From assembly GCA_038998335.1 (NCBI GenBank), contig JAVZHQ010000001.1, positions 128,001 through 192,000 on the forward strand: a DNA stretch of 64,000 bases, given 5' to 3'. The DNA is from Candidatus Aenigmatarchaeota archaeon. Its GTDB lineage: Archaea > Aenigmatarchaeota > Aenigmatarchaeia > CG10238-14 > SCSR01. A program made the translations under genes and the position numbers. Positions within the stretch are counted from its first letter, which is position 1, and every line of letters starts with the position of its first letter. Positions 1 through 64,000 of this stretch are shown one piece after another. The notes beneath the pieces are model-generated. The model was not told the DNA's origin. It ran no database searches and worked only from the letters and a program-made list of their open reading frames with translations.

Positions 1-7
1 GGAGGAG

Positions 8-1330
8 ATGATAAGTGAAGGTTTCGTAGATGAGATAATCTTAGATCCCAGTGTTCTAAAACCTGGCGAAAATACTCTTTTTATAAACATGAGTAAGCCT
101 GATAGTTACCATTCTCATATCCATCCAGGTTTTAGGTTAGACGTTTGTTACGAGACAAGAGAGTCTGAAATTGAATGGGATGGTGATAAAATTGTGAAAA
201 GATATTATTTTGATAATGTTATAGGTCATCCAACTGCTTGGAGTTTTGTTTCCTTTGGTATACCTATTGGAGCAAAAGATATTGAAATTACTGGTTATTT
301 ACTAGTAAAAAATATTAACTATTACACCAAGTTAGCTTTATCGAATATGAATAACCCGAATTATGTTTTATTTGAGAAAGAAACTAAAAAAGAAAGAGGA
401 TTAGAGGAATACGACAGAGAATTCTTCATAAATAATCCAAGTTGGGCGATACCACAACTTCCCCCAGCTGCTCAAGAAAAAATAACTTTAGACCCAAGTA
501 AAATTGATATAGGTAGGACAAATATAATTTCTATCTATCTTGACACAAAAACTACCGATGATGTTTATATAGACACATTTAACGAAATAGAAGATAAAGC
601 TGAAATAGTTGAAGGAATAATAGAAATAAAATATAAACCACCTTCCTCTCCGTACGGTTATATAGATTTAACTAGAATACTTCCTTCCTCTCAAGGTGTT
701 GAAGAAACAGTTACTATTACTTTTCCTCTGAATTTTACTCCTCCCTATGAGATTGTTACAGAAGCGAACGCACACTTTGTTGCAAGCTATAGCTGGAGAG
801 TTAATTATAGTGTTAATTCTAAGCAGGCATTCATTTCACCTAGCGGAAGAGTGGTCCCAACAACTGTTTTTATTCCAGTAGAGTTTTTAAACACTTCTGG
901 GTTAAACACCGTTTTTATGGAAGACTTGGCAAAAAATCTTGCTCATTCAGGAACCGTTTCTTACTCGTTTTTAATCAAAGATTCTGTCGAGTATGGCAAG
1001 GAATTCGAAAAGGCAAACGGTTGTACTATTAAAGTTTGGTATGATATTAATTTTGACGATTCTGCTGATAATTTCGTAGAGGTGAAAATTGGCCCTGAGC
1101 CAGATGACTTTGATCCAGACAAAGATGCTATCGATGATGCTCTAGCTAGGCTTTTAGATATTTTAAACTTTTACGGGGATAAGGGAGATTGGCCTGATAA
1201 TCCTGACGGAAGCCAAACCAATCCAATCGATATAGAAATTCCTCCAGATATAAAATTTGATTGGATATACGTGGGAGGTATAAAAAGTTTGTGGGGACCG
1301 GCAAATCTTAAAATAAAGGTTTGGACATGA
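8..1330 (+). CDS. Hypothetical protein, likely pilus-associated/surface protein (may begin upstream of the window)
   Basis: 440-aa ORF after a GGAGGAG SD-like motif; beta-rich with an acidic C-terminus; stop overlaps the next ATG; upstream of the type IV pilus genes. Confidence 0.6.
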   Translation: MISEGFVDEIILDPSVLKPGENTLFINMSKPDSYHSHIHPGFRLDVCYETRESEIEWDGDKIVKRYYFDNVIGHPTAWSFVSFGIPIGAKDIEITGYLLVKNINYYTKLALSNMNNPNYVLFEKETKKERGLEEYDREFFINNPSWAIPQLPPAAQEKITLDPSKIDIGRTNIISIYLDTKTTDDVYIDTFNEIEDKAEIVEGIIEIKYKPPSSPYGYIDLTRILPSSQGVEETVTITFPLNFTPPYEIVTEANAHFVASYSWRVNYSVNSKQAFISPSGRVVPTTVFIPVEFLNTSGLNTVFMEDLAKNLAHSGTVSYSFLIKDSVEYGKEFEKANGCTIKVWYDINFDDSADNFVEVKIGPEPDDFDPDKDAIDDALARLLDILNFYGDKGDWPDNPDGSQTNPIDIEIPPDIKFDWIYVGGIKSLWGPANLKIKVWT

Positions 1331-2352
1331 AAGGTTTAATTTATACGTTAATAACAATTTTGATAGTAGCAACAATTATAGGTATTCTTTTTATGTACGT
1401 AAATATGTCTTACTCTCTTACAAAAGATATTTCCAATAAGATTGTTTCAGATCAACTTCATTATTTTGAAAGAAATATAGAAGAAGATATAGAAAGAGCA
1501 TTGTACGCGAGTGGTAAAAGAGCCTTAGTAGCTGCTGTAAATTATGTTATAAAAAATAATACATTTTTAGACGATTCGATCAAAAGAATAAAAGAACTAA
1601 TGGAAAATGGTACCATATATAATGAGGCAGTTTTGTATATGAAGGATAATACAATAGGCAATTGGACTACTAACATTGAAAAAGTTGCAAATCAAGCTGG
1701 TTATATAATGGAGCTAGATATAAGTTCTGTTGATATAAGACCATTAGATAGTTTTAATTTAGCTTTTAAAATTAACGTAACAATAAATCTTACAGAAAGT
1801 ACTAGAAGTATAAGAATCGATAGGTTTTTTGAAAAGAGTATTATAATTTCAATAGAAAGAATAGAAGATCCTTTACCCTCTCTTAAAACTGGAAAAAAGT
1901 ATAGGAAAATCATAATTAAATGTCCATTTTCTGAACATGTGGAACAAGCAGATGGAAATTATGATTTTACAAATCTCAAAGAAGATATAAAAAACGGTTA
2001 TTATCATCCCTCTAAAGTGGGAGCAAGTTTTTTAGATAGATTAGAAGGAAGTTTAGTAACATCTAGCAAATATCAAAATCTTGCTCCATCTCCAGATACA
2101 ATTATTGGTCTTGAGTTCTTTGTCAATAGGTTAAAATTGCCTACCGATGATCCTACTTATAATCAAAAAGCGAACCAATCTGTTATAGACCATCTTTATT
2201 GGGATACACAAGCTTATAAAGGTTATTCTATAGATCATCCTGATATAAGAGATGACCCAGAAGTAAATTGGTTTAAAATCGATAAAGATCCTTTCTGTTT
2301 AGATTGTCCTCATCATACTACTTATGGAATTCCTGAAGGTTTGCTTAAGTGA
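1327..2352 (+). CDS. Pilin-like protein with class III signal peptide
   Basis: ATG at 1327 overlaps the upstream stop (ATGA); N-terminus MKG|LIYTLITILIVATIIGILF. Confidence 0.6.
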   Translation: MKGLIYTLITILIVATIIGILFMYVNMSYSLTKDISNKIVSDQLHYFERNIEEDIERALYASGKRALVAAVNYVIKNNTFLDDSIKRIKELMENGTIYNEAVLYMKDNTIGNWTTNIEKVANQAGYIMELDISSVDIRPLDSFNLAFKINVTINLTESTRSIRIDRFFEKSIIISIERIEDPLPSLKTGKKYRKIIIKCPFSEHVEQADGNYDFTNLKEDIKNGYYHPSKVGASFLDRLEGSLVTSSKYQNLAPSPDTIIGLEFFVNRLKLPTDDPTYNQKANQSVIDHLYWDTQAYKGYSIDHPDIRDDPEVNWFKIDKDPFCLDCPHHTTYGIPEGLLK

Positions 2353-2393
2353 TTTAATTTTAATTAAAAAATCAAATTAATTATTAGATAAGT

Positions 2394-3044
2394 ATGCTTA
2401 AAGTAAAGGATGTTATGTCAAAAAATGTAATTACAGTTTCTCCTGAGCAAAGCATAATGGAAGTTGTAAAGATTCTTGCAGAATCAAAAGTTTCAGGCTT
2501 GCCTGTTGTTAAAGAAGGAAAAATAGTTGGAATAATAACAGAAGCAGACATTTTGGATTTGGTAGGAAAGAAAAATTTGCTTGCTGTAGATGAAGGAGCT
2601 TTGAAAGAAAAAGGTGTGACAAAAGTAAAGGAAATAATGAAGAAAGTAGTTATAGTAGCTAATGAAGAGGATGGTTTGGATAGAGCTGTTTTGCTCATGA
2701 GCTTGTACAAAGTTAAAAGGCTTCCTGTAGTTGATAAAAAGAATAATATTGTAGGAATAATTGCTCGAGACGATATAATAAAATCTCTTGCTAAGCTCAT
2801 GGCAGAAGCAGTCCCTGAAAAAGTCTCTACTGTGGAAAAAGTTCCGAGTATGATGGAAACAGACATAGACAGAATACTTGCTGTTATAAAGGAAAAGAAA
2901 AGAGTAAAGTTTAGCGAGCTGGAAAAAATGTTTAACGTAAGCAAAGAAGTTATAGAAGAGTGGGCAAAGATTTTAGAAGATCATGGTTTAGCTGAAATTT
3001 TCTATCCTGCCATAGGTGAACCTGAACTTAGGTTGAGAAAATGA
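2394..3044 (+). CDS. CBS-pair protein with C-terminal wHTH-like domain
   Basis: Two CBS repeats (VKDVMSKNVITV...GLPVV...GIITEAD; RLPVVD...GIIARDD); coupled to the ATPase. Confidence 0.85.
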   Translation: MLKVKDVMSKNVITVSPEQSIMEVVKILAESKVSGLPVVKEGKIVGIITEADILDLVGKKNLLAVDEGALKEKGVTKVKEIMKKVVIVANEEDGLDRAVLLMSLYKVKRLPVVDKKNNIVGIIARDDIIKSLAKLMAEAVPEKVSTVEKVPSMMETDIDRILAVIKEKKRVKFSELEKMFNVSKEVIEEWAKILEDHGLAEIFYPAIGEPELRLRK

Positions 3045-6000
3045 GGATATTAGATAGCTATAAGCTTTTTGCAGAGGGTGTGCCTGCAGAAATTAACATA
3101 GTTAAAATAGAAGGAGAGTTTGTTCCTATTTATGAGGTTTCTTTGCCAAAGTTTGAGGAAGCAACCCTAGCAGTTTTGTCTGCTATAAGGGAAAGGCTAA
3201 TAACTGAAGTTGGAGTTAAAGTTCAAGAAATCCTTGACCCTAGAGTTATGGAAGATTTGAAGCAAAGGTTTTTTGCTAAATCTTTAGAGCTTATTCAAAG
3301 GCAATTGCCAAGAGTTTCTGAGGAAGAGAAAAAGATTTTGGCAGGTACTTTAGTTCATGAAATGCTAGGCTTAGGAAAGGTTGAAGTTTTGCTTAAGGAT
3401 GAAAATTTGGAAGAAATAGTTATAAACAATTCCCAAGAGCCTTTGTGGGTTTACCATAAAAAATATGGTTGGCTTAAGACTAACATAGTAATAAAAAGTG
3501 ATCTGGAAATTTACAACTATGCAAGCATGATAGGAAGGAAAGTTGGAAGACAAATAACAAGCCTTAACCCTTTAATGGATGCGCACCTAACAACAGGAGA
3601 CAGAGTTAACGCAACTTTATTTCCGATCTCAACAAAAGGAAACACTATTACGATAAGAAAGTTTGCAAGAAAGCCTTGGACTATAACTGACTTGATAAAA
3701 AACAATACAATAAATAAAGAAGTAGCTTCCTTGCTTTGGCTTGCCATTCATTATGAAATGAACATAATAGTTTCAGGAGGAACTGCTACAGGAAAAACTT
3801 CTATTCTTAACGTTTTAACAACTTTCATTCCACCAAACCATAGAATTGTTTCGATAGAGGATAGCGTCACTGGCGATTGTGAAATCCTTTTTGAAAGGAA
3901 AGGAGAAATCTTTAGAAAGGCTATTGGCGAACTAATAGATTCTTTACTCCCCGATGGTGAAGAAAAAGTTGAAAACAAAGATAACATAAAAATTTTTTCC
4001 ATGGATAAAGATGGAAAAATTAAGCTTGCTCTACCTTCCCACTTTATTAGGCATAAAGTAAAAAAGAAAGTTTTAGATATAATTTTAGCTAGCGGAAGAA
4101 AGATTTCAGTTACAGAAGATCATTCTCTTTTTGGTTTGAACGAAAACGGTGAAATAGTGCCAATTCCTGGAAAAGAAATAAAAGTTGGAAGTTTTATTGC
4201 AGTACCAAGAATACTCCCTTATGAAGGAAAAAAGAAAGTTTTTGACCTTTCCTTAGAGCTTGAGAAATTCAAAGGATGTTTTGTTGAAGTGGACAAAGAA
4301 TTTATTAGAAAAAACTTTAAAAAGCTGGTAGAATCAAAACTTTTATCAAAGCAACAAGCTTACTATTACTTAAAAAAAGGAGTTTTGAAAGCTGAAGTGC
4401 TGCAGAAGCTAAACGTTAAACCAAGAAAAGGAAAAATAAAATCTAGAAGCGGTTCTTTCTTACCTTTAAAAGTTAGCGTAAATAAAGATTTAGCATTAGT
4501 AGCTGGGCTTTGGCTTGCAGATGGCTGTTACGATAGAAATTCTGTTATTTTTTCTGTTACTGATGAGGAAAGTAAAAAAATTATTAGGAAAATTGCAAAA
4601 AGGTTTAGAATGGGTTGTAAATTGCATAGTGATAAAATTTCCTTGATGCTTAATTCAAAACTGTTTAAAACATTTTTCAAAGAAGTTTTAGGGTTAGAAG
4701 GAAATGCCTATACCAAAAGAGTTCCAAGCTGGGTTTTTGGTCTGGAAAAAGAAGAGCTAGCAGCATTTTTAAAAGGATACTTTTCAGGAGATGGTTGGGT
4801 AAGGTCAAAGGATGTTGCAGTTTCTTCTGTTTCATTCAATCTTCTAAAAGATATTCAAACACTTTTGCTAAGGTTTGGGATTCCTTTAAGAATAGGAAAA
4901 AAGTTTAAGGATAATACTTACCAAGCAACAATCTCTGGTTCAAAATTTTTAAAAACTTTCTTTTATGAAGTTGGATTTTTGCAAGAGAAAAACAACGAAA
5001 AACTTTTTAGTTTGTTGCATAAAAAAGTCCATGATGTTTCTGATGTAGTTCCTTTGCCAAAGCACTTTTATCTCAGACTTAAAAAATTGTTAAAAGAAGA
5101 GGTTGGAGTAAAGAGAAGTTATAAGGGATGGAAATCTTGGCACAGAAATTACATGAAATCTAACATAGGGAGAGAATTGTTGAAAGAAATTGTGAGTAAG
5201 ATTGCAAACGATGGTGGAAATGAAACTTTAATAAAGTTAGCTAATAACGACATCTTTTGGGACAGAGTAAAAGAAATAAAGGAAAGAGAGTTTGAAGGTT
5301 ATGTTTATGATATAAGTGTTCCAGGAAATGAAAGTTTTGTTTGTAACAATATAATAGCGCACAACACTAGGGAGATTCAGTTGCCAGATTTCTTACACTG
5401 GGTTCCTTTGACAACAAGAGAGCCGAACCCTGAAGGAAAAGGTGAAGTTTCTATGCTTGACTTGATGGTAAACGCTTTGAGAATGAGGCCTGACAGAATA
5501 ATAGTAGGAGAAATAAGAAGAGCAAGGGAAGCAGAAGTTTTGTTCGAAGCCATGCATACTGGTCATTCAGTTTATTCAACCTTGCATGCAGATACTGCTG
5601 AGCAGACTGTTAGAAGATTGGTTAATCCACCGATAAACGTGCCAGAAATGCTCTTAGAAGCTTTACATATCATACTAGCAATGCACAGAGATAGAAGAAA
5701 AGGAATAAGAAGAGTTTTTCAGCTTTCTGAAATTATTCCAAGTGAAAGGGGAGTTCAGCTCAACACTTTGTTTAGGTGGAGAGCCGATAAGGATGAAATT
5801 ATTCCTTTCAAGACAAGCATGAGAATAATGGACGACTTAAGACTTTACACAGGAATGACAGATCAAGAAATAGCTCAGGAGCTTGCTCAAAGGCAAATGG
5901 TTCTTGATTGGTTAGTTAGGCACAATATTAATACTGTCAATACTGTTGGCTTTGTTATTTCTGAGTATTATTCTGAACCGGAAAAAATAATAAGTGCAAT

Positions 6001-6061
6001 AAAAACTAATATTAGTCCAGAGAGAATACTTGGAGATTTGATGAAGGAGTTGAAAACTTGA
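3041..6061 (+). CDS. Type IV pilus assembly ATPase (PilB/FlaI/VirB11-like), intein-containing
   Basis: Walker A GGTATGKT, SIED|TRE split by the intein, LRMRPDRIIVGEIR, HTGH...TLHA. Confidence 0.95.
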   Translation: MRILDSYKLFAEGVPAEINIVKIEGEFVPIYEVSLPKFEEATLAVLSAIRERLITEVGVKVQEILDPRVMEDLKQRFFAKSLELIQRQLPRVSEEEKKILAGTLVHEMLGLGKVEVLLKDENLEEIVINNSQEPLWVYHKKYGWLKTNIVIKSDLEIYNYASMIGRKVGRQITSLNPLMDAHLTTGDRVNATLFPISTKGNTITIRKFARKPWTITDLIKNNTINKEVASLLWLAIHYEMNIIVSGGTATGKTSILNVLTTFIPPNHRIVSIEDSVTGDCEILFERKGEIFRKAIGELIDSLLPDGEEKVENKDNIKIFSMDKDGKIKLALPSHFIRHKVKKKVLDIILASGRKISVTEDHSLFGLNENGEIVPIPGKEIKVGSFIAVPRILPYEGKKKVFDLSLELEKFKGCFVEVDKEFIRKNFKKLVESKLLSKQQAYYYLKKGVLKAEVLQKLNVKPRKGKIKSRSGSFLPLKVSVNKDLALVAGLWLADGCYDRNSVIFSVTDEESKKIIRKIAKRFRMGCKLHSDKISLMLNSKLFKTFFKEVLGLEGNAYTKRVPSWVFGLEKEELAAFLKGYFSGDGWVRSKDVAVSSVSFNLLKDIQTLLLRFGIPLRIGKKFKDNTYQATISGSKFLKTFFYEVGFLQEKNNEKLFSLLHKKVHDVSDVVPLPKHFYLRLKKLLKEEVGVKRSYKGWKSWHRNYMKSNIGRELLKEIVSKIANDGGNETLIKLANNDIFWDRVKEIKEREFEGYVYDISVPGNESFVCNNIIAHNTREIQLPDFLHWVPLTTREPNPEGKGEVSMLDLMVNALRMRPDRIIVGEIRRAREAEVLFEAMHTGHSVYSTLHADTAEQTVRRLVNPPINVPEMLLEALHIILAMHRDRRKGIRRVFQLSEIIPSERGVQLNTLFRWRADKDEIIPFKTSMRIMDDLRLYTGMTDQEIAQELAQRQMVLDWLVRHNINTVNTVGFVISEYYSEPEKIISAIKTNISPERILGDLMKELKT
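3863..5365 (+). mobile_element. Intein (501 aa) with LAGLIDADG homing endonuclease
   Basis: Starts SVTGD after SIED; block B SVTEDHSLF; LAGLIDADG-like motifs VAGLWLADG and FLKGYFSGDG; ends VYDISVP...IIAHN followed by Thr. Confidence 0.95.
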
Positions 6062-6966
6062 GGATTCCGCTACTTCCTTTCAAAACAGAAGTAGCTTTGA
6101 ATTTTGCAAGGAAGTTTTTTGGAGTAAGCAAAGAAATGGCAAAGTTTTTTCCTTCTTTAAGTTATGAGCTTAAGCAAGCAAAGGTTGATTTGAACCCTAG
6201 GGAATACATTGCCCTAGCAATTTTTACCGCATTTTTTTATTTTGCTCTAATGATTTTCATAACAATTTTCTTGGGGATAATTTCTAATCCTTTAAATCCT
6301 TTAGCTGCCTTTACTCCAACTTATCTTGTTACCATGCTTTCCTTAGATATAGGAATAACTTTCTTTGTTTTTTACTATGTAATTCTTTACCCAAAAATGC
6401 TCTTGATCAAGAAAATAAGGCTTTTGGAAAGGGATTTGTTGTATGCTTTAAGACATTTGCTGATTCAAGTTAGGTCAGGAGTTACTCTTTTTAACGCTAT
6501 GGTTTCTGTTGCTGCAGGAGATTATGGTTTGGTTTCAGAAGAATTTGAAGAAGCAGTAAAGGAAATAAACGCAGGAGTTTCTGAGATAGAAGCTTTGGAA
6601 AACATGTCTTTTAGGAACCCCTCTCTCTACTTTAGAAGGGTTATTTGGCAACTAGTTAATGGAATGAGAGCAGGTTCAGACATAGCAACAACTTTAAGAG
6701 AAATAGTTAATGGCTTAGCAATAGACCAAAGAATTGAGATTAGAAGGTATGGGGCTCAACTTAATCCTATGGCTTTGATGTATTTGATGACTGCAGTTAT
6801 TATTCCAACTCTAGGAATAACTTTCATAATAATTCTTTCTTCTTTCTTTGGTCTTTCATTCCTGCCCTTAGACATTTTCTTGTACCTAATTTTGGGATTC
6901 TTGATAATCTTTCAATTCATGTTTATTGGCTTGATAAAAGTTAGGAGGCCAAGCCTGGAGGTATAA
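6058..6966 (+). CDS. Type IV pilus platform membrane protein (TadC/PilC/T2SSF-like)
   Basis: Multi-TM protein with LLYALRHL..QVRSG and YGLVSEEF...INAG; follows the ATPase. Confidence 0.85.
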   Translation: MRIPLLPFKTEVALNFARKFFGVSKEMAKFFPSLSYELKQAKVDLNPREYIALAIFTAFFYFALMIFITIFLGIISNPLNPLAAFTPTYLVTMLSLDIGITFFVFYYVILYPKMLLIKKIRLLERDLLYALRHLLIQVRSGVTLFNAMVSVAAGDYGLVSEEFEEAVKEINAGVSEIEALENMSFRNPSLYFRRVIWQLVNGMRAGSDIATTLREIVNGLAIDQRIEIRRYGAQLNPMALMYLMTAVIIPTLGITFIIILSSFFGLSFLPLDIFLYLILGFLIIFQFMFIGLIKVRRPSLEV

Positions 6967-6967
6967 G

Positions 6968-7966
6968 ATGATTAGCTTTGTTAAGATTTACAGGAAAATC
7001 GGAAGAGCGATGCCAAAAGGTTATAGAGAATATCTAGAAAGAAAGCTTGTTTGTTGTGGAATTCCAACTAGCGTTGATATTTTTATCGGCTTTACTTTAT
7101 TGCTAGAAATTTTCCTCAGCTTCATAATAAGCCTTTCACTGTTTTTAATAGGTTTTATCAATTTTCTCTACTTTATAGTTGCTTTTCTTGGTTTTCTCTG
7201 TGTTTTTGTTTTGGTTGAGCATGCTATTCTAATTCTAATAGCTGATAGGAAAGCTTCCTTTGTTGATGAAATTTTACCAGATGCCTTGCAACTAATGGCA
7301 GCAAACATTAGAGCAGGAATTACTCCTGATCGAGCTTTGCTTCTTGCTGCAAGGCCCGAGTTTGGGCCCCTAGAAATAGAAATAAAAAGAGCGGCAAAGG
7401 AAGCTTTAACAGGAAGAACCATAGAGGACGCTTTGCTTGAAATTCCTAAGAGGATTGAGTCGAAAATGCTTAACAGAGCTATAAAGCTTATAGTTGAAGG
7501 CTTGCGTTCAGGAGGAGAACTAGCTACTTTGCTTGATGAAACTGCAAACGATGCAAGACAAACTCAATCTTTAAGAAAAGAAGTTAGAGCAAATGTTGCT
7601 ATGTACGGAATGTTTATTTTATTTGCTGTAGCAATTGGTGCTCCTTTGCTTTATGCAATTTCAACTCATTTAGTAGAAATGATAATAAAAGTTAGCGCAG
7701 GAATAGAGATGCCCGAAACTTCTGCAGTAGGAGGATTAAGCATAATTAAATTTGCTGCTCCTTCTATCGATCCTCAATTTATCTTTAACTTTTCCATAGC
7801 AGCTATTATCATAACAACAACTTTTGGAGGAATAATTATTGGTTTAATAGAGGCAGGAAAGGAAAAGGCAGGAATAAAATTTGTTTTTGCTTTAATCGCA
7901 GTAGGGCTTTTGGTTTTTATTGGAGCAAGGCTTTTGCTTGCGAGCATGTTTTTCTTGCCAGCATAA
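6968..7966 (+). CDS. Type IV pilus platform membrane protein (TadC/PilC/T2SSF-like)
   Basis: LPDALQLMAANIRAG, EFGPL, GLRSGG motifs; TM helices. Confidence 0.88.
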   Translation: MISFVKIYRKIGRAMPKGYREYLERKLVCCGIPTSVDIFIGFTLLLEIFLSFIISLSLFLIGFINFLYFIVAFLGFLCVFVLVEHAILILIADRKASFVDEILPDALQLMAANIRAGITPDRALLLAARPEFGPLEIEIKRAAKEALTGRTIEDALLEIPKRIESKMLNRAIKLIVEGLRSGGELATLLDETANDARQTQSLRKEVRANVAMYGMFILFAVAIGAPLLYAISTHLVEMIIKVSAGIEMPETSAVGGLSIIKFAAPSIDPQFIFNFSIAAIIITTTFGGIIIGLIEAGKEKAGIKFVFALIAVGLLVFIGARLLLASMFFLPA

Positions 7967-8008
7967 AGCTTATATTTAAAGAAAAAGAAATTCAATTTTA
8001 GTGAGAAA

Positions 8009-8515
8009 ATGAGGAAAGGACAAACTGCTTTGGAGTATTTGATGACTTATGGATGGGCAATCCTAATAGTGATAATCGTAGTAGCTGCTTTGTATGCTCT
8101 AGGGCTAACAAAGCCTTGCAGATGGACAGGAACACAAGTAACTGTTCCAGGAGGTTTTTCAACTGATAGAGCATATATAAAAGTAACAAATCAAGATGCA
8201 GACGGTGATGGCGCAGTAGATGATAACAAATTACAGATGAAATTAACAAATGGTTTGCCTGACGCCCTAACAGATTTGGATCTTACGTTCAAAATGACAC
8301 CTTCTGGTGTGCAAACTGTAAGTAACGATTTGGTGACTTCTGCAGATCCGCTTGAATCAGGAGAAACATTAACTTTACAGGTGAACTTCTTAAATGGGTA
8401 CGTCTCTGTGGGAGATTGTTACACTATTGATATAACAGGGACCTATACATCGGGTGGGGCAACTCATGACTTTACAGCCAGAATTACAGGAGTAGTAGAG
8501 TCAGGAACAATTTAA
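8009..8515 (+). CDS. Archaeal type IV pilin
   Basis: Class III signal MRKG|QTALEYLMTYGWAILIVIIVVAAL. Confidence 0.9.
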   Translation: MRKGQTALEYLMTYGWAILIVIIVVAALYALGLTKPCRWTGTQVTVPGGFSTDRAYIKVTNQDADGDGAVDDNKLQMKLTNGLPDALTDLDLTFKMTPSGVQTVSNDLVTSADPLESGETLTLQVNFLNGYVSVGDCYTIDITGTYTSGGATHDFTARITGVVESGTI

Positions 8516-8605
8516 AACAATTAAACCTTTAATGTGAAATAATTTGCTAAATTTTTTTCTTTTTTTCTTTAAATTTATTAACCCAAAAAACTAAATTTTA
8601 TTTTA

Positions 8606-9331
8606 ATGAAGAAAAAGATGAAAAAAGTTTCTGAAAAACCAAAAGAGGAAGGAAAACCTGAAAGGGTAGAAACGGGAATTCCTGGTTTGGATAGACTAAT
8701 AGAAGGAGGTTTTGTTAAAGGCTCAGCAGTTTTGATAGCAGGAGAAACAGGAACAGGAAAAACGATTTTTTGTACTCAATACATTTGGCATGGCTTACAA
8801 AAGGGTGAAAATGTAGTTTACATAACCTTGGAAGAGCCAGCAGAAGATATAATCTCGCAAGCTTTACAGTTTGGGATGGACTTCAGGCCTTACATTCAAC
8901 AAGGAAGATGTATAATAGAGTATGTTTTTCCTAAATCTTGTGACGATTTGGATTATGAAATTTTTAAGAGGATAAAGGAAGTAAACGCTACTCGTTTTGT
9001 TCTAGATGGTTTAAGCTTAGTAGCTTTTGCAGCAAAGGCTTCTGACCCTACTGAGCTAAGGGCAAAGGTTTTCGAGCTAATAATGAGGTTAAAACAGTAT
9101 GGAGTAACAAGCTTGATAGTTGGAGAGATACCAGAAGCAACAAAAGCCTTATCGCGATTTGGTTTTGAAGAGTTTATAGTAGATGCGGTAATAGTTTTGC
9201 ATTATTTGGAATTTACAGGAGGAGGAACACCAAGAAGCTTACTTATAAGAAAGATGCGTCACACTAAGCATGGAACTGACATCTATCCCATAGAAATTAC
9301 TAATAAAGGAATTGTTGTTAAGAAAGAATAG
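8606..9331 (+). CDS. KaiC/RAD55-family ATPase (single domain)
   Basis: TGIPGLD, GETGTGKT, YITLEE, IRKMR. Confidence 0.9.
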   Translation: MKKKMKKVSEKPKEEGKPERVETGIPGLDRLIEGGFVKGSAVLIAGETGTGKTIFCTQYIWHGLQKGENVVYITLEEPAEDIISQALQFGMDFRPYIQQGRCIIEYVFPKSCDDLDYEIFKRIKEVNATRFVLDGLSLVAFAAKASDPTELRAKVFELIMRLKQYGVTSLIVGEIPEATKALSRFGFEEFIVDAVIVLHYLEFTGGGTPRSLLIRKMRHTKHGTDIYPIEITNKGIVVKKE

Positions 9332-9362
9332 TTTTTTAAAATTTATTCTTTATTTTAAAAGT

Positions 9363-9617
9363 ATGAGAAGTTTTGAGGAAATAAAGAAGGATTTGGATTA
9401 CGTGAGGAATTGGGAAAGTCTGATTTCTTCTCTTCTGGCTGGTAACATAGCTTATTCTTTGTTTAGGGAGTTTTTGGAAGGTAGAAGCGAAGCTCAGGAA
9501 AAAATAAGGTCTTTAACGCTAGATTATTTGGGCAAGATTTCTGAGCTTAGAAAAGAATATGAAAAAGAGATGGAGGAGCTTTTAAGAGGATATAAAGAAG
9601 GGAAAAAAATGGAATAA
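9363..9617 (+). CDS. Hypothetical protein
   Basis: ORF; ATG at 9363 preferred over the ATT start overlapping the ATPase. Confidence 0.55.
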   Translation: MRSFEEIKKDLDYVRNWESLISSLLAGNIAYSLFREFLEGRSEAQEKIRSLTLDYLGKISELRKEYEKEMEELLRGYKEGKKME

Positions 9618-9666
9618 TTTTGAGTTTTTTCAAGTACTTAAATACTTTTTCTTTTATTTTTTCTTT

Positions 9667-9903
9667 GTGGAAGAAGAAAAAAGATACTTAAATTTTACAA
9701 AAGTTTTGATGGAAAAATTTTTTAAAGAGGCAGAAGGAAAAGAGTACTTGGATTCTTTTATCAAAGGCTTAAAGTTCGGAATAAAGCTAGCAGAAGGAAA
9801 AGAAAAAGATTTTGCTTTTTGTTATGGAGCTATTCTAGGCTATTTATTAGGAAAAAAGAAATTTGGAGAGAATAAAAATTATGAAAATTTAAACGAAAGT
9901 TAG
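9667..9903 (+). CDS. Hypothetical protein
   Basis: 78-aa ORF with host-like composition. Confidence 0.55.
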   Translation: MEEEKRYLNFTKVLMEKFFKEAEGKEYLDSFIKGLKFGIKLAEGKEKDFAFCYGAILGYLLGKKKFGENKNYENLNES

Positions 9904-9931
9904 CATTTAAAAGTATAAATAAGGATTTTTG

Positions 9932-9947
9932 TGTTAGACGTCTAACA
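9932..9947. repeat. 16-bp palindrome TGTTAGACGTCTAACA, copy 1
   Basis: Exact copy, intergenic. Confidence 0.95.
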
Positions 9948-10017
9948 AAAAACCAACTTTCTAAAATTTCCCTAAGGGAAACAAAAAATATATATTTTTG
10001 TTTCCTATATTTCTTTT

Positions 10018-11295
10018 ATGCTAAGAGAGGTTTTACTAGAGTGGAAAGAGAAAGAACTACCGCAAGATATAATCGAGAGAGATTTAAAGGTATGGATAAA
10101 CAAGCACATAGTTTCCCTTATAGGACCAAGAAGAGCCGGTAAAACCTATTTTATGTTCCAGCTAATAAAAGAGCTTTTTGAAAAGAATAATTCCAAAGAT
10201 AATGTTGTTTACATAGATTTTACCGACCCAAGAGTAAGAAAAATTGGTGTTTCTGAGTTTTTAAAGGAAGTAAATTCACTGTTTAAAAATCAAGTTTTTC
10301 TTTTCTTGGACGAAATTCAAGAGTTAGAAGAATGGTCTTTGTTCGTTAGAACTTTGTACAATTTCCAAAAATATAAAATAATAATTTCTGGTTCTTCTTC
10401 AAAACTTTTAAGCAGAGAGATTTCAACCGAGCTAAGAGGAAGGTGTATTCCTTATATAATTTTTCCTTTTACCTTTAAAGAGTTTCTTAAGCTAAAAAAG
10501 TTTGTAGTTAGGGAAGAAATTTCTAAGGCAAAGGTTGGTGAAATTTTAATGCTTTTGAAAGAATTTCTTGATTTTGGAGGGTATCCTGAAATTCTTCTTG
10601 CTGACGAGAAAAACAAGAAAATTGAAATAGCAAGAACCTATTTTACTACCGTATTTTTTAAGGATTTGATAGAAAGGTTTAAAATAAAAAATGTTGCACT
10701 TATGGATTATTTTGTTAGGTATTGCATAGCAAACTCTTCCTCCTATATTTCATTAACAAAAATTGAAAAAGAATTGAAATCGATTGGCTTGAAAGTTAGC
10801 AAAAAAACCTTAGCGAATTATTTAAAGTATGTGGAAGAGGCTTTGTTCCTTTTTCCGATAAAAAGATTTTCTTTAAAGTACAGAGAAAGAGCAAAGTATC
10901 CTGCAAAGATTTATTTGGTAGATAATGTTTACTTTGCGATTGAACCAAGGTTTTCAAAAGATTTTGGGAAAAAAATGGAAAACTTGGTAGCTATTTCTCT
11001 TTTGAGAAAAAAGTTTGAAGGAAAAGTTGATGAAATTTTTTACTTCAAATCGAACGATTTTGAGGTAGATTTTGCTGTGAAAAAAGGTTTAAAAATCAAT
11101 CAACTAATTCAAGTTACCTATGCTTCTAGTAAAGATGAGGTTGAGAAAAGGGAAATTAGGTCTTTAATAAAGGCAAGCAAAGAACTTAAATGTAAAGATT
11201 TGCTAGTAATAACCTGGGATTATGAAGATCAATTAAAAATAAAAAACAAAAAAATTGTTTTCAAACCTTTGTGGAAATGGCTGCTAGAAAGTTAG
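10018..11295 (+). CDS. AAA+ ATPase (AAA_14 + DUF4143, C-terminal PD-(D/E)xK-like domain)
   Basis: GPRRAGKT, FLDEIQ, SGSSS, GGYPE, EVDF...IQV, PLWKWL. Confidence 0.9.
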   Translation: MLREVLLEWKEKELPQDIIERDLKVWINKHIVSLIGPRRAGKTYFMFQLIKELFEKNNSKDNVVYIDFTDPRVRKIGVSEFLKEVNSLFKNQVFLFLDEIQELEEWSLFVRTLYNFQKYKIIISGSSSKLLSREISTELRGRCIPYIIFPFTFKEFLKLKKFVVREEISKAKVGEILMLLKEFLDFGGYPEILLADEKNKKIEIARTYFTTVFFKDLIERFKIKNVALMDYFVRYCIANSSSYISLTKIEKELKSIGLKVSKKTLANYLKYVEEALFLFPIKRFSLKYRERAKYPAKIYLVDNVYFAIEPRFSKDFGKKMENLVAISLLRKKFEGKVDEIFYFKSNDFEVDFAVKKGLKINQLIQVTYASSKDEVEKREIRSLIKASKELKCKDLLVITWDYEDQLKIKNKKIVFKPLWKWLLES

Positions 11296-11300
11296 TTTAG

Positions 11301-11324
11301 AAATTGTTAGACGTCTAACAATTT
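11301..11324. repeat. Palindrome copy 2, extended to 24 bp (AAATTGTTAGACGTCTAACAATTT)
   Basis: Core at 11305-11320; extended palindrome starts 5 bp after the ATPase stop. Confidence 0.95.
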
Positions 11325-11424
11325 TAAAGCATTTCTTTCAAGTTTTTCTGTTTAGTCTAAAATTTTTCTTTTACAAAAGAGATAAAATTTAAATATTTTG
11401 CTTATGAGAGATTATTAGAAAAAC

Positions 11425-11634
11425 ATGGCGTTAAGAGTTAAGAAAGGGGAAGAATATAAAATTCACAGAATAGCAGAAGCGATAGAGCAAGGAAAGGTAG
11501 AAGGTGTTTCGAGAAAAGATTTTAGGGAAATAACAGACCCAGAACTTCTAGCTCTTTATGAAATAGCTGAAATGGTTTATTCCTTTAAAAAAGCTTTAGA
11601 ATACTTGAAGGATTTTCTTGAGTCTAAGGAATAA
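11425..11634 (+). CDS. Hypothetical small protein
   Basis: 69-aa ATG ORF. Confidence 0.6.
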   Translation: MALRVKKGEEYKIHRIAEAIEQGKVEGVSRKDFREITDPELLALYEIAEMVYSFKKALEYLKDFLESKE

Positions 11635-11691
11635 ATTTTGCTGATTTTCTTAACCACAAACTTTTTAAAAAAGTTTGTGAATATAAATTAT

Positions 11692-12990
11692 ATGGAAACA
11701 GAGGAGATTAAAAGAGTTATAGTGTCTCAGAAAGAGGAAATGGAAGAAAAGTTTGAAAGAGGGGAAATAATAGAAAGAGAAGTGGAAGTAAAAAAGCTGA
11801 GAAATTTTCTTGTTCGTCCTAACATTTTAGTTATTCTAGGGGTAAGAAGATGCGGAAAATCTATATTTTCTTGGCAAATTTTCAGAGATGGCAAGTTTGG
11901 TAGTATTAATTTTGACGATGAAAGATTGGTTGGGATTGAAGCAAAAGATTTGGATAAAATTCTTCAAGCTTTTTACGAGCTTTACGGAAGGGTAGATAGA
12001 ATTATTCTTGATGAACCTCAAAACGTAGAAAATTGGGAGTTGTTTGTTAATAGGTTAAGAAGAAGTAAAAAAGTTATAGTTACTGGTAGCAACTCAAAAC
12101 TTCTTGCAGGTGACTTAGCAACTCACTTAACAGGAAGATATGTAGATTTCACTCTCATGCCTTTTAGTTTTAGAGAATTTTTAAAATACAAAAAAGTTGA
12201 AATGAAAAAAGAAGATTTTTATTCAACAGTGAAAGTAGCAGAGATAAAGAGGCTTCTTGAAAATTATGTGAGGCTTGGAGGGTTGCCAGAAGTCTTTACT
12301 TTCGGCAAAGAAATTCTTGTTAGGATTTATGGAGATATTATAGAAAAAGATGTGCTAAGAAGGTTTAAAATAAAGAGAAAGGATACTTTTAAACAGTTTG
12401 CAAAGTATCTAGTTTCCAACATAGCTTCTGAGTTTACAATGAGAAGACTTTCATCTACTTTTGAAGTAAGGGATTCGCATACTTTAAAAAATTGGATCGA
12501 TGCCTTAGAAAATTCTTATTTGTTTTTTATTCTAGAAAGATATTCTCCCAAACTAAAAGAGCAAATTATTGCACCAAAAAAAATTTATTGTGTGGATACA
12601 GGAATAGTTAATGCTGTTTCTTTCAGAACTTCTGAAAATTTCGGTAAACTGATGGAGAATTTGGTTGGGGTTGAACTGGTTAGGAGAAAAAACTATTGGT
12701 ATAAAAACTTGGAAATTTTCTACTGGAAAGACTATCAGCAGAATGAAGTTGATTTTGTTTTAAAAGAGGGATTAAAAGTTAAACAATTAATTCAAGTTAC
12801 CTATGCTTCTAGTAAAGATGAGGTTGAGAAGAGGGAAATTAAGTCTTTGGTTAAAGCTTCCGATTTACTTAAATGTAAGGATTTGTTGGTAATAACCTGG
12901 GATTACGAAGGTCAACAAAAGATAAAAAACAAAAAAATTGTTTTCAAACCTTTGTGGAAGTGGCTATTGATTGACTTTTTTTATTGTTAG
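11692..12990 (+). CDS. AAA+ ATPase (AAA_14 + DUF4143), second paralog
   Basis: GVRRCGKS, ILDEPQ, TGSNS, GGLPE, EVDF...IQV; ATG at 11692. Confidence 0.9.
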   Translation: METEEIKRVIVSQKEEMEEKFERGEIIEREVEVKKLRNFLVRPNILVILGVRRCGKSIFSWQIFRDGKFGSINFDDERLVGIEAKDLDKILQAFYELYGRVDRIILDEPQNVENWELFVNRLRRSKKVIVTGSNSKLLAGDLATHLTGRYVDFTLMPFSFREFLKYKKVEMKKEDFYSTVKVAEIKRLLENYVRLGGLPEVFTFGKEILVRIYGDIIEKDVLRRFKIKRKDTFKQFAKYLVSNIASEFTMRRLSSTFEVRDSHTLKNWIDALENSYLFFILERYSPKLKEQIIAPKKIYCVDTGIVNAVSFRTSENFGKLMENLVGVELVRRKNYWYKNLEIFYWKDYQQNEVDFVLKEGLKVKQLIQVTYASSKDEVEKREIKSLVKASDLLKCKDLLVITWDYEGQQKIKNKKIVFKPLWKWLLIDFFYC

Positions 12991-13000
12991 ACGTCTAACA
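12985..13000. repeat. Palindrome copy 3; supplies the ATPase TAG stop
   Basis: Exact copy; TAG at 12988-12990 lies inside it. Confidence 0.95.
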
Positions 13001-13048
13001 AAAGAAAATATTTGAGCAACCTTTAATTAATTGAAATTAAGGTAAAAC

Positions 13049-14329
13049 ATGCTTGACATTAAATTGATAAGAGAGAAGCCAGAGTTTGTAAGGAAAAATT
13101 TGGAAAAGAGGCAAGACCCGGAAAAATTGAAAATGTTCGAAAGACTTTTAGAGCTTGACAAGAAATTGCGCAGCCTCAAAACAGAAATGAACAAACTGAG
13201 AAACAGAAGGAACAAACTTACTTTAGAAATTTCAAGGTTGAAGAAAGAAAACAAGGATACAAGCAAAATCTTAAACGAAGCTAAGAAAATCCACGATGAA
13301 ATAAAAAGAATGGAAGAAGAGTCGAGCAGACTGGAAAAAGAAGTAAGGGATATTTTGCTCAGGCTACCGAACATTTTGCACGATTCTGTACCTTTTGGTA
13401 AAGATGAAAACGATAACGTTGAAATAAGAAGAGTTGGTTCCCCACCAAAGTTTAACTTTAAACCAAAAAATCATCTAGAAATTGCTTTAGAGTTGGGTTT
13501 GGTAGATCAAGAAAGGGCAGCAAAAGTTGCTGGGGCAGGCTTTTTCTACTTTAAAAAAGAATTGGTTTTGCTCGATCTAGCTATTCAAAAGTTTGCTCTA
13601 GATTTTATGATAAAAAAAGGCTATATTCCTGTAGAGCCTCCTTTCATGATAAACAGAAAAGCTTACGAAGGAATGATAGACCCAAGCGACTTTGAAATGG
13701 TAACTTACAAAATAGAGAATGAAGATTTATACTTGATAGCAACTTCTGAGCATCCTATAGGAGCAATGTTTATGAATGAAATTTTAAATAAAAAAGACTT
13801 GCCTTTGAAGTTTGTTGGAATAAGCCCATGTTTTAGAAAAGAAATAGGCACGCATGGAAAATACACGAAAGGATTTTTCAGGATGCATCAGTTTAACAAG
13901 GTTGAGCAATTCATTTTTTGCTTGCCAGAAGATTCCTGGAATTTGCACGAAGAGCTGCAAAGAAATTGTGAGGAGCTCTATCAAGCTTTAGGTTTGCATT
14001 ACCGTGTAGTAAACGTTTGCACAGGAGATATAGGAACAGTAGCGGCAAAAAAGTACGATACAGAGGTTTGGATGGTTGACGGAAAGTTTAGGGAAATAGG
14101 CTCAAACTCTAATTGCACAGATTATCAAGCAAGAAGGCTTAACATTAGGTTTAGAGAAAAGGAAGGAGAAAAGCCAAAAGGTTTTGTCCATACTTTAAAC
14201 TCTACTGCCTTAGCGACAAGCAGAACCATGCTAGCTATTCTTGAACACTTCCAGCAAGAAGACGGGAGCGTGAAAATCCCAAAAGTTTTGGTTCCTTACA
14301 TGAACGGAATTGAGGTTTTGGGTGAATGA
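13049..14329 (+). CDS. serS: Seryl-tRNA synthetase
   Basis: MLDIKLIR, coiled-coil arm, LIATSE, FRKE...RMHQFNKVE, SNCTDYQARR. Confidence 0.97.
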   Translation: MLDIKLIREKPEFVRKNLEKRQDPEKLKMFERLLELDKKLRSLKTEMNKLRNRRNKLTLEISRLKKENKDTSKILNEAKKIHDEIKRMEEESSRLEKEVRDILLRLPNILHDSVPFGKDENDNVEIRRVGSPPKFNFKPKNHLEIALELGLVDQERAAKVAGAGFFYFKKELVLLDLAIQKFALDFMIKKGYIPVEPPFMINRKAYEGMIDPSDFEMVTYKIENEDLYLIATSEHPIGAMFMNEILNKKDLPLKFVGISPCFRKEIGTHGKYTKGFFRMHQFNKVEQFIFCLPEDSWNLHEELQRNCEELYQALGLHYRVVNVCTGDIGTVAAKKYDTEVWMVDGKFREIGSNSNCTDYQARRLNIRFREKEGEKPKGFVHTLNSTALATSRTMLAILEHFQQEDGSVKIPKVLVPYMNGIEVLGE

Positions 14330-14340
14330 GTTTTTTATAC

Positions 14341-14355
14341 GTTAGACGTCTAACA
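14341..14355. repeat. Palindrome copy 4 (15/16 match)
   Basis: GTTAGACGTCTAACA, followed by ATTTTAAAGC as in copy 2. Confidence 0.93.
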
Positions 14356-14360
14356 ATTTT

Positions 14361-14486
14361 AAAGCTTCCTCCTTGCTTAAATGCAAAGATTTGCTAGTAA
14401 TAACCTGGGATTATGAAGATCAATTAAAAATAGAAAACAAAAAAATTGTTTTCAAACCTTTGTGGAAGTGGTTGCTAGAAGTTTAG
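14361..14486 (+). pseudogene. 3' remnant of a third AAA_14/DUF4143 ATPase
   Basis: Translates KASSLLKCKDLLVITWDYEDQLKIENKKIVFKPLWKWLLEV*; no start codon; near-identical to the ends of the two intact ATPases. Confidence 0.92.
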
Positions 14487-14546
14487 TTTTTTTAAAAATG
14501 GTTTATTCTTCCAAAAAAGTTACAGGATGGTAGCAATTTTTTTCTA

Positions 14547-14562
14547 TGTTAGACGTCTAACA
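14547..14562. repeat. Palindrome copy 5
   Basis: Exact copy, 12 bp past the transglutaminase stop. Confidence 0.95.
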
Positions 14563-14574
14563 TTAACAACCTTT

Positions 14575-15165
14575 TCATTTTCTCAAACTTTCTATCAATT
14601 CTTTCATCTTTAGGCTAGAGCGACTAAACCTTAGAATGAGCATGGAAAAAAGAGCTAAAAAAACAGAAAGCTCCCTTATTCTCAAGACTCCAGAAATTCT
14701 TTTCCAGCTTGGTCTGTCAAACTCGCTTAAAGGAATTAGCTTTTCCGTATCCTTTCCAAAAGTTGGATCTACAACTTTCCATTCATTGTTTAAGTAAACT
14801 TCAGCAGCTATATGTCCAACTTTTTTTGGAAAATCCTTTACCTTAGCGTTAAGCTCGCATCTAAGTATTAAAAGATACCTTGCAGGAATTCCAACAGCTC
14901 TGCAAAGAGCTATGAAGAGATTAGCTTTATCTGCACATACTCCATGCATAGGGTTTCTTTTTAGCGTTTCCTTAGCACCAACTATCTCTTCTACTTTCCA
15001 AGCAACATTATCCCTTACCCAATAAAAAAATGCTCTAGCAGCTTCTTCAGGAGTTTTTTTATCTTTTGCTAAAGCTTGGGCTAGCTCTTTTATTTCTGGC
15101 AGGTTAGATTCGCACAAAAAAGTTGGTTCGCAATATTTTTCATAACCTTTTGGAGGTTCAAACAT
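14575..15165 (-). CDS. Transglutaminase-like protein
   Basis: GVCADKANLFIALCRAVGIPAR, HIAAEV, WKVVDPT (Cys-His plus acidic motif); ATG at 15165. Confidence 0.88.
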   Translation of the reverse strand: MFEPPKGYEKYCEPTFLCESNLPEIKELAQALAKDKKTPEEAARAFFYWVRDNVAWKVEEIVGAKETLKRNPMHGVCADKANLFIALCRAVGIPARYLLILRCELNAKVKDFPKKVGHIAAEVYLNNEWKVVDPTFGKDTEKLIPLSEFDRPSWKRISGVLRIRELSVFLALFSMLILRFSRSSLKMKELIESLRK

Positions 15166-15193
15166 ATAATTAATTTGTTTGTTAAAAGATAAA

Positions 15194-15207
15194 TTGGAAT
15201 ATTCCAA
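15194..15207. promoter_or_regulatory. Putative operator TTGGAATATTCCAA
   Basis: Perfect 14-bp palindrome; same core upstream of the HTH gene at 18247-18258. Confidence 0.6.
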
Positions 15208-15214
15208 AAGTTTT

Positions 15215-15928
15215 TTAAATTTTTTCGCTAGTTGTTAGCAAGGTACTATGAGAATAATAAGTTGTTTTTGTGTTAAGGATCTTGAAGTTGTTTTCCTCAA
15301 GAAGTTTCTCTACATAAGTTTTAGAATAAGGGGTAAGGTTGACTTTTAATTTCATGGGAATGTTCATCAAGCCAACAACTACGCAGAAAGGAAGGGATAA
15401 AATCGTTTGTTTTGGTTTTTCTTTTAAGGAATACTTAAAGCCGCTTTTTCCCTTAGAGTATTCTACTTCACTTGTGTAGACTAAGCTTAGCCTTCCTCCC
15501 TTTCTTAAAATTCTCCTCGCTTCTCTTACAAAATTTTGTAAAGAGCTTGGGCTTAAGTAGTTTATAAAGTTAACAGCAGCGATTCCGTCAAAGTAGTTAT
15601 CATTAAAAGGAAGCTTTTCTTCAAAATAGTACTTGTAAAGCTTGACGTTAGCGTTTGAATTTTTAATTTTTTTTGAGGCAATTTTAAGCGCTTGCTCTGA
15701 AGCATCTATACCCCAAACCTCAATTTCCTTAGAATTTTTAACTAGATATTGAATCAAATTTCCTGTTCCACAACCAACGTCAAGAAATTTCTTTCCTTTA
15801 CTAAAGTTTAAGCTTTCAGCAGTATCTCTTATCATTTTTTTGTATGGAGCAAAGTTGTTTAGGGAGTCGTAAAAAAATGGATAGATTTCCCAGAGCAAAT
15901 CAGTTAAGCTAGCTGGCATAGAGCTCAC
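15215..15928 (-). CDS. Class I SAM-dependent methyltransferase
   Basis: FLDVGCGTG, GIDAS, LPFNDNYFD, ILRKGG. Confidence 0.9.
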   Translation of the reverse strand: MSSMPASLTDLLWEIYPFFYDSLNNFAPYKKMIRDTAESLNFSKGKKFLDVGCGTGNLIQYLVKNSKEIEVWGIDASEQALKIASKKIKNSNANVKLYKYYFEEKLPFNDNYFDGIAAVNFINYLSPSSLQNFVREARRILRKGGRLSLVYTSEVEYSKGKSGFKYSLKEKPKQTILSLPFCVVVGLMNIPMKLKVNLTPYSKTYVEKLLEENNFKILNTKTTYYSHSTLLTTSEKI

Positions 15929-17360
15929 TTTCGAGTTCTTTTGAGGGCGAGAGGATAAGATTGTGTGGCTTAAATTGGAGACTAGGAAAAACGATTTCTC
16001 TTAGCTTACCCTCGTCTATTTTTTTGAATCTAAGGAGGCTGTATCGTAAAGGGCAAACAGTATATCTTATCTTTTTACACATTTCTTCATAATTTCTCTC
16101 TTCCATACTACTTGGAATTAATATCAGCAGCTCTTCTTTTGTTTGTGGCTTGCAAATCGCAAAATTATAACCCGCATAAGATGTTAAGATTTCTTTTAGA
16201 ATGTCAACAGAAACAGGATACTCTTTTATTTTTACGTAACCACTCTCGTGCTTCCTTCTTATGTCAATAGAAAGGGACGGAAAGGGAAGTGTTATTTTTT
16301 GATTGTTTAGGGTGATTGTGGTGGAATAGCTTACAAGCCTTGTAACATCACCTGGTGCATAATCAATTAGACATGTTCCCTCGAAGGGAGAGGTTATTTT
16401 GATTTCGCCTTCTTCGCCTTCGCTAACATTTTCACCTTTTTCGTCAACAACTCTGATATGGCACAGGTTTCCCATCACCATCAAGCTATCGCTAGCTTCC
16501 CAGTTTCTATCTACACTTGAAATAATTCCATAAGCTACACAGCCTAAGGGCATACATTCCTGGGCACCATAGGCGTCTATAACTATTTTAGCTCCTATTT
16601 CATGTCCCAAGTCTATAACCTCTTTGCTTGGTTTAAAGCCTCCGGTACCTATGAACATCAAGTTCTTATACCTAAGTTTGTTCTCGACCATAAAAGTACC
16701 TATATCCCTTAAAATTGATGGTGTAATCAAAACCCCGTTTGCATCATTTTCTATAGAATCTAAAACATAATCACAAAGTTGTTCATGACTTAAAGGTTCC
16801 CCATAAGGTAATACTCTCAAAGGAATTTTTTGCGAGACTCGCATAAGAGAGGCGAAAGGATACGTCCCGGAGCCACCATAAATGTACATTCGAGAAAAAA
16901 TAGCTACACTTGGCGTAGAAATGTTTGCAAAAAATCTCCTAAGACCACGGAGATAAAGTTCTTTTATCACAGTATTAACATCTTTTTGTGTATAGGCTAT
17001 TTTCTTTCTTTTAAATTTCTTTATTGTTTCAAGAAAACTTTCCCCGCTTCTTAATCTTTCTACTAAGCTATAACCTGAAGACACTTGTACCCACGTCCTT
17101 TTATTTTGAGGTACAAGGCTTAAATGGGATGAAAAGTCATTTCCCATAAGGTCTGTACCTTCGACCCAGTTTACCTTATACTTCTGAAGGAAGTTATCAA
17201 GCTTTTCTATCGAGTTAATTCTTCTTACCTCGGAAAATTCAATCGAGTTTTCCCTTAACTTTTCTCTATAAAATGGTATCGAAAGCATAGCATCCCTAAC
17301 TTTTTTAGCTATGCTATTCTGCTTTATTTTAACATAAAAGGGCGCTATTTTCTCTATCAT
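15909..17360 (-). CDS. Phenylacetate-CoA ligase (PaaK)-like adenylate-forming enzyme
   Basis: PFYREKL, SSG, DAYGAQE, GEEGEIKIT, YAPGD. Confidence 0.7.
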   Translation of the reverse strand: MIEKIAPFYVKIKQNSIAKKVRDAMLSIPFYREKLRENSIEFSEVRRINSIEKLDNFLQKYKVNWVEGTDLMGNDFSSHLSLVPQNKRTWVQVSSGYSLVERLRSGESFLETIKKFKRKKIAYTQKDVNTVIKELYLRGLRRFFANISTPSVAIFSRMYIYGGSGTYPFASLMRVSQKIPLRVLPYGEPLSHEQLCDYVLDSIENDANGVLITPSILRDIGTFMVENKLRYKNLMFIGTGGFKPSKEVIDLGHEIGAKIVIDAYGAQECMPLGCVAYGIISSVDRNWEASDSLMVMGNLCHIRVVDEKGENVSEGEEGEIKITSPFEGTCLIDYAPGDVTRLVSYSTTITLNNQKITLPFPSLSIDIRRKHESGYVKIKEYPVSVDILKEILTSYAGYNFAICKPQTKEELLILIPSSMEERNYEEMCKKIRYTVCPLRYSLLRFKKIDEGKLREIVFPSLQFKPHNLILSPSKELESELYAS

Positions 17361-17364
17361 AGTA

Positions 17365-17901
17365 TCACTTTTTTACCTCTATTTGAAACGTACAATATGG
17401 AGCACCTTTAGTGTAGCAGGAAAGCTCTTGTATTTTAGGTGTAGAATGGTATAATATTTTTAGAGGAGCAAGTAAATTTGCTTCTACTATTTTACATACT
17501 TTTGAATTTTTTCCCCATTTTTGTTTAGCATATTCTACAAGCGGAGAATTTTCGACTTTAACTGTATAGACTATTTTTTCTTTATTTTCTTTTTTGTTGA
17601 CCAAAGTAAATTTCCCCAACCCGTAAAAGTCTGCAAATGGTAAAAGCTTCTCTATGTTTAGGGAGGATGGTGATAAACCAAATGCTTTCGTTGCGTTTTC
17701 GATTGCAATTTCTGTGGCTTCCATTAAAATTTTAAAGGCTTTTTTTTCTCCAAGTTCTTCAAATATTTTCTGATGAAGATACGCAAATCCACAACTTTCT
17801 ACTAAAGTCACATTGTATCTTCCCAAAATCGTAACCCTTCCTTCTTCAGCAGAAAAAGCCCTTCCAAGCAAAAGTTTTTTCAAAATAACAGCTATTCCCA
17901 T
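17365..17901 (-). CDS. V4R-domain protein
   Basis: GLG, ENSP, KVC...ELSCYTKGAPYCTF. Confidence 0.8.
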   Translation of the reverse strand: MGIAVILKKLLLGRAFSAEEGRVTILGRYNVTLVESCGFAYLHQKIFEELGEKKAFKILMEATEIAIENATKAFGLSPSSLNIEKLLPFADFYGLGKFTLVNKKENKEKIVYTVKVENSPLVEYAKQKWGKNSKVCKIVEANLLAPLKILYHSTPKIQELSCYTKGAPYCTFQIEVKK

Positions 17902-17910
17902 TCTCTCACC

Positions 17911-18207
17911 TCACAACCCTTTTAATAATTCGTGCACAACCCTAAGCTTTTCAATCTCAGTAGGCCATGCTATGTAAGTGTTTCCAACTTTTTTCATGTC
18001 TATTAACCCCATTTCCTTAAGCTTGCGAAAATGGTAAAGGTACTTTGCAGAAAGCGTTTTCTCTTTTCCTTTATCTCCTAAAATCTCAGCAACTTCTAGC
18101 GGATTTGTAGGCCATCTAGAATGAATAATTTCAAAGACTTTTGCTGTAAGTTGAGAGACTTTTTTTACTCTTACGCTTTCAAGCATTTCTTCAAAGGTTT
18201 TTTCCAT
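17911..18207 (-). CDS. Winged-helix transcription regulator
   Basis: PLEVAEIL...YHFRKLKEMGLI. Confidence 0.7.
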   Translation of the reverse strand: MEKTFEEMLESVRVKKVSQLTAKVFEIIHSRWPTNPLEVAEILGDKGKEKTLSAKYLYHFRKLKEMGLIDMKKVGNTYIAWPTEIEKLRVVHELLKGL

Positions 18208-18214
18208 AATTTAA

Positions 18215-18258
18215 GAATATTCCATAAAGTATTTATAAGTTATGTATGGAATATTCCA
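18215..18258 (-). promoter_or_regulatory. Promoter of the HTH operon: TATA (TTATAAATA, 18230-18238) between GAATATTCCA (18215-18224) and TGGAATATTCCA (18247-18258)
   Basis: TATA lies 23-31 bp upstream of the ATG; repeated palindromic core. Confidence 0.6.
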
Positions 18259-18292
18259 AAAAAATCTATGAAATGTTTGTTGGCTGCTTTTC

Positions 18293-18308
18293 TGTTAGAC
18301 GTCTAACA
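18293..18308. repeat. Palindrome copy 6 (degenerate copy AGTTAGATGTTTAACA nearby at 18425-18440)
   Basis: Exact copy. Confidence 0.95.
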
Positions 18309-18673
18309 ATTTTTTTCCTTTTACAACAAAATTACAACTTCTTTAAAATATTTTTCTTTTAAAAAATTTCTTAATCTTCACCATGCTTTTTTTTAAATTT
18401 CTATCCTAATGATAGAAAAATTTAAGTTAGATGTTTAACATATTTCTAAAACCCGTAATTTTAAATATTTTCAAATCGAGTTTAAATATTATGTGTTATA
18501 AAGATTTCCCAAATGAGTGCAAGAAATGTAGGCATTTATTTGAAGAATATAAAATAGCTCAGAGTTATTTTATAATTCCGATAAAATTTTATCGTTCGTC
18601 CGAATGTACCAAATATGCTCTTAAGACTCATGAAATAATTTCTGCTCTACCTCTTTTAGAAATTAATTTTAAA

Positions 18674-19609
18674 TTAATTTCTACATTTGTTAATCGAGTA
18701 TTTCGAGCTTAACATTTCATTGTCAGTCATAACCTTTCCTGAAGATTTTATGTTTATTTTTGAGTACTCGGGTATAATAAATAACAATTTATGAATATTT
18801 TCATTGTAGAATTTTAAATTTGTTATCATCCTTTTCTTTATCCTTTTCTTTATCTCTTTTTTGCTTAATAAAAGCGGATCAAACTTTTTTGATCCAGCAA
18901 CAAAACCTGCACCAAAAGAATAGCCACGAACTATCGGGAAAACATTACTAACGGTTGCGTATATAGAACTAAAAGTATGAGAATTATAGAAAGGTGATGT
19001 GGCTTGTGTAACAAATATCCCATTTTTCTCCAATTTTCTTTTAACAATCTCGTAAAATTCTTTAGTGTATAGTCCAGCAGAAATTCCACACGGCGAAGGG
19101 TCTGTAGCATCGATAATTATACAATCAAATTTATCCGATTCTTCGATGAGATAGTTTCTTCCATCATTGAATATAACTTCTACTTTACTATTGTAAAAAG
19201 ATCCTTGATGAATTTCTTTTAAATATTTTTTGGCCACATCGACAACATCTTTACTTATTTCAACCATTTTTATTTTCTTAACAATATTATGTTTAAGTAC
19301 TTCACGGATAGTTCCACCTTCACCCCCACCAATTACTAGTACTTTTGATGGGCGCGGATGTGTTATCATTATAGGATGTACGAGGGTTTCATGGTAAATC
19401 CATTCATCGTTTAAAGAAGATTGTATTTGATTATTTAAAACAAAACAGATGCCTCTGTCATATGTCTCTACAATTTCAATTTTATGATACTTTGTTTTTT
19501 TTCTATAAATTACTTTTTTTATTCTATAAATGGTTGCCATCGTAGGTGTAATACAATCTAAAAGTATTTGTCCACTAAAATTATTTTCAGTTAGTTTATT
19601 CTTTTTCAT
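18674..19609 (-). CDS. speE: Polyamine aminopropyltransferase (spermidine synthase family)
   Basis: YHETLVHP, VLVIGGGEGG, DGR, IIIDATDP. Confidence 0.92.
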   Translation of the reverse strand: MKKNKLTENNFSGQILLDCITPTMATIYRIKKVIYRKKTKYHKIEIVETYDRGICFVLNNQIQSSLNDEWIYHETLVHPIMITHPRPSKVLVIGGGEGGTIREVLKHNIVKKIKMVEISKDVVDVAKKYLKEIHQGSFYNSKVEVIFNDGRNYLIEESDKFDCIIIDATDPSPCGISAGLYTKEFYEIVKRKLEKNGIFVTQATSPFYNSHTFSSIYATVSNVFPIVRGYSFGAGFVAGSKKFDPLLLSKKEIKKRIKKRMITNLKFYNENIHKLLFIIPEYSKINIKSSGKVMTDNEMLSSKYSINKCRN

Positions 19610-19647
19610 AATTTAATTTAAATAATTAAATTACTTAAAATAGTTCA

Positions 19648-19986
19648 ATGAAAATTAAAGAACTTTTGATAGATGCTTATAACTGTTCTGGAAACTTAAA
19701 CAATAGTAGACTATTGTTATCTATTTTAATCAAATCCGCAAAAAAAGTTGGTGCTAAGGTTGTAAACTGGTTGGTTCATAATTATAAACCTTTTGGAGTT
19801 AGTGTTGTAGTTTTGTTAGCAGAGAGTCATGTATCAGTATACACATGGCCAGAATATAAGTATGCAGCGATTGAAATATTCCTTTGTAACGAGAAAATGA
19901 ATCCGGAGCTCGTTTGGAAAAATATTAAAAAATATATTCGGCCCAAAAAATATTTTATCAAAAAAGTTTATAGAAGTGTTAAATAA
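19648..19986 (+). CDS. speD: S-adenosylmethionine decarboxylase proenzyme
   Basis: GVSVVVLLAESHVSVYTWPE, FLC. Confidence 0.88.
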   Translation: MKIKELLIDAYNCSGNLNNSRLLLSILIKSAKKVGAKVVNWLVHNYKPFGVSVVVLLAESHVSVYTWPEYKYAAIEIFLCNEKMNPELVWKNIKKYIRPKKYFIKKVYRSVK

Positions 19987-19994
19987 TGCTACTT

Positions 19995-20771
19995 TTACTC
20001 TTTTTCACTTAGAATTTTTCCGATAAATTTCTTCCAATTCCCAATACTTTTAACATCTTCAAGATGAACTTGAAATAATTTAACATACGGATTTCTTGTC
20101 TTTTTTGGTAAAGGAATGTTTAGTACGCGAAAGGTTATTATATCTGTTATGGCTTCGTTTATTTTTGATTCATCTTTCCTGTATTTTTTAGGAATTTGTT
20201 TGATTATTCTATTCATTAAATTTAAGTGCACGAGTTCATGCGTTATAGCAAGTTTTAATAATTTATTATCGTTGGTTCTTCCAATAGCAATTCCATTAGG
20301 AGGTACAGGTTCAGCACCAAATTTATACTCGAAAGAAAGTGCTTCTATCAAATAAATTTTAATTTCTCTTGGGAATGGTAAATTAGTAAAAGTTTCTATT
20401 TTATTTAAAGTATCGAGGACAAAATTTTTATCTATTTTTTTTGAAAAATTTTTAAGTTTTGGTTCAATCTCTTTTTTCCATAAGGGTTTATAAAGCCTAC
20501 TACTCTTAAGTAAAATTCTCTCTACTCTTTTTTCAAATTCACTCATACATTTTTTAAGACGTTTCTTTTTACCTATTGCTTTTTTAAAATACCAAGAAAT
20601 ATTTTGAGGGTCAAATTCCCATCCAAACTCTTTACTTAGTTTTTCAAAGTTTGAGAATTCTGTGGCATATTTTTGATTGAATCTTTGAGGAACGCTTCCG
20701 CTAAGCTTCTCAAGATGATAAAAAAGATTTAATTTAAAGTTGATTTCGACGCTAAGCTTGGTAGATTTCAT
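19995..20771 (-). CDS. HExxH-motif protein, putative gluzincin-like metallopeptidase
   Basis: THELVH followed by NEA about 20 aa downstream. Confidence 0.55.
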   Translation of the reverse strand: MKSTKLSVEINFKLNLFYHLEKLSGSVPQRFNQKYATEFSNFEKLSKEFGWEFDPQNISWYFKKAIGKKKRLKKCMSEFEKRVERILLKSSRLYKPLWKKEIEPKLKNFSKKIDKNFVLDTLNKIETFTNLPFPREIKIYLIEALSFEYKFGAEPVPPNGIAIGRTNDNKLLKLAITHELVHLNLMNRIIKQIPKKYRKDESKINEAITDIITFRVLNIPLPKKTRNPYVKLFQVHLEDVKSIGNWKKFIGKILSEKE

Positions 20772-20801
20772 AAATTATTTTAAATTTTTTAAAATTAATA
20801 A

Positions 20802-21752
20802 ATGAATATGCAAAAGAGTGATTTAAAAAAATTCGAGAAAGAAATTTATTTTAACATAAACTACAGAAGTACCTGTAATAATAACTGTCTATTTTGTGAT
20901 GCTGACGAAGGTTATGAACTAATAACTTCTCAAAAAATTTTTGAAATTCTAGAGAAAGAAAGAGTAGGGCCTAAAGATAGAGTAGTATATTGTGGAGGTG
21001 AGCCAACAACTCACCCAGAAATAATAGATATAGTTCAAGGTACATGTAAAAAGTATTCGTCAAATTTATATTTCTTGACAAATGGAAGAAAACTTTCGGA
21101 TTTGGAATTTTCGAAGAAGCTTTTAAAAAAAATAAAAGGTGGTTGTGTTTCCGTCCCTATTTATGGTTACACATCAAGTATGCACGATTATTTAACTCAA
21201 TCAAATGGAAGTTTTAAGGAAACTATTAAAGGGGTAACTAATTTATTTAAGTTAAGAGACGATTATGGGTTTGATTTTGAGATAGAACTTAAAGTATTAA
21301 TTTGTAAACCTACCTATAAGTATATCTCTAAGATTGTTAAATTCATACAAAAAAAATTTCCCCAACCTGACTATTTAGTAATAAGTTCTTTGGACATTTC
21401 AAATCGTGTTTTGGAAAATCTTGATAAAGTATTTGTAAGATTAAGTGAAGCATCTCCTTATCTTCGAGAAGCCATAGATATGATCGATGATAAAGAAAAC
21501 TTAGTTCTATATTTTATACCATTATGCATCCTAAAAGATGAAAAATATTTTCCAATAGCTAATAGTTTACGTGGAATCCTTTGTAAAGCTCCTACAAAGT
21601 ATTATGATCCGCGTAATCTCAACGGAATAGTAGGATATACGGAGAAATCAAAAAGCCCTAACTGTAAACTTTGTAAATATGATAATTTTTGTGATGGTCT
21701 ATGGAAAAGATATACAAATTTAGTTGGTTTTGGGGAGCTGGTACCTTTTTAA
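20802..21752 (+). CDS. Radical SAM protein, HxsC-like
   Basis: CNNNCLFC, GGEPT, TNG, HDYLT...GSF, C-terminal CKLC.....C. Confidence 0.8.
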   Translation: MNMQKSDLKKFEKEIYFNINYRSTCNNNCLFCDADEGYELITSQKIFEILEKERVGPKDRVVYCGGEPTTHPEIIDIVQGTCKKYSSNLYFLTNGRKLSDLEFSKKLLKKIKGGCVSVPIYGYTSSMHDYLTQSNGSFKETIKGVTNLFKLRDDYGFDFEIELKVLICKPTYKYISKIVKFIQKKFPQPDYLVISSLDISNRVLENLDKVFVRLSEASPYLREAIDMIDDKENLVLYFIPLCILKDEKYFPIANSLRGILCKAPTKYYDPRNLNGIVGYTEKSKSPNCKLCKYDNFCDGLWKRYTNLVGFGELVPF

Positions 21753-21776
21753 TTAGTACCAATTTAGCTTAATAAA

Positions 21777-22550
21777 CTAGCGTTTTTTTCCTATAGTTAA
21801 TATATCCATCCCAAGATTAATGAAAGGTTGTGTTTTTGCGAGAGATTCTTCTAAATTCAGATAATAATAAAGGTTGTCTATCAATTCTTTGGAATTTTCT
21901 AGAAAAAAGAAAAAAGGAATAAATGATATTCCTTCCATAGAAATTAAATAGAAATACTTTTTTATCAGAGAACTCAGTTCATTTGTATCGTAGAGCCGAA
22001 CTTCTAACTTTTTATCTCCTATGTAATGTGGATAAATTTTTGAGTTATTTTTAAGAGCTTCCAAATGTTTTTTATTCTGAAGTCTTATGTACGAGTATTT
22101 GGAATAGAAAGTAGATAAAAAAATACCATCCTTTCTTATAACTCTTTTGATTTCTTTAAGCACGGGTTCTATCCTTTTAACATAGTTTAGAGACCCGTAA
22201 ATACTCACTATACAATCAAACTCCTCATCTTTGAAATAATGCAATTTTGTTGCAGAAAGAACTTTGTAACTAACTTTGTTTTCAACCTCCTTGGGCAAAT
22301 TTTCTACAGCCTTCGTAATCATTTTTGTTGAAACATCTATTCCAGTAACGGTGCAATTCCTCTTTTGAGCAAGATATATGCTAGGGAAACCAGTCCCACA
22401 ACCGATGTCGAGAACTTTAGAATTTTTGGGAATATATTTGTCTAATATACGTTTAACTCTTTCTCTATAGAAGATTTGATAAGGTCTTTCCATCAAGTTG
22501 TCGTAGTGAGGTGCAAATGAATTATAAGCTTTTTTTACTCTTTCCATCAT
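21777..22550 (-). CDS. Class I SAM-dependent methyltransferase
   Basis: VLDIGCGTG, GIDVS, FDCIV. Confidence 0.9.
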   Translation of the reverse strand: MMERVKKAYNSFAPHYDNLMERPYQIFYRERVKRILDKYIPKNSKVLDIGCGTGFPSIYLAQKRNCTVTGIDVSTKMITKAVENLPKEVENKVSYKVLSATKLHYFKDEEFDCIVSIYGSLNYVKRIEPVLKEIKRVIRKDGIFLSTFYSKYSYIRLQNKKHLEALKNNSKIYPHYIGDKKLEVRLYDTNELSSLIKKYFYLISMEGISFIPFFFFLENSKELIDNLYYYLNLEESLAKTQPFINLGMDILTIGKKR

Positions 22551-22573
22551 TCCATATTTTTAAGGCTAATAAA

Positions 22574-23899
22574 TTAAAATGTAATTTCTTTAGTCCAAGG
22601 ATCTTTATAGTTGTTGATAATGAAATTTAATAAGAATTTGTAGTATCCTTTTATAAATTTACAGAAAGGAGAAGGTTTAAAAGTATCATTATAAAAATGC
22701 AAGCATTCACCAGGACAACCACCGTTACAAAAAAATTGCCATGGACAGCTTGTACATTCTTTTATCGTACTTGCAGCTCTTAATGGAAATTTAATAAAAT
22801 TTTTATAAGCTTCCTGAAAAGAATTCAATTCAGTTACATTACCAAGTTTAAATGTAGGTATTTGAAGTCGGGTGCAAGGATATAAATTCCCATTTATATC
22901 AACAAAATACATTCTTAACCCTGCAGCGCACCCTCTCGATAAACATATATTTTTATCATACATCCTTGTTAAGTTGTCGAAGTACTCGTCTAAAAGTTTT
23001 GACTTACAGCCTTTTCTTTTAAGTTTGTATGCTTCTAGAAAAATCCTCTTTTTAATAGTAAGAAATTCTTCAGGAGAAATAAGTAATGAAGCATTTTGTT
23101 TCGCCCTCCCCATTAAAATTATGTAATTGAACCTAGAGGCAGAAATGTTAAGATCAAGCCATAAATGACGTAAAATACCTTCTGGCTCCTTCATATTAAA
23201 CTTGTGGAAAGTAGTAATAGAAGATATCCAATTGAAACCAGCATTTCTTAAATTTTCAATAGCTTTAATTACATTATCGTAGCTTCCTCTACCGTTCTCG
23301 TAAATTCTCGCTGAGTTATGTTCAAATTCACGACCATCAATACTTATACCAACTTTTATATCATACTCTTTAAGTTTTTTTGCAATCTTAGGTGTCAAAA
23401 TTGTCCCATTTGTTTCGATATTAACTTTTAACTCCGCAAGATCTTTTTTTAACTCTCTAATTTTATTTATTAACCACTCAATTTTTTTCCATTCTAATAA
23501 AGGTTCACCTCCAGAAGGTTGAATTCCTATTCGCTTATTAGGTAATTTTGCAATTAACTCAGCAATTCTCTCGAGAGTTTCTTTTTTCATACTTTTTCCC
23601 TTTCCAGCATCGGCATAACAGTATTTACACCTTAATGTACATTTCTTAGTAAGTTCGATCTCTATAAGTGTTGGGTTAAAGTCATATCTCTTTACAGAAA
23701 CTGGCCGAAGTTGTCCGTCTAACTTTATTATACCTCTCCAAAAAAATTTTCGAATAAGATTTTCATTCCATTCATTATTTGTAAACTTCCTATAAATATC
23801 ATTAGAAATATGTACCCAACCTCCTGTTAGATGAGAAAATATCACATAACCATTTTTAGTTTTCCATGAAGAATAAGGGAGTACTTCTACTTTTACCAT
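22574..23899 (-). CDS. Radical SAM/SPASM peptide maturase with N-terminal RRE-like extension
   Basis: CTLRCKYC, GGEPLL, ETNG, SIDG; SPASM Cys pattern CLSRGCAAG...GNLYPC...CTSCPWQFFCNGGCPGEC...FC. Confidence 0.9.
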   Translation of the reverse strand: MVKVEVLPYSSWKTKNGYVIFSHLTGGWVHISNDIYRKFTNNEWNENLIRKFFWRGIIKLDGQLRPVSVKRYDFNPTLIEIELTKKCTLRCKYCYADAGKGKSMKKETLERIAELIAKLPNKRIGIQPSGGEPLLEWKKIEWLINKIRELKKDLAELKVNIETNGTILTPKIAKKLKEYDIKVGISIDGREFEHNSARIYENGRGSYDNVIKAIENLRNAGFNWISSITTFHKFNMKEPEGILRHLWLDLNISASRFNYIILMGRAKQNASLLISPEEFLTIKKRIFLEAYKLKRKGCKSKLLDEYFDNLTRMYDKNICLSRGCAAGLRMYFVDINGNLYPCTRLQIPTFKLGNVTELNSFQEAYKNFIKFPLRAASTIKECTSCPWQFFCNGGCPGECLHFYNDTFKPSPFCKFIKGYYKFLLNFIINNYKDPWTKEITF

Positions 23900-24189
23900 A
23901 CTATTCCCATCTCTATAAGCTCGTCTAAAATTTTACTAGCATTATTTTTAAAGTAAGGTTTAAGTATATTAAGGATTTGGTATTTTTTCAATTTTCCCTT
24001 TTCTAATTTTTGGAATAATTTTTCCAAACAAGGTGAGTATTCTACTTCAAAAACTCGTGATGCGTGATCGTCTAACAAAAATATTTTTGATTCTTTAATA
24101 ATAACCCTAACCGCGGGTGATAATTTAAATGTAGATAAATTTTTACCTGTAATTATTTCTACATGAGAAAAGGGCCTTTCTATTATCAT
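23893..24189 (-). CDS. Small PqqD/RRE-like protein (tentative)
   Basis: 98 aa; beta-strand-like segment then helices ending ILDELIEMGIV; between the peptide and the rSAM. Confidence 0.55.
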   Translation of the reverse strand: MIIERPFSHVEIITGKNLSTFKLSPAVRVIIKESKIFLLDDHASRVFEVEYSPCLEKLFQKLEKGKLKKYQILNILKPYFKNNASKILDELIEMGIVW

Positions 24190-24207
24190 AAATTATCATA
24201 TAAAGAT

Positions 24208-24372
24208 TTAGGTAGTTGTAGACCAGTTAAGCCAGTAGGCTTTTATAGGAACATCAGAAGGCTGAAGATCCTCGTAGCTTATTTCTTTGCAATAGGTGAA
24301 GGGCACACTTCTAAACTCATTCTGCAAGGACAACTTTTTATCTTTTATTGAGATTTTATACGCTTCTTCCAT
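24208..24372 (-). CDS. Putative RiPP precursor peptide, 54 aa (not in ORF track): MEEAYKISIKDKKLSLQNEFRSVPFTYCKEISYEDLQPSDVPIKAYWLNWSTTT
   Basis: Translated by hand, ATG to TAA; TATA-like TTATAAATA at 24395-24403; first gene of the rSAM operon. Confidence 0.8.
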   Translation of the reverse strand: MEEAYKISIKDKKLSLQNEFRSVPFTYCKEISYEDLQPSDVPIKAYWLNWSTTT

Positions 24373-24457
24373 AAATTATAAAAATTACTTAAAATATTTA
24401 TAAGTTACGGATATAAAGGTGCCTTTAAATTTGTAATCTCAACTTAGAAAATACTTG

Positions 24458-24829
24458 TTATAAAATTACAACGTTTGGTAAATCCTTAAAATGCAAGTCT
24501 CCTGTGACTATCTTTAAACCAAAAACCAAGCTGGAAGCCAAAATAAAAGAATCTAGCATACCCCAATTTTTGACTACTTTTTTCCTGTAAAAATTTATTT
24601 TTCCAGCTGAAACGCTTGTAGCTTCGTCTAAAGTTAAAATGGTTGAAAGTTCCTTTATCTTTTTAACAAATTTTTCTGGAGTTTCACCACATCTCAAACA
24701 ACATTCAGCTATTTCAGCAAGCGAAACAATACTAGTAAAACACCTTTTTTCCTCTAGAATTTTCTTTACTTTTTTTCCTTTTTCACTTCCGTTAAAAAAC
24801 TCAACCCAAGCATGAGTATCCAAAAGCAT
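24458..24829 (-). CDS. vapC: VapC/PIN-domain toxin
   Basis: LLDTHAW, SLAE, DSFILA, TGDLHF. Confidence 0.9.
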   Translation of the reverse strand: MLLDTHAWVEFFNGSEKGKKVKKILEEKRCFTSIVSLAEIAECCLRCGETPEKFVKKIKELSTILTLDEATSVSAGKINFYRKKVVKNWGMLDSFILASSLVFGLKIVTGDLHFKDLPNVVIL

Positions 24830-24832
24830 AAA

Positions 24833-25036
24833 TCATCCTTTATGTTCTCTTTCAAACTTCAACTTTCCTTTAGCAATTCCGAAGGCTTTTTCAACAGCTT
24901 TTTTGTCTGGTTTTAACAAGGCTATCTCCACCTCTTCCCCCTCTTTAACATTTTGCTCTACAGCTATTTTCTTAGGTATTAAAACTCCTAAAGAAGTTCC
25001 AACTACTCTTATTTTTGTTTTGAACACTTCTGGCAT
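24833..25036 (-). CDS. AbrB/MazE-type antitoxin
   Basis: KIRVVGTSLGVLIPK...EGEEV; directly upstream of the PIN gene. Confidence 0.88.
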   Translation of the reverse strand: MPEVFKTKIRVVGTSLGVLIPKKIAVEQNVKEGEEVEIALLKPDKKAVEKAFGIAKGKLKFEREHKG

Positions 25037-25184
25037 CTATTATAATTTATTATAATTTCTATTTAAACTTTTCTTACCACTAAAAGTAGCAGTTTTGAAT
25101 TTTTACCTACAGAAAACTTTAAAAATTAAGGAGAATATTTAATTTTACCAAGTTGATGACTTTTTTTGAGATTTTGGTGTTAGT

Positions 25185-26147
25185 ATGAGCGAACTGATAA
25201 GCCTAGAAAAGGAAGCGAAAGTTTGCTCCGAGCTACTCAAAAAAATAAGGGATTTGGGGGCAAGGGTTCCGACTAATCATGATGCTTACGTTTCTACAGT
25301 GGAAGAATTTAAAAGAGTACTCTCGCAACTTTACGAAACGACAAGATTATGCTCAGATATTCCAGAAGAATGGAAGGAAAAAAGAAGCGAAAGAATAAAA
25401 GGAGCTATGAGGTTTAGCGAAAAGATAGTTTCAGAAGAAGACATAACTCAGTGGACTTTTCACTTATCACCTCTTAGGGCTCAAACTTTAAACTTATGCA
25501 TGGCTCCGATTTACATGAGCAGGATTTACAAAACAAACGCTTGGCTAAGGAATTTTAGGATAAGAGGAATTCAAAGAGAGCTTTTAATCGATTCCTTAAG
25601 CTACGCTTCAAGTTATGAAAAAAGAAAGATTCTTGAAATTGAAGAAAGAGCAAGGAAAGGAGAAGAAGTAAACCCAAGAATAATGATATCAAAGGCAAAG
25701 TACGATACAAGCCCCTTTGGCCAAGGAAAAATCGTTTATTCCTTTTCTCAGTTCATCGAGCCCTCGATTATTTTACTTAACCAGCCTTTAAACAAAATAG
25801 AAGAAATAAAGAAAAGGATAAATTCCCTAGCTCTTATGCCAGACGTAAAATCCTTGCTCTTAAACAACATAAGAAAGTACAGAATAGAGGAAGTCTACCC
25901 AGGGCCTTACATTTTAACTTTAATAGAAAGCAGAAAAGAAGAAATGACTCAAGTCTTAAGAGAGTACATTTCAAGAATTCCTGCTGCAAGAAAAAGGTTG
26001 TGCAACCCAGTTTTCATCTGGCAATTTTTCTTCGACGCAATCTTCTACGATAAAAAAATGCAAGTTTTAGACTGTTACTTAATCCCATTAGGTTATAAAA
26101 AAGAAGAAACAAAAGTTGAGCAAGAAAAGCTTCCTTATGTTTCTTAA
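25185..26147 (+). CDS. Hypothetical protein
   Basis: 320-aa ORF, no recognised motif. Confidence 0.7.
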   Translation: MSELISLEKEAKVCSELLKKIRDLGARVPTNHDAYVSTVEEFKRVLSQLYETTRLCSDIPEEWKEKRSERIKGAMRFSEKIVSEEDITQWTFHLSPLRAQTLNLCMAPIYMSRIYKTNAWLRNFRIRGIQRELLIDSLSYASSYEKRKILEIEERARKGEEVNPRIMISKAKYDTSPFGQGKIVYSFSQFIEPSIILLNQPLNKIEEIKKRINSLALMPDVKSLLLNNIRKYRIEEVYPGPYILTLIESRKEEMTQVLREYISRIPAARKRLCNPVFIWQFFFDAIFYDKKMQVLDCYLIPLGYKKEETKVEQEKLPYVS

Positions 26148-26791
26148 TCTTTTATCTCAAAGTCATACTCAGGGTATTCTTCTTCTTCCTCTATCCCGTT
26201 AATTATTTCCTTTAACTCATAATGCTTTATCGGTACACGACCCCAAGGAGCTATGTTTCTCAATTTTTCTATTTTTTCAGGAGGTAAGGCTTCTAATGGA
26301 TTTTTAGATGGAATTGGGTATAAAGTTATTTCTGCTCCATAAACAACTGGCTCTCCTTTTTCAACAGCATAGTGCAATAGCAAACATCTTTTTTTGGCAC
26401 TAGCTATTTGCGGGTCAGTCAAATCATCTTCCAAATTTCTTAAAATCTTTCTCAGAACTTCTGGGCTAGTCCTTTCAAGATATTCTAAAGAGTCTGTCGG
26501 CACATCTATTCTGTTTTCTCTGCAATAACTCAAAATTCTTGCAAGCAGAATATCTCTTTCCTCGCAAGCATTTTCTATTTCTTTTATCTTTTCTCCTAAA
26601 CCATTTTTTTCGCAAGTTAATACTATAGTTTCTCTTTCATCGTAAGGATAAGATGTGTAAAGTTTGTACTCTTCTACTTTTTTTACTTTTCCGTCTACTA
26701 AAACCTCTTTTTCTTCTGACTTGATTGCATATACTTCTTTTTTATACAGCCTTTTTATCAGCTTTCCCAAGATTCTTATCTGCTCTATCAT
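26144..26791 (-). CDS. Hypothetical protein
   Basis: ORF; likely start MIEQIR at 26791. Confidence 0.65.
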   Translation of the reverse strand: MIEQIRILGKLIKRLYKKEVYAIKSEEKEVLVDGKVKKVEEYKLYTSYPYDERETIVLTCEKNGLGEKIKEIENACEERDILLARILSYCRENRIDVPTDSLEYLERTSPEVLRKILRNLEDDLTDPQIASAKKRCLLLHYAVEKGEPVVYGAEITLYPIPSKNPLEALPPEKIEKLRNIAPWGRVPIKHYELKEIINGIEEEEEYPEYDFEIKD

Positions 26792-26937
26792 ACTAAATAA
26801 AATTAAGTGAAATAAGCTTAAAAACTTTTGTTTTTTAAACAAAAACACATGCAAACACTTAAAAAATTTTTATAACTACCTAAAAGTTAGAACTAACTTT
26901 ACTTAACTTAAATAAATTCAGAGATTAATTATATAGT

Positions 26938-27639
26938 ATGGGTTTTAAAAGCAAAAAAGGTCAATTCTTTCCTTATACAGACTCAGCTCCAAGAAAAACT
27001 TTCCCAATTTTAACAATTCTTTTAATAATTCTAAACGTTTCGATTTTTATCTGGAGCCTAACTTCAGAAGAAGTTCCTTATGTTATTGAAGGCAAGCGTG
27101 TATTAATTCCAGAAGTTTACATAAGGTATGGTTTTATTCCAGCAAAATTTTCCTTTTTCTCTTTTTCATCGATAGCAACGATTTTCACTTCTATGTTTTT
27201 GCATGGCGGCATAGACCACATTTTTGGAAACATGTGGTACCTTTGGATTTTTGGTGATAACGTTGAGGATAAGCTAGGAAAAATAAAGTTTCTTTTGCTC
27301 TACTTTCTCTCAGGAATAGGAGCAACTTTCCTTCACTACATAACAAACTTAAACTCAGAAATTCCTGCAATAGGAGCTTCCGGAGCAATTTCAGGAATTC
27401 TAGGCTCTTACTTGCTTCTTTTCCCAAGAGAAACGATTTTAACAAGGTTTGGCTATATGTTTGTAAGAATCCCAGCTTTCATAGTCATAGGCTTTTGGTT
27501 TTTTATTCAGTTTCTCTTTGGTACTATAAGCTTTCTTGGAGGAATAGGAAGCGGAATCGCTTTTTTTGCCCATGTTGGTGGTTTTATCTTCGGCTTTCTT
27601 TTCACTTTAATTCTCAAAAATTCTCAGAGTGAATTTTGA
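26938..27639 (+). CDS. Rhomboid intramembrane serine protease
   Basis: MFLHGG..HIFGNM, GASGAISG, AHVGG. Confidence 0.93.
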   Translation: MGFKSKKGQFFPYTDSAPRKTFPILTILLIILNVSIFIWSLTSEEVPYVIEGKRVLIPEVYIRYGFIPAKFSFFSFSSIATIFTSMFLHGGIDHIFGNMWYLWIFGDNVEDKLGKIKFLLLYFLSGIGATFLHYITNLNSEIPAIGASGAISGILGSYLLLFPRETILTRFGYMFVRIPAFIVIGFWFFIQFLFGTISFLGGIGSGIAFFAHVGGFIFGFLFTLILKNSQSEF

Positions 27640-28133
27640 TAAACTACTCTATGAAAACCCTTTGCCTTTTCTATTAAACCAAAATAAGGTTTTATATCGT
27701 CTGGAAAAACCCATGTCCTTTCTTTTTCAGGAACTCCTGTAGGGTCAACAACAAATTTTTTTCCTTCAAAAGAAAGCATCAGCAAGAAGAAATGCCTATC
27801 ATCATAATTTTTCAAGACAATTTCATAAAAATAATTTTTTGCACAAGACTCTTTCAAAGTTTGTTTTGCTAACTCAATAACTTTCGGAATGTATCTACAT
27901 AAGCCAGGCCTCCAAGCATAGCCAGTTTTTTTACACAATTTTTCAAGAAAATCTTTTACCGCTTTTCTCTCCTCTTTTTTTAATCCACTCTTTTCAAAAT
28001 ACTTTGAAAATTTATCAAAACTTTCGCTTCTTGATTTTTCAATCATTTCTTCTACCAACTTGCTATCATAAAGAGATGGTTTAAAAACCTCTTCGCTAAA
28101 TATTTCAATCAATTCTTCTAGCTTACTTTTCAT
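27624..28133 (-). CDS. Hypothetical protein, possible transglutaminase/papain-like fold
   Basis: GLC...HFFL...VVDPT spacing. Confidence 0.5.
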   Translation of the reverse strand: MKSKLEELIEIFSEEVFKPSLYDSKLVEEMIEKSRSESFDKFSKYFEKSGLKKEERKAVKDFLEKLCKKTGYAWRPGLCRYIPKVIELAKQTLKESCAKNYFYEIVLKNYDDRHFFLLMLSFEGKKFVVDPTGVPEKERTWVFPDDIKPYFGLIEKAKGFHRVVYQNSL

Positions 28134-28134
28134 A

Positions 28135-28965
28135 CTAAAACTTATAACCCAAACTTTCAAATACTTTTTTCATCTTTAAGCTGTCTTGCTCCAATACGGG
28201 CGATTCAGAAATTATGGTAACGTTTAGCTTTCTTTTCAAAATCTCTTTTGCTAAAGGCTCAAAAGGTGGTGAATTATCCATAGGAACATGCTCTTTCTCG
28301 TTACCAAAACCTGTTGCTTTTACAGGAGTGAACTTTATGCCAGAAAAATGCATGTGCAAGTGCTTAAGTTTTAGTTCTTCTATTTCATCAAAAATTCTCT
28401 TGTAATCTATTTTTCCGCAATTTCTCGCAAATATATGAGCAGGATCTAAAGCTAAAGTGAAACCTTTAACTCTTTTGCTCAACTTAATCAATTCTTCCAA
28501 AGTTCCAAACTGACTTACTTTTCCTGTAGTTTCTCCTGCAAGCAAAACTTTTTTTATTCCTTTTTCTTTTGCTTTTTCCAAAATATCTTTAACTTCTCTT
28601 TCTACTATTTCAAAAGCCTTTTCCTTTTCTAAACCAGAATAATAAGCTAGGTGAGCAACCACAACCTCAGCTTTAAGCCTTTCAGCCCTATCCATGGAAT
28701 CAAGAATAAATTTTTTGCTCGCTTCTACAGTTTGTTTTTTTGCTGAGCAAAGGTTTAGAAAATAAGGAGCATGAACAGAAAGCTTTATTCCTAAACTTTC
28801 TGCTAATTTTCCAGCTTCTTCTGCAGCCTTCTCGCTCAAATAAACGTTTCTAACAAACTCAATTTCCATAGCGTTAAGCTTAAGCTCAGAAACAGTTCTA
28901 ATTCCTCCTAGTGTGCTTCTATCTTTCGCTACTGTAGGAATTCCAGCAGGTCCAAGCCAAATCAT
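28135..28965 (-). CDS. nfo: Endonuclease IV (AP endonuclease 2 family)
   Basis: SVHAPYFLN, ETTGK.SQFG, DPAH, HMHFSG. Confidence 0.88.
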   Translation of the reverse strand: MIWLGPAGIPTVAKDRSTLGGIRTVSELKLNAMEIEFVRNVYLSEKAAEEAGKLAESLGIKLSVHAPYFLNLCSAKKQTVEASKKFILDSMDRAERLKAEVVVAHLAYYSGLEKEKAFEIVEREVKDILEKAKEKGIKKVLLAGETTGKVSQFGTLEELIKLSKRVKGFTLALDPAHIFARNCGKIDYKRIFDEIEELKLKHLHMHFSGIKFTPVKATGFGNEKEHVPMDNSPPFEPLAKEILKRKLNVTIISESPVLEQDSLKMKKVFESLGYKF

Positions 28966-29003
28966 ACTAATTTATTTTCAAGTTTTAAAAGAATTAATTT
29001 TTG

Positions 29004-29168
29004 CTAAATTGGAAAAACAATCCTGAGAATTATTTCCATAAGAATTATAGCAATAACTATGTAAACAACATGCTCTGGCTTAATCTTTATAACTTCCTTT
29101 TCCTCTTCACTATATCTCAACAACCCTCCTGCTCCCATGGGCATGTAAAGTTTTTCTCTTCTTGCCAT
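29004..29168 (-). CDS. Preprotein translocase Sec61beta
   Basis: MPMGAGGLLRY..E...IKIKPEHV plus one TM. Confidence 0.88.
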   Translation of the reverse strand: MARREKLYMPMGAGGLLRYSEEEKEVIKIKPEHVVYIVIAIILMEIILRIVFPI

Positions 29169-29287
29169 AGCACCACTAGTTTGGATAATAGTAAAGGTTT
29201 TCTTCTTCAATAAAATTTTGTATGAACTCTTCAGAAATTTTCATGAATTTTATAAACTCAAGCTCGTTCAACTTTTTTCTTTTCATA

Positions 29288-29944
29288 CTAAAAAATTAAG
29301 CGTTGGAAATATATATAAAGATGTTGAGGCGAAGTTATAACACCAAAGTACGGGTTTGCTGCTCTTAATCTTGCTATAACTCTTAAATCACGTTCACAAC
29401 AAAAACCCAAGGTTAACATGCCAGCCCTTTTTCCAGCGATAATATCTTCCTTGCTGTTTCCCACGTAAAGACATTTTTTTGTTTCTAAATTTAAATCTCT
29501 TGCCAAGCAAATCAAAGCATCAGGCTCAGGTTTTGGTCTTAAGTTTCTTTCCTCTATTTCATCCCAAGTTATCATTCCGTCTATATACTCTACAATTTTA
29601 TTCTTTCTGGCTATTTCTTCAACAACACTTCTTGGAGAATGGGTTACTATACCTTGAATTTTTCCATGCTTTTTATTGTACTTCAGAACTTTTTTCACTT
29701 CTGGTATGACTTTTATTTTATCAGTTTTATTTTTGTAAGCTTCTTCTGCTTTTTCTGGCTCTATTTTTTGCCTTCTCAAAAATTTTTTCCAGTCGTAGTG
29801 TAAGCGTTGCAACATTCTGTAACTTAAGCTAGGTTTTATTCCCATTTCTTTACAAATCTCGTAATAAGTTTCTCTTATAAACTTATCTGATTTAACTATG
29901 GTTCCGTCAAAATCGTAAAGTATTCCCGTTATCAAAAGACTCAT
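29288..29944 (-). CDS. HAD-family hydrolase
   Basis: YDFDGT, KPEP, YVGNS..D...G..AG. Confidence 0.88.
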   Translation of the reverse strand: MSLLITGILYDFDGTIVKSDKFIRETYYEICKEMGIKPSLSYRMLQRLHYDWKKFLRRQKIEPEKAEEAYKNKTDKIKVIPEVKKVLKYNKKHGKIQGIVTHSPRSVVEEIARKNKIVEYIDGMITWDEIEERNLRPKPEPDALICLARDLNLETKKCLYVGNSKEDIIAGKRAGMLTLGFCCERDLRVIARLRAANPYFGVITSPQHLYIYFQRLIF

Positions 29945-30033
29945 TAAAATGAGTAGGAAAAATGAGTTTAAAAAGGTTTTTTTAAGGAATTTAAAAATTT
30001 TAAGCTTTCTTCCTTTTAAAATTGAAAAAAGGA

Positions 30034-30293
30034 AGGCGTGCTAGCCATAGCCCCTCTTATGTTTTGGTAGCATTTGTCTAAGCGTTTCAAACTTGCATCC
30101 CAGGCCTACCAGACCGTTTCATCCTTTTAGCCTCAACTCAGCTTTCGCATCATGGTTAGCGAAGCTAAAAGGTCTCGTTTCTGATTCTGGTAGAGGCTTC
30201 TCAGCCTGCTGCTTAAGCAGCACCTTAAGGGATGGAGGGAACTTCCTCAGCTTTGCTTTGATGCAAAGCCGAAGCTACCTGGCTAGCTCGCCT
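30034..30293 (-). ncRNA. rnpB: RNase P RNA
   Basis: GC-rich island; P1 GGCGAGCTAGCCA/TGGCTAGCACGCC, P2 GGTAGC/GCTACC, CR-I GAGGAAGTTCCCTC, P5 CATCCC/GGGATG, CR-V AACATAAGAGGGGCTA. Confidence 0.9.
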
Positions 30294-30371
30294 ATATTTT
30301 TATTACCCCAACAACTTATAAATTTTTCTTTTAGTTTTAAAAATAAGAGAAAGGAAAAAGAAATTAATATT

Positions 30372-31085
30372 ATGGCAGAAAGAGTTTCCTCAGGAATTAA
30401 AGGTTTAGACGAGCTTATAGGTGGAGGCTTTATTCGCTCTTCTTCTATAATGGTTAGTGGAAAAACAGGAAGTGGAAAAACTCTTTTTTCAGTTCAGTTT
30501 TTGTACGATGGCTTGCTTAAAAACGAGCCTGCAGTTTATGTAACTTTTGAGGAAAGAGTAGAAGATATAAAAAAGGATATAGAAGAAACTTTCGGCTGGG
30601 ATTTGGAACCTTTTGAAAAAAAGAACAAGCTTCTATGGCTTCCTTTAAGAATAAAAAGGGTTTGGCATCCTGTTGAGAAAAAAGAAGTTCTTTCCATGGG
30701 GTTTTACCAGATAGTTCAAAAAATTCTTGAGGCTGTTGATAAGATAAAAGCAAAAAGGCTTGTTATAGATTCGATTTCAGCAATAGAGATGATGTTTAAA
30801 GATAAGTACATGATACGCTCAGAAGTTGTTTCGCTGGTAGATGCTTTAAAAGAAAAAGGCGTTACAACAATTTTCATCTCAGAAGTTCCAGAATCTGAAA
30901 TGGGAGTTAGTAGATTACAATTTCTAGAGTTTGTTGTCGACACAATAATCAAGCTTGATTTTGTTTACATAGCAAAAGAATATCAAAGAACTTTAACTGT
31001 GAGAAAAATGAGAAGAAGTAAGCATTCAACTTTGATTCACCCTTTTGTTATAAAAGAAAATGGAATAGAAGTTTTAAGAGTTTAA
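30372..31085 (+). CDS. KaiC/RAD55-family ATPase
   Basis: SSGIKGLD, GKTGSGKT, VIDS, VRKMR; start MAERV at 30372. Confidence 0.9.
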   Translation: MAERVSSGIKGLDELIGGGFIRSSSIMVSGKTGSGKTLFSVQFLYDGLLKNEPAVYVTFEERVEDIKKDIEETFGWDLEPFEKKNKLLWLPLRIKRVWHPVEKKEVLSMGFYQIVQKILEAVDKIKAKRLVIDSISAIEMMFKDKYMIRSEVVSLVDALKEKGVTTIFISEVPESEMGVSRLQFLEFVVDTIIKLDFVYIAKEYQRTLTVRKMRRSKHSTLIHPFVIKENGIEVLRV

Positions 31086-31672
31086 GCTTTAGCGAAATCT
31101 TCAACTTTAAAGTTAAACTCAGCGTCTGACTTTATCTCTTTTCTTTCTTTCAATATTTCTCTCGCTAAAAGCCAAAGAATAGTTGCTAAGGCTTTCTTTC
31201 CTTTGTTGTTAGCAGGAACAATTAAATCAATATTTTTTGTTTCGTTTATCGTATCGCAAAGGGCAACTACAGGAATTCTTGCTTTTACTGCTTCCTTCAA
31301 AGCCTGATAATCTATTAAAGGATCAAAAATGAAAACAACTTCTGCCTCATAGTATTCTTTGTAAGAAGGGTTTGTTAGAGTTCCTGGCATAAACCTTCCA
31401 AGAATAACTTTTGCTCCTATAACCTCAGCAAATCTTTTTATTCCTTCTTGAACAGAAGACTTTCTGCTTACTATTAGAATTTTTTTATGTCTTGCTAAGA
31501 ATTTTGCAGCAACCCTTATTCTCTCATCAATTTTTTTCAAGTTTAAAATACAAAGTCCATCTTCCCTTACTTTGTAGATAAACTCCTTCATATCCTTAGT
31601 TTTTTGCTTCATTCCTATGTGAATTCCAGATGCCAAATACTGCTGCCTAGGAATTAATAGTTTGCTTACCAT
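31082..31672 (-). CDS. rps2: 30S ribosomal protein S2 (uS2)
   Basis: YLASGIHIG, GRFMPGTLTNP, PANNKG. Confidence 0.95.
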   Translation of the reverse strand: MVSKLLIPRQQYLASGIHIGMKQKTKDMKEFIYKVREDGLCILNLKKIDERIRVAAKFLARHKKILIVSRKSSVQEGIKRFAEVIGAKVILGRFMPGTLTNPSYKEYYEAEVVFIFDPLIDYQALKEAVKARIPVVALCDTINETKNIDLIVPANNKGKKALATILWLLAREILKERKEIKSDAEFNFKVEDFAKA

Positions 31673-31676
31673 TCTC

Positions 31677-32471
31677 TTAACCTATGTAGCTAAGCTTTTC
31701 TTCTTTTCCTGGTTTTTCCACAGATTTAAGCAATTGTCCTAAAGCTCTTTTTTGCACGTCTTCAACTTTTTTTATAAAATCTTCCATCTCTTTTACTTTT
31801 TTCTCTATTTTACTTGTGTCTATCTTAACGTTAAGTATTTTTACCACAACTTTAAGCAAGGCTTCTGCACTTTTTTGGTCTGGTATTATAGGAAAGCCTA
31901 CAGTTTCACCAAGCAGACAAACTCCTTTCATCCCTCTTACTTTTCCTAAACCTATTATCAAACCAGAAGCTCCAACTATTGTCCCAACTCTACTTCCTGC
32001 CTCAAAATCTATCCCATACTTTTGATATTTTTTGATCATTTCTTCATCGCTTACTGCTCCTACAACCTTTGGTTTTTCTACCATTTCTCCTATACTTAAG
32101 CCTGCTAAGGTTATTATCTCCTTTACCCCAAACTTTTCCACATAATCTAAAATAGTGTTAACTATTTCATAATGTCCTTCTGGGTCAACACTTTGGCTAT
32201 CTCCTATTAAAATTATCAAGTCTCTCTGGTTTCTTTCCTTAGCTTTCCAGTAGTAAAATTCATTTTTAAGAACATGTACTGCAGAGCTTTGATGTAGCAA
32301 AACAAAAGGCATAAAATGTGAAGAATAAAGTTCTGCAAACTTTTTTGCTTTAAGCTCTTCTACTAAGTAGCCTGCAGCGATTCTTCCAACATTACCTACT
32401 CCTGGCAAACCTTCTATGAATAAAGGATCTTTCAGCTTTGGCTTTTCAAGTTCTTTTATCCAAGTCGTCAT
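31677..32471 (-). CDS. Proteasome assembly chaperone (PAC2 family)
   Basis: EGLPGVGNVG, CLLGET; usual aIF2alpha-nop10 context. Confidence 0.9.
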   Translation of the reverse strand: MTTWIKELEKPKLKDPLFIEGLPGVGNVGRIAAGYLVEELKAKKFAELYSSHFMPFVLLHQSSAVHVLKNEFYYWKAKERNQRDLIILIGDSQSVDPEGHYEIVNTILDYVEKFGVKEIITLAGLSIGEMVEKPKVVGAVSDEEMIKKYQKYGIDFEAGSRVGTIVGASGLIIGLGKVRGMKGVCLLGETVGFPIIPDQKSAEALLKVVVKILNVKIDTSKIEKKVKEMEDFIKKVEDVQKRALGQLLKSVEKPGKEEKLSYIG

Positions 32472-32505
32472 AATATCATATTTTCTTTTAGCAAATATAT
32501 TTAAA

Positions 32506-32655
32506 TCATTTCTCTTTTAACCTTCTTCTGTACTTTCCATACTTATCCGTAGGCGAATAAGGCGGTGGTAAAGGTAGTACAGTTTTTTTGTTACACTTTG
32601 GGCAATTCTCCTTAAAAGTATAAATTTTGCAGGAATTACACCTTCTCATTTTCAT
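32506..32655 (-). CDS. nop10: H/ACA RNP protein Nop10 (not in ORF track)
   Basis: MKMRRCNSCKIYTFKENCPKC...PPPYSPTDKYGKYRR, 49 aa. Confidence 0.93.
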   Translation of the reverse strand: MKMRRCNSCKIYTFKENCPKCNKKTVLPLPPPYSPTDKYGKYRRRLKEK

Positions 32656-33422
32656 TTTATTAACCTGTAACTTCCTTCTCCCTTTGCTTCCTTGATTTCT
32701 TTTAAAGTTTTTTCTAAGTTTTCAATAAGTTTTTTCTCCATAGCCTTGGGGTTTTTCCCTTCTATTTCAACTCTGTAACGAGGAGCACTTATGTACTTAA
32801 CTTTTATTCCATTTTTTTCCAAATTCAAAAGGATCTCTTTAATTTTTTTAATTCCTTCACTGTCATAACTTTTTAACTCTAGCTCAGCTTTTATCTTAAC
32901 TTCCTTTTCCTTAAAACTTTTTTCTAGAGCTTCAAGCAAAGCTTTTGCCCATTTTTCTGGTATACCTTTTTTGACAAGAATTTCGGGTGATTTCCTTGCC
33001 TCTTCAAAAGCAGCATAAAGCTCGCCGAACTTTTCTTGGAGCAAAAACCCAACTTCTTCATAAGCTTGATCTAAGGTTTTACCAAATTCCTTAGCAACTT
33101 GTTCTAAAATTTTTTCTGCTCTCTGCTCTTTTTTATAAGCATTCATCTTTTCCTTCTTTTCTTCTTCGCTAACTCTTTTCAAGCTTAGGTTTACAAATTT
33201 TTTCTGGTAATCTATTTTCACAACTTTTGCAACATATTGCTTATTAACTTTAACAAACTCTCTAATGTCATGAACCCATTTTCCACTAACTTCAGAAACA
33301 TGAATCATCCCTTCAGCTTCAGGGTATTCTTCAAGCTTACACCAAGCAGCATAAGGTGAAATCCTTTGAACAGTACATAAAACAAGTTCTCCCCATTCAG
33401 GCAAACCTTTTCTTCTTGGCAA
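32652..33422 (-). CDS. eif2a: Translation initiation factor aIF-2 alpha
   Basis: S1 domain PEWGELV...GMIHVSEVS...LSLKRV; ISAPRY. Confidence 0.95.
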   Translation of the reverse strand: MPRRKGLPEWGELVLCTVQRISPYAAWCKLEEYPEAEGMIHVSEVSGKWVHDIREFVKVNKQYVAKVVKIDYQKKFVNLSLKRVSEEEKKEKMNAYKKEQRAEKILEQVAKEFGKTLDQAYEEVGFLLQEKFGELYAAFEEARKSPEILVKKGIPEKWAKALLEALEKSFKEKEVKIKAELELKSYDSEGIKKIKEILLNLEKNGIKVKYISAPRYRVEIEGKNPKAMEKKLIENLEKTLKEIKEAKGEGSYRLIK

Positions 33423-33480
33423 TTTTTCACCTCTCTAATAAATTAGTAAATAAATAATTTAACTTTCAGCATGCTTTTTT

Positions 33481-33496
33481 TGTTAGACGTTTAACA
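33481..33496. repeat. Palindrome copy 7 (TGTTAGACGTTTAACA, one mismatch)
   Basis: Between the tRNA-Leu 3' end and the aIF2alpha start. Confidence 0.85.
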
Positions 33497-33538
33497 TTAA
33501 AAATCTCAACACTGTCTCTAAATAAGAATGCAGGGTAG

Positions 33539-33624
33539 TGCAGGGGCTGGGATTTGAACCCAGGAAGGCACTAAGCCACAGGGTTCTAAGCCCTGCGCCT
33601 TTGACCAGACTTGGCTACCCCTGC
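33539..33624 (-). tRNA. tRNA-Leu(TAG)
   Basis: Cloverleaf; CAGGG-CT-TAG-AA-CCCTG; long variable arm. Confidence 0.95.
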
Positions 33625-33680
33625 CTAATTTAAAATTCAAATCAAAATTAATAAATTGTTTTATTCTTTAAAATAATTTT

Positions 33681-34484
33681 ATGAAAAAAAGTTCAACTCT
33701 TCCTAAAAAAATTGATGTTGTCATGCTAACAAAAAACAGTGAAGAAATACTAGAGAAATGCCTTGATTCACTTTACAAGAACGTTCCAGTTAAAAGGTTA
33801 ATAATTGTCGACGGTTTTTCGCAGGATAGAACAATAGATATATTGGAAAATTACAACAAAGAGTATTCCAATATTAAAATAATCCAAGATTCTGGAACAA
33901 GAGCAACAGCAAGACAAAAAGGAATAAAGGCAGTTAAAACCAAATGGTTCATGTTTTTAGATAGCGATATAATTCTTTGCAAGGATTGGTTCAAAAAAGC
34001 TTCTAATTATATTAAAGAAAATGTTGGCATGATTTGGGGAGTTAATATAGATGTAGTTCCTGGTTTAAAGAGCGAGTTATTTTTTAGAGCTTTCAAGAAA
34101 TTTTCGGTAGGATACTTTAAAATCCGAGGCGGACTTCATGATACCCTTCTCCTTTTAGATGCTGTTAAAGATATAAAAATACCATCTTCTCTTCATTGTT
34201 ATGAGGATTATTATATAATGCAATTTGTTATTAACAAAGGCTATACTGTTGCAATTCCTGATGGTCTATACTGCTTTCATCTTAGACCTACGATTGACTG
34301 GGAATTGAGAGAAGGTTTAAAGTTAGCCTTTGAGGAAATAAAGTATGGGTTGTTTAAGTGTCACAGGTTTAAGTGTGTTTTTTACTATCCCTTTCTTCTC
34401 TTTTATTGGGTTTTACAAAAAATTAAAAGAAGAAAATCTTCTTCAAAAGGATTTTCCCTTAGCTATATGAACGCCAAACCCTAG
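33681..34484 (+). CDS. Glycosyltransferase family 2
   Basis: VVMLTKN, IVDGFSQD, FLDSD, ED. Confidence 0.88.
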   Translation: MKKSSTLPKKIDVVMLTKNSEEILEKCLDSLYKNVPVKRLIIVDGFSQDRTIDILENYNKEYSNIKIIQDSGTRATARQKGIKAVKTKWFMFLDSDIILCKDWFKKASNYIKENVGMIWGVNIDVVPGLKSELFFRAFKKFSVGYFKIRGGLHDTLLLLDAVKDIKIPSSLHCYEDYYIMQFVINKGYTVAIPDGLYCFHLRPTIDWELREGLKLAFEEIKYGLFKCHRFKCVFYYPFLLFYWVLQKIKRRKSSSKGFSLSYMNAKP

Positions 34485-35027
34485 AGCCCATATTAAAATA
34501 GGATAAGCTATCATTCTCTCCATCCCACCTTTTCCCAAACCAAGATCAGCTCCTAAACCAAAAAGAATTAAAGAAAGAAGAGAGATTATACCGAGAAATA
34601 AAAATAGAATAGAAAAAAACGATTTATGGATTTTGTAAGAGAAAACAGAAGCTAAGGCTCCAAAGAAAAAAGTAATGAAAGAAAAAATAACGTGCAATAA
34701 GCCAAAGTCTTCAGTAAAAATTCCAACTCCCATAGCTCCAATTCCCGCTAAAACTAAGCAAAACAGAAAATCTTTTGGTTCTTTTTCAATCAAAAGAAAA
34801 TAAGCAGAAATTAAAGTTAACAAACCAAGAAGAAAAACGGAAAAGTTAAAAATGAAAGCAGAAGGACCAACACCTAAATCACTGATATAATTGGAAGAAA
34901 CGCTATAGTTAGGATATAAAGCTTCTGCAATCTTGAGAGCTAGAATGAATTGCGCGCTTGCTACAAAAATTAAAAAGCCAGCTATCTTTCTTTTGTTTTT
35001 CTTCATTAAATAGAATTTCATTTTCAT
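34443..35027 (-). CDS. DUF998-like membrane protein
   Basis: YPNYS...NYISDLG, GVGIF, GGMER. Confidence 0.75.
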   Translation of the reverse strand: MKMKFYLMKKNKRKIAGFLIFVASAQFILALKIAEALYPNYSVSSNYISDLGVGPSAFIFNFSVFLLGLLTLISAYFLLIEKEPKDFLFCLVLAGIGAMGVGIFTEDFGLLHVIFSFITFFFGALASVFSYKIHKSFFSILFLFLGIISLLSLILFGLGADLGLGKGGMERMIAYPILIWALGFGVHIAKGKSF

Positions 35028-35036
35028 TATTTAAAA

Positions 35037-35111
35037 TGCCCCCGCCGGGATTTGAACCCGGGTCTCCGGCTCGAGAGGCCAGTATCCTTGACCGGGCTAG
35101 ACTACAGGGGC
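35037..35111 (-). tRNA. tRNA-Glu(CTC)
   Basis: CTGGC-CT-CTC-GA-GCCGG; GTTCAAATC. Confidence 0.95.
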
Positions 35112-35213
35112 CTTATCTATAATTTAAAAATTTTTTAAATTTTTAAGTTCGCCCCCTTTTATAATTTAACTCAACCACATTAATTTCTTTATCTGTAATT
35201 TATTTATGAGAGT

Positions 35214-36068
35214 ATGGTTGAGCTGAAGAAAAAAGTTTTCAAAACAATTTCAAAATACAAGCTAATCGAGAACGAAGACAAAATTTTTGTTGCTTTAAGT
35301 GGAGGAAAAGACAGTGCTACTGTTTGTTTTCTGCTTTCTGAATACATAAGGGAAAATAAAATAGATTGTGAGGTAAACGCTTTTCATCTAATTCTTGGCG
35401 ATTTCATACCAAAAACTGTTCTTAACACAGTGAAAAAACAGGCAACTATATGCGAGGTTAAACTTAAGGTTTATGATGTTAAAAATTTTGGGATAGATTT
35501 CAAAAAATTAACAAACTTAGAAAGACCAATTTGTAGCTTTTGCGGAATAGTTAAAAGATATCTTATGAACAAAATTCCAAGAGAGGAAGGAGCAACAAAG
35601 CTTTGTACAGGCCATAATGCAGACGATTTCTTGGTTTTCTTCTTTAAAAATATGCTAAGCAAAAACATTTTTTGGATTTCAAAGTTTTTACCTAAGCTTG
35701 AAGGCAAGAATAAGCAATTAACGAGAATAAGACCTTTATTCTTTGTTAGCCAAGAAGAAACAAAAGATTTTTGCAAGAAAGAAGGAATCCCTTTTGTTGA
35801 AGAGGATGTTTGTCCTTATATAATCCTTAAACAAAAAATGGACAGAAAAAGAGAAAAATGGTACAAGCTTATTAAAGAAATTTCAAGGTGGCAACCAAAC
35901 TTTAGAGAAAACTTTTTAGAAAGCGTAATTTCAGTTGCGCAAATTTTAAAAAATAACTTTCCTGTTGAGTTAAAAGAGTGTGAAATCTGCAAAGAACCAA
36001 CAAGCATGAGAATATGTAGCTTTTGCAGGTTGAAAGAAAGAATAAAAAGTGGGCTCGGAGGGATTTGA
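35214..36068 (+). CDS. tRNA 2-thiolation protein (TtuA/Ncs6/TtcA family)
   Basis: PP-loop SGGKDS, CSFC, GHNADD, CPY, C-terminal Zn finger. Confidence 0.88.
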   Translation: MVELKKKVFKTISKYKLIENEDKIFVALSGGKDSATVCFLLSEYIRENKIDCEVNAFHLILGDFIPKTVLNTVKKQATICEVKLKVYDVKNFGIDFKKLTNLERPICSFCGIVKRYLMNKIPREEGATKLCTGHNADDFLVFFFKNMLSKNIFWISKFLPKLEGKNKQLTRIRPLFFVSQEETKDFCKKEGIPFVEEDVCPYIILKQKMDRKREKWYKLIKEISRWQPNFRENFLESVISVAQILKNNFPVELKECEICKEPTSMRICSFCRLKERIKSGLGGI

Positions 36069-36133
36069 ACCCTCACTACTGCGTTTCCTCAAAACCGAAG
36101 CGCAGTCGGCTATCCAGGTTACCGGACGAGCCC
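36050..36133 (-). tRNA. tRNA-Arg(TCG) with a 10-nt intron at 37/38 (36085-36094)
   Basis: CTGCG-CT-TCG-G-[TTTTGAGGAA]-A-CGCAG; acceptor stem GGGCTCG/CGAGCCC. Confidence 0.88.
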
Positions 36134-36168
36134 TTAATTATCAATTTATTTTTGTGATTAAAGAAAAT

Positions 36169-37473
36169 TTAAGGATAAATTCTGTTTATTAACCTTGGAA
36201 AAGGAATAGCATCTCTTATATGCTTAAGCTTGCAAACCCACATTATAAACCTTTCTATTCCTAAGCCAAAACCTGCATGTGGTACTGAGCCGTATCTTCT
36301 TAGATCTATGTACCACTCGTAGGCTTTTGGGTCAAGTTTTTCTTCTTTTATCCTTTGGATCAATTCTTCTAAATCATGAATTCTTTGACCACCTCCAATA
36401 ATTTCTCCATAACCTTCTGGAGCAAGCATGTCTGCACTTAAAGTAACTTCAGGCCTTTTCGGATCAGGTTTATGGTAAAAAGCTTTAACTCCTTTTGGAA
36501 AATGAGTTAAGAAGAAAGGAACGTCAAACTTGCTAGCTAACCTTTTTTCTAGAATCCATGTTATATCATCACCCCACTTAATTTTAACTCCATCCTTTTG
36601 AAGAATTTCTATAGCTTGATCATAAGTTATTCTTGGGAAAGGTGGTTTGATCTTAAGTAAGTCTTGAGGGTCTCTTCCAAGTTTCTTTAGCTCTTCAGGC
36701 ATTTCCTTTGCAAGAGTATGACAAATATGAGTTATAAATTCTTCTTGCATCTTCATAGTTTGCTCTAAGTCACAAAATGGCTCTTCAACTTCAAGATGCC
36801 AAAATTCTGTTAAATGTCTTCTTGTCCTTGACTTTTCAGCTCTGAACGAAGGAGCTATAGTGAAAATTTTTCCTAGGGTTGAAATAGCAGCTTCAGCATA
36901 AAGTTGCCAACTTTGAGTTAGGTAAGCTTTTTTCCCAAAATAATTTACCTCGAACATCGTTGCTCCTCCTTCGCAAGCAGCTCCTGTTAGGCTTGGTGAA
37001 TGAAATTCCTTATAACCATGAGAAAGAAGCCATTCTCTGGCTATTTGTAAAACTTTCGACCTTATCTTAAGAATTGTTTGCATTTTTTCGCTTCTTAACC
37101 ACAAGTGCCTATAATCAAGTAAAAATTCTGGTCCATGATACTTTTTTGCAATGGGAAACCCTTCTAAAGATTTGTGAATAACTTTAATTTTTTCCGCAGT
37201 AATTTCATAACCTCCAGGTGCTCTTGGCTCCTTTTTAGAAATTCCTTCTATTTCAACTACTGATTCCAAAGTTATTTTTTCCAACTCTTCAAAAGTTTTA
37301 TCGTCAAACTTTTCTTTTTTGATAGTGCATTGAATAAATCCAGAACCATCTCTTATTATGTAAAAAATAATTCCTCCAGAGCTTCTTTTACCATAAACCC
37401 AGCCTCTAATCAAAACTTTCCCTTCTCTTCCTTTTTTCAACACTTCTTCTATTTCTGTAAGCATTTCCATCAC
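36169..37473 (-). CDS. asnS: Asparaginyl-tRNA synthetase
   Basis: OB fold, YLTQSWQLY, FRAEKSRTRRHLTEFW, GEIIGGGQR, PHAGFGLGIER. Confidence 0.93.
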   Translation of the reverse strand: MMEMLTEIEEVLKKGREGKVLIRGWVYGKRSSGGIIFYIIRDGSGFIQCTIKKEKFDDKTFEELEKITLESVVEIEGISKKEPRAPGGYEITAEKIKVIHKSLEGFPIAKKYHGPEFLLDYRHLWLRSEKMQTILKIRSKVLQIAREWLLSHGYKEFHSPSLTGAACEGGATMFEVNYFGKKAYLTQSWQLYAEAAISTLGKIFTIAPSFRAEKSRTRRHLTEFWHLEVEEPFCDLEQTMKMQEEFITHICHTLAKEMPEELKKLGRDPQDLLKIKPPFPRITYDQAIEILQKDGVKIKWGDDITWILEKRLASKFDVPFFLTHFPKGVKAFYHKPDPKRPEVTLSADMLAPEGYGEIIGGGQRIHDLEELIQRIKEEKLDPKAYEWYIDLRRYGSVPHAGFGLGIERFIMWVCKLKHIRDAIPFPRLINRIYP

Positions 37474-37505
37474 TTTATTTTTTTAATGTTATAGTTAAAT
37501 TTTTA

Positions 37506-37577
37506 CGCCCTGGGGGAGATTTGAACTCCCGACCTCCTGGTTAACAGCCAGTTGCTCTACCTCTGAGCTACCAGGGC
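37506..37577 (-). tRNA. tRNA-Asn(GTT)
   Basis: CTGG-CT-GTT-AA-CCAG; standard cloverleaf. Confidence 0.95.
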
Positions 37578-38476
37578 CTTCTTATCTCACCTCCTGGAAT
37601 TATTGGCATTAAGCTTGCTTCATAAACACACTTTAATCCGCAAACATACCTTGTTAACCTTTCTAGACCAATACCAAATCCAGAGGTAGGTTTTAAACTT
37701 TTAATACTTTTCAAGTACCATTTACACTTAGCTATTTCTGTTCCTTTAATTTTTTCAACAATCTTCTTTTCTTCATATTCCCTTTCGCTTCCTGAACATG
37801 CTTCACCAAACCCAGAATCATAGATTAAATCAAAATCCAAAAGTTTTTCACCGTCAATTTTTTCATAAAACCCTCTTGAACCTTTAGGATAATGAGTTAT
37901 GAAAAAAGGTTGAATAAACTTTTTAGATAACTCTTTTTCTACTTCCCAAGGTATCTCTTTGCCAGAAGAAACATGAAGACCCATTTTTCTAGCTATTTCT
38001 AAAGCTTCTCCGTAGCTTATTCTTTTAAATGGAATTCTTGGCACTCTAAGCTTTCTGCCTAAGATCTTTAACTCTTTCTTGCATTTCTTTTTCACTTTTT
38101 TACAAACAAACTGTATTAACCTTTCTAAAACTCTCATCGCATCTTCTTGCTTACCTAAAACTTCAACTTCTACTTGCCAAAATTGCGCTAAATGTCTTTT
38201 TGTTTTCTTACATTCTTCTGGCTCTTTTCTAAAACAAGGACAAAAAGAAAATATTTTTCCAAAATGTTTTGCTAATAAAGGTTTATGGACTGTTAAAGCG
38301 CTCATTAGTTTGTATTTTTTTCCATAAGCTTCTACCTCAAAAAATTTCGCACCTCTTATTCCTGGGTCAGTTATCGAATCTAAAAGAGGAGGAAGTATTT
38401 CTAAAAACCCTTCTCGATAAAGAAACTCTCTTATCGCTTTCATAACTTCTTCTTGTACCTTAAGCACAGCTTTCAT
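37568..38476 (-). CDS. AsnRS-related asparagine synthetase (catalytic domain only)
   Basis: Class IIb aaRS core without anticodon-binding domain; TDPG, RHLAQF, SGSERE, GFGIGLER. Confidence 0.82.
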   Translation of the reverse strand: MKAVLKVQEEVMKAIREFLYREGFLEILPPLLDSITDPGIRGAKFFEVEAYGKKYKLMSALTVHKPLLAKHFGKIFSFCPCFRKEPEECKKTKRHLAQFWQVEVEVLGKQEDAMRVLERLIQFVCKKVKKKCKKELKILGRKLRVPRIPFKRISYGEALEIARKMGLHVSSGKEIPWEVEKELSKKFIQPFFITHYPKGSRGFYEKIDGEKLLDFDLIYDSGFGEACSGSEREYEEKKIVEKIKGTEIAKCKWYLKSIKSLKPTSGFGIGLERLTRYVCGLKCVYEASLMPIIPGGEIRRPW

Positions 38477-38504
38477 TTTTTTTGAGTAAATTCCGCATCT
38501 CTTC

Positions 38505-38657
38505 TCACCTTTCCAAACTTGCGGGAATTATACTAGCAACAACTCTAGAGCCAAACTTTATCTTTAACTTTTTTCTTATAGGAGCAGGAACTAAAATCCT
38601 TCCGCGATCGTCAAGAGTAGCAACAAAACTAAAGAAATCTTCATCTTCTTGCTTCAA
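38505..38657 (-). CDS. AbrB/SpoVT (MraZ-like) DNA-binding protein, 50 aa (not in ORF track)
   Basis: TTG start; FVATLDDRGRILVPAPIRKKLKIKFGSRV. Confidence 0.8.
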   Translation of the reverse strand: MKQEDEDFFSFVATLDDRGRILVPAPIRKKLKIKFGSRVVASIIPASLER

Positions 38658-38842
38658 AGTTTTGACGACCGCCCAATGTTTTCACCTTTTTAATTTTTTC
38701 TCATCAAAAATATTTAAATTTATGTGGGAAATTTTTCAAGAAAAGTTTTTTGTTTAACATAAAAGTTTAACAAAAGTAGTTACAAAAAAATATAGAAAAT
38801 TCTACAATAATCAATTTAAATAAGCTAGAATAAAAGAATTTT

Positions 38843-38916
38843 ACGGGTTAATTAAACGGGTTAAAACTTACGGATTAAATTGCGGGTTTTGTACGGGTTT
38901 GAATTAGATACGGGTT
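38843..38916 (+). repeat. Six direct repeats of RCGGRTT upstream of ftsZ
   Basis: Copies start at 38843, 38856, 38870, 38882, 38893 and 38910. Confidence 0.85.
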
Positions 38917-39012
38917 AGACTTTACCTAATTCTAAGATAAAATATTTGAAAACCTTTATAAATGGTTTTCGATGAAACAAAATATATTTTGTTGAAGATG
39001 GGAGGATTGAAA

Positions 39013-40161
39013 ATGGAAAGTATTGTTCAAAGCGCTTTGAAGAGAACATTCGGAGAGGACTCTCCAACAACAAGATTTAAATTAGAATCAACTTCTGGAG
39101 CTACGTTTTCCAGCGTTGATTATTATAAACTAGCAGAGCAGGAATTTGGATTTTCAGTTAAAAAAGCAAAGATTGTTGTAGTAGGATGTGGAGGAGCAGG
39201 TCAAAATGCTGTGACAAGATTAACAGAAATGGGAATAGAAGGAGCAACAACTGTTTCTTTAAACTCAGACGCAAAACACTTAGCAGTAGGAAAAGCTGAC
39301 AAGAAAATTTTGATAGGAAAAGAATTAACAAAAGGTTTAGGTTGTGGTGGTTATCCAGAAATTGGAAGAAAGTGTGCAGAAGAATCAAGAAACGAAATTA
39401 AAGAAGCTTTGGAAGGAGCTGACTTAGTTTTTGCCATAGCAGGATTAGGAAAAGGAACAGGCACAGGTAGCATACCAGTAGTTTGCGAGATTGCTAAAAG
39501 TATGGGAGCAATCGTAATAGCAGTAGTTACCATGCCTTTCAAGCTTGAGGGAGCAAGGATTTCAAAAGCAGAACAAGGTTTAGCTGCTCTTAGGCAAGTT
39601 ACAGATACTGTTATAGTAATAGAAAACGATAAACTTTTGAAGTATGCTGGTAACTTATCCATACAACAAGCATTTGCAGTAGCTGATGAGCTAATAGCAA
39701 GCATGGTTAAAGGAATAACTGAAACTATTACTCTACCAAGCTTGGTGAACTTAGATTATGCAGACGTTAAAGCAGTAATGCACACAGGAGGAGTTGCTGC
39801 AATAGGTGTTGGTGAAAGTAACAGCTCAGACAGAGCAAGAGACGCTATAACAAAAGCTTTGCTCAATCCTTTGTTAGAGGTTGATTACACAGGAGCAACA
39901 GGAGCTTTGATTCACATAACAGGTGGGCCAGACCTTAAGCTAGAAGAAGTAAACATGATAGGAGAAACTGTTTCTCAACACTTAGACCCAAGCGCCCAAG
40001 TCTTCTGGGGAGCTAGAATTTTGCCAGAGTTTGAAGGAAAAGTTCAGGTAATTGCAATAATAACAGGAGTTAAGTCGCCCTACATCTTAGGTCCAGTAAC
40101 TTATGAGAGGCCTGTAGTTAAGGAAATCAGCGAGACCTTGGGAATTGATATAATTAGATAA
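39013..40161 (+). CDS. ftsZ: Cell division protein FtsZ
   Basis: GCGGAGQN, GLGCGG.PE, GLGKGTGTG, NLDYAD; GGAGG SD before ATG 39013. Confidence 0.95.
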   Translation: MESIVQSALKRTFGEDSPTTRFKLESTSGATFSSVDYYKLAEQEFGFSVKKAKIVVVGCGGAGQNAVTRLTEMGIEGATTVSLNSDAKHLAVGKADKKILIGKELTKGLGCGGYPEIGRKCAEESRNEIKEALEGADLVFAIAGLGKGTGTGSIPVVCEIAKSMGAIVIAVVTMPFKLEGARISKAEQGLAALRQVTDTVIVIENDKLLKYAGNLSIQQAFAVADELIASMVKGITETITLPSLVNLDYADVKAVMHTGGVAAIGVGESNSSDRARDAITKALLNPLLEVDYTGATGALIHITGGPDLKLEEVNMIGETVSQHLDPSAQVFWGARILPEFEGKVQVIAIITGVKSPYILGPVTYERPVVKEISETLGIDIIR

Positions 40162-40182
40162 AATGCACCTTTTTGGTGCATT
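40162..40182 (+). terminator. Hairpin immediately after the ftsZ stop
   Basis: AATGCACC-TTTTT-GGTGCATT. Confidence 0.45.
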
Positions 40183-40198
40183 AAAAAGGGGCGATGGT

Positions 40199-40270
40199 AT
40201 GGACGAGGATATACCAGACCCATTAGAAGATGCCGACTGGGATGAGGAAGAGGAAGAAGAGTTTTGGTGA
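40199..40270 (+). CDS. Putative acidic micropeptide MDEDIPDPLEDADWDEEEEEEFW
   Basis: 23-aa ORF after an SD-like AGGGGCGA; purine-rich coding pattern. Confidence 0.5.
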   Translation: MDEDIPDPLEDADWDEEEEEEFW

Positions 40271-40297
40271 TTCTTTCTTTTTCTTCTTTTTATTTTT

Positions 40298-40564
40298 TCA
40301 AACCCACTTGATTAAACCAGACTTCTGTAATTTCTCTAAAATTCCAAGAACAGCAGCTTTTACTATATCTCTATTTCCATTAACAGAAAAAACATCAACT
40401 ATTTGCTCTATATCAGATTTTCCATCGCATTGAATCCAAACAAGAAAGGCTATAGGGTCAAGAGTATAGGTTTCATTCGTGTCTTTATCAAGAAGAAGAT
40501 AAACATCCCCAGCTTTACTCCAGATTAACTCTTTTGTTCTTTGTGGTTTCTTTCCTTCGTTCAT
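40298..40564 (-). CDS. PqqD-family protein
   Basis: YTLDPIAFLVWIQCDGKSDIEQIV...LEKLQKSGLI. Confidence 0.8.
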   Translation of the reverse strand: MNEGKKPQRTKELIWSKAGDVYLLLDKDTNETYTLDPIAFLVWIQCDGKSDIEQIVDVFSVNGNRDIVKAAVLGILEKLQKSGLIKWV

Positions 40565-40857
40565 ACTGCTCCAGTTTCAGCCATTTCTCCTTCTTCGCTG
40601 ACTTCTGGTGTTTGAATATGCTTGATGATTACTATATCGCCAACTGCTTGAACCATGTTATAAGGCACTACAAGACCTTTCTTACTTCCTACTAACTTTC
40701 CTAGGAATGACTCTTTCGCTGCTTCTATCACTAAAGCTCTAACTTTGAACCTTGAAAGGTCAAGCTCAACGTCTGAAACCTTTCCACAATAGAAACCTTT
40801 CCCAGTGAAAACATCTTTTCCAAACATCTCTTGAATATCTTTAACTGTTATAGGCAT
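40561..40857 (-). CDS. PRC-barrel protein (CdpB-like)
   Basis: GKDVFT..G..GKVSDV...VPY..V.AVGDIVII. Confidence 0.85.
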   Translation of the reverse strand: MPITVKDIQEMFGKDVFTGKGFYCGKVSDVELDLSRFKVRALVIEAAKESFLGKLVGSKKGLVVPYNMVQAVGDIVIIKHIQTPEVSEEGEMAETGAV

Positions 40858-40970
40858 TTTTACTCCTCCTTATAAAATTTGTATTTAAAATAATATAAGG
40901 ATTCTTATTTTTAAAAAGCTTAAACAAATTTAAAGCTCTAAATAAAAAATTAAATTGGTTACGTAGCTAG

Positions 40971-41056
40971 GCCCGGGTCGCACAACCTGGTAGTGCACTA
41001 GCCTGCTAAGCTAGGGAGCCTTTTGGCTCTTGCGGGTTCAAATCCCGCCCCGGGCG
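40971..41056 (+). tRNA. tRNA-Ser(GCT)
   Basis: CTAGC-CT-GCT-AA-GCTAG; long variable arm. Confidence 0.95.
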
Positions 41057-41095
41057 TTACAACTTTATAATTTTTCTAATCAATAAAAATTTTAA

Positions 41096-41920
41096 ATGAT
41101 AGATTATCATCTTCACACAGATTATACCCAAGACGCGAAAGGTAAAGTTGAAGATTACTGTAAAGTTGCTAAAGAAAGAAATCTTAAGGAAATTGCTTTT
41201 GCCAATCATTTCAACATAATTAAACTTAACTTGCCTGGAGAAAGCATACTTCCTCAGCAAATACCAGAACATTTTCAAAATATAGAAAAAGCAAGGAAAG
41301 AGTTTGGACTTAAAATAAAATTTGGTCTAGAAGTTGATTATTGGAGTTCTGAACATGGAAGAATAGAAAAAGTTTTGAAAGAACATGAGTTTGATTTTCT
41401 TTTAGGTTCTGTTCATTATGTTGGGAATATTTTAATAGCTGGAAAGCTTGAAGACTCTATTGGTTTTTTTAAGAACAAGAGCTTACAAGAAGCTTATAGG
41501 ATATACTTCGATAGGGTTATCGAAACTGTAGAAAGCAATCTTTTTGATGTTTTAGCTCATCCCGATTACATAAGAAAAAATGCAAAAAAATTTTTTGGTA
41601 AAGAATTGCCTTTTGAAAAATACAGAAAGCTTGTAGAAAAAGTAATAGAAGCTCTACTTACTAACGATACAGGAATTGAAATTAATACTTCTGGATTTTT
41701 TCACGGAATTAACGATTTCTTTCCAAGTTATGAATTTCTTAAACTTTGTTTAGAGTCTGGTGTGAAAGTTGTGACAGTAGGCTCAGATGCCCATTTGCCA
41801 GAAAGGGTTGGTGATAGGATAAAAGAAGCTTTGGAAAGGTTGAAAGAAATTGGGTTTAGAAAAATTTATTATTATGATAAAAGGAAGAAGAAAGGAATGC
41901 TGATAAAAAATCTTGTTTAA
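41096..41920 (+). CDS. PHP-family phosphatase (histidinol-phosphatase HisJ-like)
   Basis: DYHLHT, GLEVD, GSVH, AHPD, EINTS, GSDAH. Confidence 0.88.
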   Translation: MIDYHLHTDYTQDAKGKVEDYCKVAKERNLKEIAFANHFNIIKLNLPGESILPQQIPEHFQNIEKARKEFGLKIKFGLEVDYWSSEHGRIEKVLKEHEFDFLLGSVHYVGNILIAGKLEDSIGFFKNKSLQEAYRIYFDRVIETVESNLFDVLAHPDYIRKNAKKFFGKELPFEKYRKLVEKVIEALLTNDTGIEINTSGFFHGINDFFPSYEFLKLCLESGVKVVTVGSDAHLPERVGDRIKEALERLKEIGFRKIYYYDKRKKKGMLIKNLV

Positions 41921-41978
41921 ATTTGTTATAGAAATTTTTTTAAAGAATTAGTAATTAATGAATAATTAATAGATATAT

Positions 41979-42049
41979 GGGCCCGTAGTCTAACGGTAGG
42001 ACGTCGCCCTGACGCGGCGAAGAAAGGAGTTCAATTCTCCTCGGGCCCA
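41979..42049 (+). tRNA. tRNA-Val(GAC)
   Basis: TCGCC-CT-GAC-GC-GGCGA. Confidence 0.93.
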
Positions 42050-42058
42050 TGTGAAAAA

Positions 42059-42409
42059 ATGGATTTAAAGGAAATAGCAAAGTTCCAAAGAGAATTTGAT
42101 AAAAAGCATGGGTGGGATTGGTCCAAATCTTCAAAAGAAGAAAAAATTAAACATTTGCAATATGCTACAATAGCTTTAGCAGGCGAAGTTGGAGAATTTG
42201 CAAATACTGTTAAAAAAATTTTGAGAGAGTTCAATTTCTCAAGAGAAATTCCGAAAGGAGAATATGAAAAATTAAAAGAAGAGATAATAGATGTTTTTGT
42301 CTACTTCATTAAAATTGCAGACCAACTTTTAGAGTTAGATGTGGAAAAAGAATACTTGAAAAAAATGGAAAAAAATGAGAAAAGATTCGCAAAGTTTAAA
42401 AGTAAATGA
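42059..42409 (+). CDS. MazG-like nucleotide pyrophosphohydrolase
   Basis: LAGEVGEFAN...KEEIIDV. Confidence 0.85.
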   Translation: MDLKEIAKFQREFDKKHGWDWSKSSKEEKIKHLQYATIALAGEVGEFANTVKKILREFNFSREIPKGEYEKLKEEIIDVFVYFIKIADQLLELDVEKEYLKKMEKNEKRFAKFKSK

Positions 42410-42437
42410 ATTTTTAAGCTTAAAACAAAATATAATT

Positions 42438-42872
42438 ATGGGAATTAATTTAGCAGTGGATGCGATAGTTGAAAAAGGGAACAAAATTCTTTTGATAACA
42501 AGGGCTTCAGAGCCTTTTGAAGGGATGCTTGCTCTTCCTGGCGGATTTGTTGAAGAAGGAGAAAAAGTTGAACAAGCTTTGATAAGAGAGGTTGAGGAAG
42601 AAACTTCTATTGTGATTAAGCCGAAAGAGATTTTGGGAGTTTATTCAGACCCAGAAAGAGATCCTAGAGGACATACAGTTTCAATAGTTTTTGTTGCTGA
42701 AGTTGCTGGTGGTGAGCTAGAAGCTGGAGGAGACGCCGAAGATGCAGATTGGTACGAGCTCAAAAAAATAAACTTGAAAAAGCTTGCTTTCGATCATGCA
42801 CGAATCCTTAAAGATTATAGCAAATGGCTAAAGAAGAAAAGAACTTTTTGGTCAAGCCTTGAGGTTAAGTAA
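42438..42872 (+). CDS. NUDIX hydrolase
   Basis: LPGGFVEEGE...REVEEET, RDPRGH, LAFDH. Confidence 0.92.
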   Translation: MGINLAVDAIVEKGNKILLITRASEPFEGMLALPGGFVEEGEKVEQALIREVEEETSIVIKPKEILGVYSDPERDPRGHTVSIVFVAEVAGGELEAGGDAEDADWYELKKINLKKLAFDHARILKDYSKWLKKKRTFWSSLEVK

Positions 42873-43496
42873 TTTCTCAATTTTTTCCGCTATAATTTCT
42901 GTGCATTTTTCCGCTACCTCTAAAGGTTCGCTATCCGCTTTAACATATTCAACGTTAAACTTTTTAACTAAATCTTCTGGAAGGTTATAGTAAACTTCTG
43001 CTTGTTTTTCAAGATAGTTTGCTTCTTCAAAAAAGTCAAACAACCTTTTACTTAAGTATTTTCTATTTTTAAGTTCTTCAACTGGAACTTTAAGGATTAA
43101 AGTTAGAATAGGCATGTTTTTATCAAACTTATTTATTTCGTCTAGCCAGGAAAAGTCGACTTTCCCTAGAATTCCTTGGTAAATGTAAGTAGTGAGTAAA
43201 GATCTTTCCTGAATAACAAGAAATTTTTCTTTTAATTCTTCCAGAGGCTTTATCGAATTCAAATAATGAAACAAATGGTCTGCTGCATAAACCAAAGCAA
43301 AAACTTCTTGAGCAGGAGTCTCTTTCATACTTCTTAAAATATCTGTAAACGCTCCGGTAACAAAACTTGTTGGCAGTTCGGTTCTTTTTATCTTAAGGTG
43401 TTTATACTTTTTTCTTAGCAGTTCCGTTACTATGTTTGCTATCGTTGTCTTTCCACAAAAGTCTGGGCCGTCTATACTTACAACAAAAACTGCCAT
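42852..43496 (-). CDS. tmk: Thymidylate kinase
   Basis: DGPDFCGKTT, ERS...YQG. Confidence 0.82.
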   Translation of the reverse strand: MAVFVVSIDGPDFCGKTTIANIVTELLRKKYKHLKIKRTELPTSFVTGAFTDILRSMKETPAQEVFALVYAADHLFHYLNSIKPLEELKEKFLVIQERSLLTTYIYQGILGKVDFSWLDEINKFDKNMPILTLILKVPVEELKNRKYLSKRLFDFFEEANYLEKQAEVYYNLPEDLVKKFNVEYVKADSEPLEVAEKCTEIIAEKIEKLLNLKA

Positions 43497-43527
43497 AATT
43501 TCTTTAAAGCTTACAATAAATAAATTT

Positions 43528-43932
43528 TTATTCTTTTATCTCGTTTTCTATCACACTGAGCCTTAGAATTATGTAAACTATTAAAGTTGCTATACTAGCT
43601 AGTAAATAATAACCTACACCTACAGCTATTCCTATCGAAGCAACAACCCATAAAGAGGCTGCTGTGGTTAGGCCAATAACTTTTTCTTTGAACTGAAAGA
43701 TTGTGCCACCACCAATAAACCCTATTCCAACTATGATGTAAGCTGCCATTCTTGAAGTGTCAGCGTTTGGAAATGCTGTTAAAGACATTATTGTTAAAAG
43801 GGTTGAACCTAAACAAATTAACATATGAGTTCTTAAACCTGCAGGTTTTGCCCTTATTTGTCTTTCATAGCCAATCAAACTACCAAGAAAAACAGAAAGA
43901 AGCAGTTTAAGTACCATTTCAACTTCTTCCAT
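43528..43932 (-). CDS. MgtC/SapB-family membrane protein
   Basis: IGYER...AGLRTH, GIGFIGGG, GLTTAA. Confidence 0.92.
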   Translation of the reverse strand: MEEVEMVLKLLLSVFLGSLIGYERQIRAKPAGLRTHMLICLGSTLLTIMSLTAFPNADTSRMAAYIIVGIGFIGGGTIFQFKEKVIGLTTAASLWVVASIGIAVGVGYYLLASIATLIVYIILRLSVIENEIKE

Positions 43933-43963
43933 AATTTAATTTAATAAAACTGAATATTTATCT

Positions 43964-46762
43964 TTAAACACTCCAGTATCTTCTAGTTTTTAAGTAGTTT
44001 CTTTCTGCTTCAAGTATGCTTTTGAAAAGCTCCTCTTCATTCTTATGAAACTTTGACAAGATCTTTATAGTAGTATCTGGGCCTATGCCTTTACCTGCTA
44101 AACAATAAGCTGCTTTTTTTCCATAAGTTAAAAATAAGTCTGCACTCTTTCTTATCCTTTCAAACTTCTTTTTTTCTTCTTCTGTTAATCCTAAGTTCCT
44201 TAACCTTTTCTTCGCTATTTTTAATGCTTGCTGATCATTAGGTTTAGTAATTCCCAGCAAGCGAGCATCACATCTTTTGCATTTCAAATTTTCTGGCAAA
44301 TCTTTTAAAACAAAAGTTTGGTTCCATTCGCAACAATTCAAACAGATGAATTTAAGCTTTGTAGCCAAAAGTCTTTGTTTGAAAAGTTTAAAAATTTCTG
44401 GTTCAGGTCTTGAAGGACCAAGAACTTCTAAGTATTTGTGCCTAAGCCCAACTTTTCCTAAAAAAGACAAGCCTGGCTTAAAAACAACTTTTATTTCTCC
44501 ATTTTGAATCTTTTTAAGCACTTCCTTACTTCTTTCTATGTCAAGCTTTTCCACTTCCAATTCCTTCAAAGTTTCCTTGAAAATTGGCGTACCAATATAA
44601 CTTTCAATTATTCTTTTTATAGTTGTTTTCCCATAATCTGCATCTTTTGCTATAGAGCCGAATCTTTTTGCAACATGCACAAACTTCCATTCAAACAACT
44701 CGCTTTTACTCGAGCTTATTTCTAGGTAATTTCTTAAAAGTTCTGGGTTTGTGTTAAAAAGTATCTCTTTGATTAATTCAAGATTTTTATTCTGAAGCTG
44801 AAGAATTATTCTATAGGCATCAGTTTTTAAACCTACTGAACCAATTCTTGGAGTTAAAAGTGCAGAAATGAATCTACCAAGAGTTTCGTTTACTAAAGAA
44901 CCAAAACAAGAATGAATAATTATTGTGTTTTCATAATCCTCAACAACGATAGTTTTGTCATCAGGAATTACACCATAACTTAACTGTTTTTTTATAGTCT
45001 CAATCATCTTCCTTGCACAATTTTTTTCTATCGGATAAAGTTCTAGCAATTTTTTTGTTGTTTCTTCTTCGTCTTCTTCAAGCAAGCTAGCAATTAAGCT
45101 TCTTAATCTTCCAACCTCTTGAGAAACTTCAAAAGGAACAGGTATTAATTCTCCTTCCCATGCTGGTATAGCAGCCTCTATATCAAGAGTTGGTTCAACT
45201 ATTATCTTATCTTCCTTTACATCCAAAACTCTCCAGGCCTCACCCTTAACTATAAAGCTACTTCCTATTCCAGCATGTAAAGCAACAAACTCCTCGTCTA
45301 AAACCCCAACAAAACTATTATCTAAAGAATTAAAAATTTTGAATTGCTTAACGTCAGGAATTGTTGAAAGTTGGTTAAAATAATACTCAAAACCCCTTCT
45401 TCTCTTTTTTATTTCTTTATCCAGGAATATTAGGCCTAGTTGCTGAAGTTGTTTACAAACTTCTAAAAATTCTGTATAACTTAAATTTCTGTAAGGATAA
45501 GCTCTTTTAACTATTTCATAGGCCTTTTCAACGCTTATTCTCCAAAAATCATGAGTGAGGCCAACTATCTGATGAGCTAAAACATCATAGGAATTTTCAT
45601 GAAATCTCAATTCTTCCAACTCTTCTTTCAAAGCTTTTCTTGCTATTACTGCAGACTCAAAAATATCATCTTCGTCAGTTGAAATTATTATACCTTTAGC
45701 CACTCTTTCAACTTCATGCCCACTTCTTCCAACTCTTTGAATTAATTGTGTTACTTGCCTAGGACTCATATACTGAAGAACTAAATCCACGCTACCTACA
45801 TCTATTCCAAGTTGTAAAGAACTTGTTGAAACTATTGATTTTATTTTTTCCTGTTTAAATTCTTTCTCAGTTTTGATTCTAATCTCTTTACTTAAGCTTG
45901 AGTGATGCACACCAACAGGAAAGTTTTTATCTATGGCTTTTATTCTTGATGCTAAAATTTCAGCAAACTCTCTTGTGTTAGTAAATGTTAAAACTGAACG
46001 AGATCTTTTAATCATTTCCATTATAAACCTAAGCCTTGCAGCAGTTTCTGGAGAAGCGAATATTTTTTCGCTTATTTTCTTATCTATACGCTCAGGTCTA
46101 GGATGAAACACTTTTATTTTCATTCCTTTTGGAAAAGTTGCTTTTATTATTTCTATTGGCCTGTTAGGTGATATGAACTTTGCAACTTTTTCTGGTGAAC
46201 CTACGGTTGCACTTAATCCTATAACCTGAAACTCTTTACAAATTTCTCTCAATCTTTCTAGGGCTAAACTCAATTGCGTTCCTCTTTTTGAGTCAACTAT
46301 TTCATGCACTTCATCTATTACTACCCATTTCACGTTGCTCAAATGTTCCCTTATCTTCTTTCCAGGCAAAATTGCTTGTAAAGTTTCTGGGGTTGTGATA
46401 AGTAAAGAAGGAGGGAACTCTACTTGCAACTTTCTTTCGTAAGCGCTTGTATCTCCATGTCTCACAGAAGCTTCTATTCCAATTTCATTACACCACCATA
46501 AAAGCCTTTCCAGAAGGTCTCGGTTAAGGGCTTTAAGAGGAGTAATGTAAAGAATACTTATAGGCTTAGGCTTTTGTTCTATAAGAAAATGAAATAAAGG
46601 AAGCATACAACTTTCAGTTTTTCCTGTGCCTGTTGGAGCAATAACTAAAACATTCTTTCCTTCTAAAATAGGTGGAATTGCAAGTTTTTGCGGTAAAGTT
46701 GGTTGTTTAAACCTTTTTTCTATAATTTTTCTTAGTTGAGGGTTAAGTAGCTCAAATACCAT
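43964..46762 (-). CDS. lhr: Lhr-like SF2 DEAD/DEAH helicase
   Basis: APTGTGKT, DEVH, SAT, QRVGRSGH, C-terminal Zn finger. Confidence 0.9.
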   Translation of the reverse strand: MVFELLNPQLRKIIEKRFKQPTLPQKLAIPPILEGKNVLVIAPTGTGKTESCMLPLFHFLIEQKPKPISILYITPLKALNRDLLERLLWWCNEIGIEASVRHGDTSAYERKLQVEFPPSLLITTPETLQAILPGKKIREHLSNVKWVVIDEVHEIVDSKRGTQLSLALERLREICKEFQVIGLSATVGSPEKVAKFISPNRPIEIIKATFPKGMKIKVFHPRPERIDKKISEKIFASPETAARLRFIMEMIKRSRSVLTFTNTREFAEILASRIKAIDKNFPVGVHHSSLSKEIRIKTEKEFKQEKIKSIVSTSSLQLGIDVGSVDLVLQYMSPRQVTQLIQRVGRSGHEVERVAKGIIISTDEDDIFESAVIARKALKEELEELRFHENSYDVLAHQIVGLTHDFWRISVEKAYEIVKRAYPYRNLSYTEFLEVCKQLQQLGLIFLDKEIKKRRRGFEYYFNQLSTIPDVKQFKIFNSLDNSFVGVLDEEFVALHAGIGSSFIVKGEAWRVLDVKEDKIIVEPTLDIEAAIPAWEGELIPVPFEVSQEVGRLRSLIASLLEEDEEETTKKLLELYPIEKNCARKMIETIKKQLSYGVIPDDKTIVVEDYENTIIIHSCFGSLVNETLGRFISALLTPRIGSVGLKTDAYRIILQLQNKNLELIKEILFNTNPELLRNYLEISSSKSELFEWKFVHVAKRFGSIAKDADYGKTTIKRIIESYIGTPIFKETLKELEVEKLDIERSKEVLKKIQNGEIKVVFKPGLSFLGKVGLRHKYLEVLGPSRPEPEIFKLFKQRLLATKLKFICLNCCEWNQTFVLKDLPENLKCKRCDARLLGITKPNDQQALKIAKKRLRNLGLTEEEKKKFERIRKSADLFLTYGKKAAYCLAGKGIGPDTTIKILSKFHKNEEELFKSILEAERNYLKTRRYWSV

Positions 46763-46889
46763 AATTACCCACTGAACAATTCTGGAGAATATAATATAAA
46801 TTTACTTTGTATAAAAAACAATAAAATAAACCTTGTTCTTAAACTTTTTTATCGAAAGGCTTAAAAACCTTTAAATCCAAATTCAAGGA

Positions 46890-47180
46890 ATGCTTTATTT
46901 TAAAAAAAGTCTTGAAAAAGATGGAAAAGAAAGGCATAGAGGAGAATTTGAAATAATAGCAGATATTCTATCTCTTACTTCAAAACCAATAAACAAAACA
47001 CAAATAATGTACAAAGCCAACTTAAGCTTTTTACAGCTTGAACGTTACCTTAAAAAAGTTTTGAGTTGTGGCTTAGTTGAGCAGAAAAATTCACCCATAA
47101 CCTATAAAATAACAGAAAAAGGAAAAAAGTTTCTTGAGATTTATTCTCAAATTATGCAAATTTTATATTCTGAACAATAA
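46890..47180 (+). CDS. Winged-helix transcription regulator
   Basis: EIIADIL...KTQIMYKANLS...Y.ITEKG. Confidence 0.85.
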   Translation: MLYFKKSLEKDGKERHRGEFEIIADILSLTSKPINKTQIMYKANLSFLQLERYLKKVLSCGLVEQKNSPITYKITEKGKKFLEIYSQIMQILYSEQ

Positions 47181-47188
47181 TTATTCTT

Positions 47189-47806
47189 GTGAGTAATGTT
47201 GAAAGGATAGTAAAAATACTGAATGAAAAGTATAAAGTTAAGCCTTGGAAAGAAAAACCTTTTAAGCTTCTTATCGGTACAATTCTTTCCCAAAGAACTA
47301 GAGACGAGAAAACTTCTCAAGCCTGGAAAAGGCTTTTTTCTAAAGCAAATACTCCAGAAAAAATTTTGAATTTGAGCGAAAAAGAAATTCAAAGCTTAAT
47401 TAAAGATGTAGGTTTTTATAGACAAAAAGCAAAAAGAATCAAAAAAATTTCTCAAATAATCTTGCAAGAATATAAGGGTAAAGTTCCTTCTTCTAGAGAA
47501 GAGCTAATTAAGCTTCCTGGAGTTGGACCAAAAACTGCTGATGTTGTTCTTTCCTATTCTTTTGGTAAGCCTGTAATTGCTGTCGATACACATGTAGCTA
47601 CAATCTCAAAAAGATTAGGGTGGACAAAAAACAACGAACCAGAAAAAATTAGAGAAGATTTGCATAAAATTGTTCCAAAAAAGTATAGATTAATAATAAA
47701 TATTCTTTTTGTCGAGTTTGGTAAAGACATTTGCAAGGCAAAACCAAAATGTTATGCTTGTCCAATTATAAAGTTTTGTAAATTTACTAGAAAAATTACA
47801 ACTTAA
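47189..47806 (+). CDS. nth: Endonuclease III
   Basis: ILSQRT, HhH LPGVGPKTA, VDTH, C-terminal 4-Cys cluster. Confidence 0.93.
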   Translation: MSNVERIVKILNEKYKVKPWKEKPFKLLIGTILSQRTRDEKTSQAWKRLFSKANTPEKILNLSEKEIQSLIKDVGFYRQKAKRIKKISQIILQEYKGKVPSSREELIKLPGVGPKTADVVLSYSFGKPVIAVDTHVATISKRLGWTKNNEPEKIREDLHKIVPKKYRLIINILFVEFGKDICKAKPKCYACPIIKFCKFTRKITT

Positions 47807-47850
47807 AGTGGTAAAAAAATTTTATCCATAGTTTTTTTCAGAAAATAATT

Positions 47851-48255
47851 ATGAAAAAAGCAATCTTAGTTTTGGTTTTTGTTCTCTTGGTGCCAGTGGC
47901 CTATTCCCTTAAAGTAAGCATAAAAGAGGGTGAAGTAGCAGAAATAGGAAGCAATGAGTTTTTAGTTTCTTTTGGAATGATAAGAGGAAGTATAAACTTT
48001 AAACTTGGAGAGTACAAATGGTCTACAAGAGAAATATGGTTAGTCCCAGAAGGAACTTTACCAAGCTATTTTAAATCAACAGGTAATTACTTAGAAATTC
48101 CAGAGAACATTACTTTTAGCACTTGTAAAACTTCTGTGTATTACAATGAAACTTTAGGCTATGCATTCAAGATACTTCCTTCCCAAATACAAGAAAACGG
48201 AAGCTTCTGCGGCTTAGCTTATGCTGGAAGCTACGATATTATAGCAAAGTTCTAG
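47851..48255 (+). CDS. Hypothetical secreted protein
   Basis: Signal peptide MKKAILVLVFVLLVPVAYS. Confidence 0.7.
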   Translation: MKKAILVLVFVLLVPVAYSLKVSIKEGEVAEIGSNEFLVSFGMIRGSINFKLGEYKWSTREIWLVPEGTLPSYFKSTGNYLEIPENITFSTCKTSVYYNETLGYAFKILPSQIQENGSFCGLAYAGSYDIIAKF

Positions 48256-48262
48256 TGGTAAC

Positions 48263-48442
48263 ATGAAACTCTTGCTCGTAATTTTGTTTGTTTTTCTTTT
48301 TTTACTAATACTACACTTTTTTTCTTCTCACACTGCCCTTTTCCCAAAAATTTCTCCAAACCAAAGAGAAAATTTTTATTTTATTGGAAAAGTTAAGATA
48401 GAAGAAGGAAAAATAGCAAGTGTAAATGTTTCAGTTTATTAA
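48263..48442 (+). CDS. Small hypothetical membrane protein, 59 aa (not in ORF track)
   Basis: MKLLLVILFVFLFLLIL...; fills the gap between neighbours. Confidence 0.45.
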   Translation: MKLLLVILFVFLFLLILHFFSSHTALFPKISPNQRENFYFIGKVKIEEGKIASVNVSVY

Positions 48443-48810
48443 ATACTTCTTAGTACATTCACCACTTCCTTTACGCTCTTTTCCATCTTTATCAAAGCCA
48501 TCCCTAAGTTAGCATCTTTTTCTAACAAGCATGCTAAGATCATTTCACTATCAACAGGGAAACAAACGTAATAACCGTTAGAAGCTTTTACTATAGTGTG
48601 AGTAAAGCTTCCCATTCCAAGTTCTTTTGTTGATATAAAAGAGCTTTTAGTTATTGCTGCAGCCAAAGCAGCCAGAAGCTTAGCGTTAAGCTCAGAGGGA
48701 AGGTAAGATGCTATTAATAAACCATCGTTCTTAGCCAGTATGGCTCCTTTTACTCCCTCTATTCTTTTCATATCTTTCAATATCTTCTCTAATTCAGTTT
48801 TAAGCTCCAT
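48439..48810 (-). CDS. Roadblock/LC7 (MglB-like) protein
   Basis: GVKGAILAKNDGLLIAS...ELGMG...ANLG. Confidence 0.9.
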   Translation of the reverse strand: MELKTELEKILKDMKRIEGVKGAILAKNDGLLIASYLPSELNAKLLAALAAAITKSSFISTKELGMGSFTHTIVKASNGYYVCFPVDSEMILACLLEKDANLGMALIKMEKSVKEVVNVLRSI

Positions 48811-49242
48811 TTAATCACTTTTCGTTATTTCATAAAGATTTTTAAAAAAGTAACTCAAAGAAAGAAGTACTAAGTAAGTTGAAAAAAGTATTCCTAAACC
48901 TCCTATTAAATTTACGATACTATCTTGTTGGTATTCTCTTAAGAGCGATAGAGACCAAGTAATTCCAAATATAAAAGTGGTTACGAACATTATTTTAAAC
49001 CATTCTCTGACTTTTGGGTGAATGAAAATTAGAGTAGCTACATATTGCTCGTTTTTCTCAAAATTTTCTAAAAATTTTTTACAATAATAGGCTGCTATAG
49101 TTGAAGGGACTACGATTACAAAAAAGGCCGTGTAACTTGATATTAAAAGTAAATTATAGTAAGCTCTAACAACAACAATAATAACAGTAGCAAGTAATAA
49201 TAAAATAAAGATGAATACTATGCTATCTAGTTTTTTACTCAT
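48811..49242 (-). CDS. Hypothetical 4-TM membrane protein
   Basis: Four hydrophobic segments. Confidence 0.65.
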   Translation of the reverse strand: MSKKLDSIVFIFILLLLATVIIVVVRAYYNLLLISSYTAFFVIVVPSTIAAYYCKKFLENFEKNEQYVATLIFIHPKVREWFKIMFVTTFIFGITWSLSLLREYQQDSIVNLIGGLGILFSTYLVLLSLSYFFKNLYEITKSD

Positions 49243-49696
49243 AAGTTAAAATCCTCCTCCTCCATCTGTAGAAAATAACAACAGTAGTAAGAGCCAAGAA
49301 AATAGAGGAAAAAATATAAGAATTATAGAGTATAGAAAAAATCAACTCATACTTTATAAACAATTCTGGAAAGTTATGGTGTACAGCTAATTCTACTAAA
49401 TAGGCCAGCCAGCCTACAAAAACTACTCTTAACGCAGTATGGAAAAACTTAATTTCCTCTTTTAATTTTTTCGGTGCTAACATAAAGTTTACCGTAGAAA
49501 TTTCCTTTGTTCTTAAAAAAGTCTTATACAAGCTAACTGAAACTATGGAATTTGCAAAACCAAGAATTAAAAAAACTGAATCTGTGTAAACAAAAGTTAG
49601 AAGTGGAGTTGTTTTATAAGTAAGCTGAAAAATTATTTCTCCAATAACGGTAATTATTATAGTTAAAAAAATTACTGAATAGAATGCTTTTTCCAT
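49235..49696 (-). CDS. Hypothetical 4-TM membrane protein
   Basis: Four hydrophobic segments. Confidence 0.65.
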   Translation of the reverse strand: MEKAFYSVIFLTIIITVIGEIIFQLTYKTTPLLTFVYTDSVFLILGFANSIVSVSLYKTFLRTKEISTVNFMLAPKKLKEEIKFFHTALRVVFVGWLAYLVELAVHHNFPELFIKYELIFSILYNSYIFSSIFLALTTVVIFYRWRRRILTYE

Positions 49697-49723
49697 AAAT
49701 AATTTTTGGTTTTTAAATTAAAA

Positions 49724-50560
49724 TTAACTTTTGAAGAGAATTTCTTTCGCTTTTTCTATAAGTATTCTTAGTTTTTTCTTCTGGACTTTTGTTCTTTTAC
49801 ACAGTTCTTCCAGGTTCTCTTCGAGGAGTTGCTTAAGCAAGACAATTCCTATACTAGTAAGCTTTTCCCTACTTTTTTCGTCCAGATCTTTTAAAATAGT
49901 TATAGGATAAAGCTTTTTTTCCTCTATAAGCCTTTCCAGACCTTTTTCTTCTGGATAATTCCATCCTATAAAACCAATCCCCTTACACGAAGCATACTTT
50001 TTTGCATGCTCGGAAAATTTGGTATTGCAAACTATTAGAATTTTGTCAAAATCCAAAGAATTTTTTCCTATTTTTCTTCCTTCTTTTATGTCTTCAAGTA
50101 TAGCCTGAGCCTCAAGAAAAACGTCTTTACCAGTATAGGCATGATGATTGAAGTGATGCTTGATTTCAACCAAAAACGTTTGATTATCTTTTTTTGCTAT
50201 AGCATCAATCTCATGATCAACACAATAACCTTCAACTATTTGGTTTGGAGTAACCTCATAACCATATTCTTTTAAAAGAAGCTGAATAAACCTCTCAAAG
50301 TCAGGTTTTGGGCTAAGCAAAGAAATAGCTTCTCTCAAGTCTATTTGATGCTTTATTTCTGGTTTAAATTTTTGTAAGAACTTGAAAATCATCCTAAGAA
50401 TTTTTCTTGTTTCTACTCCATCATAAATTCTTTTCTCAATTTCTCTAGCTATTAGTTCTGCTTGTTCTTGTGAAATTCCCATTCTTAAACAAGTTCTTAT
50501 AACTTTTTCCTTTTTGAATTCTTCTTTTCTTCCGTCAGCTTTTGTTACAAAAACCATCAA
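49724..50560 (-). CDS. ATP-cone plus Mrr-like restriction endonuclease domain protein
   Basis: VTKADGRKEEF; FE...HEID...VEIK; NTKFS. Confidence 0.82.
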   Translation of the reverse strand: MMVFVTKADGRKEEFKKEKVIRTCLRMGISQEQAELIAREIEKRIYDGVETRKILRMIFKFLQKFKPEIKHQIDLREAISLLSPKPDFERFIQLLLKEYGYEVTPNQIVEGYCVDHEIDAIAKKDNQTFLVEIKHHFNHHAYTGKDVFLEAQAILEDIKEGRKIGKNSLDFDKILIVCNTKFSEHAKKYASCKGIGFIGWNYPEEKGLERLIEEKKLYPITILKDLDEKSREKLTSIGIVLLKQLLEENLEELCKRTKVQKKKLRILIEKAKEILFKS

Positions 50561-50588
50561 ATTAATTTTAAGCTTTCAACTAATAAAT

Positions 50589-50726
50589 ATGCCAAAAAAG
50601 GTTTTGAGATGTGCTATATGCAGAAGTAAAGACTTAAACTACTTACCTTGGCTAGGACAAGTTTATGAGTGTAGGAATTGTGGTTACAGAGGACCTTTAT
50701 TCATAGAAAAAAAGAAAAAATCATAA
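50589..50726 (+). CDS. Small Zn-ribbon protein
   Basis: CAIC...YECRNCGYRG. Confidence 0.75.
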   Translation: MPKKVLRCAICRSKDLNYLPWLGQVYECRNCGYRGPLFIEKKKKS

Positions 50727-52619
50727 AACCAATTTACCCTTTCCGTAAGGTATATGCCTTTTTATTTCTTCTAATTCTATTTTTTCAACTAAATTTTTAA
50801 TTTCAAAAGGAACTTTTAACAGCAATTCCCTTTTTATTTCTCTTGCTAACTCTTCTGAGCTAACATCTCCTGGACAAATCGTAACTATATAAGGAGTTTG
50901 TTTTTTTATTGCTGTTACTGGTCCAGCTATGATTTTTATACCATCTTCAATTTTTAGCCCAATCGAAACTCTAAGCAAAACCTTCTTAAGCCATTCTCTT
51001 TTCCCTTTAATCTTAAAACTTCCTAAAGGCAAGGCTTCCTTCACAACTTGCTCAGGCTTTACATAAAAAACATCTATGGTACCCAAACCTAAAAGCCAAG
51101 CTTTAGAGTAGCTGGCAGCAAACTCTGCTGCTTCCATTATAGTTTCCATAGGTATTTCTTTCTTTTTTTCATTTCTTATTAGAACAAAAGGTGCTCCACG
51201 AATGTCTGCATGAAGTATCAAATCCTTTTCTCTTGAGTATTTTTTTACTATTTCCTCGTTGGTTTTAGCATCTTTACCAGCTATAATTAAGAAATTGTCA
51301 CTACTTATAAACCATCTAAACCTTTCATACCATTCTTTTTTCTCTTCTTTTCCTTTTACTTTCTCTTCACTTTTAATTTTTTCGGCAGCTTTTTTCAATT
51401 TCTCAATCTTTTCTTTAACTTTTTTCGCTTTACTAAAGTAAAAGTTTGCGTTTTCTTCTAAACTTTTCCTAAAATCTACTTCTATTTCATTTCCGTCGAT
51501 TAAAAAAGTTAGAGAAGCTTTGGCTTGATTTATTTCTTTAAGAATTTTTTCTTTGTCCAAAGCTTTAACTTTTGCTTTAATTTCTTCCCAACTAAGCTTT
51601 TTTTCTCTCATTTCAACAATTTTTTTCAGAAAAAAGTCAAGCGCTTGGTATTTTTCGTAGAGGATTTTCCCAATTTTTCTGTATTTTTCGTAATTTTTTT
51701 CGAGTTTTTCAAGTTGAGCCATTTGTTTTTCATAAATTTTTTCAATTTTTTCTTCACTTTTTTTTAGTTCCTTGATTTTTTCCTCAATTTTTCCGAATTC
51801 TAAGAGAGATTCAAAGTAACTTTCAACAGCTTGATTAAAACTTTCAAGATAAATTTTTTCTTTTTCTTTGAATTTTTCTGTCTCGAAAGGGAAAAACTCA
51901 ACGATTTTTTTATTTTCTAGAATAACGTGCGGTTTAATCTCAACATTTTTAAGCTCCTCAAAAAACCTAAAGAGTTTATCGATTTCGTTTTGATCCAATT
52001 CTGAGCAGATTTTTTCTTTTTTTATTCCTAATCTTTCACAAATTTCTTCTGCGTACTTCCTTGACAAACCAAAATCTAAAGCTAAAACCTTAACTATTTC
52101 ATTCTTTTTTTCTTTCAAAGTCTTTTGAAAGTCAAAAAAGCTTTTATCGAAAGGATTTATACAAGAAGGAGGATACCTGTACAAAGCTTTTGGCAATATT
52201 TTTCTATCTTTCCACTCTCTTTTTTCGAAAGCAGTTATTATCAAGCCAGAAGAATTTACTAAAATTAAGTTCCCATTCCTGAAAATTTCAAAAATTAGCC
52301 TTAAGCCGTTAATTTCCAGCTCGACAATTCTGTCAAAACCAACTTGAAAAACGTTCCCTATAGTTTTTCCCAACAAATATTTTCTAAGTTGCATGCAAAA
52401 ACTAGTTGCTTTTTCGAATTTTTCCTTTTTTTTGGTTAAATAAATTGTTTTATCAAGCAAGACTTTAAGAAAAAACCTTTCTTTTTTGTAGATTTCGAAT
52501 AAAAAGGTTTTGTTCTCTTGTTTAATCCCTTGAATTTTCCCTCCTTCTAAGGCTTCTTTAAGCTCTTTTACCAAAAATCTCAAATCCAAGCTTGTTATTT
52601 CTTCGCTCATTTCAATCAA
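50721..52619 (-). CDS. rqcH: Ribosome quality control NEMF/Rqc2 (RqcH) family protein
   Basis: FCMQLRK, FDRIV, WYERFRWF, GKDAKTNE, HADIRGAP. Confidence 0.9.
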   Translation of the reverse strand: MIEMSEEITSLDLRFLVKELKEALEGGKIQGIKQENKTFLFEIYKKERFFLKVLLDKTIYLTKKKEKFEKATSFCMQLRKYLLGKTIGNVFQVGFDRIVELEINGLRLIFEIFRNGNLILVNSSGLIITAFEKREWKDRKILPKALYRYPPSCINPFDKSFFDFQKTLKEKKNEIVKVLALDFGLSRKYAEEICERLGIKKEKICSELDQNEIDKLFRFFEELKNVEIKPHVILENKKIVEFFPFETEKFKEKEKIYLESFNQAVESYFESLLEFGKIEEKIKELKKSEEKIEKIYEKQMAQLEKLEKNYEKYRKIGKILYEKYQALDFFLKKIVEMREKKLSWEEIKAKVKALDKEKILKEINQAKASLTFLIDGNEIEVDFRKSLEENANFYFSKAKKVKEKIEKLKKAAEKIKSEEKVKGKEEKKEWYERFRWFISSDNFLIIAGKDAKTNEEIVKKYSREKDLILHADIRGAPFVLIRNEKKKEIPMETIMEAAEFAASYSKAWLLGLGTIDVFYVKPEQVVKEALPLGSFKIKGKREWLKKVLLRVSIGLKIEDGIKIIAGPVTAIKKQTPYIVTICPGDVSSEELAREIKRELLLKVPFEIKNLVEKIELEEIKRHIPYGKGKLVL

Positions 52620-52699
52620 AATAAATTTTAAGAAGAGATAAAGTTAAAGCTTTAACTCAAGCAAAATTTTTAAATAATTCTTTTTTTCTAAAAAAAGAT

Positions 52700-53191
52700 A
52701 TGAGCAAATACAAAAGACCAAGCTGGGATGATTATTTTCTGGAGATTGCGAAAGTTGTTGGTACAAGAGCAACATGCGATAGAGGAAGAAACGGGGCAGT
52801 TATAGTAAAGGATAAAAGAATTTTGACTACAGGCTACGTAGGAGCACCTTCTGGTTTACCACATTGCGACGATGTTGGACATTTATTAACTGAAACTGTA
52901 GATCCAGTAACAGGGAAAAAGAAAAAACATTGTATAAGAACTACTCATGCTGAACAAAATGCAATAGTTCAAGCTGCTTTGCATGGCGTTTCCACGAAAG
53001 ATGCAACTCTGTACGTGAAATTTGTACCTTGCTTTACTTGCGCAAAGATGATAATAAATGCAGGAATTAAAAGAGTGGTAGCAGAAAAAGACTATCACGA
53101 CTCAGCTTTGACAAAAAAATTCTTTAAAGAAGCAGGAGTTAAGCTTGAAATAAAGAAAAAAGAAGTGGAAAAGTATCCAGACCAAGAATAA
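52700..53191 (+). CDS. dCMP deaminase family protein
   Basis: RPSWDDYF, HAEQNA, PCFTC. Confidence 0.92.
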   Translation: MSKYKRPSWDDYFLEIAKVVGTRATCDRGRNGAVIVKDKRILTTGYVGAPSGLPHCDDVGHLLTETVDPVTGKKKKHCIRTTHAEQNAIVQAALHGVSTKDATLYVKFVPCFTCAKMIINAGIKRVVAEKDYHDSALTKKFFKEAGVKLEIKKKEVEKYPDQE

Positions 53192-53195
53192 TTTT

Positions 53196-53702
53196 TCATA
53201 TTTTCTTTTCTCCCAGAACTTTTTCTTCTAGAATCTTTTTTAATTCCTCTGTACTTTTTCCAAAATATCTTTCAAATTCAGGCGTAGTCGTGATAGTTTT
53301 TGTTCTCCCAGCCTTTTCTGTTTTAATTAAACCTTTTTTTTCCAAAGCTTCTACATAACCATAAGCCTTGTTTCCTTGGTACTTTACTATTAAAGACTGT
53401 TTTATAGGCTGCTTCACAGCAACTATTGCTAAGGTTCTCATCATCCCATTACTTAAATCAGCAAAAGGAGCAAGCTTAGCTACTTTTTCCCTATACTCTT
53501 TTTTAACTCTTAACTCAAAGCCTTCTGGTGTTTCAACCAACTCTACGCCTCTATCTTCTTTACTTAACTCTTTTTTCAACTCCTCTAAAAGCTTTTTAAC
53601 TTCTTCTTCTGAGCCTATTCCAACTACTTTTGAAAGTTTTTCCAGGCTTAAAGGTCTGTCAGAAACGAATAGCGCAGCTTCAAGTAAAGCTTTTAGGTTC
53701 AT
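53196..53702 (-). CDS. scpB: SMC-Scp subunit ScpB
   Basis: LEAALF, TLAIVA.KQPI, TTPEF..YFG. Confidence 0.92.
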   Translation of the reverse strand: MNLKALLEAALFVSDRPLSLEKLSKVVGIGSEEEVKKLLEELKKELSKEDRGVELVETPEGFELRVKKEYREKVAKLAPFADLSNGMMRTLAIVAVKQPIKQSLIVKYQGNKAYGYVEALEKKGLIKTEKAGRTKTITTTPEFERYFGKSTEELKKILEEKVLGEKKI

Positions 53703-53726
53703 TTTCTCTTAAATATTTAATTTTTT

Positions 53727-53939
53727 TTGAAAAATTTAAGCATAGAAATCAAAATTTTAATTATGATGGAACTAACAAAACTAAGAGTTTACAAATTCTT
53801 GGTAATTTTCTACGAGAAGTTACATTCGATTGAGAAAATTTTCTTTGGAAGCGAATATTTTTATAAAAAAGCAGAAAAAATTTGTTGCAAAGCTGAAAAA
53901 ATAATCAAAAATTACAAAAGTTTGAAAAGATTTGAGTAA
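53727..53939 (+). CDS. Hypothetical small protein (doubtful)
   Basis: Short ORF in an AT-rich gap. Confidence 0.3.
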   Translation: MKNLSIEIKILIMMELTKLRVYKFLVIFYEKLHSIEKIFFGSEYFYKKAEKICCKAEKIIKNYKSLKRFE

Positions 53940-54154
53940 AGTTGTAGCCTAACTACTCTTTTTAAATAGTTAGAGAATTTATTATTAATCAATTAATATA
54001 AAAATTTAATAATACTTTTTTCTTTTTTTAGATAATTAATTTATGTTTAAAATAAATTCAATAAGTAAAAAATTAAATGAAATTTTCTTTGCGTTTAAAA
54101 CTTTTACAGCTATTCAAATTTTTTTTCAAAAAAATTGAAAAAATAAGAAAAAAA

Positions 54155-54440
54155 TTACTTGGTTTTTGCTATTTTGTGCCTATTATGAAAACTACTAGCA
54201 AAATAACAATCCAATTAACTAGCTGTCTTATAAATCTCCTATTAAAAACTTAGATTTTCCTACCTCTATGACTAATTCTGGGTTTAAAAAAATCAAGATA
54301 AGGACTGTATATGGGAGTTATTATGTCTGTTACTAGTGCTTGAACTAGTTGGGCTGTTGCAATACTAAGACAAAAGCTAAAGCTACTGCTATCACGTTCT
54401 GTTTTTTCATAAAATCCATGAATTCTTTAAGAAAACTCAT
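54155..54440 (-). pseudogene. mscL: Frameshifted large-conductance mechanosensitive channel
   Basis: MSFLKEFMDFMKKQNVIAVALAFVL / IATAQLVQALVTDIITPI / IGD / NWIVILLVVF recovered across several frames. Confidence 0.8.
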
Positions 54441-54501
54441 TTGTTCAGCTGAACTTATATAATGAACTTTAAGCTTAATTAACTTACTAACTTAAGCTTA
54501 C

Positions 54502-55188
54502 TCATGATTTTTTGGTTATGAAAATATCCTTAAAAAAATCTTCTTGCTCAGTAACTACTTTTTCGTTTTGCTCTAAATGAAGCAAGGGAACAAAATGGTC
54601 TATTATTTGGTCTCTGTTCCAATCTTCAACTATTTGACTAAACTTTATTTTATTAGCTTTTAACTTTTGCATAAGCTCATCAATTTCATTCATCACATGA
54701 TTAATCTTTTTTGTTATGTCTTCCTCGCTTATTTGGGCCTGAATTCTAGCTCTCCACATAACTCTTCTTTGGATTTTTCTTTCTCTTACTGCCAAAGCCT
54801 TTCTTAAGGCATTGATAAGCTCTTCTAAGGTTACTTGTCTTTTTGGAATTCTTTTCATAGGCAAGCCTAGTTGAACTAAGTTTGGGTCTATACCTAAGTC
54901 AACAAAAGGCTGTGCCTTGGCAACTTCTTCTACAGTCTCTTCTTCTTCGAACAAAGACAAATAATCTGCCTTAAGTCTAAGGAGAACTGCTGCTACAAAA
55001 ACAATTTTTGCGGGAATTCTAAAATCAAGCTCCTGAATTTTTTGAATATATCTTAAAAAACTATCAGCCAACTTAACCAAATCTATATCCCATGGGTTAA
55101 GGTTTTCTATACTTACTATATGATAAATTACTTCTTCCCAGCTTTCTTTCTTAAGAATTAAATCTAAGATATTTTCTTCTTGATTCAT
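54502..55188 (-). CDS. scpA: Kleisin ScpA
   Basis: NPWDIDL, LLRLKA, F..LLHL...EQEDFF. Confidence 0.9.
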   Translation of the reverse strand: MNQEENILDLILKKESWEEVIYHIVSIENLNPWDIDLVKLADSFLRYIQKIQELDFRIPAKIVFVAAVLLRLKADYLSLFEEEETVEEVAKAQPFVDLGIDPNLVQLGLPMKRIPKRQVTLEELINALRKALAVRERKIQRRVMWRARIQAQISEEDITKKINHVMNEIDELMQKLKANKIKFSQIVEDWNRDQIIDHFVPLLHLEQNEKVVTEQEDFFKDIFITKKS

Positions 55189-57668
55189 CCTGGCATCTCC
55201 AAACCTAATATTTTTGACTCACCTCTATCCATGGTTACACCATAAACCCTATCCCCATACTTGATAGTTTCATCGTTATGAGTTATAACGATAAACTGAG
55301 CTTCTTTTGAAAGAGATTTTATCAATTCAGCAACTTTTCTTGAGTTTTCTTTGTCCAAAGCAGCATCAACTTCATCTAAAATGTAAAATGGAGCAGGCCT
55401 ATAGCTCTGAACAGCAAAGATAAAAGCTAAGGCAGTTAAAGCCTTTTCTCCTCCTGAAAGTGAATCTATGTTAAGTAAAGTCTTTCCTCCTGGGTTTGCT
55501 TGAATTATTAATCCTGACTCTAAATCTAAAGGATTCTCTAGCTCAAGGCTTGCGCTTCCGCCTGTCATCTTCTTGAATATTTGATTGAACTTTTCGCTCA
55601 ACTCTTTCAAGCATTTGTTAAAGACTTCTCTTCTTTTCTCTTCTATTTTTTCGATCATGTCTAGAACAGCTTTTTTCTCTTCTAATATTTTTTCATACTT
55701 TTTCTTGTACTCATCAAACTCAGCTTTAAACTTCTCGTATTGTTCTATAGCTTTAAAGTTTACTGCTCCCAAAGAGTTAAGCTCTTTAACAGTTTGTTCT
55801 ATAGCTTCTTCTAAAGCCTTAATTCCTTTTTCTATTGGTTTAATTTCACCATACTGCAAAGCTTCTACTTTTAAAGTTTCAAGCTCAGCTTCAATCTTCG
55901 CTTTCTGGATTTTTAGCTTGTTCAGCTTTGTTTGAATGTTAAGTCTTTTTTCATAAGCTCTTTTTCTCTCGTTTCTAAGTTTATCAAGCTCAAACTCAGA
56001 ATCTACCTTAATTTTCTCAAGGTCGATTATTTCCTTAGTCTCTTCTGCTTGGGAATACTTCTTCAACTTTTCCTCAAGCTCTTTTATTTCATTTTTCAAA
56101 ATTTCGTTTTCCTCTTGAAGCTTTTTCTTAAGCTTAAGATATTCTTCAACTTCTTCCTTAGCAGTTTCTACAGCTATTCTTGGATGTTTTCTTACAAGAT
56201 AACCTCCTGTCATAGCTCCACTTCTTTCTATCAAATCTCCGTCTAAGGTGACCATCCTAACCTTTCCAATTCCTATTGCTCTTGCAACCTCTAGATTTTC
56301 AACCAAAAGAGTGTCGCCAAAAACAAACTCTATAGCTGGTAAAATTTTTTGCTCGCACTTAATAACTTTTGCAACGCTTCCAAAAGCTCCTTTTATCCTG
56401 AAAGATTTTTCCTCAAGCTTTCTTGGTTTAATTTTGTTTAAAGGAATGAAAGTTGCCCTTCCTATCTTTTCTCTTTTAAGATAGTCTATGCAAAAACTTG
56501 CTATTTCATCATTCTCTACTATTATATCGTTAAGATGAGGACCTGCTGCAATCTCTACAGCAAGCTGATAATCTTGCGAAGTTTTTATCAAATTTTTCAA
56601 AGTTCCAAGAACTCCTTTTAAATTAAGGCTTAGTATTGCTTTCACGCTTGCTGGCACTTCTTCTTCTCTGACTTCAATAGTTTGTAACTTTTCTATTAGC
56701 CTATCTAACCTTTCTATTTCTTTCAAGTTTGAGTCAAGTTTATCCTTGTTGAAAAGGATTTTTGTTCTTAAGTAAGAAATTTCTTTCTCTACCTCAACTT
56801 TTTTTGAAATTTGAATGAGCTTGTCAGCAAGCTCTCTTATGCTTTTTTCTTTTTTCTCTAATTCTTCTTCTATCCTTTCAAGTTCTTCCTGAACTTTTTT
56901 ATTCTCTTCTTCCTCTTTTGCTATTTCCTGATCTAAAGTTTTCTGCATTTCTTCAAAGTTTTTTATTTTTCTAAAAATCAAGGAAGCTTTAAGAGTTTGT
57001 AATTGCTTTTGCAAAGTTTGGTATCTTATCGCAGCGTTTCTCTCTTCTTCTAATCTTTTAAAAATCTCATAGCGTTCAGTAATTATTATTTCTGCTTCCT
57101 TTAACTTTTGGTCTACTGCCTCTAATTCTCTTTGAGCTTTTTCTTTTTTATCATTATATTCAGCTATACCAGAAATTTCATCTATTATAAACCTTCTTTC
57201 CACAGGGTTCATTTCTATTATGTTTGTAACATCACCTTGCAGTATTATGTTATGACCATCAGGCCTAATTCTTGCTGAAGAAAGAACTTCTAGAATCTTT
57301 TCTCTTGTTGTAGTCCTTCCCTGAAGCTTGTAGATGGAAACTCCTTTTCTGTTAACTTTTCTTGTTATGGAAATTTCTGGTTCATCGAAAGGAAATTCTT
57401 TGTTCGAATTATCAAGGTACAAAGTTACAGAAGCATACTGAGCAGGAGCTTTTCCATTACCACCATGAAAAATAAGCTCGTGAAGCCTTTCTGCTCTTAA
57501 ACTTTTTGCTGAAATTCTTCCTAAAACGAAGCATACAGAATCTACTATGTTTGATTTTCCGCTTCCGTTTGGGCCACAAATTATATTGAAACCTCTAAGT
57601 AAAGGTATTGAAATCTTCTTGTTGAAACTTTTAAAACCTTGTAAGGTTAGTCTTGTTATGCAAGTCAT
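55185..57668 (-). CDS. smc: Chromosome segregation ATPase SMC (short, 827 aa)
   Basis: GFKSF, GPNGSGKSN, LQGD, hinge GRATFIPL..TLDGD...GAMTGG, LSGGE, LDEVDAALD. Confidence 0.95.
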   Translation of the reverse strand: MTCITRLTLQGFKSFNKKISIPLLRGFNIICGPNGSGKSNIVDSVCFVLGRISAKSLRAERLHELIFHGGNGKAPAQYASVTLYLDNSNKEFPFDEPEISITRKVNRKGVSIYKLQGRTTTREKILEVLSSARIRPDGHNIILQGDVTNIIEMNPVERRFIIDEISGIAEYNDKKEKAQRELEAVDQKLKEAEIIITERYEIFKRLEEERNAAIRYQTLQKQLQTLKASLIFRKIKNFEEMQKTLDQEIAKEEEENKKVQEELERIEEELEKKEKSIRELADKLIQISKKVEVEKEISYLRTKILFNKDKLDSNLKEIERLDRLIEKLQTIEVREEEVPASVKAILSLNLKGVLGTLKNLIKTSQDYQLAVEIAAGPHLNDIIVENDEIASFCIDYLKREKIGRATFIPLNKIKPRKLEEKSFRIKGAFGSVAKVIKCEQKILPAIEFVFGDTLLVENLEVARAIGIGKVRMVTLDGDLIERSGAMTGGYLVRKHPRIAVETAKEEVEEYLKLKKKLQEENEILKNEIKELEEKLKKYSQAEETKEIIDLEKIKVDSEFELDKLRNERKRAYEKRLNIQTKLNKLKIQKAKIEAELETLKVEALQYGEIKPIEKGIKALEEAIEQTVKELNSLGAVNFKAIEQYEKFKAEFDEYKKKYEKILEEKKAVLDMIEKIEEKRREVFNKCLKELSEKFNQIFKKMTGGSASLELENPLDLESGLIIQANPGGKTLLNIDSLSGGEKALTALAFIFAVQSYRPAPFYILDEVDAALDKENSRKVAELIKSLSKEAQFIVITHNDETIKYGDRVYGVTMDRGESKILGLEMPG

Positions 57669-57773
57669 TACTTTTCACTTTGTAAGTTAAATAACCTGAT
57701 AACTCTCATATATTTATTGGAGTTTAAAACGCAAATATATTTCTGAGCAAAAAAATAATTAAAATTGAGTAGT

Positions 57774-58625
57774 ATGAAAGAAAAGCTTTTATTTTTCGTC
57801 TTATTCTTTTTATTAACTTTTTTGGTAAGCATAAACGGTATTCCTTTTGTCGAAGTTCCAGCAACGCTTAACGAATCTTTGGTAGAGATTTCAGTTTTCA
57901 AAATAAACGAAAAAGTTATAATAAGAGTAAACGTTAGCGATACAGAAAATGATGTTCAATACGTTTGGTTAAACTTAACCGCTAGTAATGGAACATTGGT
58001 TTTGATAAATGAACTTATGACTAATACTTCTATAGCTTGTGGTGAAAATTGTTCTGTTTGGGAGAAAAATTATACTATAGCTGGAGGGGAGCCTGCTGGA
58101 ACTTGGGTTATTAATGTTACGGCAAACGATACTTCTGGAAATACTGCTAGCAATTCAACAACTTTTAACGTTAGCAAGTATATTGAGCTAACAATTTCTC
58201 AGGCTTTGATAGAAGGTATATCCTTTGGTTTGGTTAATCCTGGAACTGTAGGTAAACCTGCTTTGAACAACTCAGGTTTGCCTAACGGCGGAACGCAATA
58301 TAACCTAACACTTGGTACTTCCTCAAACGTAAACGCTGATTTTTACCACAGAATAAACGAAACTCATTCAAGTATATACATAAATGAATCTTCAAGTAGA
58401 ACAAGTGAGCTTGAAGGGTTTTCTTCCAACACTACTTTATCAAGTGAATGGAAAATTATGGGCAATTCTTCGGTAAATTGTAGTGCAATATTTCCAGGAA
58501 ATAGTTGCTGGGTTAGGTATTTTATAGATGTAGAACAAGGTACTTCTTCTCAATATTTTGAAAGAAGGTATTGTTTTTGCGCTGTGTATGAAGGAGGAGA
58601 CTATTCACTTTGTGGATATTGTTAA
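57774..58625 (+). CDS. Secreted Cys-rich surface protein
   Basis: Signal peptide; many N-x-S/T sequons. Confidence 0.7.
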   Translation: MKEKLLFFVLFFLLTFLVSINGIPFVEVPATLNESLVEISVFKINEKVIIRVNVSDTENDVQYVWLNLTASNGTLVLINELMTNTSIACGENCSVWEKNYTIAGGEPAGTWVINVTANDTSGNTASNSTTFNVSKYIELTISQALIEGISFGLVNPGTVGKPALNNSGLPNGGTQYNLTLGTSSNVNADFYHRINETHSSIYINESSSRTSELEGFSSNTTLSSEWKIMGNSSVNCSAIFPGNSCWVRYFIDVEQGTSSQYFERRYCFCAVYEGGDYSLCGYC

Positions 58626-58669
58626 CATTAGTGATAATCCTTATAAGATAAAAAAACCAAATTTTATTC

Positions 58670-59266
58670 ATGGTAGTAGAAATAAAACTTAGGTACCTTG
58701 TACCAGTAGTTGCATTTTTAGTGTTAGCGTGTATAGTTAAATCACAAGAGAAAATCACAGGTTCAACAGAAATATCAGCAAACGTAGGCCAATATCTTGC
58801 TCTAAATCTTTCCAGCGATCTTTCGGGAGGAATTTCTTTTTCTTCAGTAACCCCTGGAAGTCAAAATAATATGGCTACAGGCAATCAAGGACCCGATAAT
58901 TGTACAAAGTATTGGGTTGGAGTAGATCCATCTTCTAATCTGAATGTAAATATGTGGCATAAAGCAAATCAAAGTATGAAATACGGAATTAATGAGATAT
59001 CAATAGGAAACTTAACACACGAAGCAAACAAAACTAGTAACGGAGCAAATGTAGATATGGATTTGTGGAGCGATGGCCGATATCCCCTATCGCTACAATA
59101 CATGCCAATTGGTGGAACTCCTGAACCATGTCACGATCTTGCTCCTGGGGAAGCTTGCTTTATAGCTTTCTGGTTAGATGTTCCCGGCGGAGTGCCTAGT
59201 GGTAACTACAAGTCATACTATTGGTACTGTGCCAATGCAACTTCAGGGAGCACTTCATGTGAGTAA
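58670..59266 (+). CDS. Secreted protein resembling the C-terminal half of the upstream gene
   Basis: Shared GISF..V.PG, C..L.PG..C, DV..G..S..Y pattern. Confidence 0.7.
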   Translation: MVVEIKLRYLVPVVAFLVLACIVKSQEKITGSTEISANVGQYLALNLSSDLSGGISFSSVTPGSQNNMATGNQGPDNCTKYWVGVDPSSNLNVNMWHKANQSMKYGINEISIGNLTHEANKTSNGANVDMDLWSDGRYPLSLQYMPIGGTPEPCHDLAPGEACFIAFWLDVPGGVPSGNYKSYYWYCANATSGSTSCE

Positions 59267-59275
59267 TGTTAGTAA

Positions 59276-59866
59276 CTAAGGAGTAATTTTAAGCTTTCTT
59301 TTTTTTACTAAAAAGAATAAGACTATTACTAAAACTATTAACATAATTGCTCCTAAAACTAAGGGGAAAGTGTTTAAAGGGTAGAAATTAACCCAAAAAT
59401 CTATAGGTTCTACTGTTGTAGCAGCTCCAACCTGACAAACTGCTTTTATAGCTCCTCTGTATTCTACTTTTTCCGGGTAAAGTTCAAAGCTAGGCTTGAA
59501 AGTGAATTCAATAGGACCTTTAAACTTTAAGCAAACAAGTCTTGCTTGGTTTGAAGTTAAAGAGCAGTTAGAAGCTATACATTCCCTTCTTCCTTCAGGC
59601 TCCGAAGGACAATCCAGAATATTTTCAGTTAACTGAAAAGGCTCTTGAGGCTCTAAAAATCTACTTATTTCTTTGCTCCCTTCTACTCTACAACTTATTG
59701 GAGAAGAATAAGTTGAGAACACGCAAGCAGCATCACAAATTTCTATGGAATCTAAAGCTTTAAGCTCTACACTCCCTTTAACAACCATTAGCCCTGCTTT
59801 TGCTGGGTAACTAAGCAAAGAAAAAAGAGCTATTAATAATAGAACAGATTTTCTAATCTCTCTCAC
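59276..59866 (-). CDS. Hypothetical membrane-anchored Cys-rich protein
   Basis: Signal peptide, C-terminal TM and basic tail. Confidence 0.65.
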   Translation of the reverse strand: MREIRKSVLLLIALFSLLSYPAKAGLMVVKGSVELKALDSIEICDAACVFSTYSSPISCRVEGSKEISRFLEPQEPFQLTENILDCPSEPEGRRECIASNCSLTSNQARLVCLKFKGPIEFTFKPSFELYPEKVEYRGAIKAVCQVGAATTVEPIDFWVNFYPLNTFPLVLGAIMLIVLVIVLFFLVKKRKLKITP

Positions 59867-59944
59867 TTTTTATAATTCGAATGAGTAGCTTATATGCGTT
59901 TTGGTTTTTTTAATTATTTTAACCTCAGAAGAGAAAATATAATT

Positions 59945-61339
59945 ATGAAAAAAAACATTTTGGTTTTTTTGGCTCTATTTCTTATAGTACCGCCTTTGGT
60001 TTACGCTCAACTTTTCCATTCCGGCCAAACACCTATAAACGTTAAAGTTTTTGAACCAAATGTTTGTGGTAATGGAGTTTGCGAAGCTGGAGAAGATTGT
60101 AGAAATTGTCCGCAAGATTGTGGTATTTGTCCAGCTCCACCAGGAGGCGGAGGACCAGGAATTTTTATTCCTCCAAACATTTCAGTTTCGCCTTACAATT
60201 TTTCCCTAGTCCTTAAAAACCTCTCTTCTTTCATTCCAGTTTATGTTGAGATTCCGCCTGATAAAAATCTAAGCATAATTGCTCTAATAGTTGAAACGAA
60301 AAGCAACTTGAATGAGCTCAACCTTACCGTAGAAAGACTTTTTGAAAAACCAGCTTATGTTAATTCTTCTTCTGAAAACGATTATACTTACATTCAAATT
60401 ATTTCAAGTTCTCAAGATATTTTCAGGCTAAAGTTTAAGTTTAAGGTTGAAAAGAGTTGGTTCAGAGAAAAAGGAATAACTAACGCTTCTATCATTTCTA
60501 TGTTTAAATTTAAGGAAAGAAGTTGGGAAAGACTTTTTACGATGCTAATTCACGAAGATTCTAACTACTACTATTACTATTCAGAGTGTTGGGGTTTAAG
60601 TTTATTTTCAATAGGAACTTACAAAGAAGAGGAAGTAGCTATACCAATTCCTTCTTGTCCTCTTTGCCCTTCAGATACTGACTGGACTGCTTGCGTGAAT
60701 AACGAGCAAAGTAGAATAAGGTACGTTTGCGGGAATGAAACTGGTTATGTTTGCTTGCCAATAGTTGAAAAGAGAAGTTGCGAAATAGAAAGAGCTTTGG
60801 ATTTCACTTTCCTTTACTTAGGAGTAATAATTGCTCTAGCAATTGCTTTAGTGGGAATTTTTGTTAAGCAAAAAGTTGTTTTCAAACCAATAAAACTTCC
60901 AAAGCCAAAACCACCAAAGCCAAAGGAAGAAGAAGAGAAACCAAGAATCGTTAGACCAGAAGAAGCTTTAAAGGAAAAAGTTGTGTTAGAAGAAAAACCA
61001 ACCAAGCCTGAAGTTAAACCCGAAAAGGTTAAGTTGGAGGTTCCAAAAGTAGAAGTTAAGCCTGAAGTACCTAAGTTAGCTGTTCCAAAGAAAATAAAAG
61101 TAAGGAAAATCGAAGATATAGTTAAGAAGTTTAACGTTGGAGATTTGATAAGAGTTAAGGCTGATGTTGCACTTCATGCTATTGGAATTCCTCATGTTTA
61201 CAAGTTAGAAGACGAAAGTGCGATAATTTACGGAACTTATGATAGGCTTATTGATAGAGGAACTTATTGGGTTGAAGCTATAATTAAAGAAGAGGACGGA
61301 AGGAAGTATCTTGAGATTAAGGAGGTGAAGAATGTTTGA
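59945..61339 (+). CDS. Surface protein with a PGF-pre-PGF-like domain, TM and cytoplasmic Pro/Lys/Glu-rich tail
   Basis: CGNGVCEAGEDC..CPQDC, FKVEKSW...GLSLFSI, TM. Confidence 0.7.
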   Translation: MKKNILVFLALFLIVPPLVYAQLFHSGQTPINVKVFEPNVCGNGVCEAGEDCRNCPQDCGICPAPPGGGGPGIFIPPNISVSPYNFSLVLKNLSSFIPVYVEIPPDKNLSIIALIVETKSNLNELNLTVERLFEKPAYVNSSSENDYTYIQIISSSQDIFRLKFKFKVEKSWFREKGITNASIISMFKFKERSWERLFTMLIHEDSNYYYYYSECWGLSLFSIGTYKEEEVAIPIPSCPLCPSDTDWTACVNNEQSRIRYVCGNETGYVCLPIVEKRSCEIERALDFTFLYLGVIIALAIALVGIFVKQKVVFKPIKLPKPKPPKPKEEEEKPRIVRPEEALKEKVVLEEKPTKPEVKPEKVKLEVPKVEVKPEVPKLAVPKKIKVRKIEDIVKKFNVGDLIRVKADVALHAIGIPHVYKLEDESAIIYGTYDRLIDRGTYWVEAIIKEEDGRKYLEIKEVKNV

Positions 61340-61769
61340 AATTCCAGCTCCTTCCTTAAAAAAGGAAGAAAAAGAAGAAAAGCCAGAAGTTAAAGAAGAA
61401 AAGAAAGTAGAAGTTAAAAAACCAGAGAAGAAAAAAGAAAAGAAGAAAAAAGTGGCTAAACCAAAAGTAGAAAAAATAAAAGGTATGGAAGTTTTTGTTA
61501 AGGAAATAAAAAAGCAAATAAAGGTTTTGAAAGAAACAGGAAAAAAACTAGAGAAAGAACTTTCTTCTGACATACTTAAAAACTTGAATCAAACACTAGA
61601 AGAGCTAAAAAAATTAAAGGACGAAAAAGCAAGGGTAGAGCAATCGATTAAAATGCTAGAAGAGAAAAAGGCAACCTTACTTCAGAGAAAATCAGAAATT
61701 CAAAAACAAATGAATGTTATAAAGAAAAAGATAGAAAGTTTAGAAGAATCTTTCAAAAGTATTGGTTAG
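61332..61769 (+). CDS. Lys/Glu-rich coiled-coil protein
   Basis: GGAGGTGA SD; heptad pattern. Confidence 0.7.
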   Translation: MFEIPAPSLKKEEKEEKPEVKEEKKVEVKKPEKKKEKKKKVAKPKVEKIKGMEVFVKEIKKQIKVLKETGKKLEKELSSDILKNLNQTLEELKKLKDEKARVEQSIKMLEEKKATLLQRKSEIQKQMNVIKKKIESLEESFKSIG

Positions 61770-62230
61770 TAGATTATTCCATTGTAATTAAGAAAATCGA
61801 TCGTAGAAAAAATTAAACTCTCTAAGATTTTGGTAAGGGAAAAATCTTGGGAAGGAAGCTCGGTATCTAGCGAATATTTTTTCAAGAGGTCTTTCAGTGC
61901 TTTACCATCAATAAGTTTTATTCCATAGCTTTTTGCTAAAATCTTTGTTTGTTTAGAGTAGAAAGAGTTTGTTACCATATGGCCTTCTTTAATTTTTGTG
62001 TCTTGTAAAACTAGGTAAAAGTTTGCCAGATCTTTTTTACCAACTTCTAAATTTTCTCTCCATTTGCATTCTATTGCTATCTTTTTACTCAAAAAATTTT
62101 TGTAAGCGTATAAGTCAACCTCATGATAAGCTCCACTCATTCCTCTTAAAACTTTTCTTCTTTCGACTTTATATCCCATTTTCTTGTAAAGTTTTTCGAC
62201 TAAAATTTCAAACTTCTCGCCTTTTTCCAT
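61766..62230 (-). CDS. Mrr-like restriction endonuclease domain protein
   Basis: FE...GY, HEVD...IECK, VTNS, LIDG. Confidence 0.85.
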   Translation of the reverse strand: MEKGEKFEILVEKLYKKMGYKVERRKVLRGMSGAYHEVDLYAYKNFLSKKIAIECKWRENLEVGKKDLANFYLVLQDTKIKEGHMVTNSFYSKQTKILAKSYGIKLIDGKALKDLLKKYSLDTELPSQDFSLTKILESLIFSTIDFLNYNGIIY

Positions 62231-62609
62231 ACTTTCTACCCAACTCTTCCTTTATAGTTTGAGTAACATCTAAAGCAATTTCTCTGTTATACTTCTCGAG
62301 AAAATTTTCAAGTTTATCTCTTGTTTCAAAACCAAGGAGAAATGTCAAGAGCGGAATGCCAAACTCTAAAATGCTTAAGTTTTTATCATTTTCTAAGCGT
62401 TTAATATTTTTTTCTATCCATTCTAAAAAGTTTTCTTTGTAGAAGTTTCTAATCTCGTTATCGCTTACTATTTTGTTCCTAAGCGATTTAAGTTTGTTAA
62501 CTATTTCTTCTCTTTTTTCTGGGTTTTCTTGATAGTATCTAATTAGGTTATCGTTTAATCTTAACTTAATTAATTCTTCTTCATAACTTAGCTCTTTAAA
62601 GAAACTCAA
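62208..62609 (-). CDS. Hypothetical protein
   Basis: Overlapping ORF in an operon. Confidence 0.6.
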   Translation of the reverse strand: MSFFKELSYEEELIKLRLNDNLIRYYQENPEKREEIVNKLKSLRNKIVSDNEIRNFYKENFLEWIEKNIKRLENDKNLSILEFGIPLLTFLLGFETRDKLENFLEKYNREIALDVTQTIKEELGRKYGKRREV

Positions 62610-62619
62610 CTTTATCCCT

Positions 62620-62976
62620 TCATGTAGTCAAAAAATTTCTAACAACAAAATCTTTAACAACTTCTTCTACAGTTTTTTCCTTGCTGTACTTAGCTTCCAG
62701 ATAACCTTCAAGAAATTGCGAAAAGAATTTTATGGCAACAGGCCATTCTACGTTTTTCATAGCTTTAAGATAATTATTGACTTCGCTATTCGGGAAGAAA
62801 AAATCAATAAAGCTATCTAAAGAAAAGTCAAAATTTTTCTTGAAATTTTCTGCCAGGTTATAGTTTACTTTGCCTTCTTCAAATTCTTTTATTGCTTTTG
62901 GTAAAATTTCCTTTATCCTAGAAAAAACATAAAGAGTTCTTTCTAGATCTTTCAAGTTTTCGTTCAATTTTATCAC
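62620..62976 (-). CDS. Hypothetical protein
   Basis: ORF in an operon. Confidence 0.6.
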   Translation of the reverse strand: MIKLNENLKDLERTLYVFSRIKEILPKAIKEFEEGKVNYNLAENFKKNFDFSLDSFIDFFFPNSEVNNYLKAMKNVEWPVAIKFFSQFLEGYLEAKYSKEKTVEEVVKDFVVRNFLTT

Positions 62977-63278
62977 TCTTCCTTATATTTTTCAAGTTTC
63001 GAAATTCTTGAGCTAAGCTCTTGGTATTGGCTTAAAATCAAGTTTTCAAGTTTGTTTTCCAATTTTTGGATTTCTTTCGTGATTAAAGAATAGGTTGGTT
63101 CAGGGTTACCACTTAAACCTTCTCTTATAGCCTGTTTTATATTTTCTCTCATCACTTCTCTGTTTTTTTGTAAGTAATCTGTAATTTTTCCCTCTAGCCA
63201 CTTCCCTCCAAAGTAGCCTATAGGCAAAGCAATAACAAAAGCTCCTTCAGGAGTTTTTAACCAATCAACTATTCCCAT
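62973..63278 (-). CDS. Hypothetical protein with N-terminal hydrophobic segment and coiled coil
   Basis: GGAGGTGA SD. Confidence 0.65.
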   Translation of the reverse strand: MGIVDWLKTPEGAFVIALPIGYFGGKWLEGKITDYLQKNREVMRENIKQAIREGLSGNPEPTYSLITKEIQKLENKLENLILSQYQELSSRISKLEKYKEE

Positions 63279-63579
63279 ATTTCACCTCCTTTTTCTTCCA
63301 AATTTTTTTGCCAAGATAATCCAAACCATGTCTTGTGAGAATGGTTCCGCTTATTCCCCCAATCAAGCCAAGTTGGGCAGCGTAGCTGTAAGCAGTTTGA
63401 AGAGAATTATAAAGGAGTTGCTGATAGTTTCCGTTAGCCAAACTTGGTAAAAGGTTTGGTATACTTTCTTTCAAAAAACCCAAACAAAAACCTGCCCAGT
63501 AAAGTACTCCAGAGCCAAGAAGTCCGCCCAATAAAGGTAAAGGTTTAAAGTAACCTTTCAGAAATTTGACAACTTTCAT
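63265..63579 (-). CDS. Hypothetical Gly-rich membrane protein
   Basis: LLGGLLGSG...GLIGGISG. Confidence 0.6.
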   Translation of the reverse strand: MKVVKFLKGYFKPLPLLGGLLGSGVLYWAGFCLGFLKESIPNLLPSLANGNYQQLLYNSLQTAYSYAAQLGLIGGISGTILTRHGLDYLGKKIWKKKEVKYGNS

Positions 63580-63656
63580 TTTCTCACAAGCAACTCTTGA
63601 AAGAAGAAATATGATATAATTATGGTACTATGATTTGGCAAAAAATCATAAAATTT

Positions 63657-63698
63657 ACCACTTATGTAGTTTTTTCTTAAATTCACCACTCAAGTGGT
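63657..63698. promoter_or_regulatory. Two putative operator sites ACCACT-NN-(A/T)GT(G/A)GT
   Basis: ACCACTTATGTAGT and ACCACTCAAGTGGT in the divergent intergenic region. Confidence 0.45.
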
Positions 63699-63741
63699 AA
63701 AATTCAAAAGATTTTTATACTCTCGAACTTTACTTTAATTT

Positions 63742-64000
63742 GTGGAGATAAGTAGCGAAGAACTTGTGAATTTACTTAAAAACTTTGGTATGAACGATTA
63801 TGAAGCCAAAGTTTATTCCGCTTTAGTTTTTCTTGGTCCTTCTAAAGCAAGTGAAATAAGTAGAGAGTCAAAAGTTCCTCAATCAAAAATTTATGAAGTT
63901 CTTGACAGGCTAGCTGAAAGGCAATTGGTAGAAGTTTACAGTATAAGGCCGAAAGAATTTAAAGCAGTAAGTCCAGAAGTTTCGCTTAGAAATTTAATAG
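63742..64000 (+). CDS. TrmB-family transcription regulator (runs off the window)
   Basis: FGMNDYEAKVYSAL...SEISRESKVPQSKIYEVL. Confidence 0.88.
   Translation, partial: MEISSEELVNLLKNFGMNDYEAKVYSALVFLGPSKASEISRESKVPQSKIYEVLDRLAERQLVEVYSIRPKEFKAVSPEVSLRNLI

What the first reader, a model, noticed from the sequence alone, without database searches (positions are those of the whole stretch)
9932..18440. Perfect 16-bp palindrome TGTTAGACGTCTAACA divides the accessory region into gene-sized modules
Seen: copies at 9932, 11305, 12985, 14340 (one mismatch), 14547 and 18293, a degenerate copy at 18425, and an outlier at 33481 beside tRNA-Leu. All lie at gene boundaries. The intervals hold whole units: [ATPase1], [small ORF + ATPase2], [serS], [ATPase remnant] and [five-gene HTH operon]. 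The half-sites GTTAGAC/GTCTAAC fit the integron core consensus GTTRRRY/RYYYAAC, but in the opposite order to attC and with no spacer. Inference: the element could be a recombination site for a cassette array, a REP-like element, or a high-affinity protein site. Most copies follow stop codons, which is unusual for operators. No recombinase is visible in the window.
Basis: partly seen in the sequence, partly recalled or inferred. Interest (0 to 1): 0.82.

Follow-up and report, generated by a model that had tools for sequence, protein, structure and literature searches.

The report
Dispersed palindrome paired with mini-Cas2 protein
The repeated 16-base palindrome is real and is most likely the DNA docking site of a tiny stand-alone Cas2-like protein encoded elsewhere in this small archaeal genome, not an integron-type cassette site, although genome rearrangements do end at it more often than expected.

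Summary
Observation confirmed. TGTTAGACGTCTAACA occurs 5 times perfectly and twice with one mismatch in the window, against 0 in 100 shuffles. The ~1 Mb genome has 21 copies, all intergenic. It is a hot-spring Aenigmatarchaeota-type genome.

The best partner is a 69-aa solo Cas2-fold protein at G000:C1:317854-318063, outside the window. Two sites flank the TATA-like box of its promoter and a third follows its stop. Homologues occur in 25 of 41 related genomes. In 20 of 29 homologue loci a 16-bp palindrome, mostly of the form TGTNNNACGTNNNACA, lies 2-51 bp upstream. Its inner bases differ between paralogues. Palindrome and gene co-occur: 20/25 genomes with the gene against 3/16 without.

Integron membership fails. 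There is no IntI and no attC structure, and serS is single-copy. The G000-G001 alignment breaks within 40 bp of 10/21 sites, against 27/139 control spacers. Only 7 of 83 indels or rearrangements touch a site, and about three loci sit beside tRNA genes.

Binding is inferred, not shown. I re-tested it here.

The parts
9932..9947 (.). palindrome copy, perfect; 28 bp after a 78-aa ORF, 70 bp before ATPase1
10018..11295 (+). DUF4143 AAA+ ATPase 1 (AAA_14 + DUF4143; matches PADLOC candidate defence family PDC-S01)
11305..11320 (.). palindrome copy, perfect; 9 bp after the ATPase1 stop; shares a 10-bp right flank with copy 14340
11425..12990 (+). 69-aa ORF plus DUF4143 ATPase 2. This module is absent in congener G001. 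The 69-aa ORF alone sits between two sites in G005.
12985..13000 (.). palindrome copy, perfect; overlaps the ATPase2 stop, 48 bp before serS
13049..14329 (+). seryl-tRNA synthetase, the only copy in the genome
14340..14355 (.). palindrome copy with one mismatch (C at position 1), 10 bp after the serS stop
14361..14480 (+). remnant of an ATPase 3' end (40 codons, 92% identical to ATPase1 residues 385-424)
14547..14562 (.). palindrome copy, perfect; 12 bp beyond the 3' end of the minus-strand operon (convergent context)
14575..18207 (-). five-gene operon: transglutaminase-like, SAM methyltransferase, AMP-binding-like, V4R-like (weak), 98-aa protein with weak HTH matches
18293..18308 (.). palindrome copy, perfect; 85 bp upstream of the operon start. 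The DNA to its right differs in G000, G001 and G002.
18425..18440 (.). degenerate copy AGTTAGATGTTTAACA (3 mismatches)
33481..33496 (.). palindrome copy with one mismatch, between the tRNA-Leu 3' end and the eIF2-alpha start; the G000-G001 alignment ends 16 bp from it

Best explanation
The palindrome is the cognate DNA site of a 69-residue, basic, stand-alone Cas2-fold protein ('mini-Cas2'). The gene lies at G000:C1:317854-318063, minus strand, about 126 kb beyond the window's end.

Inferred mechanism:
- The protein forms a symmetric dimer through its beta-sheet. This leaves helix 1 (residues 14-26, with invariant R22) free to read the two half-sites.
- On its own promoter one site lies just upstream of the TATA-like box. 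A second lies between that box and the ATG. The gene would therefore shut itself off.
- The other ~18 copies are the same operator copied into spacers between genes. They typically lie 0-16 bp after a stop codon and/or about 35-60 bp before the next start codon, just upstream of that gene's TATA-like box.
- There the bound protein would tune or insulate neighbouring transcription units, acting as a roadblock after one gene and a promoter-proximal factor for the next.

Because the copies are identical, they are also preferred end-points of deletions and insertions, and of one inversion-like join. That produces the look of 'gene-sized modules'.

Shown: the sequence pattern, the gene-site linkage, the co-occurrence, the Cas2 fold, and the excess of breakpoints. 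Inferred: binding, dimer-on-DNA geometry, repression and insulation.
For: 1. Own promoter. The upstream DNA reads TGTTAGACGTCTAACA, then 19 bp holding AAAAATTTTTAAG, then TGTTAGACGTATAACA, then 4 bp, then the ATG. A third site lies about 41 bp after the stop.

2. Family-wide layout. 20 of 29 homologue loci from 23 genomes have a 16-bp palindrome (at most one bad pair) 2-51 bp upstream of the ATG. It usually abuts a TATA-like box, and its inner bases differ between loci.

3. Within-genome matching.
- In G010 all 8 perfect TGTNNNACGTNNNACA palindromes either sit 17-23 bp upstream of a paralogue (4) or are identical to one that does (4).
- In G009, 17 of 37 match a resident paralogue's promoter palindrome.
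- In G011, TGTAATACGTATTACA sits upstream of one paralogue and occurs at 3 other places.

4. Co-occurrence. The pattern is present in 20/25 genomes with a homologue against 3/16 without. The latter have 1-2 copies each, and the reversed-pattern control gives 0-2. Fisher p = 2e-4; related genomes are not independent.

5. Loss. G004 lacks the cognate gene in the search and lacks both sites at the TyrRS/TFB1 spacers.

6. Fold. [quoted passage not shown] All 15 top-ranked Foldseek matches are Cas2 proteins (3exc, 2ivy, 5h1o and others; TM 0.54-0.70). The calculated pI is 9.9. D8 is nearly invariant; R22, L24, W37 and G57 are invariant.

7. Dimer. The homodimer model scored 0.61, best of 3 controls 0.00. 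That mark was reached by 20 of 30 proteins solved as pairs of one chain and by 1 of 23 solved as single chains. The runs agree in at least 96% of contacts and the partner pLDDT is at least 92. Cas2 dimers are solved, so the pass may reflect likeness only.

8. Selection. Orthologous sites are 173/176 identical between G000 and G001, against 795/885 for the 40-bp flanks (p = 6e-5). They are 16/16 in G005 while the flanks vary.

9. Position. All 21 copies are intergenic. 10 of 19 arms that face a gene start lie 35-58 bp from the ATG. In G030, which uses a different palindrome, 17 of 30 such arms lie 30-60 bp away.
Against: - There are no binding, expression or nuclease data.
- No Cas2-fold protein is known to me as a sequence-specific double-strand DNA binder.
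- Pfam, NCBIfam and PADLOC matches to Cas2 are below or near cut-off.
- Whole-protein divergence tracks half-site divergence only weakly once the near-identical genus mates are dropped. The Mantel correlation is r = 0.21, p = 0.056, n = 14, against r = 0.41, p = 4e-4, n = 17 with them.
- G006 keeps the same palindrome with a homologue only 49% identical.
- The dominant palindrome of G030 has no cognate gene among that genome's five hits. The one small gene bracketed by it is not a family member.
- 20 of 37 G009 palindromes have no identified cognate gene.
- G004 still has 4 exact-motif sites without a cognate gene found, though that genome is only 80% complete.
- Five of 21 copies lie between convergent gene ends, where no promoter can be regulated.
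- 16 of 21 copies are letter-perfect and some share 7-12 bp of flank. That looks more like copying than like an evolved regulon.
Confidence: 0.55

Rival explanations
1. Selfish repeat. The palindrome, with a few flanking bases, is a REP-like element that is copied or converted into spacers. Mini-Cas2, which keeps the Cas2 active-site Asp, would be the nuclease or nickase that mobilises it. Any host function is secondary.
For: - Copies sit at non-orthologous places in the sister genus G006. None of the G000 homologues of genes in the 15 fetched G006 site loci lies within 1 kb of a G000 site.
- G003 has solo sites as ~20-40-bp insertions where G000 has none.
- Site pairs share 7-12 bp of flank in direct or inverted order; the control maximum is 5.
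- 16 of 21 copies are perfect.
- D8 is nearly invariant.
- The partner gene is bracketed by the repeat, as RAYT genes are by REPs.
Against: - No nuclease activity or mobile intermediate was seen.
- Copy numbers are low: 1-40 per genome for the general pattern.
- Sites are kept at orthologous places within the genus while flanks drift.
- The placement next to TATA-like boxes recurs in a different family with another palindrome.
Confidence: 0.17
2. Site-specific recombination site. Circular gene modules carrying one palindrome integrate at, and excise from, chromosomal copies. The recombinase would be XerA, another recombinase, or mini-Cas2. This would be an integron-like but dispersed cassette system.
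For: - Site-X-site in G000 against a single site in a congener: AcnX and a 3-gene module (G001), and Yip1 (G005; in G001 a degenerate site and a site lie about 45 bp apart).
- The AcnX module has 12 extra inverted bases inside both sites, so a circle would carry a 40-bp perfect palindrome.
- On G005 contig C14 a site joins regions that lie 112 kb apart in G000, each next to a site, in inverted order.
- The alignment breaks at 10/21 sites against 27/139 controls (p = 0.007).
- 8/17 site spacers against 67/410 others hold a junction end (OR 4.6, p = 0.004).
- 13 of 21 G006 sites lie within 1 kb of a contig end, against about 18% expected.
- XerA is encoded 396 bp from site 796443.
Against: - 76 of 83 G000-G001 indels or rearrangements have no site.
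- Site spacers are longer (median 255 against 63 bp), which inflates the test.
- About three breakpoint loci are next to tRNA genes. One holds a tRNA-adjacent integrase element.
- The ATPase2 indel crossed over in the ~130-bp ATPase 3' repeat, not demonstrably in the site.
- Identity shifts are not at sites.
- Right-hand junctions are not letter-exact.
- The modules include single-copy serS and TFB.
- A 16-bp core is short for known tyrosine or serine recombinases (general knowledge).
- No IntI, IS110 or intact serine recombinase was found.
Confidence: 0.12
3. The sites are operators of some other regulator (for example the Lrp/AsnC protein whose gene ends 9 bp from a copy, or the 98-aa HTH-like protein). 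The mini-Cas2 genes would then be regulated targets, not the binder.
For: An Lrp/AsnC gene abuts site 326091. A weak-HTH gene starts 85 bp from window site 18293.
Against: Genomes with many mini-Cas2 paralogues carry as many different palindromes, each in front of its own paralogue (G009, G010). That would need a matching set of other regulators. The co-occurrence is with the mini-Cas2 family.
Confidence: 0.08
4. Protein-independent signal. The hairpin plus the adjacent T-run acts as a transcription terminator or RNA-stability element at gene ends.
For: - 11 of 23 arms that face a gene's 3' end lie within 20 bp of the stop.
- 15 of 23 such arms have a T-run of at least 5 beside the site. Only 189/821 genes overall have one within 25 nt of the stop (p = 3e-5).
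Against: - The T-run precedes the hairpin instead of following it.
- Letter-perfect conservation, with no compensatory variation, is not expected of a mere hairpin.
- Three copies lie between divergent starts.
- In G030 only 2/20 such arms have a T-run.
- This reading does not explain the link to the mini-Cas2 promoter.
Confidence: 0.05

Closest known systems
REP/REPIN repeats with their RAYT gene (bacteria; recalled)
   Same: Short palindromes are dispersed in spacers, often after stop codons. A single partner gene is bracketed by the repeat. Repeat and protein change together.
   Different: The partner here has a 69-aa Cas2 fold and is not an HUH Y1 transposase. The only Y1 gene is IS200-type, on a contig without sites. 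The repeat is a 16-bp perfect palindrome with ~20 copies, and the host is an archaeon.
Autoregulated repressors with palindromic operators; PaaX, whose middle domain is Cas2-like (Pfam PF20803)
   Same: The operator lies between the TATA-like box and the start of the protein's own gene. The likely binder is a dimer. The protein has a weak PaaX_M match (E 0.045).
   Different: There is no HTH domain; the whole protein is the Cas2-like domain. The extra sites are letter-identical. Many lie at gene 3' ends, and 5 of 21 lie between convergent gene ends.
CRISPR adaptation protein Cas2
   Same: The fold matches, the conserved Asp after strand 1 is kept, and a dimer is modelled.
   Different: No Cas1 and no CRISPR array were found. 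The protein is shorter (69 aa) and scores below the family cut-offs.
Integron attC/attI with IntI
   Same: The half-sites match GTTRRRY/RYYYAAC as strings. Gene-sized intervals separate the sites, and some modules are present or absent between relatives.
   Different: There is no IntI, no imperfect 57-141-bp attC hairpin, the orientation is mixed, housekeeping genes are included, and sites are scattered over 660 kb.
Neisseria dRS3 repeats / intergenic mosaic elements (recalled, not checked in a paper)
   Same: Short palindromic repeats occur singly or in small arrays in spacers that differ between strains and that mark rearrangement ends.
   Different: The sequence, host and partner enzymes differ. 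This is an analogy only.
Bacterial parS/ParB (parS sequence recalled)
   Same: parS is a 16-bp palindrome that fits the same frame, TGTNNNACGTNNNACA.
   Different: No ParB_N protein was found. The copies are strictly intergenic and are tied to the mini-Cas2 promoter.

Membership tests
Integron (attC cassette array) | Integron integrase IntI next to the array | tested here: not met
   Four tyrosine recombinases were found, none in the window. The best is an XerA equivalog (280.6 bits, cut-off 220). It scores 235.5 on TIGR02249 integron integrase (cut-off 265).
Integron (attC cassette array) | attC: imperfect palindrome of about 57-141 bp with R''-L''...L'-R' boxes and extrahelical bases (recalled definition) | tested here: not met
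   The element is a 16-bp perfect palindrome with the two 'core' strings abutting in reverse order. The flanks are conserved only as A/T runs.
Integron (attC cassette array) | Co-oriented, mostly promoter-less accessory cassettes | tested here: not met
   The operon lies on the opposite strand. serS is single-copy. Elsewhere the sites flank TFB, TyrRS/TrpRS-type synthetase, RpoD and eIF2-alpha.
Integron (attC cassette array) | Cassette gain or loss exactly at the sites | tested here: inconclusive
   Four site-X-site versus single-site cases exist. The junctions are not letter-exact, and one crossover lies in a longer repeat.
REP/RAYT | Dispersed intergenic palindromic repeats | tested here: met
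   21 copies, all intergenic.
REP/RAYT | RAYT (Y1 HUH transposase) gene flanked by the repeats | tested here: not met
   There is one Y1 gene, on C9. It scores IS200 84 bits (cut-off 55) and REP_Tyr_transpos 26 bits (cut-off 80). C9 has no sites.
Autoregulated transcription factor with operator regulon | Operator in the factor's own promoter | tested here: met
   Two sites flank the TATA-like box and the proximal one ends 4 bp from the ATG. 20/29 homologue loci show the same layout.
Autoregulated transcription factor with operator regulon | Protein and site co-occur and change together | tested here: met
   20/25 against 3/16 genomes. Paralogue-specific palindromes occur in G009, G010 and G011. 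The Mantel correlation is weak without genus mates.
Autoregulated transcription factor with operator regulon | Sequence-specific binding of the protein to the site | not testable with these tools
   Needs EMSA, footprinting or DAP-seq.
Autoregulated transcription factor with operator regulon | Target sites at promoter positions | tested here: inconclusive
   10/19 start-facing arms lie 35-58 bp from the ATG. 5/21 sites lie between convergent ends.
CRISPR-Cas Cas2 | Cas2 fold | tested here: met
   pLDDT 96.5; the top Foldseek matches are Cas2.
CRISPR-Cas Cas2 | Score over the curated family cut-off | tested here: not met
   PF09827 20.7 bits (cut-off 23.8); TIGR01573 21.1 bits (cut-off 24.5).
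CRISPR-Cas Cas2 | Cas1 partner and CRISPR array | tested here: not met
   No Cas1 at E <= 0.1 in a 90%-complete genome. A crude repeat scan found no array.
ParB/parS | ParB (ParB_N) protein in the genome | tested here: not met
   No match; the control rang in 10 of 14 reference genomes.
Intrinsic terminator | GC-rich hairpin followed by a T-run | tested here: not met
   The T-run lies before the palindrome on the incoming side. It is absent in G030.

The most novel reading that the evidence does not exclude
Mini-Cas2 is an active, sequence-specific nuclease or nickase, or a recombination co-factor. It cuts or pairs its own palindromes, and so copies them and drives deletions, insertions and inversions between them. 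That would be a CRISPR-independent, Cas2-based system that both marks gene boundaries and reshuffles gene modules in ultra-small archaea. It could also be a living relative of the repeat-recognising ancestor of the CRISPR adaptation machinery.
Probability: 0.15. Interest if true: 0.88.

Novelty: new variant of a known kind. Interest (0 to 1): 0.64.

Why it matters
Cas2 is known as the structural or nuclease subunit of the CRISPR spacer-integration complex and as a relative of VapD-type toxins. A stand-alone 69-aa Cas2 fold that recognises a specific palindrome would be a new kind of DNA-binding protein. It sits on its own promoter and on about 20 gene boundaries, and it exists as many paralogue-palindrome pairs in one archaeal order.

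It would also give a handle on how genome-reduced DPANN archaea, which have few classical regulators, control or insulate tightly packed genes. The excess of structural breakpoints at the sites offers a testable link between a DNA-bound factor and genome plasticity.

Three literature searches found no description of such a pairing. I saw search listings and abstracts only.

Tried and rejected
- Identity 'jumps' at sites. Block identities suggested allele exchange bounded by sites. Sliding-window profiles showed the shifts lie elsewhere: about 315000 for G001, and inside TFB1 for G005. Rejected.
- ATPase2 indel as a site-specific event. The ATPase1 3' end in G001 resembles the ATPase2 3' end in G000, so the crossover lies in the ~130-bp gene-end repeat.
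- ParB/parS. No ParB_N was found.
- IS110: none. Serine recombinase: only a decayed IS607-like copy on C8. TnpB genes are on small contigs without sites. RAYT: no.
- Restriction-site avoidance. GACGTC occurs 24 times, 19 of them in the motif. Other CG-containing palindromic hexamers are as rare, so this is uninformative.
- G030 cognate gene. The small gene bracketed by TGTTATACGTATAACA is not a family member by HMM. By eye it looks histone-fold-like, which I did not test.
- The search for related loci with the alignment was not possible. The single protein returned only 6 near relatives.
- No RNA holder was listed for the window stretch. I therefore have no population-level joints and no transcript ends.
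- The search of earlier findings by sequence: the motif was too short.
- The alignment-break and junction tests are not corrected for relatedness of sites bounding one module. The junction test is also not corrected for spacer length.


Full report
**The observation**

TGTTAGACGTCTAACA is present at window 9932, 11305, 12985, 14547 and 18293 (perfect). Copies at 14340 and 33481 have one mismatch. None appeared in 100 dinucleotide-preserving shuffles. The copy at 18425 has three mismatches.

The intervals hold two DUF4143 AAA+ ATPases, a 69-aa ORF, serS, a 40-codon ATPase 3' remnant and a five-gene minus-strand operon.

The window is G000:C1:128001-192000 of a 1.0-Mb, 33% GC genome in 9 contigs. 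It carries an archaeal RNase P RNA. Record titles of near-identical homologues read Candidatus Aenigmatarchaeota, and the DNA is held by hot-spring metagenomes.

Genome-wide there are 21 copies with at most one mismatch. All are on C1 and all lie between ORFs. It is the only GC-containing 14-mer palindrome that recurs.

**Where the copies sit**

Sixteen of the 21 lie in five clusters with spacing of at most 4 kb. Their neighbours are mostly housekeeping genes:
- serS, which is single-copy
- a class I W/Y aminoacyl-tRNA synthetase
- two TFB genes
- RpoD
- eIF2-alpha
- thymidylate kinase
- TatD
- aconitase X
- an Lrp/AsnC regulator
- three tRNA genes

So this is not simply an accessory region, although the ATPases match a PADLOC candidate defence family (PDC-S01) and vary between relatives.

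Of 42 site arms, 23 face a gene's 3' end, and 11 of those lie within 20 bp of it. Nineteen face a start, and 10 of those lie 35-58 bp from the ATG. Five sites lie between convergent gene ends and three between divergent starts.

T-runs of at least 5 lie beside 15 of the 23 arms that face a 3' end. Only 189/821 genes overall have one after their stop. In G030, a different family with a different palindrome, this T-run feature is absent (2/20). There, 17/30 start-facing arms lie 30-60 bp from the ATG, many with a TATA-like box roughly 9 bp from the site by eye.

**Relatives**

The exact motif occurs in all 5 other genomes of the genus (17, 1, 11, 4 and 15 copies). It also occurs in one sister genus (G006, 21 copies). 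One-mismatch variants occur in three further genera and a single exact copy in a fourth. It was not found in the 16 genomes of other families searched.

In G006, none of the G000 homologues of genes in the 15 fetched site loci lies within 1 kb of a G000 site, and many of those genes have no G000 homologue. Site positions therefore turn over between genera.

Within the genus the sites are kept at orthologous places. They are 173/176 identical between G000 and G001, against 795/885 for the flanks. They are 16/16 in G005 while the neighbouring bases differ.

G003 has solo sites as ~20-40-bp insertions in spacers where G000 has none. Pairs of G000 sites share 7-12 bp of flank in direct or inverted order, against a control maximum of 5. 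New copies therefore arise by copying, not by point mutation.

**The partner**

I tested that lead here.

The gene is G000:C1:317854-318063 (minus strand, 69 aa). Its upstream DNA reads site, then 19 bp with a TATA-like AAAAATTTTTAAG, then site, then 4 bp, then the ATG. A third site follows the stop.

Homologues were found in 25 of 41 related genomes, some with many paralogues: G009 has 16 and G010 has 6. In 20 of 29 homologue loci a 16-bp palindrome lies 2-51 bp upstream, usually right after a TATA-like box. Its inner bases differ from locus to locus; examples are TGTAATACGTATTACA, TGTTATACGTATAACA, TGTAGAACGTTCTACA and TGATACACGTGTATCA.

Within single genomes the dispersed palindromes match those on resident paralogue promoters: all 8 perfect ones in G010, 17 of 37 in G009, and TGTAATACGTATTACA in G011.

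The general pattern TGTNNNACGTNNNACA is present in 20/25 genomes with a homologue. It is present in 3/16 without, at 1-2 copies each. The reversed-pattern control gives 0-2.

G004, where the cognate gene was not found, also lacks the two sites flanking TFB1.

[quoted passage not shown] It is basic, with pI 9.9. It keeps the Asp after strand 1 and an invariant Arg in helix 1.

A homodimer is modelled (score 0.61, best control 0.00). Solved Cas2 dimers may explain that pass.

No Cas1 and no CRISPR array were found. The family is small: 60 cluster representatives at E <= 1e-10 among 1.84 billion proteins, mostly 67-75 aa.

**The recombination reading**

I fetched 739 kb of congener G001 and aligned it to G000. 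Of 83 indels (at least 150 bp) or rearrangements, 7 have a site at an end.

At the level of spacers, 8 of 17 with a site hold a junction end, against 67 of 410 without (OR 4.6, p = 0.004). Site spacers are longer, however. The alignment breaks within 40 bp of 10/21 sites, against 27/139 midpoints of control spacers of at least 100 bp (p = 0.007).

Four modules are site-X-site in G000 and a single site in a congener:
- ORF69 + ATPase2 (G001)
- aconitase X (G001)
- a three-gene module (G001)
- Yip1 (G005; G001 has a degenerate site and a site about 45 bp apart there)

These rest.

The aconitase X module has 12 further inverted bases inside both sites. On G005 contig C14, a site joins two regions in inverted order. 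In G000 these regions lie 112 kb apart, each next to a site. The DNA right of window site 18293 differs in G000, G001 and G002. In G006, 13 of 21 sites lie within 1 kb of a contig end, against about 18% expected.

Against a dedicated recombination system:
- 76 of 83 events are site-free.
- About three loci are beside tRNA genes, one with an integrase element in G001.
- The ATPase2 crossover lies in a longer gene-end repeat.
- Identity shifts are not at sites.
- No IntI, IS110, RAYT or intact serine recombinase was found.

The recombinase gene 396 bp from site 796443 is an XerA equivalog.

**Verdict**

The palindrome is best read as the operator-like target of a solo mini-Cas2. It has been copied to about 20 gene boundaries, where it probably tunes or insulates transcription. 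A side effect is a moderately raised chance of structural change at the identical copies.

It works somewhat like a REP-RAYT pair or a small autoregulated regulon, but it fails the defining tests of integrons, REP/RAYT, ParB/parS and CRISPR adaptation modules.

Binding, and any enzymatic activity, remain to be shown. Three literature searches (listings and abstracts) gave no description of it. For the archaeal integron paper (PMC9668308) I saw only passages found by term search. It concerns canonical attC sites.

Noticed in passing
window 10018-11295 and 11638-12990: Both DUF4143 AAA+ ATPases match the PADLOC candidate defence family PDC-S01 (E 1e-101 and 6e-105). ATPase1 also has a weak Mrr-type nuclease match. 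The genome has four full copies plus two 3'-end remnants (window 14361-14480 and G000:C2:10193-10318). The gene ends form ~130-bp repeats that appear to mediate deletions.
   Followed up: partly
window 18308-26932: This 8.6-kb stretch right of site 18293 is replaced by 1.6 kb of unrelated genes in G001. G002 joins the site directly to the equivalent of window 24458. The spot is hypervariable.
   Followed up: partly
window 30036-30291 (-): Archaeal RNase P RNA (137 bits). This is what first showed the genome is archaeal.
   Followed up: no
window 36050-36133 (-): Rfam finds a tRNA here (46.6 bits) that ARAGORN did not report. It may be an intron-containing or unusual tRNA.
   Followed up: no
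G000:C1:344566: A single copy of a different perfect palindrome, TGTCATACGTATGACA, lies inside a 279-bp stretch absent from G001. The same palindrome sits 20 bp upstream of a mini-Cas2 paralogue in G004 that carries an in-frame TAG. G000 has no such paralogue. It may be an orphan operator.
   Followed up: partly
G000:C1:778622-785187: A 6.5-kb stretch beside an intron-containing tRNA gene is absent in G001 and G003. In G001 the tRNA is bracketed by two palindrome copies instead.
   Followed up: partly
G001:C10:20496-26172 (loci L014 and L101): Right after the site and a tRNA-Glu gene, G001 carries a tyrosine integrase. It is 48% identical to the one in G000:C2. About 4 kb of genes without G000 homologues follow, up to the contig end. 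This looks like an integrated element at the tRNA.
   Followed up: partly
G000:C2:119023-127761: An 8.7-kb stretch with a 388-aa tyrosine integrase is absent from G001. No terminal repeat longer than 11 bp was found.
   Followed up: partly
G000:C1:795193-796047: The XerA equivalog is encoded 396 bp from site 796443. G001 and G003 have the same arrangement. Whether this is more than chance is open.
   Followed up: no
Loci L127, L129 and L137 (G022, G008, G007): In three other genera a mini-Cas2 homologue sits inside a conserved gene cluster (equivalent to G000 773.6-777 kb), where G000 has none. These copies lack a clear palindrome, and those genomes have 0-2 pattern sites.
   Followed up: no
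G004:C70 (L053): G004 has only fragments of serS at this locus (start and end pieces). It has no palindrome copies there.
   Followed up: no
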